Assembly: GCF_013122565.1 (NCBI RefSeq)
Contig: NZ_CP053258.1
Origin: Escherichia coli
Lineage (GTDB): Bacteria > Pseudomonadota > Gammaproteobacteria > Enterobacterales > Enterobacteriaceae
Length of the DNA: 64,000 nucleotides
Reading direction: 5' to 3' (one strand)
Under the pieces are notes generated by a model. It worked only from the letters and a program-made list of their open reading frames with translations, was not told the origin of the DNA and searched no databases. Below, in pieces: positions 1-64,000 of the stretch. Positions within the stretch are counted from its first letter, which is position 1. Every line of letters starts with the position of its first letter. The translations under genes and the position numbers were made by a program.

Positions 1-2
1 GG

Positions 3-518
3 GAAAAAGAGTTGGGGTCGATTATCAACCTTTACGTGACTCCCACCACCCGTAGCGAATTTTTGCTTGGCAAACAGCTACCGTACATCGCGCTGGGGAT
101 GCTGAACTTTTTCCTGCTCTGCGGCCTGTCGGTGTTTGTGTTTGGCGTACCGCATAAAGGCAGTTTCCTGACGCTCACCCTGGCGGCGCTGCTGTATATC
201 ATCATCGCCACCGGAATGGGGCTGCTGATCTCCACCTTTATGAAAAGCCAGATTGCCGCCATTTTCGGAACGGCGATTATCACGTTGATCCCGGCGACAC
301 AGTTTTCGGGGATGATCGATCCGGTAGCTTCGCTGGAAGGTCCAGGACGCTGGATCGGCGAGGTTTACCCGACCAGTCATTTTCTGACTATTGCCCGCGG
401 GACGTTCTCGAAAGCGCTAGATCTGACTGATTTGTGGCAACTTTTTATCCCGTTGCTGATAGCCATCCCGCTGGTGATGGGCTTAAGCATCCTGCTGCTG
501 AAAAAACAGGAGGGATGA
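3..518 (+). CDS. rbbA: ABC transporter ATPase/permease RbbA, C-terminal permease end (5' part lies outside the window)
   Basis: Open frame runs from the window edge; hydrophobic ABC-2 permease-like translation; immediately upstream of and overlapping yhhJ as in the K-12 yhiI-rbbA-yhhJ operon. Confidence 0.7.
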
Positions 519-1642
519 TGCGCCATTTACGCAATATTTTTAATCTGGGTATCAAAGAGTTGCGCAGTCTGCTCGGTGATAAAGCGATGCTGACGCTGAT
601 TGTCTTCTCGTTTACGGTGTCGGTGTATTCGTCAGCGACCGTGACGCCAGGATCATTGAACCTCGCGCCGATCGCCATTGCCGATATGGATCAATCGCAG
701 TTATCGAACCGGATCGTTAACAGCTTCTATCGCCCGTGGTTTTTGCCACCGGAGATGATCACCGCCGATGAGATGGATGCCGGGCTGGACGCCGGACGCT
801 ATACCTTCGCGATAAATATTCCGCCTAATTTTCAGCGTGATGTCCTCGCCGGACGCCAGCCGGATATTCAGGTGAACGTCGATGCCACGCGCATGAGTCA
901 GGCATTTACCGGCAATGGGTATATCCAGAATATTATCAACGGTGAAGTGAACAGCTTTGTCGCGCGCTACCGTGATAACAGCGAACCGTTGGTATCGCTG
1001 GAAACCCGGATGCGCTTCAACCCGAACCTTGATCCCGCGTGGTTTGGCGGGGTGATGGCAATCATCAACAACATTACCATGCTGGCGATTGTATTGACCG
1101 GATCGGCGCTGATCCGCGAGCGTGAACACGGCACGGTGGAACACTTACTTGTGATGCCGATAACGCCGTTTGAGATCATGATGGCTAAGATCTGGTCGAT
1201 GGGGTTGGTGGTGCTGGTGGTATCGGGATTATCACTGGTGCTGATGGTAAAAGGCGTGCTGGGCGTACCGATTGAAGGCTCGATCCCGCTGTTTATGCTG
1301 GGCGTGGCGCTTAGTCTGTTTGCCACCACGTCAATCGGCATTTTTATGGGGACGATAGCGCGTTCAATGCCGCAACTGGGGCTGCTGGTGATTCTGGTGC
1401 TGCTACCGTTGCAAATGCTTTCTGGTGGATCCACGCCGCGTGAAAGTATGCCGCAGATGGTGCAGGACATTATGCTGACCATGCCGACGACACACTTTGT
1501 TAGCCTCGCGCAGGCCATTCTCTACCGTGGTGCCGGATTCGAAATCGTCTGGCCGCAGTTCCTGACGCTGATGGCAATTGGCGGCGCGTTTTTCACCATC
1601 GCGCTGCTGCGATTCAGGAAGACGATTGGGACAATGGCGTAA
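515..1642 (+). CDS. yhhJ: ABC-2 family transporter permease YhhJ
   Basis: 375-codon ORF from the MMRHLRN start, multi-TM translation, start overlaps the rbbA stop; matches remembered YhhJ. Confidence 0.85.
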
Positions 1643-1654
1643 GGAAGGGAAACT

Positions 1655-1705
1655 TGACTTCATACTGTGATGTCATACTATTGATGTCATAAAGTGAAGT
1701 CATAA
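1655..1705. promoter_or_regulatory. Cluster of four ~10-bp repeats (tgacttcata / tgatgtcata x2 / tgaagtcata) directly upstream of the HicA-like ORF; candidate operator/promoter
   Basis: Repeats read directly in the sequence at 1655-1664, 1668-1677, 1682-1691 and 1695-1704, ending 10 bp before the ATG at 1715. Confidence 0.4.
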
Positions 1706-1714
1706 GGACATGCC

Positions 1715-1990
1715 ATGAGAACCAAGGTACAGGCTTTACGGAAGAAACAAAAAAATACATTGGATCAAATATTTAAAACTCCTGTTCCTCAAGGGATCAA
1801 GTGGTCTGATATAGAGTCACTGGTTAAAGCATTAGGCGGAGAAATTAAGGAAGGAAGAGGTTCGCGTTGTAAGTTCATACTAAATATGAGCGTTGCGTGT
1901 TTCCATCGGCCTCATCCGTCGCCAGATACCGATAAAGGCGCTGTAGAAAGCGTGCGTGACTGGTTACTAAGTATAGGGGTAAAACCATGA
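1715..1990 (+). CDS. HicA-like (YcfA family) mRNA-interferase toxin candidate
   Basis: 91-aa basic protein with a GSR-CKF core and a C-terminal His/Pro segment reminiscent of HicA; stop overlaps the start of the downstream HicB-like ORF (ATGA at 1987-1990). Confidence 0.5.
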   Translation: MRTKVQALRKKQKNTLDQIFKTPVPQGIKWSDIESLVKALGGEIKEGRGSRCKFILNMSVACFHRPHPSPDTDKGAVESVRDWLLSIGVKP

Positions 1991-2346
1991 TCAAACTGAA
2001 GACGCCAAACTCTATGGAGATTGCCGGGCAACCTGCTGTTATCACTTACGTGCCAGAACTGAATGCATTTCGTGGCAAATTCCTGGGCTTGTCAGGTTAT
2101 TGTGATTTTGTCTCTGACAGCATTCAGGGGCTGCAAAAAGAAGGGGAACTTTCCCTGCTAGAGTATCTTGAGGATTGTAAAGCTGCGGGTATTGAGCCGT
2201 ATGCGCGTACAGAAAAGATTAAGACCTTTACGTTACGCTATCCAGAATCGCTGAGTGAACGCCTTAATAATGCGGCTGCGCAGCAACAAGTCTCTGTTAA
2301 TACCTATATTATTGAAACACTGAATGAGCGTTTGAATCATTTATAA
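1987..2346 (+). CDS. HicB-like antitoxin (HicB fold with C-terminal ribbon-helix-helix-like tail)
   Basis: 119 aa; C-terminal SVNTYIIETLNERL resembles an RHH DNA-binding motif; translationally coupled to the upstream toxin-like ORF. Confidence 0.6.
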   Translation: MIKLKTPNSMEIAGQPAVITYVPELNAFRGKFLGLSGYCDFVSDSIQGLQKEGELSLLEYLEDCKAAGIEPYARTEKIKTFTLRYPESLSERLNNAAAQQQVSVNTYIIETLNERLNHL

Positions 2347-2400
2347 ATTTTAGCGGCGTACATTACGCAGAATATCTGCCTTTACAGGATCTATCTATGC

Positions 2401-2434
2401 AACTGAACTTAATTTTATAAATTAAGTTCAGTTA
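2401..2434. terminator. Near-perfect 15-bp-arm inverted repeat between convergent HicB-like gene and nikR; probable bidirectional terminator or insertion-junction hairpin
   Basis: aactgaacttaattt ... aaattaagttcagtt read directly. Confidence 0.4.
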
Positions 2435-2465
2435 ATATCTTTTCTTTCCTCGTTTTAGAAATAAC

Positions 2466-5269
<2,804 letters not shown>

Positions 5270-5273
<4 letters not shown>

Positions 5274-6214
5274 GCGTGCGCTCCTTCATGACGACGAATG
5301 CGCGGGTCCAGCGCGGCGTTTAGCAAATCGACAATCAAATTACAGACCACAAAAACCACCACCATCATCAGCGTAAAGCACTGGATCACCGGATAGTCAC
5401 GGTTAAAAATCGCCGACACCGCATAGCGCCCGACGCCCGGCCAGGCAAAGATGTTTTCGATAATCATCGTCCCGCCAATCAGTTCGCCAATGTGCATCCC
5501 CACGGCGGTGATCATCGGCAGCGAGGCATTGCGCAGAATATGACGACGTTCGGTCTGTTTGTCGTTCAGGCCGCGCAGCCGCGCCCAGGTGACGTGACGC
5601 TGACCGGCGACGTCCAGCATACTGGCGCGCAGCAGCCGCGCGTTAATCGCCAGCGACATAAAGGCAATGGAAACCGCAGGCAAAATGATGTGCTGCCAGC
5701 CGCCGTAGCCCATCGCGGGTAGCCATTGCAGATACACCGAAAACGCCATCACCAGTAAAAACGCCAGCCAGAAGTTAGGCATCGACACGCCAAGAAACGC
5801 GATGAAACGTACGGCGAAATCCGGCAGACGATCGCGATGGCGCGCCGCCCAGATACCGAGCGGCACGGAAGTGAGCAGAATTAATACCAGCGCGGCACCT
5901 GCAAGTTCCAGCGTGGCGGGCAGGAAGTTCAGCATATCGTCCAGCACCGGGCGTTGGCTGGCGAATGAGATACCAAAGTCAAGATGCAGCGCCTTCCACA
6001 ACCAGGTACCGTACTGGACGTACAGCGGCTGATCCAGTCCCAGCATGGTGCGGGTAGAGGCCAGCATCTCCGGCGTCGGCGGCAGGTTAGACAGACGCAA
6101 ATAATCGAGCGCCGGGTCGCCGGTACCGAGGCGCAGCATCAGAAAAATGATCACCGAGGCGGCGAGCACCATCGGGATCAGCAGCAGAAAGCGGCGTAAT
6201 ACGTAACGCAACAT
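5270..6214 (-). CDS. nikB: Nickel ABC transporter permease NikB
   Basis: 314 aa multi-TM permease. Confidence 0.9.
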
Positions 6215-7788
6215 TAAGGTTTCACCGGTTTAATCTGTTCGAACGGAATTTCGGTGGCGATCGGCGCGTAGGGGATGTTACCCAGCTCCGGTTTTGATAC
6301 CACCATCATTGAGATGTAACTGATAGGCAGATAAACCGCCTCGTCATGCAGACGGGTCAGAATGTCGCGATACAGTGCCTGACGTTGTGCTTCGTCATGG
6401 GTCGCCAGCACTTCGCCGATCTCTTTATCAATCAGCGGCTTGTCGGCTAATCCTTGCTGTGCCTGGAAATCAGCGTGCGACGGTACGCGCATTGAACTCA
6501 GGAAGGCGTGTGGATCGTATGGCGCGCCCCAGGTGCGGTGGAAAATCATGCCAAAACGACCGTCGCGCTGACGAGCATAGATACTGCTCTCTTCTTCGCC
6601 AATCAGCGAGACATCTGCGCCAATCTGGCGCATATCAGCCTGAATGATTTCCGCCATCGATTTGCTTAACGCATCGGTGCCGATGAACGAAAGTTCAATG
6701 CGCAGCGGCTGACCATTTTTCTCGCGGATGTCTTTGCCCGCAGGAAGCGTCCAACCGGCTTTTTCGAGCAACTCTTTCGCTTTCTGCGGATCGTACTGGC
6801 GCGGTTTCAGGCCGAGGTTGGCGTAGGGCACAGAAGGGGCAAACAGGGTGTCGGCGACCTGCTGGGTGCCATACAACGCGTTATCAATCAGCGATTTTTT
6901 GTTTACCGCGTAATTAAGAGCTTCACGTACTGCCAGCTCGTTGGTAGGGGCTTTGGCGGTGTTGAGCGCCAGCATCACGGTTTCGATCGGCTGTGACAGT
7001 TGGGTGTGGTACGCCGGATTCTGGCTAAAGCGGGCGAAAGTATCGAGCGGTAATAACCCTTCATTACCGTACAGCAGGTCGATATCGCCAGTTTCAAACG
7101 CCACCGCGCGGGTAGTCGGGTCCGGGATCACGTTAAAGGTGATCTTTTTAATCGCCGGCTTTTCGCCCCAGTAGTTTTCGTTACGGACGAAGACATCGTA
7201 CTGATTCAGTTTCGATTCCTGCAAAACCCACGGCCCGGTGCCAATCGGCGCTTTAATCCCGTTCATGGTTTCATGGTTTTTAAACTGCGAGGGGGCGATA
7301 AAGCGGAAAGGACGTGGCAGGGCCAGTTCTTGCAGGAAAGGATAGTAGGCGCTTTTCAGGGTGATTTGCAGCTCGTTTTTACTGAGTGCTTTGACATCAA
7401 CAATCTGGTTTGCCAGCTCCAGCCAGGCGTGACGTTGACGGTTATCGAGCACTGCGCGGAAGTTTTCTGCCGCCGCCTCTGCATCAAACGGTTCGCCGTT
7501 AGAGAATTTCACGTCATCACGCAGGGTGAAGGTCCAGGTTTTACCATCTTCTGAATGAGTCCAGCTTTTTGCCAGCCACGGGATCACCGAACCGTCTGCC
7601 TGATATTTCACCAATGGTTCATAAACCATGCTCTGGGCGAACATCTGGTTAGGCGTGTAAAGGTGCGGGTTTAGTGGCCCGACATTCACCGGCCAGGCGG
7701 TGGTGATTTCATCTGGTGCAGCGGCATGGACGATAAAAGACGCACAAGCCAGCAGCGCAAATAGAGTGCGGCGGAGTGTGGAGAGCAT
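6214..7788 (-). CDS. nikA: Periplasmic nickel-binding protein NikA
   Basis: 524 aa with N-terminal signal peptide; family-5 solute-binding protein. Confidence 0.92.
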
Positions 7789-7825
7789 GGTAACCCCAAT
7801 GGATTAAAATAGATGGCGGAAATAA

Positions 7826-7852
7826 GTATGACGATTTTAAGTATTCGTCATA
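7826..7852 (-). promoter_or_regulatory. NikR operator upstream of nikA (GTATGA-N16-TCATAC)
   Basis: gtatga at 7826-7831 and tcatac at 7847-7852 with a 15-16 nt spacer, about 40 bp upstream of the nikA start. Confidence 0.75.
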
Positions 7853-7898
7853 CTGATTACCTGTTCTGGATCAATAGATGGGCAGTCGGGTGGGCGGA

Positions 7899-8486
7899 TC
7901 AGTTAACTGAATCGATCCATTGCACACTGTCGGCGGTGAGCGTAAAGGGAGTAGGGGTGCAGATCGCCAGGCTTAAATTTTCTAGCTGACAATGGCTGAC
8001 TGACAGCGAGGAGTGATAGGTGCTGTCTACGCTGACGATTTGCCAGGCGCTGCCACCACGCTGTTTAACGATGGCTTCTTTGCGCGTCCAGATGCGCCAG
8101 AACATTTCCAGTTGCTGATCAGGATGCACGGCGTCCATCTCAGCGTGTTCCCCGAGGCTGAATACGGCGTTCGCCAGCCAGCGCCAGTTGGCGCGCGGGC
8201 GAATCACTTCGATATCGCAGCCGACTTCGCCTTCATCGCTCAACAGCAGGGCGATATCGTCACCGCTATGGCTTAAGTTGAACCATAGCGGCGTTTCCGG
8301 CGCGAATGCCGGTTTGCCTTGTTCGCCATAGATGATCTCCGGTAGCGGGGAAAGCGTGTGCGAAAGCAATGCACGCCCCGCCAGCCAGCGTTCGCGTCGT
8401 GGACCTTGCGGTGCTTGCTCGCGTAAACCCGGTGGCAGTGGAGCTGCGCTTAAGGTCGAAACTTTCCCCAGAACTATCCGATACAT
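7899..8486 (-). CDS. acpT: 4'-phosphopantetheinyl transferase AcpT
   Basis: 195 aa; position between nikA and yhhT; matches remembered AcpT. Confidence 0.85.
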   Translation of the reverse strand: MYRIVLGKVSTLSAAPLPPGLREQAPQGPRRERWLAGRALLSHTLSPLPEIIYGEQGKPAFAPETPLWFNLSHSGDDIALLLSDEGEVGCDIEVIRPRANWRWLANAVFSLGEHAEMDAVHPDQQLEMFWRIWTRKEAIVKQRGGSAWQIVSVDSTYHSSLSVSHCQLENLSLAICTPTPFTLTADSVQWIDSVN

Positions 8487-8540
8487 ATCAGGGCCAACGT
8501 ATAATGGAAAATGAAAGTGCGTATCGTATCACTTGTCGCC

Positions 8541-9590
8541 TCATCCCGGTAACCGACTTTTCGGTCTGCCCGGTCCCAGTAAAATCGCCAGTTTGCTACC
8601 GCCTTTCGTAGTTTCCATCCAGATTTTACACACGCTGGTTAATGGCACCGAAAGTAGCATCCCTACCGGGCCGAGCAGCCATCCCCAAATTAACAATGAA
8701 AGAAATACCACCATGGTGGACATCCCCAGGCGATGGCCCATCATCCGTGGCTCTAAAATATTGCCGATGACCATATGGACAACTAAAAACAATGCGCCGA
8801 CCAGAATACATTCGTAAATACCATTAAACAGCAGCACCTGAATCATTGGCGGTACGGCGGAAATTACCGCGCCGATATTAGGCACGTAGTTGAGCAAAAA
8901 CGCCAGTACTGCCCACATCAGCGCAAACTGCACCCCCATCAGCTCCAGCCCCAGCCAGACGATGACACCCGTCCATAAACTGAGTAGCGTCTTTAACGCC
9001 AGATAATGCGAAACGCCTTTAAGTGCGCGGTGTAATCCCGCGATGTGAATCTGTGGGTTATTCAGCGCAAAACGCATTTTGTAAGGGACGTGGCGCACTT
9101 CAAACAGCATAAAAACTACGGTCATCACCAGCAGAATTACGCTCGCCATTGCCCCGGAAAGCCCGGTCATTAGCGCCGTGGTGAAGGTAACCACTTTTTC
9201 CGAGTCCATCCGCTGCAGCATTCGCTCTGGCGACATATGCAAATTAAGAAAAGGCAACATCTCCTGCAATTTAAAAAGTTTGCGCGTCAGCTCCTTATTA
9301 AACTTCGGCAGCATAGAGATAAATTCGTTAAACGATGCCGCCAGTACGCCAACCAGCGCGGTTAGTGCGATCAGCATCACCACCACCACAATCGTAATGG
9401 CAACGGGGCGTTTTACTCCCCGTCGAACAAACCAGGTAACGAGCGGGTTGAGGACGATGGCAAAAAACAGCGCCAGTAACAGCTGCACAATGATATCTGC
9501 CGCTGCGTGAATGCCCGCGAGGATCACTACCAGCGAGGCCAGCTTGAGCAGAATGTGCATGCCCGTTTTATCGGGTTGAGGGGTTTCCAT
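8541..9590 (-). CDS. yhhT: Putative transporter YhhT (AI-2E/PerM family)
   Basis: Multi-TM ORF; start placed at the internal METPQPDK Met giving 349 aa (the track ORF extends 27 codons further upstream). Confidence 0.8.
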   Translation of the reverse strand: METPQPDKTGMHILLKLASLVVILAGIHAAADIIVQLLLALFFAIVLNPLVTWFVRRGVKRPVAITIVVVVMLIALTALVGVLAASFNEFISMLPKFNKELTRKLFKLQEMLPFLNLHMSPERMLQRMDSEKVVTFTTALMTGLSGAMASVILLVMTVVFMLFEVRHVPYKMRFALNNPQIHIAGLHRALKGVSHYLALKTLLSLWTGVIVWLGLELMGVQFALMWAVLAFLLNYVPNIGAVISAVPPMIQVLLFNGIYECILVGALFLVVHMVIGNILEPRMMGHRLGMSTMVVFLSLLIWGWLLGPVGMLLSVPLTSVCKIWMETTKGGSKLAILLGPGRPKSRLPG

Positions 9591-9709
9591 TGGGGCTTCC
9601 TTGTGACTTTTTGTATTAAGTGTAGCGGGAGTCACGCCAGCAATATTCTGATTCTTACTGCTGATTTTCACGTCAGCACGTGGTAAAAATGAAACACTGT
9701 TGTAAAAAT

Positions 9710-10927
9710 GTGGTGATCCTCATGCCCGAACCCGCGCTAAACGGATTGCGCCTGAATTTGCGCATTGTCTCCATTGTCATGTTTAACTTCGCCAGCTACC
9801 TCACTATCGGGTTGCCGCTCGCTGTATTACCGGGCTATGTCCATGATGTGATGGGCTTTAGCGCTTTCTGGGCAGGAGTGGTTATCAGCCTGCAATATTT
9901 CGCCACCTTGCTGAGCCGCCCTCATGCCGGACGTTACGCCGATTTGCTGGGACCCAAAAAGATTGTCGTCTTCGGTTTATGCGGCTGCTTTTTGAGCGGT
10001 CTGGGATATCTGACGGCAGGATTAACCGCCAGTCTGCCCGTCATCAGCCTGTTATTACTTTGCCTGGGACGCGTCATCCTTGGGATTGGGCAAAGTTTTG
10101 CCGGAACGGGATCGACCCTGTGGGGCGTTGGCGTGGTTGGCTCGCTGCATATCGGGCGGGTGATTTCGTGGAACGGCATTGTCACTTACGGGGCGATGGC
10201 GATGGGTGCGCCGTTAGGTGTCGTGTTTTATCACTGGGGCGGCTTGCAGGCGTTAGCGTTAATCATTATGGGCGTGGCGCTGGTGGCCATTTTGTTGGCG
10301 ATCCCGCGTCCGACGGTAAAAGCCAGTAAAGGCAAACCGCTGCCGTTTCGCGCGGTGCTTGGGCGTGTCTGGCTGTACGGTATGGCGCTGGCACTGGCTT
10401 CCGCCGGATTTGGCGTTATCGCCACCTTTATCACGCTGTTTTATGACGCTAAAGGTTGGGACGGTGCGGCTTTCGCGCTGACGCTGTTTAGCTGTGCGTT
10501 TGTCGGTACGCGTTTGTTATTCCCTAACGGCATTAACCGTATCGGCGGCTTAAACGTAGCGATGATTTGCTTTAGCGTTGAGATAATCGGCCTGCTACTG
10601 GTTGGCGTGGCGACTATGCCGTGGATGGCGAAAATCGGCGTCTTACTGGCGGGGGCAGGGTTTTCGCTAGTGTTCCCGGCATTGGGCGTAGTGGCGGTAA
10701 AAGCGGTTCCACAGCAAAATCAGGGGGCGGCGCTGGCAACTTACACCGTATTTATGGATTTATCGCTTGGCGTGACCGGACCACTGGCTGGGCTGGTGAT
10801 GAGCTGGGCGGGCGTCCCGGTGATTTATCTGGCGGCGGCGGGACTGGTCGCAATCGCGTTATTACTGACGTGGCGATTAAAAAAACGGCCTCCGGAACAC
10901 GTCCCTGAGGCCGCCTCATCATCTTAA
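9710..10927 (+). CDS. yhhS: MFS transporter YhhS
   Basis: 12-TM MFS-like translation; start uncertain (GTG at 9710 gives 405 aa; ATG alternatives at 9680 and 9722). Confidence 0.8.
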   Translation: MVILMPEPALNGLRLNLRIVSIVMFNFASYLTIGLPLAVLPGYVHDVMGFSAFWAGVVISLQYFATLLSRPHAGRYADLLGPKKIVVFGLCGCFLSGLGYLTAGLTASLPVISLLLLCLGRVILGIGQSFAGTGSTLWGVGVVGSLHIGRVISWNGIVTYGAMAMGAPLGVVFYHWGGLQALALIIMGVALVAILLAIPRPTVKASKGKPLPFRAVLGRVWLYGMALALASAGFGVIATFITLFYDAKGWDGAAFALTLFSCAFVGTRLLFPNGINRIGGLNVAMICFSVEIIGLLLVGVATMPWMAKIGVLLAGAGFSLVFPALGVVAVKAVPQQNQGAALATYTVFMDLSLGVTGPLAGLVMSWAGVPVIYLAAAGLVAIALLLTWRLKKRPPEHVPEAASSS

Positions 10928-10930
10928 AAC

Positions 10931-11488
10931 TTACTGAATAACCAGCGTATTAATGATGTTTTCTGCGGTGGTCTGCGCTTTTTGCTGATCATCAGCTGGC
11001 AGAGTAATTTGCATGGTCAGCAGTTGATTACCCACGTTACCCAGAATAACGGAAGAGTACGCCGTCTGGCCTTTCGCGGAGATAATACTGTCTAACTGCT
11101 GCATTTTGTGACCTTTCAGCTCAATGGCTTTATTGGTTACCACTTGCAGCTGCGGATCGCGGCTACGTTGCTGATCTTCCAGACGCTTCGCCAGCACCGC
11201 CAGATCTTCTTTCGGATCATCGCCCATGATGACGATGACTGCTTTCTGCCCGGTGGCGTCGGACCAGACATGCATGTTATTGGCCTGCGTTCCCAGCTTA
11301 CCGCTCTGGTCGGTCATATCCGCTGGCAGCGAGAAACTTAACTTGCCATCAAGCAGGTTGACGGGATTCCCGGTAGCGTTACTTTCCGCGACCGAACCCT
11401 GCGCCGTAGCGTTAGTGTCTTTATCATCACAGGCCGCAAGCCCCATAACCAGCAGGCCAATTCCGACATATTTAACCAGATTGCGCAT
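10931..11488 (-). CDS. dcrB: Periplasmic lipoprotein DcrB
   Basis: 185 aa from the MRNLVKY Met, lipobox LAAC. Confidence 0.85.
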
Positions 11489-11560
11489 TGACTTCTTCCT
11501 TTCGATAAACGGCCATAACGGCTCATTCATCCATCTTATCACAACTCTGATAACGAACCT

Positions 11561-12226
11561 TTAACTCGCCTGCAAAGCGTTGATTTCGGATTTATCTGCC
11601 AGTCTTTTCAACAGCATATTGAGTAATACGCCATACATTGGCAGGAAGAAAACGATACTGATTAACACTTTGAAACAGTAATCGACCAGCGCGATTTCCA
11701 TCCAGTGTTCAGCCATAAAGGCATCCGGGCTACGCCAGAAGGCAATGAAGAAAAAGGCCAGCGTGTCGCTGACGTTACCGAACAGTGTGGACGCTGTCGG
11801 TGCCAGCCACCAGCGGCGACTCTGACGCAGGCGGTTAAAAACGTGCACGTCGAGGATCTGTCCCAGCGCGTAGGCCATGAAACTGGCGGTGGCGATACGG
11901 GCGACAAACAGGTTGAAGTGGGCGAGTGCGCCGAATCCCTGCCATGAACCCATATAGAATAGCGACGAGATGACGTAGGAGATCAGCAATGCCGGGATCA
12001 TCACCGCAAAGATGATACGACGGGCCAGCGGTGCGCCAAAAATACGTACGGTCAGGTCGGTAGCGAGAAAGATAAACGGAAAGCTAAACGCGCCCCAGGT
12101 GGTATGGAAACCAAAAATGGAGACGGGAAGCTGAACCAGATAGTTACTGGAGGTGATCACCAGCAGATGAAATAACGATAACCAGAACAACGCCTTATAG
12201 CGTTGAGTTTGCGAGAAAACGTTCAT
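11561..12226 (-). CDS. yhhQ: Queuosine-precursor transporter YhhQ
   Basis: 221 aa multi-TM protein. Confidence 0.85.
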   Translation of the reverse strand: MNVFSQTQRYKALFWLSLFHLLVITSSNYLVQLPVSIFGFHTTWGAFSFPFIFLATDLTVRIFGAPLARRIIFAVMIPALLISYVISSLFYMGSWQGFGALAHFNLFVARIATASFMAYALGQILDVHVFNRLRQSRRWWLAPTASTLFGNVSDTLAFFFIAFWRSPDAFMAEHWMEIALVDYCFKVLISIVFFLPMYGVLLNMLLKRLADKSEINALQAS

Positions 12227-12446
12227 ATTGTACCTTTTTGATTAACCATTGGGGTGAGGGAACCCAATACGTACGACACGTCTGTTACCTTAACATAATA
12301 ACGTGCTTACCCTTTTTTCGAGCCGCCGCATGATACTGCTTTACGTTGACAATGCAATGGTTAATTTTCACGCAATCGTTAACCTGGTTTGCTTACGGAC
12401 TCACAGGGCGTAAACTAGCGCCGTTTTTTTATGTGATGAGAAGAAA

Positions 12447-12692
12447 ATGACCGATCTCTTTTCCAGCCCTGACCACACACTCGACGCGCTTGGCCTGCGC
12501 TGCCCGGAACCCGTAATGATGGTGCGCAAAACTGTGCGCAATATGCAGCCAGGTGAAACGTTGCTGATTATTGCTGACGATCCGGCGACGACCCGCGATA
12601 TTCCTGGGTTTTGTACCTTTATGGAACACGAACTGGTTGCTAAAGAGACGGATGGACTGCCTTATCGTTATTTGATTCGTAAATCGGGGTAA
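12447..12692 (+). CDS. tusA: Sulfur carrier protein TusA
   Basis: 81 aa with the CPEP active-site motif (LRCPEPVMM). Confidence 0.92.
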
Positions 12693-12721
12693 GGTGGATC
12701 AGGCTAGCGGACCGATCGCGC

Positions 12722-12890
12722 TCAATTTTGCGGCTTGCAACCGGTTTGTAGGATGGATAAAACGTTCAAGCTGCATCTGGCGATACGGTGCGCAATGCCT
12801 GATGCGACGCTGTCGCGTCTTATCATGCCTACGAGTTTGATGCCCTGTGTAGGCTGGATAAGGCGTTCACGCCGCATCCGGCACGCAAAC
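12722..12890. repeat. REP/BIME-type palindromic elements
   Basis: gcctgatgcgacgctg...cgtcttatcatgcctac and gtaggctggataaggcgttcacgccgcatccggca read directly. Confidence 0.7.
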
Positions 12891-12898
12891 GTATTGGA

Positions 12899-13216
12899 AT
12901 GCAAAAAATGGATTATTTAATTCCAGTTTGTCTGGCATTGCTTGGATTGCTGGCGATCTTCACCCCCAATTGGCTGATCCCTGTTTTTATCGTCGTGGGT
13001 GGATGGCTGGGAGTACTTGTCTGGGGCTGGCTCTGGCTAATGATATTTTTACCTTTACTTAACGGTGTCGGGCTTGCTTATGCCCTGTGGTTGATGTTCA
13101 AAAGGCCATCATTAGCATCCCGCCTGGTTGCTGCATTTAGTGTTATCTCCGTCATTCTGATGTTAGCGCTATATTACGCTATCCTGACCATGCCGCCGTT
13201 CCCGCCTCAGCATTAA
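12899..13216 (+). CDS. Small hypothetical inner-membrane protein (3-4 TM helices, Trp-rich)
   Basis: 105-aa ORF with strongly hydrophobic translation; lies in a segment not expected between tusA and zntA in K-12. Confidence 0.45.
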   Translation: MQKMDYLIPVCLALLGLLAIFTPNWLIPVFIVVGGWLGVLVWGWLWLMIFLPLLNGVGLAYALWLMFKRPSLASRLVAAFSVISVILMLALYYAILTMPPFPPQH

Positions 13217-13275
13217 GCCCTGTATACGGAAATGATGCCAGAAGTGCCGCCGGGGCACTCTGGCGGCAAAAAGGT

Positions 13276-13842
13276 TTAACTTTCCCAGGTAATATCCAGC
13301 AACTCACTCTTCTCGTCGAAAGTAAATACCAGCAACTGATCCGAGATATCTTTTGATATCCCATAATCCACAGTCATTTTTAACCTGCCTGGAGCAGGGG
13401 CGGCTATCCAGAGATGAACGCCACGTAAAGTGATTTGCTTTGCACAAGCCTCGTGCGTAGGTGGAGTTATATCTAGAGATTGCAATGTTTCAGCATCGAG
13501 TTCATCTAAATGAAACTCAATAAACTCATCAACAAACGCATTTGTTCCTTTCTTTTGCGCAAGTATGTTGCGGATAATTTCAGTACATGCAGGGAGGCTA
13601 TCCAGGAGTGGAACGATTTTCTCAATGGGGGTATTTGGCAGGACATCTTCAAAAATATTTAGCCAGACAGTTCGTTTTTCATTGTTAAGCGTAACGGGTA
13701 CGTATTCCGCGAAACCCTCTGACTTATCAACAGCGAGCCTTCCCCAGTAATTTGAATTTAACGTAATCATCCATTGATTCCATTTATATGTTATGTAATG
13801 AGATGCTGCGAAGCCCGTATTAGATAGCTTCGCAGGGCTCAC
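13276..13842 (-). CDS. Hypothetical protein, no recognisable family; true start may be the internal Met at 13770 (164 aa)
   Basis: 188-aa ORF in a lower-GC segment; a hairpin at 13801-13840 overlaps the first 14 codons, favouring the downstream start. Confidence 0.45.
   Translation of the reverse strand: MSPAKLSNTGFAASHYITYKWNQWMITLNSNYWGRLAVDKSEGFAEYVPVTLNNEKRTVWLNIFEDVLPNTPIEKIVPLLDSLPACTEIIRNILAQKKGTNAFVDEFIEFHLDELDAETLQSLDITPPTHEACAKQITLRGVHLWIAAPAPGRLKMTVDYGISKDISDQLLVFTFDEKSELLDITWES
13801..13840 (-). terminator. Hairpin downstream of zntA, candidate zntA terminator
   Basis: gctgcgaagc ... gcttcgcagg inverted repeat followed by A/T-rich sequence on the minus strand. Confidence 0.4.
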
Positions 13843-13878
13843 CGTATATCATGGTCAGGATGACAGCAATCCGAAAAA

Positions 13879-16080
13879 CTACCCCTTCCTGCGCAACAAT
13901 CTTAACGCATTCGCCGTCACCAGCACCGTCGCACCCGTATCTGCCAGCACTGCCAGCCATAGTCCGGTCATCCCTAAAAGCGTGGTGACGAGGAAGATCC
14001 CTTTCAGCCCCAGCGCAATGGTGATGTTCTGGCGGATATTGGCGTGAGTGGCGCGTGCCAGTTCAATCATTTGCACCAGGCCGCGCAGGTGGTTATGGGT
14101 TAATGCTGCGTCGGCGGTTTCCAGCGCCACGTCTGTGCCGCTACCCATTGCAATCCCAATGGCGGCAGCTTTCATCGCTGGCGCGTCGTTAATACCATCA
14201 CCGACCATCGCCAGGGGCGCATGTTGATTCAGCTTGGTCACCGCTTTGACTTTATCTTCCGGCAAGAGGCCCGCTTTAAACTCCAGCCCCAGCTCCCCGG
14301 CAATTGCGGCCGCTGCGCGTGGATTATCGCCGGTGAGGATCACTCCTTTAACCCCCAGCGCGTTCAGTTCACTGATGGCAGTTGCAGCATCGGCGCGCAG
14401 GGTATCCTGTAACGCAATGACACCAAGCACGTCATTGTTACGTACTACCAGCACTACCGTTTGCCCGGCGCTTTCCAGTTCGTTAATTAAACCAGCAAAT
14501 GCATCAGCGGGATGTTTCCCGGCAGCGCATATCAACACGCGCTCACCGTTAACCTGCGCTTCAATGCCAGACCCGACCAGCGCCCGCTGTGATTCGGCGG
14601 CGGGAATGGCGAGTGCAGCAACCTGTGCTTCTCGCACGATGGCCTGCGCCAGTGGATGCGTCGCGCCTTGCTCGACCGCCGCCGCCAGTGTCAGCAGTTC
14701 AGATTCACTAATACCCGTTGCCGGATGAATCGCGGTAACGCGCGGTTTACCGACGGTCAGCGTACCGGTTTTATCAAACGCCACCTGGGTAACATGACCC
14801 AGCTGTTCCAGCGCCGCTCCGCCTTTAATCAACGCCCCACGACGCGCTGCCGCCGCCAGCCCGGAGGTAATCGCCGCAGGCGTTGAGATAACTAACGCAC
14901 ACGGGCAGCCAATCAGCAGCAGCGTCAGCCCTTTATAAATCCACTCCTGCCAGCTGGCGGCAAACAGCAGCGGTGGCACCAGCGTCACCAGCAGAGCGAC
15001 GGCCATAATCGCGGGCGTATAGATACGGCTGAAACGGTCGATAAACCGCTCAATGGGTGCGCGACGCTCTTCGGCTTCTTCGATCAGTTTTAGAATCCGG
15101 TCAATGGCGCTGGCACCCGGTTCTGACAGCACTTCCAGCGTTACCAGACGGTCTACGCTGGTGGCACCAGCAGGGACTTTATCGCCCGTCGCGCGCTCCA
15201 CCGGAATGGATTCTCCGGTCAGGGCGCTTTCATCAAAACTGGCAAACGGTGAGAGCAGTTTACCGTCGGCAGGCAAACGTCCACCTGCGGCGACTTCAAT
15301 CATATCGCCAGGGCGCAGGCTGTTAATCGCCACCTCTTCCCGCTCACCGTTACGCAGGCGCGTGGCGGTTTCTGGTTTCAGCGCCATTAACGCGCTAACG
15401 CCCTGACGCGCGCGGCTGGCGGCCCAGCCTTCCAGTCGTTCACCAATCAAAAACAGCAGCAACACCATCGCAGCTTCAGCCGTTGCGCCAATAAACAGTG
15501 CACCAATAGCGGCTACGCTCATTAAGGTTTCAATGGCGAAGTAGCTGCCGGATTTGATCAGCCGTAATGCCTGACGAGCAATCGGGTACAGCCCAACCAG
15601 CGTGGTCGCGATAAACGCCAGTTGCCCGAACGGATGATTAAATTGCTCCAAACCCCAGCTGATTGCCATCATCACGATAAGCGTAATCAGCGGCAGATTC
15701 TCTTTCAGGCGCGATGCTTGTGGCTCGTCGGCGGCCTGCTCATCGCGCAGGGAATAGCCCGCTTTTTGCACCGCAGATTCAACTTGTGCACGGATGTCAT
15801 TGTCGGCATCAACCACCAGTTTTTCGGTGGCGAACAACACCTGTACCTGATTCACGCCTGCAAGCTGGCGCACGGCATTTTCTACCTTGCGCGCACAGGC
15901 GGCGCAGTCCATGCCGCTGACTTTCCAGCTATAGCGGGTGCCGGAGACGTTTTCAGAGAGAGTTGGCGTGCTGGAACATGCGCCGTCGCAGCAACAGTCG
16001 TTGGCGTTCTGTACCGTGGTTAGCGGTTTGAACGCAGCAAATTGAGGGGCTTTCTTGCCGTGATTGTCAGGAGTCGACAT
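13879..16080 (-). CDS. zntA: Zn/Cd/Pb-exporting P-type ATPase ZntA
   Basis: 733 aa, N-terminal GMDCAAC metal-binding motif, CPC transmembrane motif and DKTGT phosphorylation site. Confidence 0.93.
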   Translation of the reverse strand: MSTPDNHGKKAPQFAAFKPLTTVQNANDCCCDGACSSTPTLSENVSGTRYSWKVSGMDCAACARKVENAVRQLAGVNQVQVLFATEKLVVDADNDIRAQVESAVQKAGYSLRDEQAADEPQASRLKENLPLITLIVMMAISWGLEQFNHPFGQLAFIATTLVGLYPIARQALRLIKSGSYFAIETLMSVAAIGALFIGATAEAAMVLLLFLIGERLEGWAASRARQGVSALMALKPETATRLRNGEREEVAINSLRPGDMIEVAAGGRLPADGKLLSPFASFDESALTGESIPVERATGDKVPAGATSVDRLVTLEVLSEPGASAIDRILKLIEEAEERRAPIERFIDRFSRIYTPAIMAVALLVTLVPPLLFAASWQEWIYKGLTLLLIGCPCALVISTPAAITSGLAAAARRGALIKGGAALEQLGHVTQVAFDKTGTLTVGKPRVTAIHPATGISESELLTLAAAVEQGATHPLAQAIVREAQVAALAIPAAESQRALVGSGIEAQVNGERVLICAAGKHPADAFAGLINELESAGQTVVLVVRNNDVLGVIALQDTLRADAATAISELNALGVKGVILTGDNPRAAAAIAGELGLEFKAGLLPEDKVKAVTKLNQHAPLAMVGDGINDAPAMKAAAIGIAMGSGTDVALETADAALTHNHLRGLVQMIELARATHANIRQNITIALGLKGIFLVTTLLGMTGLWLAVLADTGATVLVTANALRLLRRKG

Positions 16081-16122
16081 GGCATCCTCCGGTTAAGTTT
16101 TTTCTCATTAACCGAAGGATAC

Positions 16123-16144
16123 ACTCTGGAGTCGACTCCAGAGT
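16123..16144 (-). promoter_or_regulatory. ZntR operator in the zntA promoter (perfect 22-bp palindrome)
   Basis: actctggagtcgactccagagt read directly, about 45 bp upstream of the zntA start. Confidence 0.75.
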
Positions 16145-16153
16145 CAAGTTTTA

Positions 16154-16780
16154 TCAGAGATACAGCGAGCGGACGATGAGGAAGTGACCGGCAAAGTAGC
16201 AGGCCGCAGCAATCGCGTTATCCGCATGGAAGCGTCGGCGATAGTGGCTACCCAGCCAGACAAAGTTACTGATAAACAGCAACGAAGCGCCAACAAACGC
16301 AGAGAGTGCCGGAGCGGTCGGACGGAAGAACCACAGTTCACCTGCCAGCCACACCATCACCAGCGTCATGCCGATAAACGTGCAGATAGGCCAACGATAC
16401 TCTTCCAGCCGCGTCCAGATAATCGCCAGTAACAGCGCGCCCAGAACCAGCAACACCAGTGGCAGAGGCCAGAAGAAAGAGAGCGTCATCTGACTGGCGA
16501 AATAGATGGTGTACAGCAGGTGCGAGAGGAAAAACGCGCCGATGGCGTACATCAGACGTTGACGTGGCAACAGGGTTAGCGCATCGCCCAGCAGTGAGGC
16601 GCACAGCCCTGCCAGCACCAGATAGCTAATGGCGTCGAACATCGGCGCTTGCCAGGCCAGTAACAGCAGGAGAAGAAGGGTTAACGGTTTAAACACCCAG
16701 CGTTGCCAGGTAGGCCCACGATACGATGCATCCACAGATAGCCATGCGGAAAGACAGACAGCGATAAACGACCAAAGCAT
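16154..16780 (-). CDS. yhhN: Membrane protein YhhN
   Basis: 208 aa multi-TM protein at the expected position next to zntA. Confidence 0.85.
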
Positions 16781-16920
16781 CTTAGTTCCTTGAATTCGTT
16801 ATTTTTTCGTAAGCGGAATGCCTACGGTCTTGCTTCCAGTTTAGTGGCGAGGGTGGACGGATGACAACACCATAACTGGCAGGGTATGCTTATTTCCGCA
16901 TTTTCCGATGAGGGATAAAG

Positions 16921-17280
16921 ATGAGCAAACCACCTCTTTTCTTTATTGTTATCATTGGCTTAATTGTCGTCGCCGCATCGTTTCGTTTTATGCAACAGCG
17001 ACGGGAAAAAGCTGATAATGATATGGCACCGCTCCAGCAAAAGCTGGTGGTGGTGAGCAACAAGCGGGAAAAACCGATTAACGATCGCCGTTCGCGCCAG
17101 CAGGAAGTGACTCCGGCAGGCACCAGTATGCGCTATGAGGCAAGCTTCAAACCGCAAAGCGGAGGAATGGAGCAGACGTTTCGCCTCGACGCCCAGCAGT
17201 ACCACGCCCTGACAGTGGGCGATAAAGGTACGCTGAGCTATAAAGGAACGCGCTTTGTCAGCTTTGTTGGCGAACAATAA
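16921..17280 (+). CDS. yhhM: DUF2500-family protein YhhM
   Basis: 119 aa with N-terminal TM anchor. Confidence 0.85.
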   Translation: MSKPPLFFIVIIGLIVVAASFRFMQQRREKADNDMAPLQQKLVVVSNKREKPINDRRSRQQEVTPAGTSMRYEASFKPQSGGMEQTFRLDAQQYHALTVGDKGTLSYKGTRFVSFVGEQ

Positions 17281-17282
17281 TG

Positions 17283-17552
17283 CTATTTTTTGAGGTTAAT
17301 TTTCTTCTGCCAGGCCAATAGTTCAAACACGCCGAAAAGGAAAATACGCACCTTTTCGGCGGTGGTTAGCTGCGGACTATCCTTCGGTAGGGTCGATTTG
17401 AGTAGCGCCAGTTGCATGGCATGCATCAGCACGGTAAAGATCAGCGCCACGTTAACGAAAATATTCAGCGGACGCGGGAAGGGATGCACCAGGTTGAGGA
17501 TTAAAAATCCCCAAACGCAGAGCATTAACAAACGTCCAATATTAATCAGCAT
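17283..17552 (-). CDS. yhhL: Small membrane protein YhhL
   Basis: 89 aa from the MLINIGRLL Met (the track ORF extends upstream into rsmD). Confidence 0.75.
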   Translation of the reverse strand: MLINIGRLLMLCVWGFLILNLVHPFPRPLNIFVNVALIFTVLMHAMQLALLKSTLPKDSPQLTTAEKVRIFLFGVFELLAWQKKINLKK

Positions 17553-18138
17553 CACTTTCTCCTTGTGCTTCGCGTTGATACAGCCGATAAGCCACCTGAC
17601 CCGCCACTTTTTCCCGATATAATGACCAGTTCGCCGGAACGGTGGGCAGACCGTTTTCGACTTCGCTTTCGACATAAATCAGGGCTTCGTCAGCCAGCCA
17701 GTCGTTATCTTCCAGTAAATTTATCGTCTCTTCTAACAAGCCACGGCGGAACGGTGGATCGACAAACACGATATTATGCGGTGTGCCTTTTTGCGCCAGG
17801 AATGACATCGCGTTGCTGTTCACCACGCGTGCATTGCCTGCTTTTAGTGTCGCCAGATTCTTAATTAACTGCTGAGAAACCGCGCGATCCATCTCAATCA
17901 ACGTGGCCCCCGCAGCGTAGCGCGATAACGCTTCCAGTCCCAGCGCGCCGCTTCCGGCGAAGCAATCCAGACATTGGGCGTCAACAATGACCGGAGCCAG
18001 CCAGTTAAATAACGTTTCGCGTACGCGGTCGGTGGTGGGGCGCAGACCTGGGCTATCAGGAACCGGGAGTTTACGGCCTCGCCACTGCCCGCCAATAATG
18101 CGGATTTGGCCGCTGCCGGAATGATTCGGTTTTTTCAT
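17542..18138 (-). CDS. rsmD: 16S rRNA m2G966 methyltransferase RsmD
   Basis: 198 aa with SAM-binding DCFAGSGALGLEALSR motif. Confidence 0.9.
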   Translation of the reverse strand: MKKPNHSGSGQIRIIGGQWRGRKLPVPDSPGLRPTTDRVRETLFNWLAPVIVDAQCLDCFAGSGALGLEALSRYAAGATLIEMDRAVSQQLIKNLATLKAGNARVVNSNAMSFLAQKGTPHNIVFVDPPFRRGLLEETINLLEDNDWLADEALIYVESEVENGLPTVPANWSLYREKVAGQVAYRLYQREAQGESDAD

Positions 18139-18287
18139 AATAAATTGCTCAATCCGCCAGATAACACATACTTGCAGGCGGTGATGTGAATTAAGTTAAG
18201 TGATAGACTATTTCATCATTTTTTTAGCTGCTATGTACATAGCGTTAACGCTGTGCCATGAAGCAACAGCGAGGAGTGTAGTCGCAA

Positions 18288-19784
18288 ATGGCGAAAGAAA
18301 AAAAACGTGGCTTTTTTTCCTGGCTGGGCTTTGGTCAAAAAGAGCAGACCCCGGAAAAAGAGACAGAAGTTCAGAATGAACAACCGGTTGTAGAAGAAAT
18401 CGTTCAGGCGCAAGAGCCTGCGAAGGCTTCGGAACACGCCGTTGAAGAGCAGCCGCAGGCGCATACTGAGGCCGAAGCGGAAACTTTTGCTGCCGAAGTT
18501 GTGGAAGTCACTGAACAGGTTGCTGAAAGTGAAAAAGCGCAGCCTGAAGCGGAAGTCGTTGCACAGCCGGAACTGGTCGCAGAAGAAACGCCGGAGCCAG
18601 TGGCTATCGAGCGTGAAGAGCTGCCGTTGCCGGAAGACGTCAACGCCGAAGCGGTTTCGCCAGAAGAGTGGCAGGCCGCAGCGGAAACCGTAGAGATTGT
18701 CGAAGCGGCGGAAGAAGAAGCGGCTAAAGAAGAAATCGCCGACGAAGAGCTGGAAGCACAGGCGCTGGCTGCCGAAGCGGCAGAAGAGGCGGTGATGGTG
18801 GTTCCTCCGGCAGAAGAAGAGCAGCCGGTGGAAGAAATCGCTCAGGAGCAGGAAAAACCGACCAAAGAAGGTTTCTTCGCGCGCCTGAAACGCAGCCTGT
18901 TAAAAACCAAAGAAAATCTCGGTTCCGGATTTATCAGCCTGTTCCGCGGTAAAAAAATCGACGATGATTTGTTTGAGGAGCTGGAAGAGCAGCTTTTGAT
19001 CGCCGATGTGGGCGTGGAAACCACACGTAAAATTATCACCAATCTGACGGAAGGCGCATCCCGCAAGCAGCTTCGTGATGCCGAGGCGCTCTATGGCCTG
19101 CTGAAAGAAGAGATGGGTGAGATTCTGGCGAAAGTCGATGAGCCGCTGAATGTTGAAGGCAAAGCGCCGTTTGTGATCCTGATGGTGGGCGTCAACGGTG
19201 TGGGTAAAACCACGACGATTGGTAAGCTGGCACGTCAGTTTGAGCAGCAGGGTAAATCGGTGATGCTGGCGGCGGGCGATACTTTCCGTGCAGCAGCGGT
19301 TGAGCAGCTTCAGGTCTGGGGTCAGCGCAACAATATTCCGGTGATTGCCCAGCATACCGGGGCGGATTCCGCTTCGGTTATCTTCGACGCCATTCAGGCA
19401 GCTAAAGCGCGTAATATCGACGTCCTGATTGCCGATACCGCCGGACGCCTGCAGAACAAATCGCACCTGATGGAAGAGTTGAAGAAAATCGTCCGCGTGA
19501 TGAAGAAACTCGACGTTGAAGCGCCGCATGAAGTTATGCTGACTATCGATGCCAGCACCGGGCAGAACGCGGTAAGCCAGGCCAAACTGTTTCACGAAGC
19601 CGTTGGCTTAACCGGCATCACGCTAACGAAACTGGACGGCACGGCGAAAGGCGGGGTAATTTTCTCGGTGGCTGACCAGTTTGGTATCCCTATCCGCTAC
19701 ATTGGTGTCGGCGAACGTATTGAGGATTTGCGTCCGTTTAAGGCGGACGACTTTATAGAGGCACTTTTTGCCCGAGAGGATTAA
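18288..19784 (+). CDS. ftsY: Signal-recognition-particle receptor FtsY
   Basis: 498 aa; acidic Glu/Ala-rich N-terminal domain followed by an SRP GTPase domain (GVNGVGKTT, DTAGR). Confidence 0.93.
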   Translation: MAKEKKRGFFSWLGFGQKEQTPEKETEVQNEQPVVEEIVQAQEPAKASEHAVEEQPQAHTEAEAETFAAEVVEVTEQVAESEKAQPEAEVVAQPELVAEETPEPVAIEREELPLPEDVNAEAVSPEEWQAAAETVEIVEAAEEEAAKEEIADEELEAQALAAEAAEEAVMVVPPAEEEQPVEEIAQEQEKPTKEGFFARLKRSLLKTKENLGSGFISLFRGKKIDDDLFEELEEQLLIADVGVETTRKIITNLTEGASRKQLRDAEALYGLLKEEMGEILAKVDEPLNVEGKAPFVILMVGVNGVGKTTTIGKLARQFEQQGKSVMLAAGDTFRAAAVEQLQVWGQRNNIPVIAQHTGADSASVIFDAIQAAKARNIDVLIADTAGRLQNKSHLMEELKKIVRVMKKLDVEAPHEVMLTIDASTGQNAVSQAKLFHEAVGLTGITLTKLDGTAKGGVIFSVADQFGIPIRYIGVGERIEDLRPFKADDFIEALFARED

Positions 19785-19786
19785 CA

Positions 19787-20455
19787 ATGATTCGCTTTGA
19801 ACATGTCAGCAAGGCTTATCTCGGTGGGAGACAGGCGCTGCAGGGCGTTACGTTCCATATGCAGCCGGGTGAGATGGCGTTTCTGACCGGTCATTCTGGC
19901 GCAGGGAAAAGTACCCTCCTGAAGCTGATCTGTGGGATTGAGCGGCCCAGCGCCGGGAAAATCTGGTTTAGCGGCCATGACATCACGCGTCTGAAAAACC
20001 GTGAAGTTCCGTTTCTGCGCCGCCAGATTGGCATGATTTTCCAGGATCACCATCTACTGATGGACCGTACTGTCTACGATAACGTGGCGATCCCGCTTAT
20101 TATCGCCGGTGCCAGCGGTGACGATATTCGTCGCCGGGTGTCGGCGGCACTGGATAAAGTCGGGCTACTGGACAAAGCGAAGAACTTCCCTATTCAGCTT
20201 TCTGGCGGTGAACAACAGCGTGTTGGCATTGCCCGCGCGGTGGTGAACAAGCCCGCGGTACTGCTGGCGGACGAACCGACTGGTAACCTGGACGACGCGT
20301 TGTCGGAAGGGATTCTACGTCTGTTTGAAGAGTTTAACCGCGTAGGGGTAACCGTATTGATGGCAACGCACGACATCAACCTGATTTCACGGCGTTCCTA
20401 TCGCATGCTCACCCTGAGCGATGGTCACTTGCATGGAGGCGTGGGCCATGAATAA
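19787..20455 (+). CDS. ftsE: Cell-division ABC ATPase FtsE
   Basis: 222 aa, Walker [10 protein letters not shown] and LSGGEQQR signature. Confidence 0.93.
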
Positions 20456-21506
20456 GCGCGATGCAATCAATCATATTCGGCAGTTTGGCGGGCGTCTGGA
20501 TCGCTTCCGTAAATCGGTCGGCGGCTCTGGCGACGGCGGTCGTAACGCGCCGAAACGCGCGAAATCCTCGCCAAAACCGGTAAATCGCAAAACCAACGTT
20601 TTCAACGAACAGGTGCGCTATGCCTTCCACGGCGCATTGCAGGATCTGAAAAGCAAACCGTTCGCCACGTTTTTAACGGTGATGGTTATCGCCATCTCCC
20701 TGACGCTGCCCAGCGTCTGTTATATGGTGTACAAAAACGTTAACCAGGCGGCGACGCAGTATTATCCGTCACCGCAAATCACTGTTTACTTGCAAAAAAC
20801 GCTGGACGATGACGCCGCTGCGGGCGTGGTGGCACAGTTGCAGGCCGAGCAAGGCGTGGAGAAAGTGAACTATCTTTCTCGTGAAGATGCACTGGGCGAG
20901 TTCCGTAACTGGTCTGGTTTTGGTGGTGCGCTGGATATGCTGGAAGAAAACCCGCTTCCGGCAGTGGCGGTGGTGATCCCGAAACTCGATTTTCAGGGGA
21001 CGGAGTCACTCAATACGCTGCGCGACCGTATCACGCAGATTAACGGCATTGACGAAGTGCGGATGGATGACAGCTGGTTTGCCCGCCTGGCGGCGTTGAC
21101 CGGGCTGGTCGGGCGCGTTTCGGCGATGATCGGCGTGTTGATGGTGGCGGCAGTGTTCCTCGTCATCGGTAACAGTGTACGCCTGAGTATCTTTGCTCGT
21201 CGTGACTCCATTAACGTGCAGAAACTGATTGGTGCAACGGATGGTTTCATCCTGCGCCCGTTCCTGTACGGTGGCGCATTGCTGGGGTTTTCTGGCGCAT
21301 TGTTGTCACTAATTTTGTCAGAAATTCTGGTACTGCGATTGTCATCGGCGGTTGCGGAAGTGGCACAGGTTTTCGGAACGAAGTTTGATATCAATGGCTT
21401 ATCGTTCGATGAATGCCTGCTATTGCTGCTGGTATGCTCGATGATTGGCTGGGTGGCAGCGTGGCTTGCCACGGTACAACATTTACGCCACTTTACGCCT
21501 GAATAA
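20448..21506 (+). CDS. ftsX: Cell-division ABC permease-like protein FtsX
   Basis: 352 aa from the ATG that overlaps the ftsE stop. Confidence 0.9.
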
Positions 21507-21524
21507 TAAAAGCGTGTTATACTC

Positions 21525-21558
21525 TTTCCCTGCAATGGGTTCCGTAGCAGGGAAAGAG
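21525..21558 (+). other. Hairpin between ftsX and rpoH (tctttccctgc...gcagggaaaga), possible partial terminator in the rpoH promoter region
   Basis: Inverted repeat read directly; no strong T-run follows. Confidence 0.35.
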
Positions 21559-21750
21559 ATCCCGTTGTCTCTTCCCGGTATTTCATCTCTATGTCACATT
21601 TTGTGCGTAATTTATTCACAAGCTTGCATTGAACTTGTGGATAAAATCACGGTCTGATAAAACAGTGAATGATAACCTCGTTGCTCTTAAGCTCTGGCAC
21701 AGTTGTTGCTACCACTGAAGCGCCAGAAGATATCGATTGAGAGGATTTGA

Positions 21751-22605
21751 ATGACTGACAAAATGCAAAGTTTAGCTTTAGCCCCAGTTGGCAACCTGGA
21801 TTCCTACATCCGGGCAGCTAACGCGTGGCCGATGTTGTCGGCTGACGAGGAGCGGGCGCTGGCTGAAAAGCTGCATTACCATGGCGATCTGGAAGCAGCT
21901 AAAACGCTGATCCTGTCTCACCTGCGGTTTGTTGTTCATATTGCTCGTAATTATGCGGGCTATGGCCTGCCACAGGCGGATTTGATTCAGGAAGGTAACA
22001 TCGGCCTGATGAAAGCAGTGCGCCGTTTCAACCCGGAAGTGGGTGTGCGCCTGGTCTCCTTCGCCGTTCACTGGATCAAAGCAGAGATCCACGAATACGT
22101 TCTGCGTAACTGGCGTATCGTCAAAGTTGCGACCACCAAAGCGCAGCGCAAACTGTTCTTCAACCTGCGTAAAACCAAGCAGCGTCTGGGCTGGTTTAAC
22201 CAGGATGAAGTCGAAATGGTGGCCCGTGAACTGGGCGTAACCAGCAAAGACGTACGTGAGATGGAATCACGTATGGCGGCACAGGACATGACCTTTGACC
22301 TGTCTTCCGACGACGATTCCGACAGCCAGCCGATGGCACCGGTGCTCTATCTGCAGGATAAATCATCTAACTTTGCCGACGGCATTGAAGATGATAACTG
22401 GGAAGAGCAGGCAGCAAACCGTCTGACCGACGCGATGCAGGGTCTGGACGAACGCAGCCAGGACATCATCCGCGCGCGCTGGCTGGACGAAGACAACAAG
22501 TCCACGTTGCAGGAACTGGCTGACCGTTACGGTGTTTCCGCTGAGCGTGTGCGCCAGCTGGAAAAGAACGCGATGAAAAAACTGCGCGCTGCTATTGAAG
22601 CGTAA
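21751..22605 (+). CDS. rpoH: Heat-shock sigma factor sigma-32
   Basis: 284 aa with sigma-70-family regions 2 and 4. Confidence 0.95.
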
Positions 22606-22625
22606 TTTCTGCTATTAAGCAGAGA

Positions 22626-22658
22626 ACCCTGGATGAGAGTCCGGGGTTTTGTTTTTTG
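22626..22658 (+). terminator. Rho-independent terminator of rpoH
   Basis: accctgga...tccggggt stem followed by ttttgtttttt. Confidence 0.55.
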
Positions 22659-22874
22659 GGCCTCTGTAATAATCAATTTCCCCTCCGGCAAAACGCCAAT
22701 CCCCACGCAGATTGTTAATAAACTGTCAAAATAGCTATTCCAATATCATAAAAATCGGGTATGTTTTAGCAGAGTATGCTGCTAAAGCACGGGTAGTCAT
22801 GCATAAAACGAAATAAAGTGCTGAACAACAACATCACAACACACGTAATAACCAGAAGAATGGGGATTCTCAGG

Positions 22875-23978
22875 ATGAACATAAAGGGTAAAGCGTTACT
22901 GGCAGGATGTATCGCGCTGGCATTCAGCAATATGGCTCTGGCAGAAGATATTAAAGTCGCTGTCGTGGGCGCAATGTCCGGGCCGGTGGCACAGTACGGT
23001 GACCAGGAGTTTACTGGCGCTGAGCAGGCGGTAGCGGATATCAACGCTAAAGGCGGCATTAAAGGCAACAAACTGCAAATCGTAAAATATGACGATGCCT
23101 GTGACCCGAAACAGGCGGTTGCGGTGGCGAACAAAGTCGTTAACGACGGCATTAAATACGTGATTGGTCACCTCTGTTCTTCATCAACGCAGCCTGCGTC
23201 TGACATCTACGAAGACGAAGGCATTTTAATGATCACCCCAGCGGCAACCGCGCCGGAGCTGACCGCCCGTGGCTATCAGCTGATCCTGCGCACCACCGGC
23301 CTGGACTCCGACCAAGGGCCGACGGCGGCGAAATATATTCTTGAGAAAGTGAAACCGCAGCGTATTGCTATCGTTCACGACAAACAGCAATACGGCGAAG
23401 GTCTGGCGCGAGCGGTGCAGGACGGCCTGAAGAAAGGCAATGCTAACGTGGTGTTCTTTGATGGTATCACCGCCGGGGAAAAAGATTTCTCAACGCTGGT
23501 GGCGCGTCTGAAAAAAGAGAATATCGACTTCGTTTACTACGGCGGTTATCACCCGGAAATGGGGCAAATCCTGCGTCAGGCACGCGCGGCAGGGCTGAAA
23601 ACTCAGTTTATGGGGCCGGAAGGTGTGGCTAACGTTTCGCTGTCTAACATTGCGGGCGAATCAGCGGAAGGGCTGCTGGTGACCAAGCCGAAGAACTACG
23701 ATCAGGTTCCGGCGAACAAACCCATTGTTGATGCGATCAAAGCGAAAAAACAGGACCCAAGCGGCGCATTCGTCTGGACTACCTACGCCGCGCTGCAATC
23801 TTTGCAGGCGGGTCTGAATCAGTCTGACGATCCGGCAGAAATCGCCAAATACCTGAAAGCGAACTCCGTGGATACCGTGATGGGGCCGCTGACGTGGGAT
23901 GAGAAAGGCGATCTGAAAGGCTTTGAGTTCGGCGTATTTGACTGGCACGCCAACGGCACGGCGACCGATGCGAAGTAA
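22875..23978 (+). CDS. livJ: Periplasmic Leu/Ile/Val-binding protein LivJ
   Basis: 367 aa from the MNIKGK Met with signal peptide; paralogous to LivK in this window. Confidence 0.92.
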
Positions 23979-23998
23979 CGGATAGATAAATGAAAATG

Positions 23999-24030
23999 CC
24001 CGATGCGCTTAACGTCCATCGGGTTTTTTT
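23999..24030 (+). terminator. Rho-independent terminator of livJ
   Basis: cccgatg...catcggg stem followed by a T7 run. Confidence 0.6.
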
Positions 24031-24082
24031 ATGTTTGTCGAAATGGTTGTAGAAAGATTAAACAATCCAGGATATGCTTATT

Positions 24083-24101
24083 GTACGGTGATGTGCCGTA
24101 C
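24083..24101. promoter_or_regulatory. Palindrome gtacggtgatgtgccgtac upstream of the DUF1778 antitoxin gene; candidate autoregulatory operator
   Basis: Inverted repeat read directly, about 25 bp upstream of the ATG at 24128. Confidence 0.4.
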
Positions 24102-24127
24102 ATATTATACGGAGCAGGAGAGTTCAC

Positions 24128-24394
24128 ATGTCTGCTGTTAAAAAGCAGCGTATCGATCTGCGTTTAACTGACGATGACAAAAGTATGATTGAGGAAGCTG
24201 CAGCGATATCTAATCAGTCCGTCAGCCAATTTATGTTGAACAGCGCTTCGCAGCGGGCTGCGGAAGTGATTGAACAGCATCGGCGGGTGATCCTCAATGA
24301 GGAATCCTGGACGCGGGTGATGGATGCGCTGAGTAATCCACCGTCACCAGGTGAAAAGCTAAAACGTGCGGCAAAACGTCTTCAGGGAATGTAA
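24128..24394 (+). CDS. DUF1778-type antitoxin (AtaR/TacA-like) of a GNAT toxin-antitoxin pair
   Basis: 88-aa ORF 6 bp upstream of a GNAT-toxin-like ORF; family assignment by resemblance. Confidence 0.65.
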   Translation: MSAVKKQRIDLRLTDDDKSMIEEAAAISNQSVSQFMLNSASQRAAEVIEQHRRVILNEESWTRVMDALSNPPSPGEKLKRAAKRLQGM

Positions 24395-24400
24395 TAATTT

Positions 24401-24928
24401 ATGGATGATCTGACGATAGAGATTCTGACCGATGATGCAGATTATGATCTACAGCGATTCGACTGCGGCGAGGAAGCGTTAAATCTCTTTCTGACGACAC
24501 ATCTAGTTCGTCAACATCGCAACAAAATTCTGCGAGCGTATATCCTTTGTCGCAACACTCCAGAACGTCAGGTGCTGGGATATTACACATTATCCGGCAG
24601 TTGTTTTGAACGAGCCGCATTGCCCTCGAAATCGAAACAGAAAAAAATTCCCTACAAAAATATTCCCAGCGTCACTCTTGGGCGTATGGCAATTGATCGT
24701 TCATTACAGGGGCAGGGATGGGGAGCAACACTGGTTGCTCATGCCATGAAAGTCGTCTGGTCAGCCTCTTTAGCAGTAGGTATTCATGGTCTTTTTGTAG
24801 AGGCGCTGAATGAAAAAGCCCATACGTTTTATAAATCGCTGGGCTTTATCCCGTTGGTCGGAGAAAACGAAAATGCGTTATTTTTCCCAACCAAATCCAT
24901 TGAACTGCTTTTTACACAGAGCGATTAA
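24401..24928 (+). CDS. GNAT-family acetyltransferase toxin (AtaT/TacT/ItaT-like, tRNA-acetylating type)
   Basis: 175 aa with acetyl-CoA-binding RMAIDRSLQGQGWGATLV motif; paired with the upstream DUF1778 ORF. Confidence 0.7.
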   Translation: MDDLTIEILTDDADYDLQRFDCGEEALNLFLTTHLVRQHRNKILRAYILCRNTPERQVLGYYTLSGSCFERAALPSKSKQKKIPYKNIPSVTLGRMAIDRSLQGQGWGATLVAHAMKVVWSASLAVGIHGLFVEALNEKAHTFYKSLGFIPLVGENENALFFPTKSIELLFTQSD

Positions 24929-25308
24929 CGCTTCTCCCAGCCGCCCTGTTGTGCCGTAAACCCCAGTGCCTGCATAAACGCTGTCATCACACCGCGATCT
25001 TCCACGCCTGCATCCGCCATCCACCAGCATGAAACGCCAGGATTGTTACGCAAAACCTCTTCCAGCAGATATTGCCCCACACCGCGACGGCGGGTGACTT
25101 CCCGCACGCGTAGAGATTCTAGTGCCCCCTCGGTGCCGCTTAAGGTTACCCGCACGGCCGCAAGCAGGCGCTCGTTAAAACGCGCGGCGTAGATGCGGTG
25201 GTTATCGTCAACCTGTAAAGAGGAAGGGGAATACTCCGGCCAGATCTTTTGCAGGTCAATCCGGTCCTGGTCGCTAAAGTTTTCTAATCGAATGATGGTC
25301 AGCTTCAT
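24925..25308 (-). CDS. panM: PanD maturation factor PanM/PanZ
   Basis: 127 aa GNAT-fold protein at the expected position between livJ and livK. Confidence 0.88.
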   Translation of the reverse strand: MKLTIIRLENFSDQDRIDLQKIWPEYSPSSLQVDDNHRIYAARFNERLLAAVRVTLSGTEGALESLRVREVTRRRGVGQYLLEEVLRNNPGVSCWWMADAGVEDRGVMTAFMQALGFTAQQGGWEKR

Positions 25309-25731
25309 GGGTAACCCGTGTAAATCACAAAAGTGGAACCAGTGTAGCGAAATAATTTAATCGGAGGCTTTCTCTTTTTTCTTTCTTTTGGCAGGTGATT
25401 AATTTTTTAACAGCAATAATTACAAAGTTAAAACATTAGAGAATGAAAAATACCCAGCATAATCCCCTGAATAGTAGTGAATTATTCCGCCCTTTGTGCC
25501 GTTATTTTATGCTGACAAAGGCACTTTTTTCTGTTTATCTATCAATAAATTCAGAATATTATCTGTTCTTAATCGACTGAAAAATAGGGATTTTAATCGC
25601 TATTATCACAAAATACTGCGCTAAACCCTTAATCAGACAGGCAAAAACAGTGCAGTATAAAAAAAGAACAGTCTGATTTGTTAACACATAAAAACAAAGC
25701 AACACAACATCACGAATGGGGATTTTTGACT

Positions 25732-26841
25732 ATGAAACGGAATGCGAAAACTATCATCGCAGGGATGATTGCACTGGCAATTTCACACACCGCTATAGCT
25801 GACGATATTAAAGTCGCCGTTGTCGGCGCGATGTCCGGCCCGATTGCCCAGTGGGGCGATATGGAATTTAACGGCGCGCGTCAGGCGATTAAAGACATTA
25901 ATGCCAAAGGGGGAATTAAGGGCGACAAGCTGGTGGGCGTGGAATATGACGACGCCTGCGACCCGAAACAAGCCGTTGCGGTCGCCAACAAAATCGTTAA
26001 CGACGGCATTAAATACGTTATTGGTCATCTGTGTTCTTCTTCTACCCAACCTGCATCAGATATTTACGAAGACGAAGGTATTCTGATGATCTCGCCGGGA
26101 GCGACCAACCCGGAGCTGACTCAACGCGGTTATCAACACATTATGCGTACTGCCGGGCTGGACTCTTCCCAGGGGCCAACGGCGGCAAAATACATTCTTG
26201 AGACGGTGAAGCCCCAGCGCATCGCCATCATTCACGACAAACAACAGTATGGCGAAGGGCTGGCACGTTCGGTGCAGGACGGGCTGAAAGCGGCTAACGC
26301 CAACGTCGTCTTCTTCGACGGCATTACCGCTGGCGAGAAAGATTTCTCCGCGCTGATCGCCCGCCTGAAAAAAGAAAACATCGACTTCGTTTATTACGGC
26401 GGTTACTACCCGGAAATGGGGCAGATGCTGCGCCAGGCCCGTTCCGTTGGCCTGAAAACCCAGTTTATGGGGCCGGAAGGTGTGGGTAATGCGTCGCTGT
26501 CGAATATTGCTGGCGATGCTGCCGAAGGCATGTTGGTCACTATGCCAAAACGCTATGACCAGGATCCGGCAAACAAAGGCATCGTTGATGCGCTGAAAGC
26601 AGACAAGAAAGATCCGTCCGGGCCTTATGTTTGGATCACTTATGCGGCGGTGCAATCTCTGGCGACTGCCCTTGAGCGTACCGGCAGCGATGAGCCGCTG
26701 GCGCTGGTGAAAGATTTAAAAGCTAACGGTGCAAACACCGTGATTGGGCCGCTGAACTGGGATGAAAAAGGCGATCTTAAGGGATTTGATTTTGGTGTCT
26801 TCCAGTGGCACGCCGACGGTTCATCCACGGCAGCCAAGTGA
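25732..26841 (+). CDS. livK: Periplasmic leucine-specific binding protein LivK
   Basis: 369 aa from the MKRNAK Met with signal peptide. Confidence 0.92.
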
Positions 26842-26849
26842 TCATCCCA

Positions 26850-26874
26850 CCGCCCGTGAAATGCGGGCGGGTTT
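26850..26874 (+). terminator. Hairpin after livK (ccgcccg...cgggcgg), possible attenuating terminator
   Basis: Inverted repeat followed by a short T-run. Confidence 0.4.
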
Positions 26875-26888
26875 AGAAAGGTTACCTT

Positions 26889-27815
26889 ATGTCTGAGCAG
26901 TTTTTATATTTCTTGCAGCAGATGTTTAACGGCGTCACGCTGGGCAGTACCTACGCGCTGATAGCCATCGGCTACACCATGGTTTACGGCATTATCGGCA
27001 TGATCAACTTCGCCCACGGCGAGGTTTACATGATCGGCAGCTACGTCTCATTTATGATCATCGCCGCACTGATGATGCTGGGCATTGATACCGGCTGGCT
27101 GCTGGTGGCGGCGGGATTCGTCGGCGCAATCGTCATCGCCAGCGCCTACGGCTGGAGTATCGAACGGGTGGCCTATCGCCCGGTGCGCAACTCCAAGCGC
27201 CTGATTGCGCTCATCTCGGCAATCGGTATGTCCATCTTCCTGCAAAACTACGTCAGCCTGACCGAAGGTTCGCGCGACGTGGCGCTGCCGAGCCTGTTTA
27301 ACGGGCAGTGGGTGGTGGGCCATAGCGAAAACTTCTCTGCCTCTATTACCACCATGCAGGCGGTGATCTGGATTGTTACTTTCCTCGCCATGCTGGCGCT
27401 GACGATTTTCATTCGTTATTCCCGTATGGGGCGCGCCTGCCGTGCCTGCGCGGAAGATCTGAAAATGGCGAGTCTGCTTGGCATTAACACCGACCGGGTG
27501 ATTGCGCTGACCTTTGTGATTGGTGCGGCGATGGCGGCGGTGGCGGGCGTACTGCTCGGTCAGTTCTACGGTGTGATTAACCCCTATATCGGCTTTATGG
27601 CCGGGATGAAAGCCTTTACCGCTGCGGTGCTCGGTGGGATTGGCAGCATTCCGGGAGCGATGATTGGCGGGCTGATCCTGGGGATTGCGGAGGCGCTCTC
27701 TTCTGCCTATCTGAGTACGGAATATAAAGATGTGGTCTCATTCGCCCTGCTGATCCTGGTGCTGTTGGTGATGCCGACCGGTATTCTGGGTCGCCCGGAG
27801 GTAGAGAAAGTATGA
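26889..27815 (+). CDS. livH: Branched-chain amino-acid ABC permease LivH
   Basis: 308 aa multi-TM permease. Confidence 0.93.
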
Positions 27816-29089
27816 AACCGATGCATATTGCAATGGCGCTGCTCTCTGCCGCGATGTTTTTTGTCCTGGCGGGCGTCTTTATGGGCGTGCAACTGGAGCT
27901 GGATGGCACCAAACTGGTGGTCGATAGCGCTTCGGATGTCCGTTGGCAGTGGGTGTTTATCGGCACGGCGGTGGTCTTTTTCTTCCAGCTTTTGCGACCG
28001 GCTTTCCAGAAAGGGCTGAAAAGCGTTTCCGGACCGAAGTTTATTCTGCCCGCGATTGATGGCTCCACGGTGAAACAGAAACTGTTCCTCGTGGCGCTGT
28101 TGGTGCTTGCGGTGGCGTGGCCGTTTATGGTGTCGCGCGGGACGGTGGATATCGCCACCCTGACCATGATCTACATTATCCTCGGCCTCGGGCTGAACGT
28201 GGTTGTTGGTCTTTCTGGTCTGCTGGTGCTGGGGTACGGCGGCTTTTACGCCATCGGCGCTTACACCTTTGCGCTGCTCAATCACTATTACGGCCTGGGC
28301 TTCTGGACCTGTCTGCCGATTGCCGGGTTAATGGCAGCGGCGGCGGGCTTCCTGCTCGGCTTCCCGGTGTTGCGTTTACGTGGCGACTATCTGGCGATCG
28401 TTACCCTCGGTTTCGGCGAAATTGTGCGCATATTGCTGCTCAATAACACTGAAATCACCGGTGGCCCGAACGGAATTAGTCAGATCCCGAAACCGACTTT
28501 CTTCGGCCTCGAGTTCAGCCGTACCGCCCGCGAAGGCGGCTGGGACACGTTCAGTAATTTCTTTGGCCTGAAATACGATCCCTCCGATCGCGTTATCTTC
28601 CTGTACCTGGTGGCGTTGCTGCTGGTGGTATTAAGCCTGTTTGTCATTAACCGCCTGCTGCGGATGCCGCTGGGCCGTGCGTGGGAAGCGTTGCGTGAAG
28701 ACGAGATCGCCTGCCGTTCGCTGGGCTTAAGCCCGCGTCGTATCAAGCTGACTGCCTTTACCATCAGCGCCGCGTTTGCCGGTTTTGCCGGAACGCTGTT
28801 TGCGGCGCGTCAGGGCTTTGTCAGCCCGGAATCCTTCACCTTTGCTGAATCAGCCTTTGTGCTGGCGATAGTGGTGCTCGGCGGTATGGGCTCGCAATTT
28901 GCGGTAATTCTGGCGGCAATTTTGCTGGTGGTGTCGCGCGAATTGATGCGTGATTTCAACGAATACAGCATGTTAATGCTCGGTGGTTTGATGGTGCTGA
29001 TGATGATCTGGCGTCCGCAGGGCTTGCTGCCCATGACGCGCCCGCAACTCAAGCTGAAAAACGGCGCAGCAAAAGGAGAGCAGGCATGA
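27812..29089 (+). CDS. livM: Branched-chain amino-acid ABC permease LivM
   Basis: 425 aa multi-TM permease; overlaps livH and livG. Confidence 0.93.
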
Positions 29090-29853
29090 GTCAGCCATTA
29101 TTATCTGTTAACGGTCTGATGATGCGCTTCGGCGGCCTGCTGGCGGTGAACAACGTCAATCTTGAGCTGTACCCGCAGGAGATCGTCTCGTTAATCGGCC
29201 CTAACGGTGCCGGAAAAACCACGGTTTTTAACTGTCTGACCGGATTCTACAAACCCACCGGCGGCACCATTTTACTGCGCGATCAGCACCTGGAAGGTTT
29301 ACCGGGGCAGCAAATTGCCCGCATGGGCGTGGTGCGCACCTTCCAGCATGTGCGTCTGTTCCGTGAAATGACGGTAATTGAAAACCTGCTGGTGGCACAG
29401 CATCAGCAACTGAAAACCGGGCTGTTCTCTGGCCTGTTGAAAACGCCTTCTTTCCGTCGCGCCCAGAGCGAAGCGCTCGACCGCGCCGCCACCTGGCTTG
29501 AGCGCATTGGTTTGCTGGAACACGCCAACCGTCAGGCGAGCAACCTGGCCTATGGCGACCAGCGTCGTCTGGAGATCGCCCGCTGCATGGTGACGCAGCC
29601 GGAGATTTTAATGCTCGACGAACCGGCAGCGGGTCTTAACCCGAAAGAGACGAAAGAGCTGGATGAGCTGATTGCCGAACTGCGTAACCATCACAACACC
29701 ACTATCTTGTTGATTGAACACGATATGAAGCTGGTGATGGGGATTTCAGACAGAATTTACGTGGTCAACCAGGGGACGCCGCTGGCAAACGGTACGCCGG
29801 AGCAGATCCGTAATAACCCGGACGTGATCCGTGCCTATTTAGGTGAGGCATAA
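29086..29853 (+). CDS. livG: Branched-chain amino-acid ABC ATPase LivG
   Basis: 255 aa, Walker [10 protein letters not shown]. Confidence 0.93.
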
Positions 29854-29854
29854 G

Positions 29855-30568
29855 ATGGAAAAAGTCATGTTGTCCTTTGACAAAGTCAGCGCCCACTACG
29901 GTAAAATCCAGGCGCTGCATGAGGTGAGCCTGCATATCAATCAGGGCGAGATTGTTACCCTGATTGGCGCGAACGGGGCGGGAAAAACCACCTTGCTCGG
30001 CACATTATGCGGCGATCCGCGCGCCACCAGCGGGCGAATTGTGTTTGATGATAAAGACATTACCGACTGGCAGACGGCGAAAATCATGCGCGAAGCGGTA
30101 GCGATTGTCCCGGAAGGGCGTCGCGTCTTCTCGCGCATGACGGTGGAAGAGAATCTGGCGATGGGCGGCTTTTTTGCCGAACGCGACCAGTTTCAGGAGC
30201 GCATAAAGTGGGTATATGAACTGTTTCCACGTCTGCATGAGCGCCGTGTTCAGCGGGCAGGCACCATGTCCGGCGGTGAGCAGCAGATGCTGGCGATTGG
30301 TCGCGCGCTGATGAGCAATCCGCGTTTGTTGTTACTTGATGAGCCATCGCTCGGTCTTGCGCCGATTATCATCCAGCAAATTTTCGACACCATCGAGCAG
30401 CTGCGCGAGCAGGGGATGACTATCTTCCTCGTCGAGCAGAACGCCAACCAGGCGCTGAAGCTGGCGGATCGCGGCTACGTGCTGGAAAACGGTCATGTGG
30501 TGCTTTCCGATACCGGCGACGCGCTACTGGCGAACGAAGCGGTGAGAAGCGCGTATTTGGGCGGGTGA
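29855..30568 (+). CDS. livF: Branched-chain amino-acid ABC ATPase LivF
   Basis: 237 aa from the MEKVML Met, Walker A GANGAGKTT. Confidence 0.93.
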   Translation: MEKVMLSFDKVSAHYGKIQALHEVSLHINQGEIVTLIGANGAGKTTLLGTLCGDPRATSGRIVFDDKDITDWQTAKIMREAVAIVPEGRRVFSRMTVEENLAMGGFFAERDQFQERIKWVYELFPRLHERRVQRAGTMSGGEQQMLAIGRALMSNPRLLLLDEPSLGLAPIIIQQIFDTIEQLREQGMTIFLVEQNANQALKLADRGYVLENGHVVLSDTGDALLANEAVRSAYLGG

Positions 30569-30686
30569 TTTATCAATAACCCGGCAGCTAAGTTCTGCCG
30601 GGTTATTTGTCTGTATACAGACTTGTTTCAACTGACCGGGAGGATTAAAAACTGTCCACTTATTTGCCACGGAAAGGTTCCCTCCC

Positions 30687-31433
30687 ATGCATTATGCCGT
30701 TGTCGCCATGCTTGAAATGCTTTGCTGTATCCACGCTTACCGTACCGGACAAGAGCGATATTGGTTTTTTATCATCTTCTGTTTTCCAGTGATTGGCTGC
30801 GTAGCGTATTTTGTCATGGTGATGCTGCCAGAAACGGGCGCTGACCGTCACGGGCGTACCTTTCTGATGCGCCTGCAGAACAAACTCAACCCTGAGCGCC
30901 ACCTGCGCAAATTAACCGAAGAACTGGCGATTGCCGAGACGAATCAAAACCATTATGCGTTGGCTAATGAACTGGCGCGTCTGGGGCGTTATCACGAAGC
31001 CGTTCCCCATTATCAGCAGGCGTTAAGCGGGATATTCGCCCATGAAGCGGCAATGATGCTAAGCCTGGCGCAGGCACAGTTTGCTATTCAGGAGTTTGCC
31101 GCCTGTCAGCAGACGCTGGAAGATGTGATGCGTTATAACCCTGATTTTCAGTCGGCAGACGGGCATTTGTTATTTGCCAGAACGTTAGCCGCACAAGAAA
31201 AATACGCTGATGCGGAAAGTGAGTTTGAAGTGTTGGTTTCTTATTACCCCGGCCCGCAGGCGCGTATTTACTATGCGGAAATGCTGGCGAAAATGAGTCG
31301 GTTACGTGAAGCCAACGAGCAGTATGTTGCTGTAGTTGATACGGCTAAACGCTCAAGACCTCATTATAGAAAACACCACCGGGAATGGATTAAGACCGCC
31401 AATGAACGGTTGAAGCAGAGTGTGGTGCAATGA
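30687..31433 (+). CDS. Hypothetical membrane protein: N-terminal PLDc_N-like two-TM domain plus cytoplasmic helical (TPR-like) repeat domain
   Basis: 248-aa ORF; N-terminus YWFFIIFCFPVIGCVAYFVMV resembles the PLD-nuclease N-terminal domain family; C-terminus predicted helical. Confidence 0.55.
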   Translation: MHYAVVAMLEMLCCIHAYRTGQERYWFFIIFCFPVIGCVAYFVMVMLPETGADRHGRTFLMRLQNKLNPERHLRKLTEELAIAETNQNHYALANELARLGRYHEAVPHYQQALSGIFAHEAAMMLSLAQAQFAIQEFAACQQTLEDVMRYNPDFQSADGHLLFARTLAAQEKYADAESEFEVLVSYYPGPQARIYYAEMLAKMSRLREANEQYVAVVDTAKRSRPHYRKHHREWIKTANERLKQSVVQ

Positions 31434-31654
31434 AAATCTTCTTTGCCGTTAGGCCAGTGTCGCGGCAATCTTTTGTTAAAATTGAAAAATGTAGCTTTCA
31501 TCGGGCAGCAAAACTGGACGCAGAATTTGCTGCCATTTTTGCTCTTCATGGTAAGGAGTTCTGGCGATTAGCTGGCCGTTAATCGCCTCTTTTCAGTGCA
31601 TTCTCGGGATATCCGTGCCCCATCTCCCATTTTCCCTCACCCGTACCGTCACCG

Positions 31655-31735
31655 CCTTGTCATCTTTCTGACACCTTACTATCTTACAAATGTAACAAAA
31701 AAGTTATTTTTCTGTAATTCGAGCATGTCATGTTA
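31655..31735 (+). promoter_or_regulatory. ugpB promoter region with Pho-box-like repeats
   Basis: cttgtcatctttctgacacc and ctgtaattcgagcatgtcatg resemble the PhoB consensus CTGTCAT-N4-CTGTCAT. Confidence 0.5.
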
Positions 31736-31792
31736 CCCCGCGAGCATAAAACGCGTGAATTCGCGCATTCGGTACAACAAGAGAGATAAACG

Positions 31793-33109
31793 ATGAAACC
31801 GTTACATTATACAGCTTCAGCACTGGCGCTCGGACTGGCGTTAATGGGGAATGCACAGGCAGTGACGACCATTCCGTTCTGGCATTCTATGGAAGGGGAA
31901 CTGGGTAAAGAGGTGGATTCTCTGGCCCAACGTTTTAACGCCGAAAACCCGGATTACAAAATTGTACCGACCTATAAAGGCAACTACGAACAGAATTTAA
32001 GCGCGGGGATTGCCGCATTTCGTACTGGCAACGCTCCGGCTATTTTGCAGGTTTATGAAGTTGGCACCGCCACCATGATGGCATCCAAAGCCATTAAACC
32101 GGTATATGACGTGTTTAAAGAGGCGGGGATTCAATTCGATGAGTCGCAGTTTGTGCCGACGGTTTCCGGTTACTACTCCGACAGCAAAACGGGCCACTTA
32201 CTCTCCCAGCCGTTCAACAGCTCGACTCCCGTTCTCTATTACAACAAAGACGCCTTCAAGAAAGCGGGGTTAGACCCGGAACAGCCGCCGAAAACCTGGC
32301 AGGATCTGGCGGACTATGCCGCAAAACTGAAAGCCTCCGGAATGAAGTGCGGCTACGCCAGCGGCTGGCAGGGCTGGATCCAACTGGAAAACTTTAGCGC
32401 CTGGAACGGTCTGCCGTTTGCCAGCAAAAACAACGGCTTTGACGGCACGGATGCGGTGCTGGAGTTCAACAAGCCGGAGCAGGTGAAACACATCGCCATG
32501 CTCGAAGAGATGAACAAGAAGGGCGATTTCAGCTACGTCGGGCGTAAGGATGAATCCACCGAGAAGTTCTATAACGGTGATTGCGCGATGACCACCGCCT
32601 CTTCCGGTTCTCTCGCTAATATTCGTGAGTACGCCAAATTTAACTATGGCGTAGGCATGATGCCTTACGACGCCGATGCGAAAGATGCACCGCAAAACGC
32701 CATTATCGGCGGGGCCAGCCTGTGGGTGATGCAGGGCAAAGATAAAGAAACGTATACCGGCGTGGCGAAGTTCCTCGACTTCCTCGCGAAGCCAGAAAAC
32801 GCTGCCGAGTGGCATCAGAAAACCGGTTATCTGCCAATCACCAAAGCAGCGTATGACCTGACCCGTGAGCAGGGCTTTTATGAGAAAAACCCAGGGGCGG
32901 ATACCGCGACGCGTCAGATGCTGAACAAGCCGCCGTTGCCGTTCACCAAAGGGCTGCGTCTGGGCAACATGCCGCAGACCCGCGTGATTGTGGATGAAGA
33001 GCTGGAGAGCGTGTGGACCGGTAAGAAGACACCACAGCAGGCACTGGATACCGCCGTTGAGCGTGGGAACCAGTTACTGCGCCGCTTTGAGCAGTCTACG
33101 AAGTCTTAA
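31793..33109 (+). CDS. ugpB: Periplasmic sn-glycerol-3-phosphate-binding protein UgpB
   Basis: 438 aa with signal peptide. Confidence 0.93.
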
Positions 33110-33116
33110 TCAGTGT

Positions 33117-33188
33117 AATGTCGGATGCGTTTCGCTTATCTGACCTGGCATCGCGTGTAGGCCGGATAAGCGAAGCGCATCCGGCACA
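33117..33188. repeat. REP-type palindromic element between ugpB and ugpA
   Basis: gtaggccggataagcgaagcgcatccggca read directly. Confidence 0.65.
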
Positions 33189-33206
33189 GTTCAGGAATTA
33201 ACCGTA

Positions 33207-34094
33207 ATGTCATCATCCCGTCCGGTGTTCCGCTCGCGCTGGCTGCCTTATCTGCTGGTCGCGCCGCAGCTCATCATCACCGTTATCTTTTTTATCTGGC
33301 CTGCGGGCGAAGCGTTGTGGTACTCGCTGCAAAGCGTCGATCCGTTTGGTTTCTCCAGCCAGTTTGTCGGCCTGGATAACTTCGTCGCGCTGTTTCATGA
33401 CAGCTACTATATCGACTCCTTCTGGACGACGATAAAATTCAGCACCTTTGTCACCGTCAGCGGTTTGCTGGTGTCACTGTTCTTCGCGGCGTTGGTGGAG
33501 TACATCGTGCGCGGCAGCCGTTTCTATCAAACCTTGATGCTGCTGCCGTATGCCGTGGCTCCCGCCGTTGCTGCCGTATTGTGGATCTTCCTGTTTAACC
33601 CCGGTCGCGGGCTGATCACCCATTTTCTCGCTGAGTTCGGCTACGACTGGAACCACGCGCAAAACAGCGGTCAGGCAATGTTTCTGGTGGTGTTTGCCTC
33701 GGTGTGGAAGCAAATCAGCTACAACTTTCTGTTCTTCTATGCCGCGCTGCACTCCATTCCCCGTTCGTTGATTGAAGCCGCAGCTATTGACGGCGCAGGG
33801 CCGATTCGCCGCTTCTTTAAGATTGCTCTGCCGCTTATCGCTCCGGTGAGTTTCTTCCTGCTGGTGGTGAACCTGGTGTACGCCTTCTTCGACACCTTCC
33901 CGGTGATCGACGCCGCCACGTCCGGCGGGCCGGTTCAGGCCACCACTACGCTGATTTATAAGATCTACCGCGAAGGCTTTACCGGACTGGATCTGGCTTC
34001 GTCTGCCGCGCAGTCGGTGGTGTTGATGTTCCTCGTCATCGTGCTGACGGTGGTGCAGTTCCGCTATGTTGAAAGCAAGGTGCGTTACCAATGA
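33207..34094 (+). CDS. ugpA: G3P ABC permease UgpA
   Basis: 295 aa multi-TM permease. Confidence 0.93.
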
Positions 34095-34936
34095 TTGAGA
34101 ACCGTCCATGGCTGACAATATTCAGCCATACCATGCTGATCCTCGGGATCGCGGTGATCCTCTTCCCGCTGTACGTGGCGTTTGTCGCGGCGACGCTGGA
34201 TAAACAGGCCGTCTACGCCGCGCCGATGACGCTAATCCCCGGCACGCATCTGCTGGAAAACATCCACAACATCTGGGTAAACGGGGTAGGCACGAATAGT
34301 GCGCCGTTCTGGCGGATGTTACTTAACAGCTTCGTGATGGCGTTCAGCATCACGCTCGGCAAAATTACCGTCTCGATGCTCTCGGCATTTGCCATTGTCT
34401 GGTTTCGTTTTCCACTACGTAACCTCTTCTTCTGGATGATTTTTATCACCCTGATGTTGCCGGTTGAAGTACGTATCTTCCCGACGGTGGAAGTCATCGC
34501 CAACCTGAAGATGCTCGACAGCTACGCAGGTTTAACGCTGCCGCTGATGGCCTCGGCGACCGCGACGTTTCTTTTCCGCCAGTTCTTTATGACCCTACCG
34601 GATGAACTGGTGGAAGCCGCGCGGATCGACGGCGCGTCGCCAATGCGCTTCTTTTGCGACATCGTTTTTCCGTTGTCCAAAACTAATCTGGCGGCGTTGT
34701 TTGTGATCACCTTTATTTACGGCTGGAACCAGTATTTGTGGCCGTTGTTGATTATTACCGACGTGGATCTCGGCACCACCGTGGCAGGGATCAAAGGGAT
34801 GATCGCCACTGGCGAAGGCACCACAGAATGGAACTCGGTGATGGCTGCGATGTTGTTAACGCTGATCCCTCCGGTGGTGATTGTTTTAGTGATGCAGCGT
34901 GCCTTCGTGCGCGGCCTGGTCGATAGTGAGAAATAA
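34091..34936 (+). CDS. ugpE: G3P ABC permease UgpE
   Basis: 281 aa multi-TM permease. Confidence 0.93.
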
Positions 34937-34937
34937 G

Positions 34938-36008
34938 ATGGCAGGACTGAAATTACAGGCAGTAACCAAAAGCTGGGATGGCAAAACCCAGGTGATTAAA
35001 CCGCTGACCCTTGATGTGGCGGATGGCGAATTTATCGTGATGGTCGGGCCGTCTGGCTGCGGGAAATCGACGCTGCTGCGCATGGTTGCCGGGCTGGAGC
35101 GGGTGACCGAAGGCGATATCTGGATCGACCGCAAGCGTGTCACCGAAATGGAGCCGAAAGATCGCGGGATTGCGATGGTGTTCCAGAACTACGCGCTTTA
35201 TCCGCATATGAGTGTTGAAGAAAACATGGCGTGGGGGCTGAAAATTCGCGGCATGGGCAAGCAGCAAATTGCCGAACGGGTTAAAGAAGCGGCGCGTATT
35301 CTGGAGCTGGACGGCCTGCTCAAACGTCGCCCGCGCGAGCTATCTGGCGGTCAGCGCCAGCGTGTGGCGATGGGCCGCGCGATTGTGCGCGATCCGGCGG
35401 TGTTCTTGTTTGATGAGCCGCTCTCTAACCTCGATGCCAAGCTGCGCGTGCAGATGCGTCTTGAACTGCAACAGCTGCACCGTCGCCTGAAAACGACTTC
35501 ACTCTACGTTACTCATGATCAGGTTGAGGCGATGACGCTCGCCCAGCGAGTAATGGTGATGAACGGCGGCGTTGCCGAACAGATTGGCACGCCAGTGGAA
35601 GTTTACGAAAAGCCCGCCAGCCTGTTTGTAGCGAGTTTTATCGGCAGTCCGGCGATGAACCTGCTGACAGGCCGCGTGAATAATGAAGGCACGCATTTCG
35701 AACTGGACGGCGGTATTGTGCTGCCGCTAAACGGTGGCTACCGTCAGTATGCCGGGCGTAAAATGACTCTCGGCATTCGCCCGGAACATATAGCGCTAAG
35801 CTCGCAGGCAGAAGGTGGTGTGCCGCTGGTGATGGACACGCTGGAGATCCTCGGCGCTGATAACCTGGCGCACGGACGCTGGGGCGAACAGAAGCTGGTG
35901 GTACGGCTGGCGCATCAGGAGCGCCCGACGGCAGGCAGCACGCTGTGGCTGCATCTGGCGGAAAATCAGCTGCATCTTTTTGATGGTGAAACAGGACAAC
36001 GAGTATGA
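34938..36008 (+). CDS. ugpC: G3P ABC ATPase UgpC
   Basis: 356 aa from the MAGLKL Met, Walker [10 protein letters not shown]. Confidence 0.92.
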
Positions 36009-36748
36009 GTAACTGGCCTTATCCCCGCATCGTCGCTCATCGTGGCGGCGGTAAGCTGGCCCCCGAAAACACCCTGGCGGCAATCGACGTCGGGGCAAAA
36101 TACGGTCATAAGATGATCGAATTTGACGCGAAGTTATCGAAAGATGGCGAGATCTTTCTGCTCCATGATGACAACCTCGAACGCACCAGCAACGGCTGGG
36201 GCGTCGCGGGTGAACTGAACTGGCAGGATTTACTGCGCGTGGATGCGGGCAGTTGGTACAGCAAAGTGTTTAAAGGTGAGCCGCTGCCGTTGCTTTCGCA
36301 GGTGGCGGAACGCTGTCGTGAACACGGGATGATGGCGAATATCGAAATCAAACCCACCACTGGCACTGGACCATTAACGGGCAAAATGGTGGCGCTGGCG
36401 GCACGCGAACTGTGGGGCGGTATGACGCCGCCGCTGCTGTCATCGTTCGAAATTGATGCTTTAGAAGCCGCACAGCTGGCGGCACCGGAACTGCCGCGTG
36501 GTTTATTGCTTGATGAATGGCGCGACGACTGGCGAGAACTGACCGCGCGGCTGGGCTGCGTCTCTATTCATCTCAATCATAAGTTACTCGATAAAGCGCG
36601 AGTGATGCAGTTGAAAGACGCCGGATTACGGATTCTGGTTTATACCGTCAATAAACCCCAGCGCGCGGCAGAGTTGCTGCGCTGGGGCGTGGATTGCATC
36701 TGTACCGATGCGATTGACGTGATTGGTCCGAACTTTACGGCCCAATAG
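36005..36748 (+). CDS. ugpQ: Glycerophosphodiester phosphodiesterase UgpQ
   Basis: 247 aa with HRGG active-site motif. Confidence 0.92.
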
Positions 36749-37175
36749 TTTTCAACGGAATGTCAGGCTGCGGCGTGCTGGGCTGATTCAGCATGTCGCC
36801 GTTTCTCCTCTCCGGCAGCATATGCTGCTGATTCAACGAACTATCCGGATTACGGTTGCTGTTTAACATCCCGCCGTTGGTGTTGGGCAGCATTTGCTGC
36901 CGGGCGGGATTTCGCTCCCCCGGCTGTGACTGCAACACCCGCTGAGAATTATTGTTTATCTGGTTTTCTAAATGCTGCTGTTGCAACTGAGTTTGCGTTT
37001 TCAGTTGCTGATTCAGCATCCCTTTTTGCTGGATTTGCTGCGTTTGCATCTGGGTTTGCATCCGCTGCTGGCTGGGGATCTGATATCCCGGCTGGTTGGG
37101 GTTATTCAGAGTATTAATGGGCTGTGCAAAGCCGACAAACGGCAGGAGTGCCGTAAGAATCAGAAGTCGTTTCAT
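36735..37175 (-). CDS. yhhA: Gln-rich secreted protein YhhA
   Basis: 146 aa with signal peptide and Q-rich low-complexity body. Confidence 0.85.
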
Positions 37176-37294
37176 CGCGTATCCTCCTCTGAAGATATCC
37201 TTTAAGTTTACTCGCTTCCCGACAAAACGATGATTAATTCAGAGTTATATACCAGGCTTAGCTGGGGTTGCCCCTTAATCTCTGGAGAATAACG

Positions 37295-39037
37295 ATGATA
37301 AAACCGACGTTTTTACGCCGGGTGGCCATTGCTGCTCTGCTCTCAGGAAGTTGTTTTAGCGCCGCCGCCGCGCCTCCTCCGCCACCTGTTTCTTATGGCG
37401 TGGAGGAAGATGTCTTCCATCCGGTACGCGCGAAACAGGGGATGGTGGCGTCTGTCGATGCCACTGCCACCCAAGTGGGGGTAGATATTCTAAAGGAGGG
37501 CGGGAATGCCGTTGATGCTGCCGTGGCAGTGGGCTACGCGCTGGCGGTAACGCATCCGCAAGCAGGGAATCTGGGCGGTGGTGGTTTTATGCTGATCCGC
37601 TCGAAAAATGGCAACACCACGGCTATCGATTTCCGCGAAATGGCACCCGCCAAAGCGACCCGCGATATGTTCCTCGATGATCAGGGCAACCCGGACAGCA
37701 AAAAATCACTCACTTCGCATCTGGCTTCCGGCACGCCCGGTACGGTAGCAGGTTTCTCGCTGGCGTTGGATAAATACGGCACCATGCCGTTGAACAAAGT
37801 GGTGCAACCGGCGTTTAAACTGGCACGCGATGGTTTTATCGTTAACGACGCGCTGGCTGACGATCTCAAAACCTACGGCAGTGAAGTGCTGCCGAATCAC
37901 GAAAACAGCAAGGCTATCTTCTGGAAAGAGGGCGAACCGCTGAAAAAGGGCGACACGCTGGTGCAGGCGAACCTGGCAAAGAGCCTGGAGATGATTGCTG
38001 AAAACGGCCCGGACGAATTCTATAAAGGCACGATTGCGGAACAGATCGCCCAGGAGATGCAGAAAAACGGTGGCTTGATCACTAGAGAAGATTTAGCGGC
38101 CTATAAAGCGGTGGAACGTACACCGATTAGCGGCGAATATCGCGGGTATCAGGTTTACTCGATGCCACCGCCATCTTCCGGTGGGATTCATATCGTGCAG
38201 ATCCTCAATATCCTGGAAAACTTCGATATGAAGAAATACGGCTTTGGCAGTGCCGACGCGATGCAAATCATGGCAGAAGCCGAGAAATATGCCTACGCCG
38301 ACCGCTCGGAATATCTTGGCGACCCGGATTTTGTCAAAGTCCCGTGGCAGGCGTTGACCAATAAAGCCTATGCCAAATCTATTGCCGATCAAATAGATAT
38401 CAATAAAGCGAAGCCATCCAGCGAAATTCGTCCTGGCAAGCTTGCGCCTTATGAGAGTAATCAAACTACCCATTACTCAGTGGTGGATAAAGACGGTAAC
38501 GCGGTGGCGGTGACCTATACGCTGAACACCACCTTCGGTACGGGCATTGTCGCGGGCGAGAGCGGTATTCTGCTTAATAACCAGATGGATGATTTCTCCG
38601 CCAAACCGGGCGTACCGAACGTTTACGGGCTGGTGGGCGGTGATGCCAACGCCGTCGGGCCGAATAAACGCCCGCTGTCATCGATGTCACCAACCATTGT
38701 GGTGAAAGACGGTAAAACCTGGTTAGTGACTGGTAGCCCAGGCGGTAGCCGGATCATCACTACCGTGCTGCAAATGGTGGTGAATAGCATCGATTATGGT
38801 ATGAATGTCGCCGAAGCGACCAATGCACCGCGTTTCCACCATCAATGGTTGCCGGACGAGCTGCGTGTCGAAAAAGGGTTTAGCCCGGATACGCTCAAGC
38901 TGCTGGAAGCAAAAGGTCAGAAAGTGGCGCTGAAAGAGGCGATGGGCAGTACACAAAGCATTATGGTTGGGCCGGACGGTGAGTTGTACGGCGCATCCGA
39001 CCCGCGCTCGGTGGATGATTTAACGGCGGGTTATTAA
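37295..39037 (+). CDS. ggt: Gamma-glutamyltranspeptidase
   Basis: 580 aa from the MIKPTF Met with signal peptide; GGT family. Confidence 0.93.
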   Translation: MIKPTFLRRVAIAALLSGSCFSAAAAPPPPPVSYGVEEDVFHPVRAKQGMVASVDATATQVGVDILKEGGNAVDAAVAVGYALAVTHPQAGNLGGGGFMLIRSKNGNTTAIDFREMAPAKATRDMFLDDQGNPDSKKSLTSHLASGTPGTVAGFSLALDKYGTMPLNKVVQPAFKLARDGFIVNDALADDLKTYGSEVLPNHENSKAIFWKEGEPLKKGDTLVQANLAKSLEMIAENGPDEFYKGTIAEQIAQEMQKNGGLITREDLAAYKAVERTPISGEYRGYQVYSMPPPSSGGIHIVQILNILENFDMKKYGFGSADAMQIMAEAEKYAYADRSEYLGDPDFVKVPWQALTNKAYAKSIADQIDINKAKPSSEIRPGKLAPYESNQTTHYSVVDKDGNAVAVTYTLNTTFGTGIVAGESGILLNNQMDDFSAKPGVPNVYGLVGGDANAVGPNKRPLSSMSPTIVVKDGKTWLVTGSPGGSRIITTVLQMVVNSIDYGMNVAEATNAPRFHHQWLPDELRVEKGFSPDTLKLLEAKGQKVALKEAMGSTQSIMVGPDGELYGASDPRSVDDLTAGY

Positions 39038-39043
39038 TATCTT

Positions 39044-39070
39044 AAGCCCTCTCCCGGTAGGTGAGGGCTT
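39044..39070. terminator. Bidirectional terminator hairpin between convergent ggt and yhhY
   Basis: aagccctc...gagggctt inverted repeat. Confidence 0.5.
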
Positions 39071-39097
39071 AAATGACAAACTTAGATTGCAAATTAT

Positions 39098-39586
39098 CTA
39101 TTTCACCCGCGCCATATAATACGCATCGACATATTCACCATTACGAAAAGCGTAATTTTTGCCGGTGCCTTCTATGTGAAATCCCAATTTTTTATAGACT
39201 GTGATTGCCGGGGCGTTATCCGCAAACACCGTCAACTCAATACGATCTATCCGTAACCAGTTGTCGCACATTTCAATCAATTCGCGGATCAGGGCGCTGG
39301 CGATGCCGCGGTTGTGCCAGCGGGAGTCAACACAGATACCAAAAGTTGCAACATGACTGCGGCGTGGGCCTTGATAAGCCTCAATGAAAAGATGACCCAC
39401 TACGATGCCATCAATGCAGGCAACCAGTTGTTTAAAACCTTGGCGATCTTTCAATCTTTCTGGCCACCAGCCTTCCGAAGGATGAGGTAGTTGTAGCGTG
39501 TTGCAATACACCTCCGGCTGGGCGTGAATCTGCCTGATGGCCTCGTAATCGCGCGTTTCAGCATGGCGTATCACTATCTCACTCAT
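39098..39586 (-). CDS. yhhY: GNAT N-acetyltransferase YhhY
   Basis: 162 aa from the MSEIVIRHA Met. Confidence 0.88.
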   Translation of the reverse strand: MSEIVIRHAETRDYEAIRQIHAQPEVYCNTLQLPHPSEGWWPERLKDRQGFKQLVACIDGIVVGHLFIEAYQGPRRSHVATFGICVDSRWHNRGIASALIRELIEMCDNWLRIDRIELTVFADNAPAITVYKKLGFHIEGTGKNYAFRNGEYVDAYYMARVK

Positions 39587-39683
39587 TCCTTTGTCCTCTT
39601 TGGGGTAAATGTCCCTTTCAACATCATTGACTTTCAAATGCGAGTCAAATGCATTTTTTTGCAAAAAGTGTTGGACAAGTGCG

Positions 39684-39705
39684 AATGAGAATGATTATTA
39701 TTGTC
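39684..39705 (+). promoter_or_regulatory. Fur box in the ryhB promoter
   Basis: aatgagaatgattattattgtc resembles the Fur consensus gataatgataatcattatc, immediately upstream of ryhB. Confidence 0.65.
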
Positions 39706-39707
39706 TC

Positions 39708-39800
39708 GCGATCAGGAAGACCCTCGCGGAGAACCTGAAAGCACGACATTGCTCACATTGCTTCCAGTATTACTTAGCCAGCCGGGTGCTGGCTTTTTTT
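39708..39800 (+). ncRNA. ryhB: Iron-responsive small RNA RyhB
   Basis: Sequence matches remembered RyhB (gcgatcaggaagaccctcgcggagaacctgaaagcacgacattgctcacattgcttccagtattacttagccagccgggtgctggctttt), ending in a hairpin plus T-run, in the yhhY-yhhX intergenic region. Confidence 0.88.
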
Positions 39801-39918
39801 TTGATCTTTCGTTCTCAATTTATCCACGGGAGTGCTTGTGTTCGTTATGCGCACTCCAGTAGGAACCACGTCCGCTTTGCGCTAAGGTGTAAATAACCAC
39901 CTTAAAAAGGACGAAATC

Positions 39919-40956
39919 ATGGTCATCAACTGCGCCTTTATTGGCTTCGGCAAAAGCACCACCCGTTACCATCTGCCGTATGTACTTAACCGCAAGGATA
40001 GCTGGCATGTCGCGCATATTTTTCGCCGCCATGCAAAGCCGGAAGAACAAGCTCCCATTTACTCTCATATCCATTTCACCAGCGATCTCGACGAAGTGCT
40101 AAACGATCCCGATGTTAAGCTGGTTGTTGTCTGCACCCATGCGGACAGCCACTTCGAGTACGCGAAGCGCGCGCTGGAAGCCGGGAAAAATGTGCTGGTC
40201 GAAAAACCGTTCACCCCGACGCTTGCCCAGGCGAAAGAGCTGTTTGCTCTGGCGAAAAGTAAAGGGCTGACCGTCACGCCATATCAGAATCGTCGCTTTG
40301 ATTCCTGCTTCCTGACGGCGAAAAAAGCGATTGAAAGCGGCAAGCTGGGAGAGATTGTCGAAGTGGAAAGCCATTTTGACTATTACCGCCCGGTGGCAGA
40401 AACCAAACCTGGGCTGCCGCAGGATGGCGCGTTCTATGGCCTTGGTGTGCATACGATGGACCAGATTATTTCTCTGTTCGGTCGCCCGGATCACGTCGCT
40501 TATGACATCCGCAGCCTGCGTAATAAAGCCAATCCTGACGACACCTTTGAAGCGCAGCTGTTTTATGGCGACCTGAAAGCCATCGTCAAAACCAGCCATC
40601 TGGTGAAAATCGATTATCCGAAATTTATCGTTCACGGTAAGAAAGGTTCGTTTATTAAATACGGTATCGACCAGCAGGAAACCAGCCTGAAGGCTAATAT
40701 TATGCCGGGCGAACCGGGATTCGCAGCGGATGATTCGGTCGGTGTGCTGGAGTATGTCAATGACGAGGGTGTGACGGTCAGAGAAGAGATGAAGCCAGAG
40801 ATGGGCGATTACGGGCGCGTTTATGATGCGTTGTATCAAACCATCACCAACGGTGCGCCAAATTACGTCAAGGAATCTGAAGTTCTTACCAATCTGGAAA
40901 TCCTTGAACGCGGATTCGAGCAAGCCTCTCCCTCCACAGTGACTCTCGCGAAGTAA
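39919..40956 (+). CDS. yhhX: Gfo/Idh/MocA-family oxidoreductase YhhX
   Basis: 345 aa. Confidence 0.9.
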   Translation: MVINCAFIGFGKSTTRYHLPYVLNRKDSWHVAHIFRRHAKPEEQAPIYSHIHFTSDLDEVLNDPDVKLVVVCTHADSHFEYAKRALEAGKNVLVEKPFTPTLAQAKELFALAKSKGLTVTPYQNRRFDSCFLTAKKAIESGKLGEIVEVESHFDYYRPVAETKPGLPQDGAFYGLGVHTMDQIISLFGRPDHVAYDIRSLRNKANPDDTFEAQLFYGDLKAIVKTSHLVKIDYPKFIVHGKKGSFIKYGIDQQETSLKANIMPGEPGFAADDSVGVLEYVNDEGVTVREEMKPEMGDYGRVYDALYQTITNGAPNYVKESEVLTNLEILERGFEQASPSTVTLAK

Positions 40957-41078
40957 GTTTGATGGCCCCTCGAATAGTTCAATTTTTTTGAACAGAGGGG
41001 TCAATTTTCACCCTCTATCATCCCAGGCAGATCGGGTCCACACTAAGCCCATCGAAATCATTCAGGGGGCGAATACAA

Positions 41079-41774
41079 ATGATCTACTTACGCAAAGCAA
41101 ATGAACGTGGTCATGCAAATCATGGCTGGCTGGACTCCTGGCATACTTTCTCTTTTGCCAACTATTACGATCCGAACTTTATGGGCTTCTCCGCGCTGCG
41201 CGTGATTAACGACGACGTGATTGAAGCAGGACAGGGCTTCGGCACTCACCCGCATAAAGATATGGAGATTTTGACCTACGTGCTGGAAGGTACTGTTGAG
41301 CATCAGGACAGCATGGGCAATAAAGAGCAGGTTCCGGCGGGTGAGTTCCAGATTATGAGTGCGGGTACGGGTATTCGTCACTCAGAGTACAACCCAAGCA
41401 GCACCGAGCGTCTGCATCTGTATCAGATCTGGATCATGCCTGAAGAAAACGGTATTACGCCGCGTTATGAACAGCGTCGCTTCGATGCCGTACAGGGCAA
41501 ACAGCTGGTGCTCTCGCCGGATGCGCGAGATGGTTCATTGAAAGTGCATCAGGATATGGAACTGTATCGTTGGGCGTTGCTGAAAGATGAGCAGTCGGTG
41601 CATCAGATTGCCGCTGAACGCCGCGTCTGGATCCAGGTGGTGAAAGGCAATGTCACCATTAACGGCGTGAAAGCCTCGACCAGCGATGGTCTGGCAATCT
41701 GGGATGAGCAGGCGATCTCCATCCATGCGGATAGCGACAGCGAAGTGTTACTGTTCGATCTGCCGCCGGTTTAA
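41079..41774 (+). CDS. yhhW: Pirin-like quercetin 2,3-dioxygenase YhhW
   Basis: 231 aa cupin-fold protein. Confidence 0.9.
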   Translation: MIYLRKANERGHANHGWLDSWHTFSFANYYDPNFMGFSALRVINDDVIEAGQGFGTHPHKDMEILTYVLEGTVEHQDSMGNKEQVPAGEFQIMSAGTGIRHSEYNPSSTERLHLYQIWIMPEENGITPRYEQRRFDAVQGKQLVLSPDARDGSLKVHQDMELYRWALLKDEQSVHQIAAERRVWIQVVKGNVTINGVKASTSDGLAIWDEQAISIHADSDSEVLLFDLPPV

Positions 41775-41997
41775 AACTCAACGGCATCTTTGAAGCCTGC
41801 CTTTTTGCAGGCTTCCTCGCTCGCTCCGGTCGCGTGCTGATGTACGCTTCCGGGGTTTTGCCGCGTCGTTAGCACAATGCGATGCAATTGATTTAGTGTA
41901 TATCTAATAATTGTAAACAAGCACTGTTTTCCCCGGGAAGGTTCTGATGCGTCCGTGTTAAACTAAGAGAATCTATCTCTTTTGTACCTTCAGGACG

Positions 41998-42993
41998 ATG
42001 AAAAAGAAAAGACCCGTACTTCAGGATGTGGCTGACCGTGTAGGCGTGACCAAAATGACGGTCAGCCGTTTTTTACGCAACCCGGAGCAGGTTTCCGTCG
42101 CTCTACGCGGCAAGATTGCCGCCGCTCTTGATGAACTGGGCTATATTCCCAATCGTGCGCCCGATATCCTCTCTAACGCCACCAGCCGGGCGATTGGCGT
42201 CCTGTTACCTTCTCTCACCAACCAGGTTTTCGCGGAAGTATTACGCGGAATCGAAAGCGTCACCGACGCGCACGGTTATCAGACCATGCTGGCGCACTAC
42301 GGTTATAAACCGGAAATGGAGCAAGAACGCCTCGAATCCATGCTCTCATGGAATATCGACGGCCTGATCCTCACCGAACGTACCCACACGCCGCGCACCT
42401 TAAAGATGATTGAAGTGGCGGGTATTCCCGTGGTGGAACTGATGGACAGCAAGTCGCCATGCCTCGATATTGCCGTCGGTTTTGATAACTTTGAAGCAGC
42501 ACGCCAGATGACCACTGCCATTATTGCTCGCGGGCATCGCCACATTGCCTATCTCGGCGCACGTCTCGACGAACGTACTATCATCAAACAGAAGGGGTAC
42601 GAACAGGCGATGCTGGATGCAGGTCTGGTGCCGTATAGCGTGATGGTTGAGCAATCTTCTTCTTATTCTTCCGGTATTGAACTGATTCGCCAGGCGCGGC
42701 GGGAATATCCGCAGCTGGATGGCGTGTTCTGTACCAACGATGACCTGGCGGTCGGCGCGGCGTTTGAATGTCAACGTCTGGGGTTGAAAGTTCCTGACGA
42801 TATGGCGATTGCCGGTTTCCACGGTCATGACATTGGTCAGGTGATGGAGCCACGACTGGCGAGCGTGCTTACGCCGCGTGAGCGGATGGGCAGTATTGGC
42901 GCTGAACGCCTGCTGGCGCGTATTCGTGGCGAATCTGTGACACCGAAAATGTTAGATTTAGGTTTCACCTTGTCACCGGGCGGATCTATTTAA
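41998..42993 (+). CDS. gntR: Gluconate repressor GntR (LacI family)
   Basis: 331 aa with N-terminal HTH (VTKMTVSRFLRNP). Confidence 0.93.
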   Translation: MKKKRPVLQDVADRVGVTKMTVSRFLRNPEQVSVALRGKIAAALDELGYIPNRAPDILSNATSRAIGVLLPSLTNQVFAEVLRGIESVTDAHGYQTMLAHYGYKPEMEQERLESMLSWNIDGLILTERTHTPRTLKMIEVAGIPVVELMDSKSPCLDIAVGFDNFEAARQMTTAIIARGHRHIAYLGARLDERTIIKQKGYEQAMLDAGLVPYSVMVEQSSSYSSGIELIRQARREYPQLDGVFCTNDDLAVGAAFECQRLGLKVPDDMAIAGFHGHDIGQVMEPRLASVLTPRERMGSIGAERLLARIRGESVTPKMLDLGFTLSPGGSI

Positions 42994-43072
42994 GCCCACA
43001 AATTTGAAGTAGCTCACACTTATACACTTAAGGCACGGATGGATATTGCTTCTGATATTGTCCGGCCGGACA

Positions 43073-43101
43073 ATGTTACCGATAACAGTTACCAGTAACA
43101 T
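43073..43101 (+). promoter_or_regulatory. GntR operator (overlapping palindromes) in the gntK promoter
   Basis: atgttaccgataacagttaccagtaacat read directly, about 30 bp upstream of gntK. Confidence 0.7.
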
Positions 43102-43131
43102 TTTTAATTCTTGTATTGTGGGGGCACCACT

Positions 43132-43659
43132 TTGAGCACGACTAACCATGATCACCACATTTACGTCTTGATGGGCGTATCGGGCAGCGGCAAATCTGCG
43201 GTCGCCAGTGAAGTGGCGCATCAACTTCATGCCGCGTTTCTTGATGGCGATTTCCTCCATCCACGGCGCAATATCGAAAAAATGGCGTCTGGCGAACCGC
43301 TGAATGACGACGATCGCAAACCGTGGTTGCAGGCGCTGAACGACGCCGCGTTTGCTATGCAGCGCACTAATAAAGTGTCGCTGATCGTCTGTTCTGCATT
43401 GAAAAAACACTATCGCGACTTGCTGCGTGAAGGTAATCCGAATCTCTCTTTCATCTACCTGAAAGGCGATTTTGATGTGATTGAAAGCCGCCTGAAAGCG
43501 CGCAAAGGCCATTTCTTTAAAACCCAAATGTTGGTGACGCAGTTTGAAACGCTGCAGGAGCCGGGTGCGGACGAAACCGATGTACTGGTGGTAGATATCG
43601 ATCAACCGCTGGAAGGTGTTGTGGCAAGCACCATTGAGGTTATTAAAAAAGGCAAATAA
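43132..43659 (+). CDS. gntK: Thermoresistant gluconokinase GntK
   Basis: 175 aa from an in-frame TTG, P-loop GVSGSGKS. Confidence 0.9.
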   Translation: MSTTNHDHHIYVLMGVSGSGKSAVASEVAHQLHAAFLDGDFLHPRRNIEKMASGEPLNDDDRKPWLQALNDAAFAMQRTNKVSLIVCSALKKHYRDLLREGNPNLSFIYLKGDFDVIESRLKARKGHFFKTQMLVTQFETLQEPGADETDVLVVDIDQPLEGVVASTIEVIKKGK

Positions 43660-43662
43660 GTA

Positions 43663-45003
43663 GTGACTACATTAACGCTTGTTTTAACAGCAGTAGGGTC
43701 TGTTTTACTGCTGCTGTTTTTAGTCATGAAGGCGCGTATGCACGCTTTCCTGGCTTTGATGGTGGTGTCCATGGGGGCTGGCCTTTTTTCCGGTATGCCG
43801 CTCGATAAAATCGCAGCGACGATGGAAAAAGGGATGGGAGGCACCCTCGGCTTCCTGGCGGTGGTTGTCGCCCTGGGAGCTATGTTTGGCAAGATCTTAC
43901 ATGAAACCGGCGCAGTCGATCAGATTGCCGTCAAAATGCTCAAATCCTTCGGTCACAGCCGCGCGCATTATGCCATCGGCCTTGCGGGGCTGGTCTGTGC
44001 GCTACCGCTGTTCTTTGAAGTGGCGATTGTTCTGCTGATTAGCGTTGCTTTCTCAATGGCGCGCCACACCGGTACGAACCTGGTGAAGCTGGTAATCCCA
44101 TTATTTGCAGGCGTGGCGGCAGCGGCTGCGTTCCTGGTGCCTGGACCAGCGCCAATGCTGCTGGCATCGCAGATGAACGCCGATTTTGGCTGGATGATCC
44201 TGATTGGCCTGTGTGCGGCAATTCCGGGAATGATTATTGCTGGGCCGCTGTGGGGTAACTTTATCAGCCGTTACGTTGAGCTGCATATTCCTGACGACAT
44301 CAGCGAACCGCATCTCGGCGAAGGCAAAATGCCATCTTTCGGATTCAGCCTGTCGCTGATCCTGTTGCCGCTGGTGCTGGTGGGGCTGAAAACCATTGCC
44401 GCGCGTTTTGTGCCAGAAGGCTCTACCGCTTACGAATGGTTCGAGTTTATTGGTCATCCGTTTACCGCGATTCTGGTTGCTTGTCTGGTGGCGATTTACG
44501 GTCTGGCAATGCGTCAGGGCATGCCAAAAGACAAAGTGATGGAGATTTGCGGTCACGCGCTGCAACCGGCGGGGATCATTCTGCTGGTGATTGGTGCAGG
44601 CGGCGTGTTCAAACAGGTGCTGGTTGACTCTGGCGTAGGTCCGGCACTCGGCGAAGCGTTAACCGGCATGGGCCTGCCGATTGCCATCACCTGCTTCGTG
44701 CTGGCAGCGGCGGTGCGCATCATTCAGGGGTCTGCCACCGTTGCCTGCTTAACGGCGGTAGGACTGGTAATGCCGGTCATTGAACAACTGAACTACTCCG
44801 GTGCGCAAATGGCGGCGCTGTCGATTTGTATCGCCGGTGGTTCGATTGTTGTCAGCCACGTTAACGACGCTGGTTTCTGGTTGTTCGGTAAATTTACCGG
44901 CGCGACCGAAGCCGAAACGCTGAAAACCTGGACCATGATGGAAACCATCCTCGGCACTGTCGGTGCCATCGTTGGGATGATTGCGTTCCAGCTGTTGAGT
45001 TAA
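43663..45003 (+). CDS. gntU: Low-affinity gluconate transporter GntU
   Basis: 446 aa GntP-family permease, GTG start. Confidence 0.92.
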   Translation: MTTLTLVLTAVGSVLLLLFLVMKARMHAFLALMVVSMGAGLFSGMPLDKIAATMEKGMGGTLGFLAVVVALGAMFGKILHETGAVDQIAVKMLKSFGHSRAHYAIGLAGLVCALPLFFEVAIVLLISVAFSMARHTGTNLVKLVIPLFAGVAAAAAFLVPGPAPMLLASQMNADFGWMILIGLCAAIPGMIIAGPLWGNFISRYVELHIPDDISEPHLGEGKMPSFGFSLSLILLPLVLVGLKTIAARFVPEGSTAYEWFEFIGHPFTAILVACLVAIYGLAMRQGMPKDKVMEICGHALQPAGIILLVIGAGGVFKQVLVDSGVGPALGEALTGMGLPIAITCFVLAAAVRIIQGSATVACLTAVGLVMPVIEQLNYSGAQMAALSICIAGGSIVVSHVNDAGFWLFGKFTGATEAETLKTWTMMETILGTVGAIVGMIAFQLLS

Positions 45004-45015
45004 TTACTGCGACAA

Positions 45016-45050
45016 ATTACTGCGAGCTTGCTCGCAGTAATTCATTTCTC
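45016..45050 (+). terminator. Rho-independent terminator of gntU
   Basis: Perfect 12-bp stem attactgcgagc/gctcgcagtaat followed by T-rich sequence. Confidence 0.6.
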
Positions 45051-45142
45051 TTTTCTCCTCTCTTCATCTTTTTGATCTCTCTCGCAAATTTACCTGCTAA
45101 TAATCCGTTCTAATCACTGCCTAAAGATCGCAGGAGATAAAG

Positions 45143-47239
45143 ATGGAAAAGCACGGAGCTGAATTGCTTTTACAGCGGATGTTAGGCAATACCACCGCTA
45201 CTTTCAGGGAAGGTCAATGGGAAGCCATGGACGCGGTGGTGAACCGACGGCGAAAACTGCTGGTTGTCCAACGCACTGGCTGGGGGAAAAGCGCCGTGTA
45301 CTTCATCTCCAGTAAAATCTTCCGCGATCGCGGCGCTGGCCCGACAATTATCATCTCTCCTTTGCTTGCCCTGATGCGTAACCAGGTTGCCGCCGCTGAA
45401 CGGTTAGGTATTACGGCTGAAACGTTGAATTCTACAAACAGGGAAGAATGGCAGCGCATTAGCGATAAGTTGCTGCAAGGTGCGGTCGATTGCTTGCTGG
45501 TTTCCCCGGAACGTTTGGCAAACCAGGACTTTATCGAAACGGTTTTATATCCTATAGCCGATCGTATTGGTTTGCTTGTGGTCGACGAGGCGCACTGCAT
45601 CTCTGATTGGGGCCACGATTTTCGCCCGGATTACCGACGTATATTAGATATTTTGCGCCAACTGCCTGCGAATACCCCTGTTCTGGGTACAACCGCGACA
45701 GCGAATAACCGTGTCGTTGAGGATATCCGTCAGCAATTGGGTGACATTGTGATTCAGCGTGGAACGCTGGCTCGCGAAAGTTTGGCGCTTGATGCCTTAG
45801 TCTTAGGTGAACAGTCATCCCGTCTGGCATGGTTAGCAACGGTTATCCCTCAGTTTTCCAAATCGGGAATTGTTTATACCCTGACTACTCGCGATGCCGA
45901 ACTTGTCGCCGAGTGGTTAAGGACAAATGGTATCAGTGCATTTGCTTACTACAGCGGCGTGACTTGTGAAGGCGCGGAAGATTCTAATACTGCCAGGGAA
46001 TATCTGGAGCAGGCGCTGCTGGCAAATAAAATCAAAGTGCTGGTCGCGACGACGGCATTAGGTATGGGGTTTGATAAACCTGATTTAGGTTTCGTCATTC
46101 ATTATCAAATGCCGGGGTCTATTGTCGGTTACTACCAACAGGTAGGGCGTGCCGGGCGTGCTATAGATTCCGCTGTTGGCATATTGCTTTGTGGTGGTGA
46201 AGACCGCGCTATTCATAAATTCTTCCGTGAAAGCGCCTTTCCTGCGGAGGCGCAAATTCATGAAATACTCAACGTACTTAGCGAGAATGACGGTCTTACC
46301 CTACGAGGCATTGAACAACGGACGAATCTCCGTTATGGGCAAATAGAAAAAGCACTGAAATTATTGGTAGCTGAAAATCCATCGCCTGTGGTGTATACCG
46401 AGAAATTATGGCGCAGAACTATCGTCAGTTTCTCTCCTGACCATGAACGAATTAACCATTTGATGAATCAGAGAAAAAGTGAGCTGGCAGACGTTGAAAG
46501 CTATGTCACGACCAAGGAGTGCAAAATGCAATTTCTGCGCCGCGCACTCGATGAGCCAAGTGCCGAACGTTGTGGTAAATGTAGCAGTTGTCTTCAGCAT
46601 CCGTTGTTGTCGCCCGATATTGATAGCGGCTTACTCCATGCGGCAAATTTATTTATTAAACACGCTGACCTGCCATTAAATCTCAATAAACAGGTAGCAT
46701 CTGGGGCTTTTACGCAATACGGATTTAAAGGGAACTTGCCTGCGGGTTTACAAGGATCTACGGGGCGAGTCCTTTCTCGTTGGGGAGATTCCGGGTGGGG
46801 AAAGCAGGTAGCACAGGAGAAAAAAACGGGGCGATTCAGTGATGAGCTGGTGGAGGCATGTGCGGAAATGGTTCGCCAACGCTGGAATCCGCATCCTGAA
46901 CCAACCTGGGTATGCTGCGTTCCTTCATTAAGGCACCTCGACCTGGTTCCTAATTTTGCCCGGCGACTGGCGGCGAAACTTGGCTTACCTTTTATTGATG
47001 CCATTGAAAAAGTCGTGGACAATCCACCGCAGAAAATGCAGCAAAACCGTTTTCACCAGTGTCAAAATCTCGACGGGGCGTTTGTGATTACCCCTCCTTT
47101 GATGCCAGGTCCGGCGTTGCTGGTTGACGATATCGTGGATTCTGCATGGACGCTGACAGTTCTGACAGCACTGTTACGCCAGGCAGGTTGCCCGACGGTT
47201 TATCCTCTTGCCCTTGCTTCTACCTCGGTAAAAAATTGA
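45143..47239 (+). CDS. RecQ-family DNA helicase fused to a C-terminal phosphoribosyltransferase-like domain (PsyrT/RqlH-like toxin or effector candidate)
   Basis: 698 aa with helicase motifs QRTGWGKS, VVDEAHCISDWGHDFRPDY, VLGTTATAN, VLVATTALGMGFDKPD, YYQQVGRAGR; Cys cluster CKMQ...CGKCSSC; C-terminal LLVDDIVDSAWTLTV PRTase-type motif. Confidence 0.75.
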   Translation: MEKHGAELLLQRMLGNTTATFREGQWEAMDAVVNRRRKLLVVQRTGWGKSAVYFISSKIFRDRGAGPTIIISPLLALMRNQVAAAERLGITAETLNSTNREEWQRISDKLLQGAVDCLLVSPERLANQDFIETVLYPIADRIGLLVVDEAHCISDWGHDFRPDYRRILDILRQLPANTPVLGTTATANNRVVEDIRQQLGDIVIQRGTLARESLALDALVLGEQSSRLAWLATVIPQFSKSGIVYTLTTRDAELVAEWLRTNGISAFAYYSGVTCEGAEDSNTAREYLEQALLANKIKVLVATTALGMGFDKPDLGFVIHYQMPGSIVGYYQQVGRAGRAIDSAVGILLCGGEDRAIHKFFRESAFPAEAQIHEILNVLSENDGLTLRGIEQRTNLRYGQIEKALKLLVAENPSPVVYTEKLWRRTIVSFSPDHERINHLMNQRKSELADVESYVTTKECKMQFLRRALDEPSAERCGKCSSCLQHPLLSPDIDSGLLHAANLFIKHADLPLNLNKQVASGAFTQYGFKGNLPAGLQGSTGRVLSRWGDSGWGKQVAQEKKTGRFSDELVEACAEMVRQRWNPHPEPTWVCCVPSLRHLDLVPNFARRLAAKLGLPFIDAIEKVVDNPPQKMQQNRFHQCQNLDGAFVITPPLMPGPALLVDDIVDSAWTLTVLTALLRQAGCPTVYPLALASTSVKN

Positions 47240-48441
47240 TGAATCTTTCAGCCAATGCACAAGCAACTCTCCTGCTAACCAGCGATTTTTCTCGCGCGGC
47301 GGCGAGTGAGTATAACCCTCTTAGTAATAGTGAATGGGGGAAGTTTGCATTATGGCTGAAGCACCAACGTATCAGTCCCGCCGATCTTCTGGTGCCGCAA
47401 CCGCAAGAGAAACTTACAGGCTGGAGCGATCCGCGTATTTCTCAGGAGCGTATTCTTGGCTTGCTGGCGCGTGGTCATAGTCTGGCGTTGGCGGTAGATA
47501 AGTGGCAACGCGCCGGTTTATGGATCTTAACCCGCGGAGATGCCGATTATCCCGTTCGCTTGAAAAACCGATTGCGAACGGATGCACCTCCCGTTTTATT
47601 TGGCTGTGGGAATAAAGCATTACTGCAAGCGGAAGGTATGGCGATTGTTGGCTCGCGAGATGCTCCGACTGACGATTTGCGCTATACCCAACAACTGGCC
47701 GCGAAACTGGCCCAACAGGGGATTTGCGTTATCTCTGGTGGTGCGCGAGGTATTGATGAATGTGCAATGGCGTCGGCACTGGAGGCCGGGGGAACTGCCG
47801 TTGGCGTATTAGCTGATAGCTTGTTAAAAACGAGCACGTTAGTGAAATGGCGTGAAGGGCTTATAGCAGGCAACCTGGTGTTGATTTCGCCGTTTTACCC
47901 AGAGGTACGTTTCACTGTCGGCAATGCGATGGCGCGGAATAAATATATTTATTGCCTTGCTGAAAGCGCAATGGTTGTACGTGCGGGAATGTCCGGTGGA
48001 ACGATAACCGGGGCGATGGAAGCATTAAAACATCAGTGGCTGCCTGTGCAGGTTAAACCAAATCAGGATATGCAATCAGCCAATTCACGATTAGTAGAAA
48101 ATGGGGCGTCATGGAGTACTGAACAGGCTGAGAATGTGACGTTCAGACTGCCAGACGTTACTGGGCTGATTTATGACAAAGCACTCCGTAACGCTCAACC
48201 AGAACTGTTTTCGCTGCATGAAGATGACGCAAATTACGCAGTAATGCCCGCGCATACGCCTGTCGATTTTTATCAACTCTTTGTGGCGGAACTGGCGATC
48301 CTTGCAAAGGAATCGATAAGTATTGAAAGGCTGGCGTCTTGTACTGGTTTAACCATCGAACAAATTCGTGTGTGGCTGAACCGCGCAGAAGAAGAGGGAA
48401 GGGTTATTCGATTGGGCGAAGGTCATTATCAGTTCAGGTAA
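47239..48441 (+). CDS. DprA/Smf-like (SLOG Rossmann) protein, PsyrA/RqlI/ShosA-like antitoxin or partner candidate
   Basis: 400 aa from the ATG overlapping the upstream stop (tTGATG at 47237-47241); DprA-type core GSRDAPTDD...ISGGARGIDECAMASAL...GGTAVGVLADSL...FTVGNAMARNKYIYCLA. Confidence 0.7.
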   Translation: MNLSANAQATLLLTSDFSRAAASEYNPLSNSEWGKFALWLKHQRISPADLLVPQPQEKLTGWSDPRISQERILGLLARGHSLALAVDKWQRAGLWILTRGDADYPVRLKNRLRTDAPPVLFGCGNKALLQAEGMAIVGSRDAPTDDLRYTQQLAAKLAQQGICVISGGARGIDECAMASALEAGGTAVGVLADSLLKTSTLVKWREGLIAGNLVLISPFYPEVRFTVGNAMARNKYIYCLAESAMVVRAGMSGGTITGAMEALKHQWLPVQVKPNQDMQSANSRLVENGASWSTEQAENVTFRLPDVTGLIYDKALRNAQPELFSLHEDDANYAVMPAHTPVDFYQLFVAELAILAKESISIERLASCTGLTIEQIRVWLNRAEEEGRVIRLGEGHYQFR

Positions 48442-48444
48442 TAA

Positions 48445-48480
48445 AACAGGTGCCGCGTCTGGTTGTGTGCAGCACCTGTT
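48445..48480. terminator. Hairpin between the DprA-like gene and convergent yhgN; bidirectional terminator candidate
   Basis: aacaggtgc...gcacctgtt inverted repeat, T-rich flank on the minus strand. Confidence 0.45.
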
Positions 48481-48486
48481 TGAACC

Positions 48487-49080
48487 TTACCCCTTCATCC
48501 ACATTCGAATGCCGTCGAGGAACATCTGGGTTGCCATCATCACCAGAATCAATCCCATCAGGCGTTCAAGTGCGTTCACCCCTTTCTCGCCCAGCAGACG
48601 TAAAAATAGCGAAGACTGTAGCAGGATGACAAAGGTGCCGCCCCAGGCCAGCAGCAGAGCAATCACCAGATGTCCCATCTGATTCGGGTACTGATGAGAC
48701 AACAACATCAGCGTGGCGAGAATAGTCGGCCCGGCGACTAACGGAATTGCCAACGGCACGATAAACGGCTCTTCACCTGCCGGAAGCCCGCTGCTATTTC
48801 CTGAAGCGCTGGGAAAAATCATCTTAATGGCGATCAGAAACAGAATGATGCCGCCAGAAATGGAGACGGTTTCTGCTCGCAGGCTGAGAAATGCCAGAAT
48901 TTTCTCACCCGCAAACAGGAACACCAGCATCACCAGGAGAGCAATAAGCAACTCTCGCACCATGATTGCCCGCCGTCTTTTCGGTTCAGTATGTTTCAGT
49001 ACGGACATGAAAATAGGTAGGTTTCCGAGCGGATCCATAATCAGGATCAATAAAACTGCTGCAGAAATGATTTCATTCAT
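48487..49080 (-). CDS. yhgN: MarC-family membrane protein YhgN
   Basis: 197 aa multi-TM protein. Confidence 0.88.
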   Translation of the reverse strand: MNEIISAAVLLILIMDPLGNLPIFMSVLKHTEPKRRRAIMVRELLIALLVMLVFLFAGEKILAFLSLRAETVSISGGIILFLIAIKMIFPSASGNSSGLPAGEEPFIVPLAIPLVAGPTILATLMLLSHQYPNQMGHLVIALLLAWGGTFVILLQSSLFLRLLGEKGVNALERLMGLILVMMATQMFLDGIRMWMKG

Positions 49081-49271
49081 AACTCAAATTCCCTGATAAT
49101 TGCCGCGGACTTTCTGCGTGCTAACAAAGCAGGATAAGTCGCATTACTGATGGCTTCGCTATCATTGATTAATTTCACTTGCGACTTTGGCTGCTTTTTG
49201 TATGGTGAAAGATGTGCCAAGAGGAGACCGGCACATTTATACAGCACACATCTTTGCAGGAAAAAACGCTT

Positions 49272-50375
49272 ATGAAAAATGTTGGTTTTATCGGCTGGCG
49301 CGGTATGGTCGGCTCCGTTCTCATGCAACGCATGGTTGAAGAGCGCGACTTCGACGCCATTCGCCCTGTCTTCTTTTCTACTTCTCAGCTTGGCCAGGCT
49401 GCGCCGTCTTTTGGCGGAACCACTGGCACACTTCAGGATGCCTTTGATCTGGAGGCGCTAAAGGCCCTCGATATCATTGTGACCTGTCAGGGCGGCGATT
49501 ATACCAACGAAATCTATCCGAAGCTTCGTGAAAGCGGATGGCAAGGTTACTGGATTGACGCAGCATCGTCTCTGCGCATGAAAGATGACGCCATCATCAT
49601 TCTTGACCCCGTCAATCAGGACGTCATTACCGACGGATTAAATAATGGCATCAGGACTTTTGTTGGCGGTAACTGTACCGTAAGCCTGATGTTGATGTCG
49701 TTGGGCGGTTTATTCGCCAATGATCTTGTTGATTGGGTGTCCGTTGCAACCTACCAGGCCGCTTCCGGCGGTGGTGCGCGACATATGCGTGAGTTATTAA
49801 CCCAGATGGGCCATCTGTATGGCCATGTGGCAGATGAACTCGCGACCCCGTCCTCTGCTATTCTCGATATCGAACGCAAAGTCACAACCTTAACCCGTAG
49901 CGGTGAGCTGCCGGTAGATAACTTTGGCGTGCCGCTGGCGGGTAGCCTGATTCCGTGGATCGACAAACAGCTCGATAACGGTCAGAGCCGCGAAGAGTGG
50001 AAAGGGCAGGCGGAAACCAACAAGATCCTCAACACATCTTCCGTAATTCCGGTAGATGGTTTATGTGTGCGTGTCGGGGCATTGCGCTGCCACAGCCAGG
50101 CATTCACTATTAAATTGAAAAAAGATGTGTCTATTCCGACCGTCGAAGAACTGCTGGCTGCGCACAATCCGTGGGCGAAAGTCGTTCCGAACGATCGGGA
50201 AATCACTATGCGTGAGCTAACCCCAGCTGCTGTTACCGGCACGCTGACCACGCCGGTAGGCCGCCTGCGTAAGCTGAATATGGGACCAGAGTTCCTGTCA
50301 GCCTTTACCGTGGGTGACCAGCTGCTGTGGGGGGCCGCGGAGCCGCTGCGTCGGATGCTTCGTCAACTGGCGTAA
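49272..50375 (+). CDS. asd: Aspartate-semialdehyde dehydrogenase
   Basis: 367 aa from the [11 protein letters not shown] Met; NAD-binding N-terminus. Confidence 0.93.
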
Positions 50376-50647
50376 TCTTTATTCATTAAATTTGGGGCGC
50401 GATGCCGCCCCTGTTAGTGCGTAATACAGGAGTAAGCGCAGATGTTTCATGATTTACCGGGAGTTAAATAGAGCATTGGCTATTCTTTAAGGGTGGCTGA
50501 ATACATGAGTATTCACAGCCTTACCTGAAGTGAGGACGACGCAGAGAGGATGCACAGAGTGCTGCGCCGTTCAGGTCAAAAAAATGTCACAACCAGAAGT
50601 CAAAAATCCAATTGGATGGGGTGACACAATAAAACAGGAAGACAAGC

Positions 50648-52834
50648 ATGTCCGATCGTATCGATAGAGACGTGATTAACGCGCTAATTGCAGGCCATTT
50701 TGCGGATCCTTTTTCCGTACTGGGAATGCATAAAACCACCGCGGGACTGGAAGTCCGTGCCCTTTTACCCGACGCTACCGATGTGTGGGTGATTGAACCG
50801 AAAACCGGGCGCAAACTCGCAAAACTGGAGTGTCTCGACTCACGAGGATTTTTTAGCGGCGTCATTCCGCGACGTAAGAATTTTTTCCGCTATCAGTTGG
50901 CTGTAGTCTGGCATGGTCAGCAAAACCTGATTGATGATCCTTACCGTTTTGGTCCGCTAATCCAGGAAATGGATGCCTGGCTATTATCTGAAGGTACTCA
51001 CCTGCGCCCGTATGAAACCTTAGGTGCGCATGCAGATACTATGGATGGCGTCACAGGTACGCGTTTTTCTGTCTGGGCTCCAAACGCCCGTCGGGTCTCG
51101 GTGGTTGGGCAATTCAACTACTGGGACGGTCGCCGTCATCCGATGCGCCTGCGTAAAGAGAGCGGCATCTGGGAACTGTTTATCCCTGGGGCGCATAACG
51201 GTCAGCTCTATAAATACGAGATGATTGATGCCAATGGCAACTTGCGTCTGAAGTCCGACCCTTATGCCTTCGAAGCGCAAATGCGTCCGGAAACCGCGTC
51301 TCTTATTTGCGGGTTGCCGGAAAAGGTTGTGCAGACTGAAGAGCGCAAAAAAGCGAATCAGTTTGATGCGCCAATCTCTATTTATGAAGTTCACCTGGGC
51401 TCCTGGCGGCGTCACACCGACAACAATTTCTGGTTGAGCTACCGCGAGCTGGCCGATCAACTGGTGCCTTATGCTAAATGGATGGGCTTTACCCACCTCG
51501 AACTACTGCCCATTAACGAGCATCCCTTCGATGGCAGTTGGGGTTATCAGCCAACCGGCCTGTATGCACCAACCCGCCGTTTTGGTACTCGCGACGACTT
51601 CCGTTATTTCATTGATGCCGCACACGCAGCGGGTCTGAACGTGATTCTCGACTGGGTGCCAGGCCACTTCCCGACCGATGACTTTGCGCTTGCCGAATTT
51701 GATGGCACGAACTTGTATGAACACAGCGATCCGCGCGAAGGCTATCATCAGGACTGGAATACGCTGATCTACAACTATGGTCGCCGTGAAGTCAGTAACT
51801 TCCTCGTCGGTAACGCGCTTTACTGGATTGAACGTTTTGGTATTGATGCGCTGCGCGTCGATGCGGTGGCGTCAATGATTTATCGCGACTACAGCCGTAA
51901 AGAGGGGGAGTGGATCCCGAACGAATTTGGCGGGCGCGAGAATCTTGAAGCGATTGAATTCTTGCGTAATACCAACCGTATTCTTGGTGAGCAGGTTTCC
52001 GGTGCGGTGACAATGGCTGAGGAGTCTACCGATTTCCCTGGCGTTTCTCGTCCGCAGGATATGGGCGGTCTGGGCTTCTGGTACAAGTGGAACCTCGGCT
52101 GGATGCATGACACCCTGGACTACATGAAGCTCGACCCGGTTTATCGTCAGTATCATCACGATAAACTCACCTTCGGGATTCTCTACAACTACACTGAAAA
52201 CTTCGTCCTGCCGTTGTCGCATGATGAAGTGGTCCACGGTAAAAAATCGATTCTCGACCGGATGCCGGGCGACGCATGGCAGAAATTCGCTAACCTGCGC
52301 GCCTACTATGGCTGGATGTGGGCATTTCCGGGCAAGAAACTGCTGTTCATGGGGAACGAATTTGCCCAGGGCCGCGAGTGGAACCATGACGCCAGCCTCG
52401 ACTGGCATCTGTTGGAAGGCGGCGATAACTGGCACCACGGTGTCCAGCGTCTGGTGCGCGATCTGAACCTCACCTACCGCCACCATAAAGCAATGCATGA
52501 ACTGGATTTTGACCCGTACGGCTTTGAATGGCTGGTGGTGGATGACAAAGAACGCTCGGTGCTGATCTTTGTGCGTCGCGATAAAGAGGGTAACGAAATT
52601 ATCGTTGCCAGTAACTTTACGCCGGTGCCGCGTCATGATTATCGCTTCGGCATTAATCAGCCAGGCAAATGGCGTGAAATCCTCAATACCGATTCCATGC
52701 ACTATCACGGCAGTAATGCAGGCAATGGCGGCACGGTACACAGCGATGAGATTGCCAGCCACGGTCGTCAGCATTCACTAAGCCTGACACTACCACCGCT
52801 GGCCACTATCTGGCTGGTTCGGGAGGCAGAATGA
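50648..52834 (+). CDS. glgB: 1,4-alpha-glucan branching enzyme GlgB
   Basis: 728 aa GH13 enzyme. Confidence 0.95.
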
Positions 52835-54804
52835 CACGACTCGCCATTGGCAAACCCGCTCCCCTCGGCGCGCATTACGACGGTCAGGGCGTCAACTTCA
52901 CACTTTTCTCCGCTCATGCCGAGCGGGTAGAGCTGTGTGTCTTTGACGCCAATGGCCAGGAACATCGCTATGACTTGCCAGGGCACAGTGGCGACATTTG
53001 GCACGGTTATCTGCCGGATGCGCGCCCGGGTTTGCGTTATGGTTATCGCGTTCATGGCCCCTGGCAACCCGCCGAGGGGCATCGCTTTAACCCGGCGAAG
53101 TTGTTGATTGATCCTTGCGCGCGGCAAATTGACGGGGAATTCAAAGATAACCCGCTGCTGCACGCCGGTCATAATGAACCTGACTATCGCGACAACGCCG
53201 CCATTGCGCCGAAATGCGTAGTGGTGGTTGATCACTATGACTGGGAAGATGATGCCCCGCCGCGCACGCCGTGGGGCAGCACCATCATTTATGAAGCCCA
53301 TGTTAAAGGATTAACGTACCTGCACCCGGAGATCCCGGTCGAGATCCGTGGCACTTATAAAGCCCTGGGGCATCCGGTGATGATCAACTATTTGAAACAG
53401 TTGGGCATTACCGCGCTGGAACTACTGCCGGTGGCGCAGTTTGCCAGTGAACCACGTCTGCAACGCATGGGGCTAAGTAACTACTGGGGTTACAACCCGG
53501 TGGCGATGTTTGCGCTGCATCCGGCGTATGCCTGCTCGCCAGAAACGGCGCTGCATGAGTTTCGCGATGCAATCAAAGCACTGCATAAAGCGGGTATCGA
53601 AGTCATTCTTGATATCGTGCTCAACCATAGTGCGGAACTGGACCTCGACGGCCCGTTATTCTCGCTGCGTGGGATCGACAACCGTAGCTATTATTGGATA
53701 AGAGAAGACGGCGATTATCACAACTGGACCGGTTGTGGCAACACGCTCAATTTGAGTCATCCGGCGGTGGTGGAGTATGCCTGCACCTGCCTGCGTTATT
53801 GGGTAGAAACCTGCCACGTCGATGGTTTCCGCTTTGATCTGGCGGCAGTCATGGGCCGTACGCCAGAGTTCCGTCAGGATGCGCCGTTGTTTACCGCTAT
53901 CCAGAACTGCCCGGTGCTCTCGCAGGTGAAGTTAATTGCTGAACCGTGGGATATCGCTCCTGGTGGTTATCAGGTGGGAAATTTCCCGCCGCTGTTTGCC
54001 GAGTGGAACGATCATTTCCGCGATGCTGCCCGTCGTTTCTGGCTACATTATGATTTGCCTCTGGGGGCGTTTGCCGGGCGTTTTGCTGCCTCCAGTGATG
54101 TTTTTAAACGTAATGGTCGTCTGCCGAGTGCCGCGATTAATCTCGTCACCGCGCATGACGGTTTTACGCTTCGCGACTGCGTTTGTTTCAACCATAAACA
54201 CAATGAAGCAAACGGAGAAGAAAATCGCGACGGGACCAACAACAATTACAGTAACAATCATGGTAAAGAAGGGTTAGGCGGTTCTCTTGACCTGGTTGAA
54301 CGGCGGCGCGACAGTATTCACGCCCTGTTAACAACGTTGTTGCTCTCCCAGGGTACGCCGATGTTACTGGCCGGTGACGAACACGGTCACAGCCAGCATG
54401 GCAATAACAATGCCTACTGTCAGGATAACCAATTAACCTGGTTGGACTGGTCGCAGGCAAGCAGTGGTTTAACCGCATTTACCGCCGCGTTAATCCATCT
54501 GCGCAAGCGCATTCCCGCTTTGGTGGAGAATCGCTGGTGGGAAGAAGGCGACGGCAATGTCCGTTGGCTAAATCGATATGCTCAACCTTTAAGCACGGAT
54601 GAGTGGCAAAACGGGCCGAAACAGCTGCAAATTCTGCTCTCGGATCGCTTTTTGATCGCAATTAACGCCACGCTTGAGGTAACAGAGATTGTTTTACCTG
54701 CTGGGGAGTGGCACGCCATTCCCCCATTCGCTGGAGAGGATAACCCAGTGATTACGGCTGTCTGGCAGGGACCTGCACACGGATTGTGTGTGTTCCAGAG
54801 ATGA
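52831..54804 (+). CDS. glgX: Glycogen debranching enzyme GlgX
   Basis: 657 aa GH13 enzyme; start overlaps the glgB stop. Confidence 0.95.
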
Positions 54805-54821
54805 TAAAAAAGGAGTTAGTC

Positions 54822-56117
54822 ATGGTTAGTTTAGAGAAGAACGATCACTTAATGTTGGCGCGCCAGCTGCCATTGAAATCTGTTGCCCTGATACTGGCGG
54901 GAGGACGTGGTACCCGCCTGAAGGATTTAACCAATAAGCGAGCAAAACCGGCCGTACACTTCGGCGGTAAGTTCCGCATTATCGACTTTGCGCTGTCTAA
55001 CTGCATCAACTCCGGGATCCGTCGTATGGGCGTGATCACCCAGTACCAGTCCCACACTCTGGTGCAGCACATTCAGCGCGGCTGGTCATTCTTCAATGAA
55101 GAAATGAACGAGTTTGTCGATCTGCTGCCAGCACAGCAGAGAATGAAAGGGGAAAACTGGTATCGCGGCACCGCAGATGCGGTCACCCAAAACCTCGATA
55201 TTATCCGCCGTTATAAAGCGGAATACGTGGTGATCCTGGCGGGCGACCATATCTACAAGCAAGACTACTCGCGTATGCTTATCGATCACGTCGAAAAAGG
55301 CGCACGTTGCACCGTTGCTTGTATGCCAGTACCGATTGAAGAAGCCTCCGCATTTGGCGTTATGGCGGTTGATGAGAACGATAAAATTATCGAATTCGTT
55401 GAAAAACCTGCTAACCCACCGTCAATGCCGAACGATCCGAGCAAATCTCTGGCGAGTATGGGTATCTACGTCTTTGACGCCGACTATCTGTATGAACTGC
55501 TGGAAGAAGACGATCGCGATGAGAACTCCAGCCACGACTTTGGCAAAGATTTGATTCCCAAGATCACCGAAGCCGGTCTGGCCTATGCGCACCCGTTCCC
55601 GCTCTCTTGCGTACAATCCGACCCGGATGCCGAGCCGTACTGGCGCGATGTGGGTACGCTGGAAGCTTACTGGAAAGCGAACCTCGATCTGGCCTCTGTG
55701 GTGCCGGAACTGGATATGTACGATCGCAATTGGCCAATTCGCACCTACAATGAATCATTACCGCCAGCGAAATTCGTGCAGGATCGCTCCGGTAGCCACG
55801 GGATGACCCTTAACTCACTGGTATCCGGCGGTTGTGTGATCTCCGGTTCGGTGGTGGTGCAGTCCGTTCTGTTCTCGCGCGTTCGCGTGAATTCATTCTG
55901 CAACATTGATTCCGCCGTATTGTTACCGGAAGTATGGGTAGGTCGCTCGTGCCGTCTGCGCCGCTGCGTCATCGATCGTGCTTGTGTTATTCCGGAAGGC
56001 ATGGTGATTGGTGAAAACGCAGAGGAAGATGCACGTCGTTTCTATCGTTCAGAAGAAGGCATCGTGCTGGTAACGCGCGAAATGCTACGGAAGTTAGGGC
56101 ATAAACAGGAGCGATAA
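54822..56117 (+). CDS. glgC: Glucose-1-phosphate adenylyltransferase GlgC
   Basis: 431 aa from the MVSLEKND Met. Confidence 0.95.
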
Positions 56118-57550
56118 TGCAGGTTTTACATGTATGTTCAGAGATGTTCCCGCTGCTTAAAACCGGCGGTCTGGCTGATGTTATTGGGGCATTACCCGCA
56201 GCACAAATCGCAGACGGCGTTGACGCTCGCGTACTGTTGCCTGCATTTCCCGATATTCGCCGTGGCGTGACCGATGCGCAGGTAGTATCCCGTCGTGATA
56301 CCTTCGCCGGACATATCACGCTGTTGTTCGGTCATTACAACGGGGTTGGCATTTACCTGATTGACGCGCCGCATCTCTATGATCGTCCGGGAAGCCCGTA
56401 TCACGATACCAACTTATTTGCCTACACCGACAACGTATTGCGTTTTGCGCTGCTGGGGTGGGTTGGGGCAGAAATGGCCAGCGGGCTTGACCCATTCTGG
56501 CGTCCTGATGTGGTGCATGCGCACGACTGGCATGCAGGCCTTGCGCCTGCGTATCTGGCGGCGCGCGGGCGTCCTGCGAAGTCGGTGTTTACTGTGCACA
56601 ACCTGGCCTATCAAGGCATGTTTTATGCACATCACATGAATGACATCCAATTGCCATGGTCATTCTTTAATATTCATGGGCTGGAATTCAACGGACAAAT
56701 CTCTTTCCTGAAGGCCGGTCTGTACTATGCCGATCACATTACGGCGGTCAGTCCAACCTACGCTCGCGAGATCACTGAACCGCAGTTTGCCTACGGTATG
56801 GAAGGTCTGTTGCAACAGCGTCACCGTGAAGGGCGTCTTTCCGGCGTACTGAACGGCGTGGACGAGAAAATCTGGAGTCCAGAGACGGACTTACTGTTGG
56901 CCTCGCGCTACACCCGCGATACGTTGGAAGATAAAGCGGAAAATAAGCGCCAGTTACAAATCGCAATGGGGCTTAAGGTTGACGATAAAGTGCCGCTTTT
57001 TGCAGTGGTGAGCCGTCTGACCAGCCAGAAAGGTCTCGACCTGGTGCTGGAAGCCTTACCGGGCCTTCTGGAGCAGGGCGGGCAGCTGGCGCTACTCGGC
57101 GCGGGCGATCCGGTGCTGCAGGAAGGTTTTCTTGCGGCGGCAGCGGAATACCCCGGCCAGGTGGGCGTTCAGATTGGCTATCACGAAGCATTTTCGCATC
57201 GCATTATGGGCGGCGCGGACGTCATTCTGGTGCCCAGCCGTTTTGAACCGTGCGGCTTAACGCAACTTTATGGATTGAAGTACGGTACGCTGCCGTTAGT
57301 GCGGCGCACCGGTGGGCTTGCTGATACGGTTTCTGACTGTTCTCTTGAGAACCTTGCAGATGGCGTCGCCAGTGGGTTTGTCTTTGAAGATAGTAATGCC
57401 TGGTCGCTGTTACGGGCTATTCGACGTGCTTTTGTACTGTGGTCCCGTCCTTCACTGTGGCGGTTTGTGCAACGTCAGGCTATGGCAATGGATTTTAGCT
57501 GGCAGGTCGCGGCGAAGTCGTACCGTGAGCTTTACTATCGCTTGAAATAG
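56117..57550 (+). CDS. glgA: Glycogen synthase GlgA
   Basis: 477 aa with KTGGL motif. Confidence 0.95.
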
Positions 57551-60016
<2,466 letters not shown>

Positions 60017-60031
60017 GTTCACTAAAAAACA

Positions 60032-60060
60032 GAACGGGGCCAAAGGGTCCCGTTTTTTTT
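60032..60060 (+). terminator. Rho-independent terminator of the glg operon
   Basis: acggggcc...gggtcccgt stem followed by a T8 run. Confidence 0.6.
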
Positions 60061-60132
60061 CGCCATCATTTCGGAAAAGTGTCCAGAAGGGGCAAGGGGA
60101 CTCGGGGAGTATAATTTCGCCATTCAGAAAGA

Positions 60133-61650
60133 ATGGAAAGAATAATGCAAAACAGAAAATGGATTTTGACCTCGCTGGTAATGACTTTTTTCGGCATCCC
60201 CATACTGACGCAATTTTTGGCAGCGGTTGTTGCTATGCTGGGGGGCGGGCTTGCCGCTATTCTTGAGGTTTGCAATTTACTCTTTACGCCAGCAATTTAT
60301 CTTCTACTCAACGTCTTTATGCTGACTCTGGGGGCGATAATAATATTTTTCTCTGGTCGCGTGTGGGCGGGCGATAGTGCACCAGAAAAAAAAGAAATAG
60401 CCGTCTGGCGACAATGTCTTTTTTTAGTACCTGCTTTATTCACCCTGGTTGGCTGGATAATCACGCTACATCTGGCAGATTATCAATTTCGCCAGATGGG
60501 AGACGGTTGGTTGGCAAACCTTATGCTTCCCTGGTTGGGCGTTTTTTTAGTCTCATTAGTGGGTGGTGAGTACTGGTGGATAGTCATTATACCCGTTGGC
60601 GCGCATATCAGTTTTTCGCTGGGGTACGGTTGGCCGACCAGACATCTTTTAACGGGCACGTCCGGGTTACGTTGCCGTAATTCCCTCTTGTTTATCCTTC
60701 TCATGCTTGGTTTTGTCGCCGGTTACCAGGCTTATTTATATAAACAGCTTAATCCCGGCGTCGGTGTGCGTGAAAATATTGATACCTGGGCCTGGCGACC
60801 CGATAAACTCAATAATCAACTGACACCACTGCGTGGTAAACCGCAAATTCAGTTCACGCAAAACTGGCCGCGACTCGATGGTGCTACGGCGGCGTACCCA
60901 ATTTATGCCTCTGCATTTTATGCTTTAAGCGTTATACCGGAAGATTTTCACGCCAGGAAATATCTGGAGAACTCTCGTACCCCCGATGCGTATAACAGGA
61001 TTGTTAAAGGTGATGCCGATATTATTTTTGTGGCGCAGCCCTCCGGTGGGCAGAAAAAACGCGCTGAGGAATCGGGCGTCACTTTGCTGTACACGCCTTT
61101 TGCCCGTGAAGCGTTTGTTTTCATCGTCAATGCAGATAACCCGGTTAATTCCCTGACCGAACAACAAGTGCGTGACATCTTCAGTGGCGCAATTACCAAC
61201 TGGCGCACGGTTGGCGGTAACGATCAGGAGATCCAGACCTGGCAACGCCCGGAAGACTCAGGTAGCCAGACGGTGATGCAGGCGCAGGTCATGAAAAATG
61301 TACGTATGATCTCGCCGCAGGAGACCGAAGTGGCTGAAATGATGGGAGGGATGATTAAAGTTGTTGCCGAATACCGTAATACAAACAACTCAATAGGCTA
61401 CACCTTCCGCTATTACGCAACGCAAATGAATACCGATAAGAATATCAAATTGTTAGCGATTAACGGTATTGCACCGACTGCGGAAAACATCCGTAACGGC
61501 AAATATCCCTATATCGTCGATGCCTTTATGGTAACGCGGGAAAATATGACGTCAGAAACGCAAAAACTGGTGGAATGGTTTTTAACGCCGCAGGGGCAAA
61601 GCCTGGTGGAAGATGTGGGTTATGTGCCGATGTATCCAACAATGAAATAA
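60133..61650 (+). CDS. Membrane-anchored protein: N-terminal multi-TM domain fused to a PstS-like (type 2 periplasmic binding fold) domain
   Basis: 505 aa; about 6 predicted TM helices in the first ~230 aa; C-terminal domain strongly similar to the adjacent 333-aa paralog (shared FVAQPS.GQKKRAEE, WQRPEDSGSQTVMQ, IGYTF.YY motifs). Confidence 0.6.
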   Translation: MERIMQNRKWILTSLVMTFFGIPILTQFLAAVVAMLGGGLAAILEVCNLLFTPAIYLLLNVFMLTLGAIIIFFSGRVWAGDSAPEKKEIAVWRQCLFLVPALFTLVGWIITLHLADYQFRQMGDGWLANLMLPWLGVFLVSLVGGEYWWIVIIPVGAHISFSLGYGWPTRHLLTGTSGLRCRNSLLFILLMLGFVAGYQAYLYKQLNPGVGVRENIDTWAWRPDKLNNQLTPLRGKPQIQFTQNWPRLDGATAAYPIYASAFYALSVIPEDFHARKYLENSRTPDAYNRIVKGDADIIFVAQPSGGQKKRAEESGVTLLYTPFAREAFVFIVNADNPVNSLTEQQVRDIFSGAITNWRTVGGNDQEIQTWQRPEDSGSQTVMQAQVMKNVRMISPQETEVAEMMGGMIKVVAEYRNTNNSIGYTFRYYATQMNTDKNIKLLAINGIAPTAENIRNGKYPYIVDAFMVTRENMTSETQKLVEWFLTPQGQSLVEDVGYVPMYPTMK

Positions 61651-61675
61651 CCCTTGAGAGAAGGGAATCAGGGCG

Positions 61676-62677
61676 ATGAATAAATTCACAGAAGTTTTAC
61701 TGCTAGGTGCGGTATTACTGGCGGGATACGCCGACCGGGAAGCATACTATAACAGCGTCAGGGAAGAAGAGAGTCATGGACTGACTTCTCTGCGGGGACA
61801 GCCTGAATTACGTTACAGCGAAGATTGGTCAAGATGGCCCAGAGTGTACGGCGCTACCGCCTTATACCCCCTGTATGCTTCTGCATATTATGAATTAGTA
61901 CCGGAGCCGAAAGATGCGGATCAAACCTCACTGGCCTGGCAGGCGTATGGTCTGCAGCAAACCCGAACAGCTGAAGCCTACGATAATCTGATTAAAGGTA
62001 CTGCGACTGTTATTTTTGTCGCGCAACCTTCTGAAGGGCAGAAAAAACGTGCAGAAGAAGCGGGAGTTAAGCTGAAATATACCGCGTTTGCCCGCGAAGC
62101 CTTTGTCTTTATCGTTGATATCAAAAACCCGGTGAATTCACTCAGCGAACAGCAGGTCAAAGACATTTTTAGCGGTAAAGTGAGTCGCTGGAATAAAGTC
62201 GGTGGCAGCGACGAACGCATAAAAGTGTGGCAGCGCCCGGAAGATTCCGGTAGCCAGACGGTAATGCAAGAGTTAGTTATGCAAGGCACACCGATGTTAC
62301 CCGCTAAAAAATCAACCATGGTTGATCTTATGGGTGGGTTAATTACCGAAGTCGCCGACTATCAAAACACGCCATCTTCAATCGGTTATACCTTTTATTA
62401 TTATGTTACGCGTATGAATAGTAATATGCTCAAAATGCGCAAGCAGATCAAATTATTAGCCATCAACGGCGTCGCCCCCACTGAGGAAAATATTCGCAAC
62501 GGATCTTATCCCTATATTGTGGACGCCTATATGGTGACCCGTGAAAATCCAGCACCGGAAACGCAAAAGTTTGTCGACTGTTTTTTAAGCCCGCAGGGGC
62601 AACAGTTGGTGCAGGATGTGGGGTATGTGCCTTTATACCCGATTACGAACTCTCGTAAAAAGGATTTTGAAAAATGA
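61676..62677 (+). CDS. Secreted PstS-like substrate-binding protein, paralog of the upstream gene
   Basis: 333 aa with signal peptide (MNKFTEVLLLGAVLLAGYA). Confidence 0.6.
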   Translation: MNKFTEVLLLGAVLLAGYADREAYYNSVREEESHGLTSLRGQPELRYSEDWSRWPRVYGATALYPLYASAYYELVPEPKDADQTSLAWQAYGLQQTRTAEAYDNLIKGTATVIFVAQPSEGQKKRAEEAGVKLKYTAFAREAFVFIVDIKNPVNSLSEQQVKDIFSGKVSRWNKVGGSDERIKVWQRPEDSGSQTVMQELVMQGTPMLPAKKSTMVDLMGGLITEVADYQNTPSSIGYTFYYYVTRMNSNMLKMRKQIKLLAINGVAPTEENIRNGSYPYIVDAYMVTRENPAPETQKFVDCFLSPQGQQLVQDVGYVPLYPITNSRKKDFEK

Positions 62678-62952
62678 AAATATCAATAAGTAAACTTAGT
62701 GAATTTAAAAAGGTTTCTTTATTATTTCTGGCCTACTCATTATTTATTACTGCTGGGTGTGTCAGTCATCAGAATGTTACTGAAAGTATAAAAGAAAAAC
62801 AGAGTTATAATATTACAAGGATACAGGGGAAACCCGTATTACAAATTCCCGAAAAGGAAGCAACGTGGTTGACCGTGGCGAGGGCCACTACGTTATATCC
62901 ATTGTACTCTTCGGCATATCACATGGTTATAGTTGAACCCAGTGGACACTGA
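62674..62952 (+). pseudogene. Truncated third copy of the PstS-like family (N-terminal ~90 aa only); possibly the yzgL-equivalent remnant
   Basis: 92-aa ORF with lipobox (ITAGC) and the family N-terminal motif TTLYPLYSSAY, then terminates. Confidence 0.45.
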
Positions 62953-63027
62953 TTCTGATAATATAGAAAAATCAATGATTAACGTCTCTGTTAATATGGG
63001 TATTACTCAGTAAAGGTAAGAAAAATT

Positions 63028-63219
63028 ATGCTGAAACGATTATTTTTTATTATTCTTATTTTATCCGCAACGGGATGTTCTATTGTTGACACCTCTCTGG
63101 AGAAAAAAGACTTACTTAATTTATCTGTATATGAAAATAATATTGTTGATAATTCAGTGTTAATAAGAGTTGTAGCCAGTCAAAAGGTAAAAGAGACCTG
63201 GTATATATGCAACGAATAA
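63028..63219 (+). CDS. Small hypothetical lipoprotein in an AT-rich segment
   Basis: 63-aa ORF with lipobox LSATGC. Confidence 0.35.
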   Translation: MLKRLFFIILILSATGCSIVDTSLEKKDLLNLSVYENNIVDNSVLIRVVASQKVKETWYICNE

Positions 63220-63671
63220 TAGAAAAAGCTTTAACGGTTTTGCTTATGATTTACGCCGGATCAGCAGCTGCCGAAGGTAAAGTGAACGATTTATGCCACA
63301 TAGGTGATCGTGTAGATAAACTTGAGATTACAAATTATCCTCATGATTACGAGTCGCTAGTTGCAGTTGATGAGAAGCGATTGAATGAAATTTATAAATA
63401 CAAGGTTGAAATTACCTATCTTGATAATAAAGAAAGTAAAAAAATTGTTGAACTATTACAAATGGATTATGCGGAACAAGAAGAAAATGTTACTGATGTG
63501 AGGTGGCGGGTGAATATCACTTCATATGGAAATAAAAAATGTGATATCTATTTTGATGGTTTTGGCTTATGTGGAAAAATTAATGGTGAGAATGTCTGTT
63601 TCAGGCATAACGAAATGATACGGTGGATTGAGTCTCATATTTCTGTATTTCTACATAGTGTTAACGAATGA
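63207..63671 (+). CDS. Hypothetical secreted protein in an AT-rich segment
   Basis: 154-aa ORF with signal peptide (LLMIYAGSAAA); no recognisable family. Confidence 0.4.
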   Translation: MQRIIEKALTVLLMIYAGSAAAEGKVNDLCHIGDRVDKLEITNYPHDYESLVAVDEKRLNEIYKYKVEITYLDNKESKKIVELLQMDYAEQEENVTDVRWRVNITSYGNKKCDIYFDGFGLCGKINGENVCFRHNEMIRWIESHISVFLHSVNE

Positions 63672-63690
63672 ATGTGAAAAAGGAATTTAT

Positions 63691-64000
63691 ATGCAATTTT
63701 TATTTAAAAATAATAAATTATTTTTTATAAGGATAAGGTTAGTTTCGGTTATTTTATTTTTATTTATGAGTACTTCCTTGTATGCTAAAAATCCATGTGA
63801 AGGACTTAAAGGTGATTTACCTGCGGCGCAGTTAATTCCACTTAAGAAAAATATTGCCAGGCAGTTGAATTCTGAAATGGAACAGGTAGTAGAAGTTAAT
63901 AAAGTTGAAATATTATCTTTCGATACCTTGCAGGAATGGTCAATTGTTGGTGTCGCTACCGGAGTATCAGATGATGCATTGTTAATTTATAAAGGGAATA
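63691..64000 (+). CDS. Hypothetical secreted protein, 5' part (continues beyond the window)
   Basis: Open frame from the ATG at 63691 to the window end; N-terminal hydrophobic signal-like segment; AT-rich. Confidence 0.35.
   Translation, partial: MQFLFKNNKLFFIRIRLVSVILFLFMSTSLYAKNPCEGLKGDLPAAQLIPLKKNIARQLNSEMEQVVEVNKVEILSFDTLQEWSIVGVATGVSDDALLIYKGN

Follow-up and report, generated by a model that had tools for sequence, protein, structure and literature searches.

The region between ggt and yhhY raises a question about the order of events in E. coli. In K-12 MG1655, the stop codons of yhhY and ggt lie 3,454 bp apart, and RefSeq annotates yhhZ, yrhA split by IS1E, yrhD and yrhB between them; in the window, that is, the whole stretch of DNA analysed here (64,000 nucleotides), the same two stops are separated by one short spacer, and it has to be asked which arrangement is the original one and how the other came about. 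The sequence-only reading of the window had given the K-12 segment as yhhZ, yrhA, IS1 and yrhB, which agrees with RefSeq except that the small gene yrhD was missing, and had proposed that this strain may represent the empty site; K-12, with its 3,454 bp, does not share the tight junction. Positions 39038–39097 are read here as the unoccupied ancestral allele of a multi-allelic variable site between ggt and yhhY, the contents of which are most likely swapped by recombination in the flanks, and a probability of about 0.88 is given to this reading.

The ggt–yhhY junction and its hairpin

The features of the junction, in coordinates of the window, are as follows:

37292–39037, + strand: ggt (gamma-glutamyltransferase), 581 codons plus the stop TAA at 39035–39037
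39038–39097, no strand: convergent intergenic spacer between ggt and yhhY, exactly 60 bp, read as the unoccupied ancestral form
39042–39072, within the spacer: stem-loop TTAAGCCCTC-t-cc-cggta-gg-t-GAGGGCTTAA, presumed shared 3'-end/terminator hairpin, without a U-tract
39098–39586, − strand: yhhY (GNAT N-acetyltransferase), 162 codons plus the stop TAG at 39098–39100
39122–39497, − strand: divergent core of yhhY, the "type B" allele, gene nucleotides 90–465

The count of about 60 bp with one hairpin between the two stops, made from the sequence alone, corresponds exactly to 39038–39097. The identity of the two genes is supported by NCBIfam profiles, with PRK09615 matching ggt at 1308 bits and the equivalog PRK10140 matching YhhY over its full length at 320.5 bits against a curated cut-off of 236; Pfam Acetyltransf_1 also matches YhhY. 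The mechanical open reading frame of ggt opens at a TTG at 37268 and gives 589 aa, with the PRK09615 profile beginning at its residue 10, and a 581-aa ggt is called in near-identical drafts (L056 and L057). The expected flanking genes ugpQ, yhhA and yhhX (yhhX at 39919–40956) were identified by NCBIfam, and the synteny of yhhY, which adjoins ryhB and yhhX, is conserved. The RyhB small RNA lies between yhhY and yhhX at 39737–39801 on the + strand (Rfam, 83 bits), with its terminator at 39776–39794 and a promoter-like site at 39672–39701; this intergenic region is 100% identical to that of K-12, although the adjoining yhhY is 18% divergent. Searches of the 64 kb window by tblastn and blastn for YhhZ, YrhA, YrhB, the DUF4225 protein found at this site in O157:H7, and island DNA gave no hits.

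Homology between the window and K-12 breaks off precisely with the stop codon of ggt and sets in again 3 nt outside that of yhhY, and the yhhZ-yrhA-yrhD-yrhB segment of K-12 (b3442–b3446) occupies exactly the empty site of the window, between the same two stops. Unlike the K-12 segment, the window keeps the pre-insertion spacer, including 19 nt beside yhhY that the island alleles have lost, and its hairpin on the ggt side is a variant different from that of the K-12-type island alleles.

The folding energy of the hairpin of the window is −22.7 kcal/mol for the + strand (z = −4.1 against dinucleotide shuffles) and −22.3 kcal/mol for the − strand (z = −3.9). When 21 spacers from nine genera were folded, each formed a stem-loop that is stable on both strands, with z between −2.2 and −8.9, and the sequences of these 21 hairpins are unrelated, with REP-like palindromes among them. 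Since a hairpin is found in 21 of 21 spacers despite unrelated sequences, the structure at the convergent ggt–yhhY junction appears to be under selection. Shared stem-loops are known as bidirectional intrinsic terminators between convergent bacterial genes from full-length RNA profiling in E. coli, and in the canonical form the stem is preceded by an A-tract and followed by a U-tract, so that both transcripts carry a U-run. The window resembles such shared terminators in that a single G+C-rich hairpin, stable on both strands, stands centrally between the convergent stops and is kept across genera despite sequence turnover; unlike the canonical form, its stem is followed only by UU on each strand. 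No U-tract was seen on either strand, the stem being followed by AAUGACAAAC (+) and GAUAUUAAUA (−) with just two U each; the consensus terminator scan misses the spacer hairpin but calls the RyhB terminator about 700 bp away; and Rfam at E ≤ 1 returned no family for the spacer hairpin, its hits being RyhB and two sub-threshold chance matches.

A canonical intrinsic terminator was thus rejected for this hairpin, which drew no call in the terminator scan, and termination is kept only as something that we infer. What the sequence-only reading had called a bidirectional hairpin is accurate as to shape, since the stem-loop is stable on both strands; a terminator role for it finds neither a U-tract nor a scan call. 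A bidirectional terminator is a reasonable interpretation that is slightly favoured, and the hairpin may equally be a 3'-end stabiliser or a Rho-assisted stop, both of which are just as compatible with the evidence.

Polarity and alleles of the site

One genome per GTDB species was scanned for YhhY, and 46 loci were retrieved. Of about 35 species representatives in the Enterobacteriaceae, nearly all have a convergent ggt directly after yhhY; the adjacency was found in E. albertii, E. whittamii, Escherichia sp. E1V33 and two more species representatives labelled "E. coli", as well as in about 30 species of Citrobacter, Enterobacter, Klebsiella, Kluyvera, Lelliottia, Pluralibacter, Trabulsiella and others. 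The outgroup spacers between ggt and yhhY measure 34–122 bp, with Buttiauxella (1.5 kb), Franconibacter (2.9 kb) and one Pluralibacter (369 bp) as exceptions to the tight spacing. In the three Escherichia outgroups E69, E1V33 and E. albertii, the spacer is 60–62 bp long and collinear with that of the window, with the stem and the right half in common, and those of E69 and E1V33 are the 60 bp of the window with 3–6 substitutions. Because outgroup species have ggt and yhhY adjacent with homologous spacers, the tight junction is, on sequence comparison, the ancestral state, and the K-12 segment is a derived insertion. The proposal that the strain of the window carries the empty site is thereby borne out. 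In E. albertii (L007, 6457–6518), the stem is kept and the loop GCCTACCGG is the reverse complement of the loop region CCGGTAGG of the window, which looks like an inversion inside a conserved stem.

The frequency of the alleles was determined in 5,426 complete E. coli genomes. The window-type hairpin occurs in 913 of them in any context and in 910 with the tight junction. The K-12-type hairpin, GGTTAGCGGCCCTCTTCGTGGGAAGAGGGC, is present in 4,520/5,426 in any context, and 97/5,426 combine it with a tight junction of 59 bp, for example, APEC O2-211. At least 80% of the IS-free island of 2,686 bp was found in 3,758/5,426, about 70% of E. coli, and an island match of any extent in 4,094/5,426; a distance between ggt and yhhY of at most about 1 kb was found in 1,238/5,426. 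There is also an allele with yrhB only, a 431 bp insert with its own yhhY-proximal sequence (EC6030, L053, 2001–2431; WCHEC115106), for which the class size of about 230 genomes was obtained by subtraction from the 1,238, and the class of other inserts, about 400 genomes, is likewise a figure by subtraction. In O157:H7 (DEC4E, L054, 9031–10885), an unrelated cassette of 1,855 bp with a DUF4225 protein is found at the same site, and a partial island allele with 56% coverage plus IS1 exists as well. It can be seen that the ggt–yhhY site is multi-allelic and that the allele of the window is a common minority form.

The island, its insertion point and a probable exchange of site contents

The IS-free island has a G+C content of 33.7%, compared with 50–55% in the flanks, with a sharp drop at both edges. 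The YhhZ/TssD protein of ETEC4067 matches Pfam T6SS_HCP at 46 bits against a cut-off of 23.5, while its C-terminal region reaches 17.3 bits with Pfam HNH, below the cut-off of 21.4; YrhB belongs to the immunity family Imm35 in Pfam at 77.6 bits, and YrhA and YrhD matched no Pfam family. YrhA is presumed to be an immunity protein from its position directly downstream of the toxin gene. It has been reported that YhhZ is an Hcp1-family His-Me finger toxin of His-Me finger group 32 (PMC5714182), and effectors of the Hcp-ET1 type with an HNH domain have been described with cognate and orphan immunity genes (PMC6730261). The genes of the K-12 island (Hcp plus the sub-threshold HNH match; Imm35) agree with these published Hcp-ET effectors and YhhZ (PMC6730261, PMC5714182), and the K-12-type insert appears to be a foreign, AT-rich, orphan type VI effector/immunity island of the Hcp-ET1 type. 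A 4 kb contig, CABHOW010000200.1 (L004), labelled as an "uncultured Flavihumibacter sp." MAG and serving as a GTDB species representative, carries a K-12-like yhhX-yhhY-yhhZ-yrhA-yrhD order at 100% protein identity, without IS1E and with an intact yrhA; the contig is almost certainly a contaminant from E. coli in a MAG of Bacteroidota. Islands free of the IS are also found by the thousand in the E. coli genomes.

The tight spacer of APEC O2-211 consists of the K-type hairpin joined directly to the window-type right half, TTAAATGACAAACTT..., and this structure places the insertion point directly 3' of the hairpin, which is adjoined by the stop codon of yrhB. The yhhY-proximal end of the island still has TTGAATGACA, compared with TTAAATGACA in the empty site, and in the island alleles, the 19 nt at the end of the empty spacer, AACTTAGATTGCAAATTAT, have given way to a segment of 32 nt with a second hairpin. 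A repeat search over the island and 100 bp of each flank gave no paired direct or inverted repeats at the island ends, and the IS-free island encodes no integrase, transposase or recombinase. A target-site duplication of the whole island was sought by comparing the junctions of K-12, ETEC4067 and UTI89 and was rejected, as only AT-rich chance matches appeared; the ATTTTG shared at the K-12 junctions was also rejected as a duplication, being not conserved in the IS-free islands. The search for target-site duplications in K-12 that the sequence-only reading had suggested thus succeeds for IS1E, whose 9 bp duplication GACATTAAA inside yrhA is the sole transposition signature, and finds none for the island as a whole. 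Repeats, duplication and recombinase, by which a site-specific or transpositional insertion would be recognised, are all missing from the island. Since it has neither a duplication nor terminal repeats, the term "empty site" does not mean an unoccupied att site or transposon target here.

A mechanism can be proposed in which each allele has a simple relation to the others. In the empty allele, ggt and yhhY would share the 60 bp spacer, with the stem-loop most likely serving as a common transcript 3'-end or termination structure; the K-12-type allele would have arisen by placement of a 2.7 kb cassette immediately on the yhhY side of the hairpin, and K-12 would additionally have received IS1E in yrhA. 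The contents of the site (empty, yrhB only, full island, DUF4225) most likely pass between strains via homologous recombination in the ggt and yhhY flanks, which would also explain the polymorphism and mosaicism of ggt and especially of yhhY. The absence of integrase, duplication and terminal repeats, together with allele swaps between near-identical flanks, makes homologous recombination likely, in a model drawn from mosaicism in nine sequences. The final identity matrix for the flanks was taken from a MAFFT alignment. The ggt genes of K-12 and UTI89 are 95.2% identical, values of about 95% are found between ordinary E. coli strains, and the gene is mosaic at the 200 bp scale. Strain 14EC033 (empty site, type B yhhY) and O157:H7 (DUF4225, type A) are 98.4% identical in ggt and 99.5% in the yhhX region, and their yhhY genes are 82% identical; NQ3 (empty site, type A) and UTI89 (island, type A) are 98.7% identical in ggt and 99.7% in the yhhX region. 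In general, yhhY is 82–97% identical between strains with neighbouring genes that are 97–99.7% identical.

Polymorphic core genes are known to flank hypervariable E. coli loci that are recombination hotspots, such as rfb/gnd and hsd. Like the surroundings of those loci, ggt and yhhY are unusually polymorphic between strains; unlike them, they flank no large antigen or restriction locus but a very small cassette site, and one yhhY allele class lies beyond the variation seen across the whole of the sampled genus. The neighbourhood, including ggt (37292–39037) and ugpQ-yhhA (36005–37175), looks like a recombination hotspot.

With such exchange, the lineage of the window would either never have received the island or have regained the empty allele by recombination. 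The latter course, in which an ancestor carried the island or another insert that was lost, most plausibly by replacement of the whole site with an imported empty allele through recombination in ggt and yhhY, is possible but rather unlikely; the sequence of the spacer would then be ancestral and its presence in this strain derived. The site and the yhhY core have indeed changed hands between backgrounds that are otherwise near-identical, all four combinations of island presence and yhhY type are found, and the yhhY of the window is itself a rare mosaic allele with breakpoints within the gene; the 97 K-type tight junctions moreover resemble recombinants with an island-type left and an empty-type right part, type B yhhY being present in most of the ones sampled. 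However, the spacer of the window holds neither a scar nor an island remnant, there is no positive sign of an island-bearing ancestor, and the window-type hairpin, which comes with a tight junction in 910 of its 913 genomes and is common to E69, E1V33 and E. albertii, is most simply explained by vertical retention.

That the island was precisely excised or deleted in the lineage of the window, leaving a clean junction, can be given very little weight. Deletions within the island do occur, as the yrhB-only allele and the allele with 56% coverage and IS1 indicate, but flanking repeats and a recombinase are both missing, and since the island alleles lack the 19 nt AACTTAGATTGCAAATTAT beside yhhY and have another hairpin on the ggt side, a deletion cannot regenerate the spacer of the window, so excision is effectively refuted. 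An assembly or sequence artefact that only makes ggt and yhhY look adjacent is refuted, as the identical spacer is present in 910 complete E. coli genomes, a homologous junction exists in other species, and the same spacer recurs base for base in the independent drafts GCA_018578885.1 and GCA_052983875.1, which match the window at 98.8% identity over 6.5 kb and encode an identical YhhY. The unoccupied ancestral allele remains the preferred reading of the junction.

The divergent yhhY and other variable sites

Over the whole gene, the yhhY of the window is 81.6% identical to that of K-12, and a column-by-column alignment confines the type B divergence to about 39122–39497, with the gene ends and flanks at 94–100%. 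The type B core is 77–79% identical to yhhY of K-12, E. albertii, E. whittamii and other Escherichia representatives, compared with 89–94% among those representatives themselves and 69–72% between type B and other genera. The dS between type B and type A is about 0.97, for which K-12 against E. albertii (0.36) and K-12 against Citrobacter (2.0) serve as yardsticks; the dN/dS of 0.146 indicates purifying selection and hence a functional type B yhhY. Type B is carried by 156 of the 5,426 complete genomes (~3%), including strain 042, APEC O2-211 and porcine ETEC. It is found with both tight spacers and with the island and is thus not linked to the content of the site; the idea that type B always goes with the tight junction was rejected on ETEC4067, which has type B together with the island.

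With regard to the donor of type B, the GTDB species representatives give at most 84% amino-acid identity, and among 5.8 billion proteins only clusters labelled E. coli exceed 85%. A paralogue as the source of gene conversion was rejected, as yhhY-like DNA occurs at a median of once and at most three times per genome. Type B may have entered by introgression from an unsampled lineage or may be an old polymorphism that has been maintained. YhhY presumably detoxifies aminoacyl-nucleotide antibiotics; the literature search on its function found only a lysine-acetyltransferase screen. That the acceptor specificity of a detoxifying acetyltransferase, encoded next to a hotspot for toxin cassettes, has been the target of balancing or diversifying selection that preserved an ancient polymorphism is a speculative and rather doubtful explanation. 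No description of a dimorphic yhhY was found in the searchable literature, and type B is the only mildly unusual thing at the locus.

A literature search with yhhY plus ggt and with yrhA/yrhB found no paper on polymorphism of the ggt–yhhY site. The case is routine, belonging to a known kind of presence/absence polymorphism of accessory islands with an island that is already annotated, and is of little importance for biology at large. Its value lies in the fixed polarity, with the K-12 reference as the derived and the window as the ancestral state, in an insertion point defined to the base, and in a multi-allelic site that is probably exchanged through flank recombination; as unusually polymorphic core genes, yhhY and ggt could also mislead phylogenies or typing schemes that use them.

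The possibility that the window comes from a separate Escherichia species was considered and rejected, the flanks being 96–99% identical to E. coli compared with 92–95% to other species, and the ggt identity of about 95% was likewise dismissed as a species signal because such values are normal between ordinary E. coli strains. Over 16 kb from liv to ugp, the best complete genome is at most 97.6% identical to the window. Several further differences were observed in this neighbourhood. Between livJ and panM (23979–24921), the window has about 940 bp, compared with only 184 bp in UTI89. About 3.5 kb between gntU and yhgN (45004–48486) is missing from UTI89, and O157:H7 has a frameshifted gene of a RecQ-family helicase there. 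Between livF and ugpB (30567–31609), the window has about 1 kb extra relative to UTI89 and is collinear with O157:H7, in which a gene of a tetratricopeptide-repeat protein is annotated; at the same position, APEC O2-211 carries a Phd/Doc toxin–antitoxin pair, making this another small variable site.

Follow-up and report, generated by a model that had tools for sequence, protein, structure and literature searches.

The short interval between yhhY and yhhX in this window of Escherichia coli DNA (by the window we mean the whole stretch analyzed, 64,000 nucleotides) raises the question of whether it holds the small RNA gene ryhB and its Fur box intact, or whether changes in the surrounding sequence have reached them. 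An earlier reading made from the letters alone, which we call the sequence-only reading, had placed RyhB there and considered it and its Fur box intact despite a flanking rearrangement. We conclude, with a probability of about 98%, that positions 39672-39802 (+) are the orthologous E. coli ryhB locus, encoding an Hfq-dependent small RNA of roughly 90-95 nt behind a sigma-70 promoter whose -10 hexamer lies under a Fur box. RyhB at this place is already known, and the copy found here is ordinary, intact and in its canonical position.

The family assignment is unambiguous. The Rfam RyhB model (RF00057) matches window positions 39737-39801 (+) with 83.1 bits against a gathering score of 55 (E = 3.6e-14), and the match spans the full model (positions 1-67 of 67); a comparison with this model was the check that the sequence-only reading had itself proposed. 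At gathering thresholds, an Rfam 15 scan of the 64-kb window gave no match besides RyhB, and in a permissive local scan RyhB was again the sole meaningful match, the rest being noise. Two weaker hits at the locus were rejected: CRISPR-DR53 (20 bits) is sub-threshold and was treated as noise, and with 21.3 bits against a gathering score of 90 (E = 0.74) the sequence is not a member of the PrrF RNA family (RF00444).

Alignment places MG1655 ryhB (b4451, 3580922..3581016, -) at window 39708-39802 (+) with 100% identity. The entire yhhY-yhhX intergenic region of 332 bp shows 0 differences from MG1655, and from 39573 to 40025 no base differs from K-12, a span that includes the -35 hexamer, the Fur boxes, the -10 hexamer, the RNA and the terminator. 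The gene order, yhhY(-)/ryhB(+)/yhhX(+), is the same as in MG1655. Together, the Rfam match, the mapping to MG1655 and the synteny confirm the earlier placement of RyhB on the plus strand between yhhY and yhhX, and the unchanged intergenic region agrees with its description of RNA and Fur box as intact. The interval given for them, 39684-39800, was right within a few bases; it starts 12 nt too late to take in the -35 hexamer and ends before the final two T's of the terminator tail. Feature coordinates are collected in Table 1.

Table 1. Features of the ryhB locus, its neighboring genes, and the blocks of the window that are colinear with MG1655.
Feature	Window position	Strand	MG1655 position	Basis or remark
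ryhB promoter -35 hexamer TGGACA	39672-39677	+		sigma-70 consensus scan
Second, weaker Fur-box match	39681-39699	.		14/19 (5 mismatches), offset 6 bp upstream
Main Fur box GAGAATGATTATTATTGTC	39687-39705	.		16/19 to consensus in one orientation, 15/19 in the other; overlaps -10
ryhB promoter -10 hexamer TATTAT	39696-39701	+		consensus scan; start site 39708, 7 nt after
ryhB sRNA gene	39708-39802	+		K-12 annotated extent, 95 nt; identical to b4451
Variable 5' stem-loop of RyhB	39712-39738	+		predicted, MFE fold and 13-genus consensus fold
Invariant RyhB core GCACGACATTGCTCACATTGCTTCCAGT, target-pairing region	39741-39768	+		exact 28-nt conservation
Rho-independent terminator and U-tail, Hfq-binding 3' module	39776-39802	+		terminator scan, MFE fold
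yhhY, GNAT N-acetyltransferase	39098-39586	-		intact 162-aa ORF; Pfam Acetyltransf_1, 61 bits
yhhX, oxidoreductase	39919-40956	+		345-aa ORF; yhhX annotation in matching genomes
Colinear block	1-1642		3627320-3625679	
Colinear block	2460-12683		3618996-3608760	
Colinear block	13887-23978		3608644-3598555	
Colinear block	24922-30569		3598370-3592723	
Colinear block	31610-39037		3592508-3585081	
Colinear block	39095-45003		3581630-3575721	
Colinear block	48487-60366		3575664-3563784	

PGAP-annotated E. coli RefSeq records carry no feature over ryhB although the sequence is present and identical, and the gene is unannotated in most records other than K-12. Because RefSeq/PGAP annotation generally omits ryhB, an Rfam pass is needed to label it.

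Read along the plus strand from 39660 to 39810, the locus consists of the TGGACA of the -35 hexamer, the A/T-rich GAGAATGATTATTATTGTC, and then GCGATCAGGAAGACC...GCACGACATTGCTCACATTGCTTCCAGTATTACTTAGCCAGCCGGGTGCTGGCTTTTTTTTT. A consensus scan returned a single sigma-70 promoter for ryhB, with 10 of 12 consensus positions matched and a spacer of 18 nt; identity of these hexamers to those of K-12 suggests that they function as a promoter here as well. The block around the -35 hexamer, GACAAGTGCGAATGAGAATGATTATTATTG, hardly varies among 13 enterobacterial genera.

The upstream element described in the sequence-only reading as Fur-box-like is a close match to the Fur box consensus, the 19-bp palindrome GATAATGATAATCATTATC, with three mismatches in one orientation and four in the other. 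No further site in the 64 kb of the window has four or fewer mismatches, and 100 dinucleotide-preserving shuffles produced 0 matches with three or fewer. Together, the main box and the weaker match upstream of it span -27 to -3 relative to the start site, and their position over the -10 hexamer is the geometry that would be expected for repression by promoter occlusion. In K-12, the ryhB Fur site was scored at 25.2 bits at -15 and confirmed by gel shift, and this strong site is overlapped by weaker ones (Chen et al., 2007; PMC2189734). The weaker match in the window fits this published cluster of a strong site with overlapping weaker sites.

The RNA itself folds, in the minimum free energy (MFE) prediction, into the 5' hairpin, a small hairpin inside the core and the terminator. 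The core is the part of RyhB that pairs with sodB and other target mRNAs. The terminator hairpin named in the sequence-only reading is present as a stem at 39776-39794 (AGCCAGC-CGGGT-GCTGGCT; seven pairs, five of them G-C, with a 5-nt loop), followed by a T-run to 39802. Shuffled sequences are predicted to fold just as stably (z = 0.16), so the MFE is no evidence either way. No ORF of at least 50 aa overlaps the ryhB interval on the minus strand; two plus-strand ORFs (95 aa and 53 aa) overlap it, neither of which is annotated in K-12, where the sequence is identical.

RyhB directs an iron-sparing response through pairing of its core with target mRNAs, translational block and mRNA decay. This response is also summarized in PMC2189734. 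At the present locus, Fe2+-Fur would sit on its box when iron is plentiful and block transcription; when iron becomes scarce, Fur would leave and RyhB would be made from the sigma-70 promoter, with transcription stopping at the GC-rich hairpin and U-tail. Hfq would bind the 3' U-tail of RyhB and the adjacent A/U-rich stretch, and the invariant single-stranded core would pair with mRNAs of non-essential iron-using proteins (sodB, sdhCDAB, acnB and others), blocking their translation and exposing them to degradation by RNase E, so that iron is spared. The binding of Hfq requires the 3'-terminal poly-U of RyhB (PMC4509938). For the window copy, Fur binding, the iron response, Hfq dependence and target repression are what K-12 work on the identical sequence would predict; we infer repression of sodB, sdhCDAB and similar targets because the sequence is identical to the experimentally characterized K-12 gene.

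A different view of the same elements is that the locus mainly supplies a ryhB-yhhX co-transcript with its Fur-controlled promoter and its 5' leader, so that readthrough would make yhhX iron-regulated and the small RNA would be one product among others. The layout allows for this: yhhX is co-oriented with ryhB and starts 117 nt past its terminator, with no strong promoter-like site between, and the Fur site was in fact first ascribed to yhhX (PMC2189734). In growing cells the ryhB terminator lets through about 20% of transcripts, and co-transcription of ryhB and yhhX has been proposed, although according to the authors it was never shown (PMC4509938). Against it, termination at ryhB is enhanced under the inducing stress, and 3'-extended RyhB loses Hfq binding (PMC4509938). 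The spacer between the two genes is also less conserved than ryhB: in strain 14EC033 it is changed at positions 39826 and 39831, and the corresponding sequences of E. albertii and of other genera could not be aligned to it. We therefore regard the co-transcript as an unlikely account of what the locus is mainly for, and one that would supplement the function of the small RNA rather than replace it. The spacer (39803-39918) contains a weak hairpin at 39825-39840, which may bear on the proposed readthrough.

The reading of the locus as a small RNA gene can be set against a broad sample of genomes. Of 5426 complete E. coli genomes, 5424 contain a match to a 371-bp intergenic query; it is invariably chromosomal, with a median of one copy. 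For the 139 bp of promoter and ryhB (39664-39802), identity is 99% or higher in 5413 of the 5424, and the 371-bp query drops to 95-99% identity in 2159 genomes; since the shorter segment is near-constant while the longer one varies, the variation lies outside the ryhB gene. Strain 14EC033 follows this pattern, differing from the window at 39610, 39636, 39826 and 39831 and nowhere in the promoter or ryhB.

Beyond E. coli, a perfect match to the 28-nt core was counted at at least 120 loci in species-representative genomes, spread over three orders (Enterobacterales, together with Aeromonas and Vibrionaceae). Among the matches listed, 112 of 116 copies are preceded by a Fur-box match with no more than five mismatches in the 100 nt before the core; as a control, pieces of equal length drawn at random from these loci typically give 8-10 mismatches. 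The 13-genus enterobacterial alignment shows no change in the promoter/Fur block, the core or the terminator stem, and variation in the 5' hairpin and terminator loop.

The structural evidence differs between the near and the distant relatives. The 13 Enterobacteriaceae sequences show no compensatory pairs, and their 5' stem-loop has one-sided changes only, so that support within this family comes from sequence conservation and not from covariation. RNAalifold applied to 92 unique sequences did not recover the terminator, as differences in loop length broke the alignment. When the 3' segments were folded separately, the terminator stem proved to be kept in other genera through the compensatory variants GCCCGC/GCGGGC and GCCGGC/GCCGGC, in which the fourth pair changes from A-U to C-G or G-C. 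The stem of the window is the majority form (72 of 98 copies).

Identity to K-12 carries less weight. Divergence from K-12 has a median of 1.3% per 150-bp bin, with 62 of 345 bins free of differences, and six identical runs in the window exceed the 453-bp one that contains ryhB. We therefore dropped the 0 differences in 332 bp, set against flanks that diverge by about 3%, as a statistically striking result; a lack of divergence from K-12 is by itself no proof of selection. The case for a probable constraint on ryhB rests on the survey of 5,424 genomes.

The same survey bears on the idea that the window holds a second, paralogous RyhB copy instead of the true ortholog. Salmonella, Yersinia, Serratia and Photorhabdus carry two RyhB copies, and the exact core occurs at two loci in many genera, Yersinia, Photorhabdus and Serratia among them; yet the window has one RyhB match only, E. 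coli genomes have a median of one place each, and the copy, which does not differ from K-12 ryhB, lies in the canonical place between yhhY and yhhX; all this makes paralogy exceedingly improbable. Two exact-core loci were also observed in Pantoea, Pectobacterium and Erwinia, with E. coli generally having one, and Salinivibrio has two exact-core copies in tandem, about 300 bp apart.

With the orthologous ryhB gene in place, what remains is the flanking rearrangement, and here the earlier description holds in part. Segments have been gained and lost around the locus and yhhY is divergent, but there is no inversion or translocation. In a BLAST comparison of the whole window with MG1655 3,555,000-3,630,000, none was found, and all blocks follow one order and one (inverted) orientation (Table 1). 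The window differs from K-12 through insertions and deletions at conserved junctions. The suggestion that ryhB could serve as an anchor for backbone identity and orientation is thus well founded, the window being colinear with MG1655 at about 3.564-3.627 Mb, inverted. We regard the locus as a dependable anchor for position and orientation, with little importance beyond annotation.

The change nearest to ryhB is at the ggt|yhhY junction, where the window has 57 bp (39038-39094) and K-12 has 3.45 kb. The K-12 block missing here contains yhhZ (Hcp/TssD-like), yrhA interrupted by IS1E, yrhD and yrhB. The island-less junction is contiguous in 1232 of the 5426 complete E. coli genomes, and ggt, yhhY and ryhB are contiguous in E. 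albertii, Leclercia, Phytobacter and Enterobacter. This distribution, in many E. coli genomes and in other genera, indicates that K-12 is derived: the arrangement in the window is most likely ancestral and K-12 carries an insertion.

The gene on the other side of that junction is the one mildly unusual thing near ryhB. Counted from a gapped alignment with a 1-bp indel near 39099, yhhY has 91 differences from MG1655 in 490 bp, a nucleotide divergence of 18.6%, compared to 2.8% for yhhX, in which a single amino acid differs. No other stretch of the window departs as far from K-12, and the three top 150-bp bins (15-24% against the median given above) lie in it. The allele is intact and under purifying selection, with a dN/dS of 0.13, a dS of about 0.8 and 137 of 163 aligned protein positions identical to K-12. 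In a sample of Escherichia that does not include E. fergusonii, E. marmotae, E. ruysiae or E. whittamii, its identity to the yhhY of K-12, of E. coli N3, of E. albertii and of another Escherichia representative is about 82%, and those four alleles share 90-93% with one another. Among the 5426 E. coli genomes the allele is rare: only six records match 38800-39600 at 99% identity or above, and lowering the cut-off to 95% gives 85. Strain 14EC033 has the same allele, with three differences in the coding sequence, and its ugp-ggt flank differs by 2-7% from the window.

The dense divergence in yhhY stops near 39497. The pattern suggests that recombination replaced the allele, with a breakpoint within the 5' part of yhhY and with ryhB left untouched, and the replacing allele probably came from an unsampled relative. 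One could go further and propose that the ryhB promoter and gene form the fixed right edge of a recombination hot spot at ggt-yhhY, which exchanges the yhhZ-yrhB (orphan Hcp/T6SS-type) island and whole yhhY alleles among E. coli lineages. We offer this as a tentative possibility that we would not presently favor; if it were true, the yhhY allele would be an ancient polymorphism or an import from an unsampled Escherichia relative, and ryhB would be unaffected.

These flanking changes are what might lead one to see a decayed or silenced remnant with damaged regulation, for example through loss of an upstream element, as the last yhhY difference (39572) is 100 bp from the -35 hexamer and the K-12 island is missing about 0.6 kb upstream of the ryhB promoter; but 39573-40025 is without any change from K-12, regulatory elements included, and the island-less configuration is common and appears ancestral, so we give decay almost no credence. 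The intact ryhB gene and its Fur-controlled promoter are very constant even beside a replaced yhhY allele of such divergence.

The window is clearly from an E. coli chromosome, taking the species broadly, and is about 97% identical to K-12 and 92.6% identical to E. albertii. For the 19 kb from 31000 to 50000, the best match among 5,426 complete E. coli genomes is 97.8%; as no complete genome exceeds this value, the window may derive from an under-sampled E. coli lineage, or the region may be strongly mosaic.

Several other junctions of the window carry segments that differ from K-12. Between gntU and yhgN the window has 3.5 kb that K-12 lacks (45143-48441, +), with genes for a RecQ-family helicase of 698 aa and a DprA-like protein of 431 aa. 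They match PADLOC PsyrT (1063 bits) and PsyrA (664 bits), a known toxin-antitoxin/anti-phage pair, and the PsyrT/PsyrA island is found at the same site in many E. coli genomes. Between nikR and yhhJ (1715-2346, +) there is a HicA/HicB toxin-antitoxin pair (Pfam HicA_toxin and HicB), at a site that in K-12 holds a 6.7-kb rhsB-yhhH-yrhC-yhhI block. An insertion of about 0.9 kb between livJ and panZ (24128-24928, +) encodes a TacA-like antitoxin (Pfam TacA1, 90 bits) and a GNAT acetyltransferase, and looks like a TacAT-type toxin-antitoxin pair.

Two further insertions relative to K-12 have less characteristic contents. The one between livF and ugpB (30687-31433, +; about 1 kb) encodes a TPR-repeat protein of 248 aa that has a hydrophobic segment at its N terminus. 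The one between tusA and zntA (12683-13887; about 1.2 kb) has a hydrophobic ORF of 105 aa (12899-13216, +) and an ORF of 164 aa (13276-13770, -) that matches nothing in Pfam. At the end of the window, the segment 60366-64000 has low GC content (0.42) and no match in the yzgL-glpD region of MG1655. Its ORFs are consecutive: the first (60235-61650) matches Pfam PBP_like_2, those at 61676-62677 and 62674-62952 share obvious motifs with it, and several small secreted-looking ORFs come after. This segment looks like a horizontally acquired island.

Among known systems, Pseudomonas PrrF1 and PrrF2 (RF00444) are functional analogues of RyhB, being Fur-repressed iron-sparing small RNAs, and have no real sequence or structure match to the RyhB of the window. 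The RyhB RNAs of other Enterobacterales, Aeromonas and Vibrionaceae, which include Salmonella RfrA/RfrB and Yersinia RyhB1/2, share with it the 28-nt core, the upstream Fur box and the GC-rich terminator with its U-tail. They vary in the 5' stem-loop, the terminator loop and the flanking genes, and many genera have two copies, unlike the single copy here. The 5' end of the window RyhB is of the Escherichia type, and the RNA is identical to that of E. albertii except for the length of the T-run. With K-12 RyhB (b4451) it shares the same promoter, Fur box, RNA and terminator, as well as the neighbors yhhY and yhhX and all orientations; the two differ in context only, the window having a rare, divergent yhhY allele and the yhhZ-yrhB island being absent from it.

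Follow-up and report, generated by a model that had tools for sequence, protein, structure and literature searches.

Identity of the gene pair between gntU and yhgN

Judged from its sequence, the gene pair at positions 45143-48441 of the window (the whole 64,000-nucleotide stretch of Escherichia coli DNA that was analysed) is an intact chromosomal copy of the E. coli rqlH-rqlI operon (PsyrTA), which has already been characterised in ExPEC. The first gene, rqlH or psyrT (45143..47239, plus strand), is an intact 698-aa toxin gene recognised by its PADLOC PsyrT match and by F11 primer matches, and the second, rqlI or psyrA (47239..48441, plus strand), encodes a 400-aa DprA-like antitoxin, its ATG and the stop of rqlH overlapping. 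Taken as a whole, the best explanation is very probably an intact RqlHI operon with the proposed PRPP-based toxicity, neutralisation by RqlI and a possible role in defence.

The full-length PADLOC matches, the published F11 primers and the residue numbering together lead to the characterised RqlHI/PsyrTA module. The PADLOC model PsyrT (PDLC03928) matched RqlH residues 3-697 over model positions 5-687 of 689 (E = 0, 1063 bits), and PsyrA (PDLC03927) matched RqlI residues 1-400 over positions 1-397 of 398 (1.2e-200). The match of ShosA to RqlI was far weaker (7e-27), and the ShosT model was absent among the best 25 of the 38 matching PADLOC families. All seven published F11 rqlH/rqlI primers map inside the two ORFs with 0-1 mismatch, including rqlH primers at 46659-46678 and 46936-46955 and rqlI primers at 47248-47267, 47707-47725 and 48002-48021, and the numbering of K49, D148, D663 and RqlI 1-400 is identical to that of the published F11 proteins. 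The operon of ExPEC F11/CFT073/536 (PMC4670107) is the same one, with 698/400 aa, the TGATG overlap and K49/D148/D663, and the differences from it are allelic only. Compared with the operon that the B2 strain ATCC 25922 carries at this site, RqlH and RqlI are 97.7% and 97.2% identical, respectively, and the closest copy of the operon in a complete genome shares 98.6% DNA identity. Besides, PsyrTA (Sberro 2013; Millman 2022) has the same gene order and domain architecture together with the full-length profile matches, and the order of a helicase-PRTase gene and an adjoining or overlapping downstream DprA-like gene was the same in all orthologous loci examined. Sequence searches of solved structures returned RecQ, DprA and ShosA and none of PsyrT or PsyrA, and a literature search found no paper dedicated to the mechanism of PsyrT.

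The original prediction had assigned the pair to the PsyrTA (RqlHI) family, which the end-to-end matches of PsyrT and PsyrA bear out, and the profile searches and PADLOC likewise uphold its helicase, PRTase and DprA-like assignments. Its suggestion that the helicase-PRTase fusion may be an uncharacterised variant falls away, as this fusion defines RqlH/PsyrT and has precedents in M. smegmatis and F11 (PMC4670107). To read the pair as a structural variant of PsyrTA/ShosTA that had so far escaped characterisation, its helicase-PRTase fusion being novel and its antitoxin N-terminus extended, is almost certainly wrong. Its single argument comes from Pfam alone, in which the PRTase match is weak (0.0084) and RqlI residues 1-88 are unassigned, whereas both PADLOC models span both proteins end to end, the lengths and residue numbering are the same as in published RqlH/RqlI, and the RqlI N-terminus occurs in 19/19 orthologues and aligns to the DprA N-domain. 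A novel variant is refuted by the PADLOC coverage, this 19/19 conservation and the F11 primer matches.

Organisation of the locus

The segment that is present or absent among genomes (45004..48486, no strand assigned) comprises 3,483 bp and is bounded exactly by the stops of gntU and yhgN. Within it lies the intrinsic terminator hairpin of gntU (45015..45042, plus strand), which has a 12-bp stem and a T-rich tail (dG -16.6, z -4.97), followed by the rqlH upstream region (45043..45142, plus strand) with a Shine-Dalgarno sequence AGGAG at 45132-45136, 6 nt before the ATG; a simple promoter scan upstream of rqlH found no sigma-70-like site. The rqlH stop TGA (47237-47239) and the rqlI ATG (47239) have one A in common, giving TGATG. 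A second hairpin (48444..48481, no strand assigned; dG -21.9, z -3.68) lies between the convergent genes rqlI and yhgN and is likely a bidirectional terminator for both.

The layout is as predicted from the letters: the 698-aa and 400-aa ORFs are both present with their stop/start overlap (TGATG at 47239), and they are flanked by the gntU terminator on one side and a hairpin common to convergent yhgN on the other, both hairpins being computed (z -5.0 and -3.7). The statement that K-12 has no genes at this junction was also correct, as K-12-type genomes lack the rqlHI pair and have an unrelated 56-bp spacer between the gntU and yhgN stops. The gntU terminator hairpin is confined to occupied-site genomes and has no counterpart in the K-12 spacer, and inspection of the segment-border alignment revealed no homology between occupied-site and empty-site spacers. 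Among the window ORFs, no mobile-element genes were found between gntU and yhgN, and no Rfam families were found across 40-52 kb of the window. The E. coli pair stands alone among housekeeping genes, outside any defence island.

Domain architecture of RqlH and RqlI

RqlH combines a SF2 RecQ-type helicase core (residues ~20-350; 45200..46192, plus strand; Walker A K49, DEAH D148), a four-Cys RecQ-type zinc-binding motif (residues 460-483; 46520..46591, plus strand; C460, C477, C480 and C483) and a ComFC-like type I PRTase domain (residues 486-698; 46598..47236, plus strand) with its PRPP loop at 659-670 and D662/D663. The underlying motifs are TGWGKS at residue 45, VVDEAHCISDWGHDFRPDY at 146, the Cys residues at 460/477/480/483 and LLVDDIVDSAWT at 659, so that the RecQ motifs, Cys cluster and PRTase segment of the original prediction are where it had placed them, with profile and AlphaFold support. 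Pfam matches were obtained for DEAD (6e-24), Helicase_C (8e-13) and RecQ_Zn_bind (1e-3), RqlH exceeded the NCBIfam recQ_fam (TIGR00614) cut-off of 219.8 with 247 bits, and the best solved relative of the helicase core in sequence searches was E. coli RecQ (1OYW, 6.8e-53). E. coli RecQ has the same helicase core and the Cys-x16-Cys-x2-Cys-x2-Cys zinc motif, but RqlH has a PRTase domain in place of HRDC, and Pfam found no HRDC domain in RqlH. Canonical RecQ was rejected as an identity for RqlH, which scored under the equivalog cut-offs (TIGR01389, 292.6 vs 640.2 bits; PRK11057, 222.4 vs 1015). None of the four zinc-motif Cys residues or of the key catalytic residues varies among 16 orthologues. 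The RqlH of the window differs from that of the four other E. coli alleles compared by M29, R35, S56, V455 and N604.

The match of Pribosyltran (PF00156) is weak in the RqlH of the window (E = 0.0084) and reaches E <= 1e-3 in 15 of the 16 orthologues. The PRTase domain alone had no significant match to solved structures in sequence searches and was sub-threshold against NCBIfam, where GntX was the best model (0.0099; 15.4 bits vs a cut-off of 304). The AlphaFold (AF2) model of residues 486-698 has a pLDDT of 95.6 and structural matches to type I PRTases only, APRT folds among them, with H. pylori ComFC (7P0H) as the top neighbour (TM 0.52, E 1e-4) and ShosT structures not among the top fold matches. 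In this predicted structure the PRTase fold of the RqlH C-terminus is confirmed. Within the PRPP loop, E. coli has Ala668 where other orthologues have Gly, which weighs against the best explanation.

RqlI has the three-domain architecture of DprA: helical at the N-terminus, Rossmann/SLOG in the middle and winged-helix at the C-terminus. Its conserved helical N-terminal domain (residues 1-88; 47239..47502, plus strand) is the equivalent of the DprA N-terminal domain and is followed by a DprA/SLOG Rossmann domain (residues 89-293; 47503..48117, plus strand), assigned by profile, sequence and structural comparison, and, after a variable low-confidence linker (304-342), by a C-terminal winged-helix/HTH domain (residues 343-400; 48265..48438, plus strand). 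The matches to DNA_processg_A (4.6e-51) and SLOG LDcluster4 (3e-11) confirm the DprA/Smf (SLOG) fold that had been proposed for the 400-aa ORF. The N-terminal extension that had been put forward as a variant feature is instead the usual DprA N-domain: these ~88 residues are kept in 19/19 orthologues, lie within the PsyrA model and, in structural comparison, are the counterpart of the N-domain that full-length DprA has (3MAJ, 3UQZ). In F11, residues 1-84 are required for antitoxin activity (Russell & Mulvey 2015, PMC4670107), and RqlI 1-320 neutralises RqlH, the C-terminal winged helix being dispensable (PMC4670107). RqlI is not a canonical DprA/Smf, as it falls under the equivalog cut-offs (TIGR00732, 102.8 vs 191.15 bits; PRK10736, 80.5 vs 495 bits).

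The RefSeq start of rqlI is over-extended. The RefSeq form of 431 aa from the ATG at 47146 was rejected, as its extension is absent from all orthologues aligned and the PsyrA model begins at residue 1 of the 400-aa form. The start Met of the latter is common to 19/19 orthologues, with M1 and N2 invariant.

Distribution and evolution of rqlHI

The operon is accessory: of 5426 complete E. coli genomes, 1641-1650 (~30%) carry it, and ~70%, K-12-type genomes included, are without it. Outside E. coli, it likewise follows directly 3' of gntU in four enterobacterial lineages, Citrobacter and Silvania among them. The orthologues at this position in these four lineages are just 68-73% identical, and the gnt-linked members share 67-75% protein identity with one another. 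The synonymous divergence of rqlHI equals that of the flanking core genes, and its dN/dS is 5-40 times theirs. In the E. coli genomes searched it was never plasmid-borne; full-length copies were found in only 12 of 72,556 plasmids, of which one came from E. coli (60.6% identity), and no full-length homologue was found in the phage collection.

The pair had been described as an accessory module inserted between gntU and yhgN. Its accessory nature stands (1641-1650/5426), and the direction of the event is not favoured: insertion is doubtful because the pair occupies the same gntU-linked site across genera, is found in ~30% of genomes and has a flank-like synonymous divergence, and loss in K-12 is more likely. 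Decay of the toxin is seen elsewhere, as rqlH is a pseudogene with the antitoxin gene retained in one O157:H7 strain, and in S. sonnei the toxin has decayed and the antitoxin is kept.

A second, mobile clade is organised as hsdM-hsdS-rqlH-rqlI-hsdR, the pair being nested among type I R-M genes that an integrase island carries (Proteus, Alcaligenes), and this R-M-embedded clade is 81-100% identical across Beta- and Gammaproteobacteria. Somewhat short of an even chance, gnt-linked rqlHI may be an old vertical lineage that has been repeatedly lost or toxin-inactivated (K-12, O157:H7, S. sonnei), is distinct from the young mobile lineage, and has a role in host DNA metabolism or is in decay rather than acting against phage. 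Such an old resident lineage, co-opted or decaying, would account for the lack of protection in phage assays on native E. coli.

Proposed mechanism and related systems

In F11, rqlH and rqlI are co-transcribed and the two proteins bind each other (PMC4670107). Without RqlI, F11 RqlH leads to SOS induction, filamentation, mutagenesis and growth arrest (PMC4670107), and this toxicity needs the PRPP-binding aspartates, D663A abolishing it in the F11 orthologue (PMC4670107). Deletion of rqlI is deleterious in F11 and the rqlHI double deletion has no fitness phenotype (PMC4670107). We infer that the PRTase domain may use PRPP to modify a nucleobase, DNA or the nucleotide pool as the helicase engages DNA, and that RqlI would bind RqlH, and probably ssDNA/RecA like ShosA, to prevent or repair the damage. 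Loss or titration of RqlI, or phage ssDNA or replication intermediates, may act as the trigger.

ShosTA (PMC11961720, PMC12961424) is alike in having a PRTase toxin that needs PRPP binding, a DprA-like antitoxin and a DNA-damage/filamentation phenotype, and according to a 2025 preprint the PRTase of ShosT is the only one characterised. ShosA binds ssDNA and RecA, and RqlI resembles it in sequence and fold. However, the extrapolation from ShosTA is uncertain, since RqlI binds its toxin RqlH and ShosA shows no binding to ShosT. Membership of ShosTA itself was rejected, as ShosT has an N-terminal pyrophosphatase-like domain and RqlH instead begins with a RecQ-like helicase rather than a pyrophosphatase-like hydrolase. 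The same architecture of RecQ-like helicase, Zn and PRTase is found in M. smegmatis RqlH (Ordonez, Unciuleac & Shuman 2012), which is 41% identical to F11 RqlH, is biochemically proven as a 3'-5' helicase and has no RqlI partner, as in nearly all Gram-positive bacteria.

Possible physiological roles

Millman et al. (2022) placed PsyrTA among the phage-protective TA systems and reported that a psyrA deletion was not obtainable, and anti-phage activity was reported for a heterologously expressed PsyrTA homologue, not for the E. coli allele of the window. PsyrTA is among the systems that DefenseFinder/PADLOC predict in E. coli NILS69. Protection by the native system of this strain was not detectable with any of the phages used, either natively or on expression in K-12. 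An abortive-infection-type defence against phage or foreign DNA may be the physiological role of RqlHI with about an even chance. The family's defence context, in the R-M operon on an integrase island of Proteus and Alcaligenes, favours the best explanation, and the null phage result of NILS69, the neutral rqlHI deletion of F11 and the location of the E. coli copy outside a defence island stand against it.

With a lower probability, the pair may be a host DNA-maintenance or repair module in which RqlH and RqlI act on chromosomal DNA (Russell & Mulvey model) and toxicity arises from imbalance only. This would agree with the shared gntU-proximal site in E. coli, Citrobacter, Silvania and two further lineages at 67-75% protein identity, the synonymous divergence equal to that of flanking core genes, the lack of plasmid copies in E. 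coli genomes (12/72,556 plasmids), the unprotected NILS69 and the ssDNA handling common to the RecQ, DprA and ComFC relatives. Its absence from ~70% of E. coli genomes, the lack of a phenotype on rqlHI deletion, the rqlH pseudogene of the O157:H7 strain, the dN/dS of 5-40 times that of flanking genes and the horizontal movement of the sister clade inside R-M islands argue against such a role. Less probable still is a selfish addiction module of no benefit to the host, which persists since loss of rqlI alone harms. In its favour, rqlI deletion is deleterious and rqlHI deletion neutral, empty sites are cleanly without both genes, the O157:H7 strain and S. sonnei have a decayed toxin with the antitoxin kept, and purifying selection is relaxed. 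However, long-term synteny across genera is hard to explain without a benefit, no variation is seen in the key catalytic residues of 16 orthologues, and a homologous system protects against phage.

A relic or alternative machine for DNA uptake (competence), resembling the ComFA helicase, ComFC PRTase and DprA, is a very improbable reading of the pair. Both sets bring together a helicase, a PRTase fold of ComFC type and an ssDNA/RecA mediator of DprA type; H. pylori ComFC is the nearest solved structure to the PRTase domain, the GntX/ComF type its best NCBIfam match, RqlI is DprA-like and the analogy has already been made in the literature. But ComFA, ComFC and DprA are separate, non-toxic proteins of DNA uptake with a remote sequence kinship, the matches are weak (TM 0.52; 15.4 bits vs a cut-off of 304), transformation went undetected in ExPEC, E. 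coli already possesses a DprA of its own (PMC4670107), and PRTase-dependent genotoxicity is not a property of competence.

Implications

The operon is already known: it has been characterised genetically in ExPEC, the PADLOC library contains it, and surveys of defence systems in E. coli include it. The window gives an intact rqlHI allele for work on the reaction of the helicase-tethered PRTase and its trigger, and no new handle. The distinction between the old gnt-linked and the mobile R-M-embedded lineages, the O157:H7 toxin pseudogene and the RefSeq start of rqlI bear on annotation and on the reading of 'PsyrTA-positive' calls in E. coli surveys.

Identity of the pair as the rqlH-rqlI operon

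The two genes at 45143-48441 are an already known and experimentally characterised locus that is present in E. coli defence surveys. RqlH matched the PADLOC PsyrT profile at E=0 (1063 bits, residues 3-697 to model positions 5-687 of 689) and RqlI matched PsyrA at 1.2e-200 (residues 1-400 to model positions 1-397 of 398), with ShosA as a far weaker second match (7e-27), so the original assignment to the PsyrTA (RqlHI) family holds end to end. PsyrTA was equated with RqlHI by Millman et al., citing Russell & Mulvey 2015. In the ExPEC strain F11, rqlH (EcF11_3932) encodes a RecQ-like helicase with a phosphoribosyltransferase (PRTase) domain at the C-terminus, and rqlI (EcF11_3933) a 400 aa protein that combines a region of DprA homology with a 'MoCo-binding' (SLOG) region and ends in a C-terminal HTH (PMC4670107). 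The window numbering exactly fits the F11 mutants K49A, D148A, D663A and DIVD663EVME and the RqlI constructs 1-400, 1-320 and 1-250, and all seven rqlH/rqlI primers (S3 Table, PMC4670107) map within the two ORFs in the correct orientation with 0-1 mismatch. ATCC 25922 (B2) carries the pair at the same site with 97.7% and 97.2% protein identity to RqlH and RqlI, respectively. Through residue numbering, primer mapping and this copy, identity with the F11 operon is established at the sequence level.

The proposal of an uncharacterised variant, drawn from the helicase-PRTase fusion and an extended RqlI N-terminus, was ruled out, as the fusion is the defining architecture of the family and both profiles were matched over their full length. 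RqlI residues 1-88 are kept in 19/19 aligned orthologues (M1 and N2 invariant), lie inside the PsyrA model and have their counterpart in the N-terminal domain of full-length DprA proteins. Orthologues range from 391 to 463 aa; this variation falls in the linker that leads into the C-terminal winged helix, not at the N-terminus.

Locus organisation

The pair lies in the liv-ugp-ggt-gntRKU-...-yhgN-asd-glg region. The rqlH ORF (698 aa) spans 45143..47239 (+) and rqlI (400 aa, +) runs from the ATG at 47239 to 48441; the rqlH TGA (47237-47239) has one base in common with this ATG (TGATG), confirming the stop-start overlap originally described. Both predicted hairpins were also found, one 3' of gntU with a 12-bp stem and T-rich tail (45015-45042) and a second strong one between the stop codons of rqlI and convergent yhgN (48444-48481). 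A consensus scan of the 100 bp from the gntU terminator to the rqlH start (45043-45142) revealed no sigma-70-like promoter, the sole evident signal being a good Shine-Dalgarno AGGAG at 45132-45136; rqlH may be transcribed from a non-consensus promoter or by gntU read-through.

In RefSeq/PGAP, rqlI starts at an upstream in-frame ATG (extension 47146-47238), which makes the product 431 aa long and lets the gene overlap rqlH by 94 nt; the corresponding genes lie at 3948-5243 and 3947-5242 in the orthologous loci L002 and L003 (E. coli LHM10-1). As the Met encoded at 47239 is the start in 19/19 orthologues and the PADLOC PsyrA model and gives the published 400 aa, the RefSeq start is probably over-extended.

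Domain architecture

Every RqlH motif of the original prediction was located at its position: Walker A TGWGKS at residue 45, VVDEAHCISDWGHDFRPDY at residue 146, a Cys cluster at 460/477/480/483 with RecQ zinc-motif spacing (Cys-x16-Cys-x2-Cys-x2-Cys) and LLVDDIVDSAWT at residue 659. Profile searches recovered a RecQ-family helicase core (Pfam DEAD 6e-24 and Helicase_C 8e-13; NCBIfam TIGR00614 over cut-off), with a weak match to the RecQ zinc-binding profile. As the PF00156 (PRTase) match was weak by itself (E=0.0084), this assignment was tested independently and was confirmed. PF00156 was matched at E<=1e-3 by 15/16 RqlH orthologues, and the named residues of the PRPP loop L659-L660-V661-D662-D663-x-x-D666-S667-x-W669-T670 are invariant in their alignment. 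An AlphaFold2 model of residues 486-698, which drew on 40 diverse relatives, reached pLDDT 95.6 and pTM 0.90; all 50 listed PDB matches to it were PRPP-binding enzymes of the type I PRTase fold, led by H. pylori ComFC (7P0H) and followed mainly by APRT, HGPRT and OPRT. Residue 668 (window 47144-47146) is Ala (DSAWT) in the window and two E. coli copies checked, and Gly (DSGWT) in 15/15 non-E. coli orthologues aligned; Ala668 is probably why E. coli RqlH scores weakly against the Pfam PRTase profile.

The DprA/Smf (SLOG) reading of RqlI was likewise upheld by Pfam matches to DNA_processg_A (4.6e-51) and the SLOG domain. The RqlI model aligns along its full length with R. palustris DprA (3MAJ), which has three domains; S. 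pneumoniae DprA and ShosA (8ZVA) are further structural matches to the model.

Probable ancient residence and loss at the gntU-yhgN junction

The flanks are present in 5424/5426 complete E. coli genomes and the full rqlHI locus in 1641-1650 of the 5426 (~30%), always chromosomal and always at this site; the pair is accessory in the species. Carriers among the listed matches include ST131, ATCC 25922 and O157:H7. K-12-type genomes have no genes here, as predicted, carrying instead a 56-bp spacer that is unrelated and contains a hairpin of its own, and homology to the window restarts exactly at both stop codons. Among the 5,426 genomes, the closest to the window were 99.3% identical over asd-glgB (49200-53200) and 98.6% over rqlHI (45143-48441); genome 2013C-4830, among the closest asd-glgB matches, has the empty site.

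The proposed insertion between gntU and yhgN was not supported. In four other enterobacterial lineages the pair lies directly 3' of gntR-gntK-gntU: Citrobacter freundii and Silvania hatchlandensis, whose RqlH is 73% and 71% identical, respectively, and two more at 70% and 68%. These are represented by orthologous loci L004, L005, L010, L011, L012 and L014 (gene at 5001/8001, 68-73% identical). yhgN(MarC)-asd-glgB adjoins the pair directly in three of these four lineages. L012 has no MarC gene called from rqlI to asd, and L014 has four genes (AIM24, metallophosphatase, DUF4440 and one unknown) between rqlI and MarC/yhgN, so the junction also gathers other cargo. Against ATCC 25922, dS was 0.13 for rqlH and 0.04 for rqlI, equal to that of adjoining gntU (0.12) and asd (0.05), which argues that the pair travelled with its flanks within E. 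coli. Repeated replacement of rqlHI by homologous recombination via the flanks would be another explanation; the simplest reading is ancient residence and repeated loss. Although dS is the same, dN/dS of rqlH and rqlI (0.08-0.48) exceeds that of gntU, yhgN and asd (0.00-0.04; window versus L002/L003), which indicates relaxed or diversifying selection on the pair. In the same comparison, RqlI substitutions cluster at residues 294-314, in the linker region.

A separate mobile lineage of RqlH, only ~65% identical to the gnt-linked clade, is 81-100% mutually identical across two proteobacterial classes, in Proteus, Alcaligenes, Pseudomonas, Thiopseudomonas, Plesiomonas, Teredinibacter and Halomonas. 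In Proteus and Alcaligenes (L007/L008/L009 4634-14743; L015 4634-14743) the pair lies between hsdS and hsdR of a type I R-M operon (hsdM-hsdS-rqlH-rqlI-hsdR) that has an integrase gene upstream of it; the two layouts are identical, whereas the E. coli pair is isolated among housekeeping genes. Proteus and Alcaligenes belong to different bacterial classes yet encode identical RqlH; their RqlI has 463 aa. The R-M nesting and upstream integrase support a link of the family with defence or mobile DNA. Full-length homologues are uncommon on plasmids, at 12 of 72,556, and none was found in the phage collection.

Altered alleles

In E. coli O157:H7 SS TX 313-1 (L017 744-2868), rqlH is a pseudogene that has lost 1 nt at codon 172 and gained an insertion of 29 bp at codon 596, and rqlI is intact; phylogroup E 'PsyrTA-positive' calls may therefore include dead toxins and orphan antitoxins. 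RqlH of the alleles nearest the window, in LHM10-1 (L003 1944-4040) and ET201 (L018 301-2397), carries K631N, and in LHM10-1 additionally W47R in Walker A TGWGKS. Positions 47 and 631 are invariant in 16 orthologues, and these substitutions may mark attenuated toxin alleles. Shigella sonnei RqlH homologues (P0002-P0013) are truncated (593-657 aa) and lack a PRTase Pfam match, in agreement with the IS disruption that Russell & Mulvey reported (PMC4670107).

Functional implications

In F11, rqlH and rqlI are co-transcribed and their products co-immunoprecipitate; RqlH without RqlI leads to SOS, filamentation, DNA-damage sensitivity and mutagenesis. This toxicity is lost on PRTase-domain deletion or D663 mutation, and helicase-dead mutants are still harmful. 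RqlI 1-320 neutralises RqlH, its N-terminal 84 residues being needed and the HTH dispensable (PMC4670107). RqlH of M. smegmatis is a 3'-5' helicase, as cited in PMC4670107. In the sister system ShosTA, PRTase toxicity needs PRPP binding, and the DprA-like antitoxin has ssDNA and RecA as binding partners (PMC11961720, PMC12961424); the ShosT PRTase is the sole characterised one among defence-associated PRTases, per a 2025 preprint. The RqlH helicase would bring the PRTase domain to DNA, where it could use PRPP to generate a genotoxic product, RqlI would block or repair this effect, and phage infection might upset the balance between the two.

A homologous PsyrTA operon guards against phage, and deletion of its psyrA was unobtainable (Millman et al.). 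Two E. coli results argue against the pair acting in defence there: native PsyrTA of strain NILS69 protected against none of the tested phages, and the F11 rqlHI double deletion is without phenotype (PMC4670107). The window locus retains value as an intact allele of the family, and for the evolutionary and annotation observations it affords.
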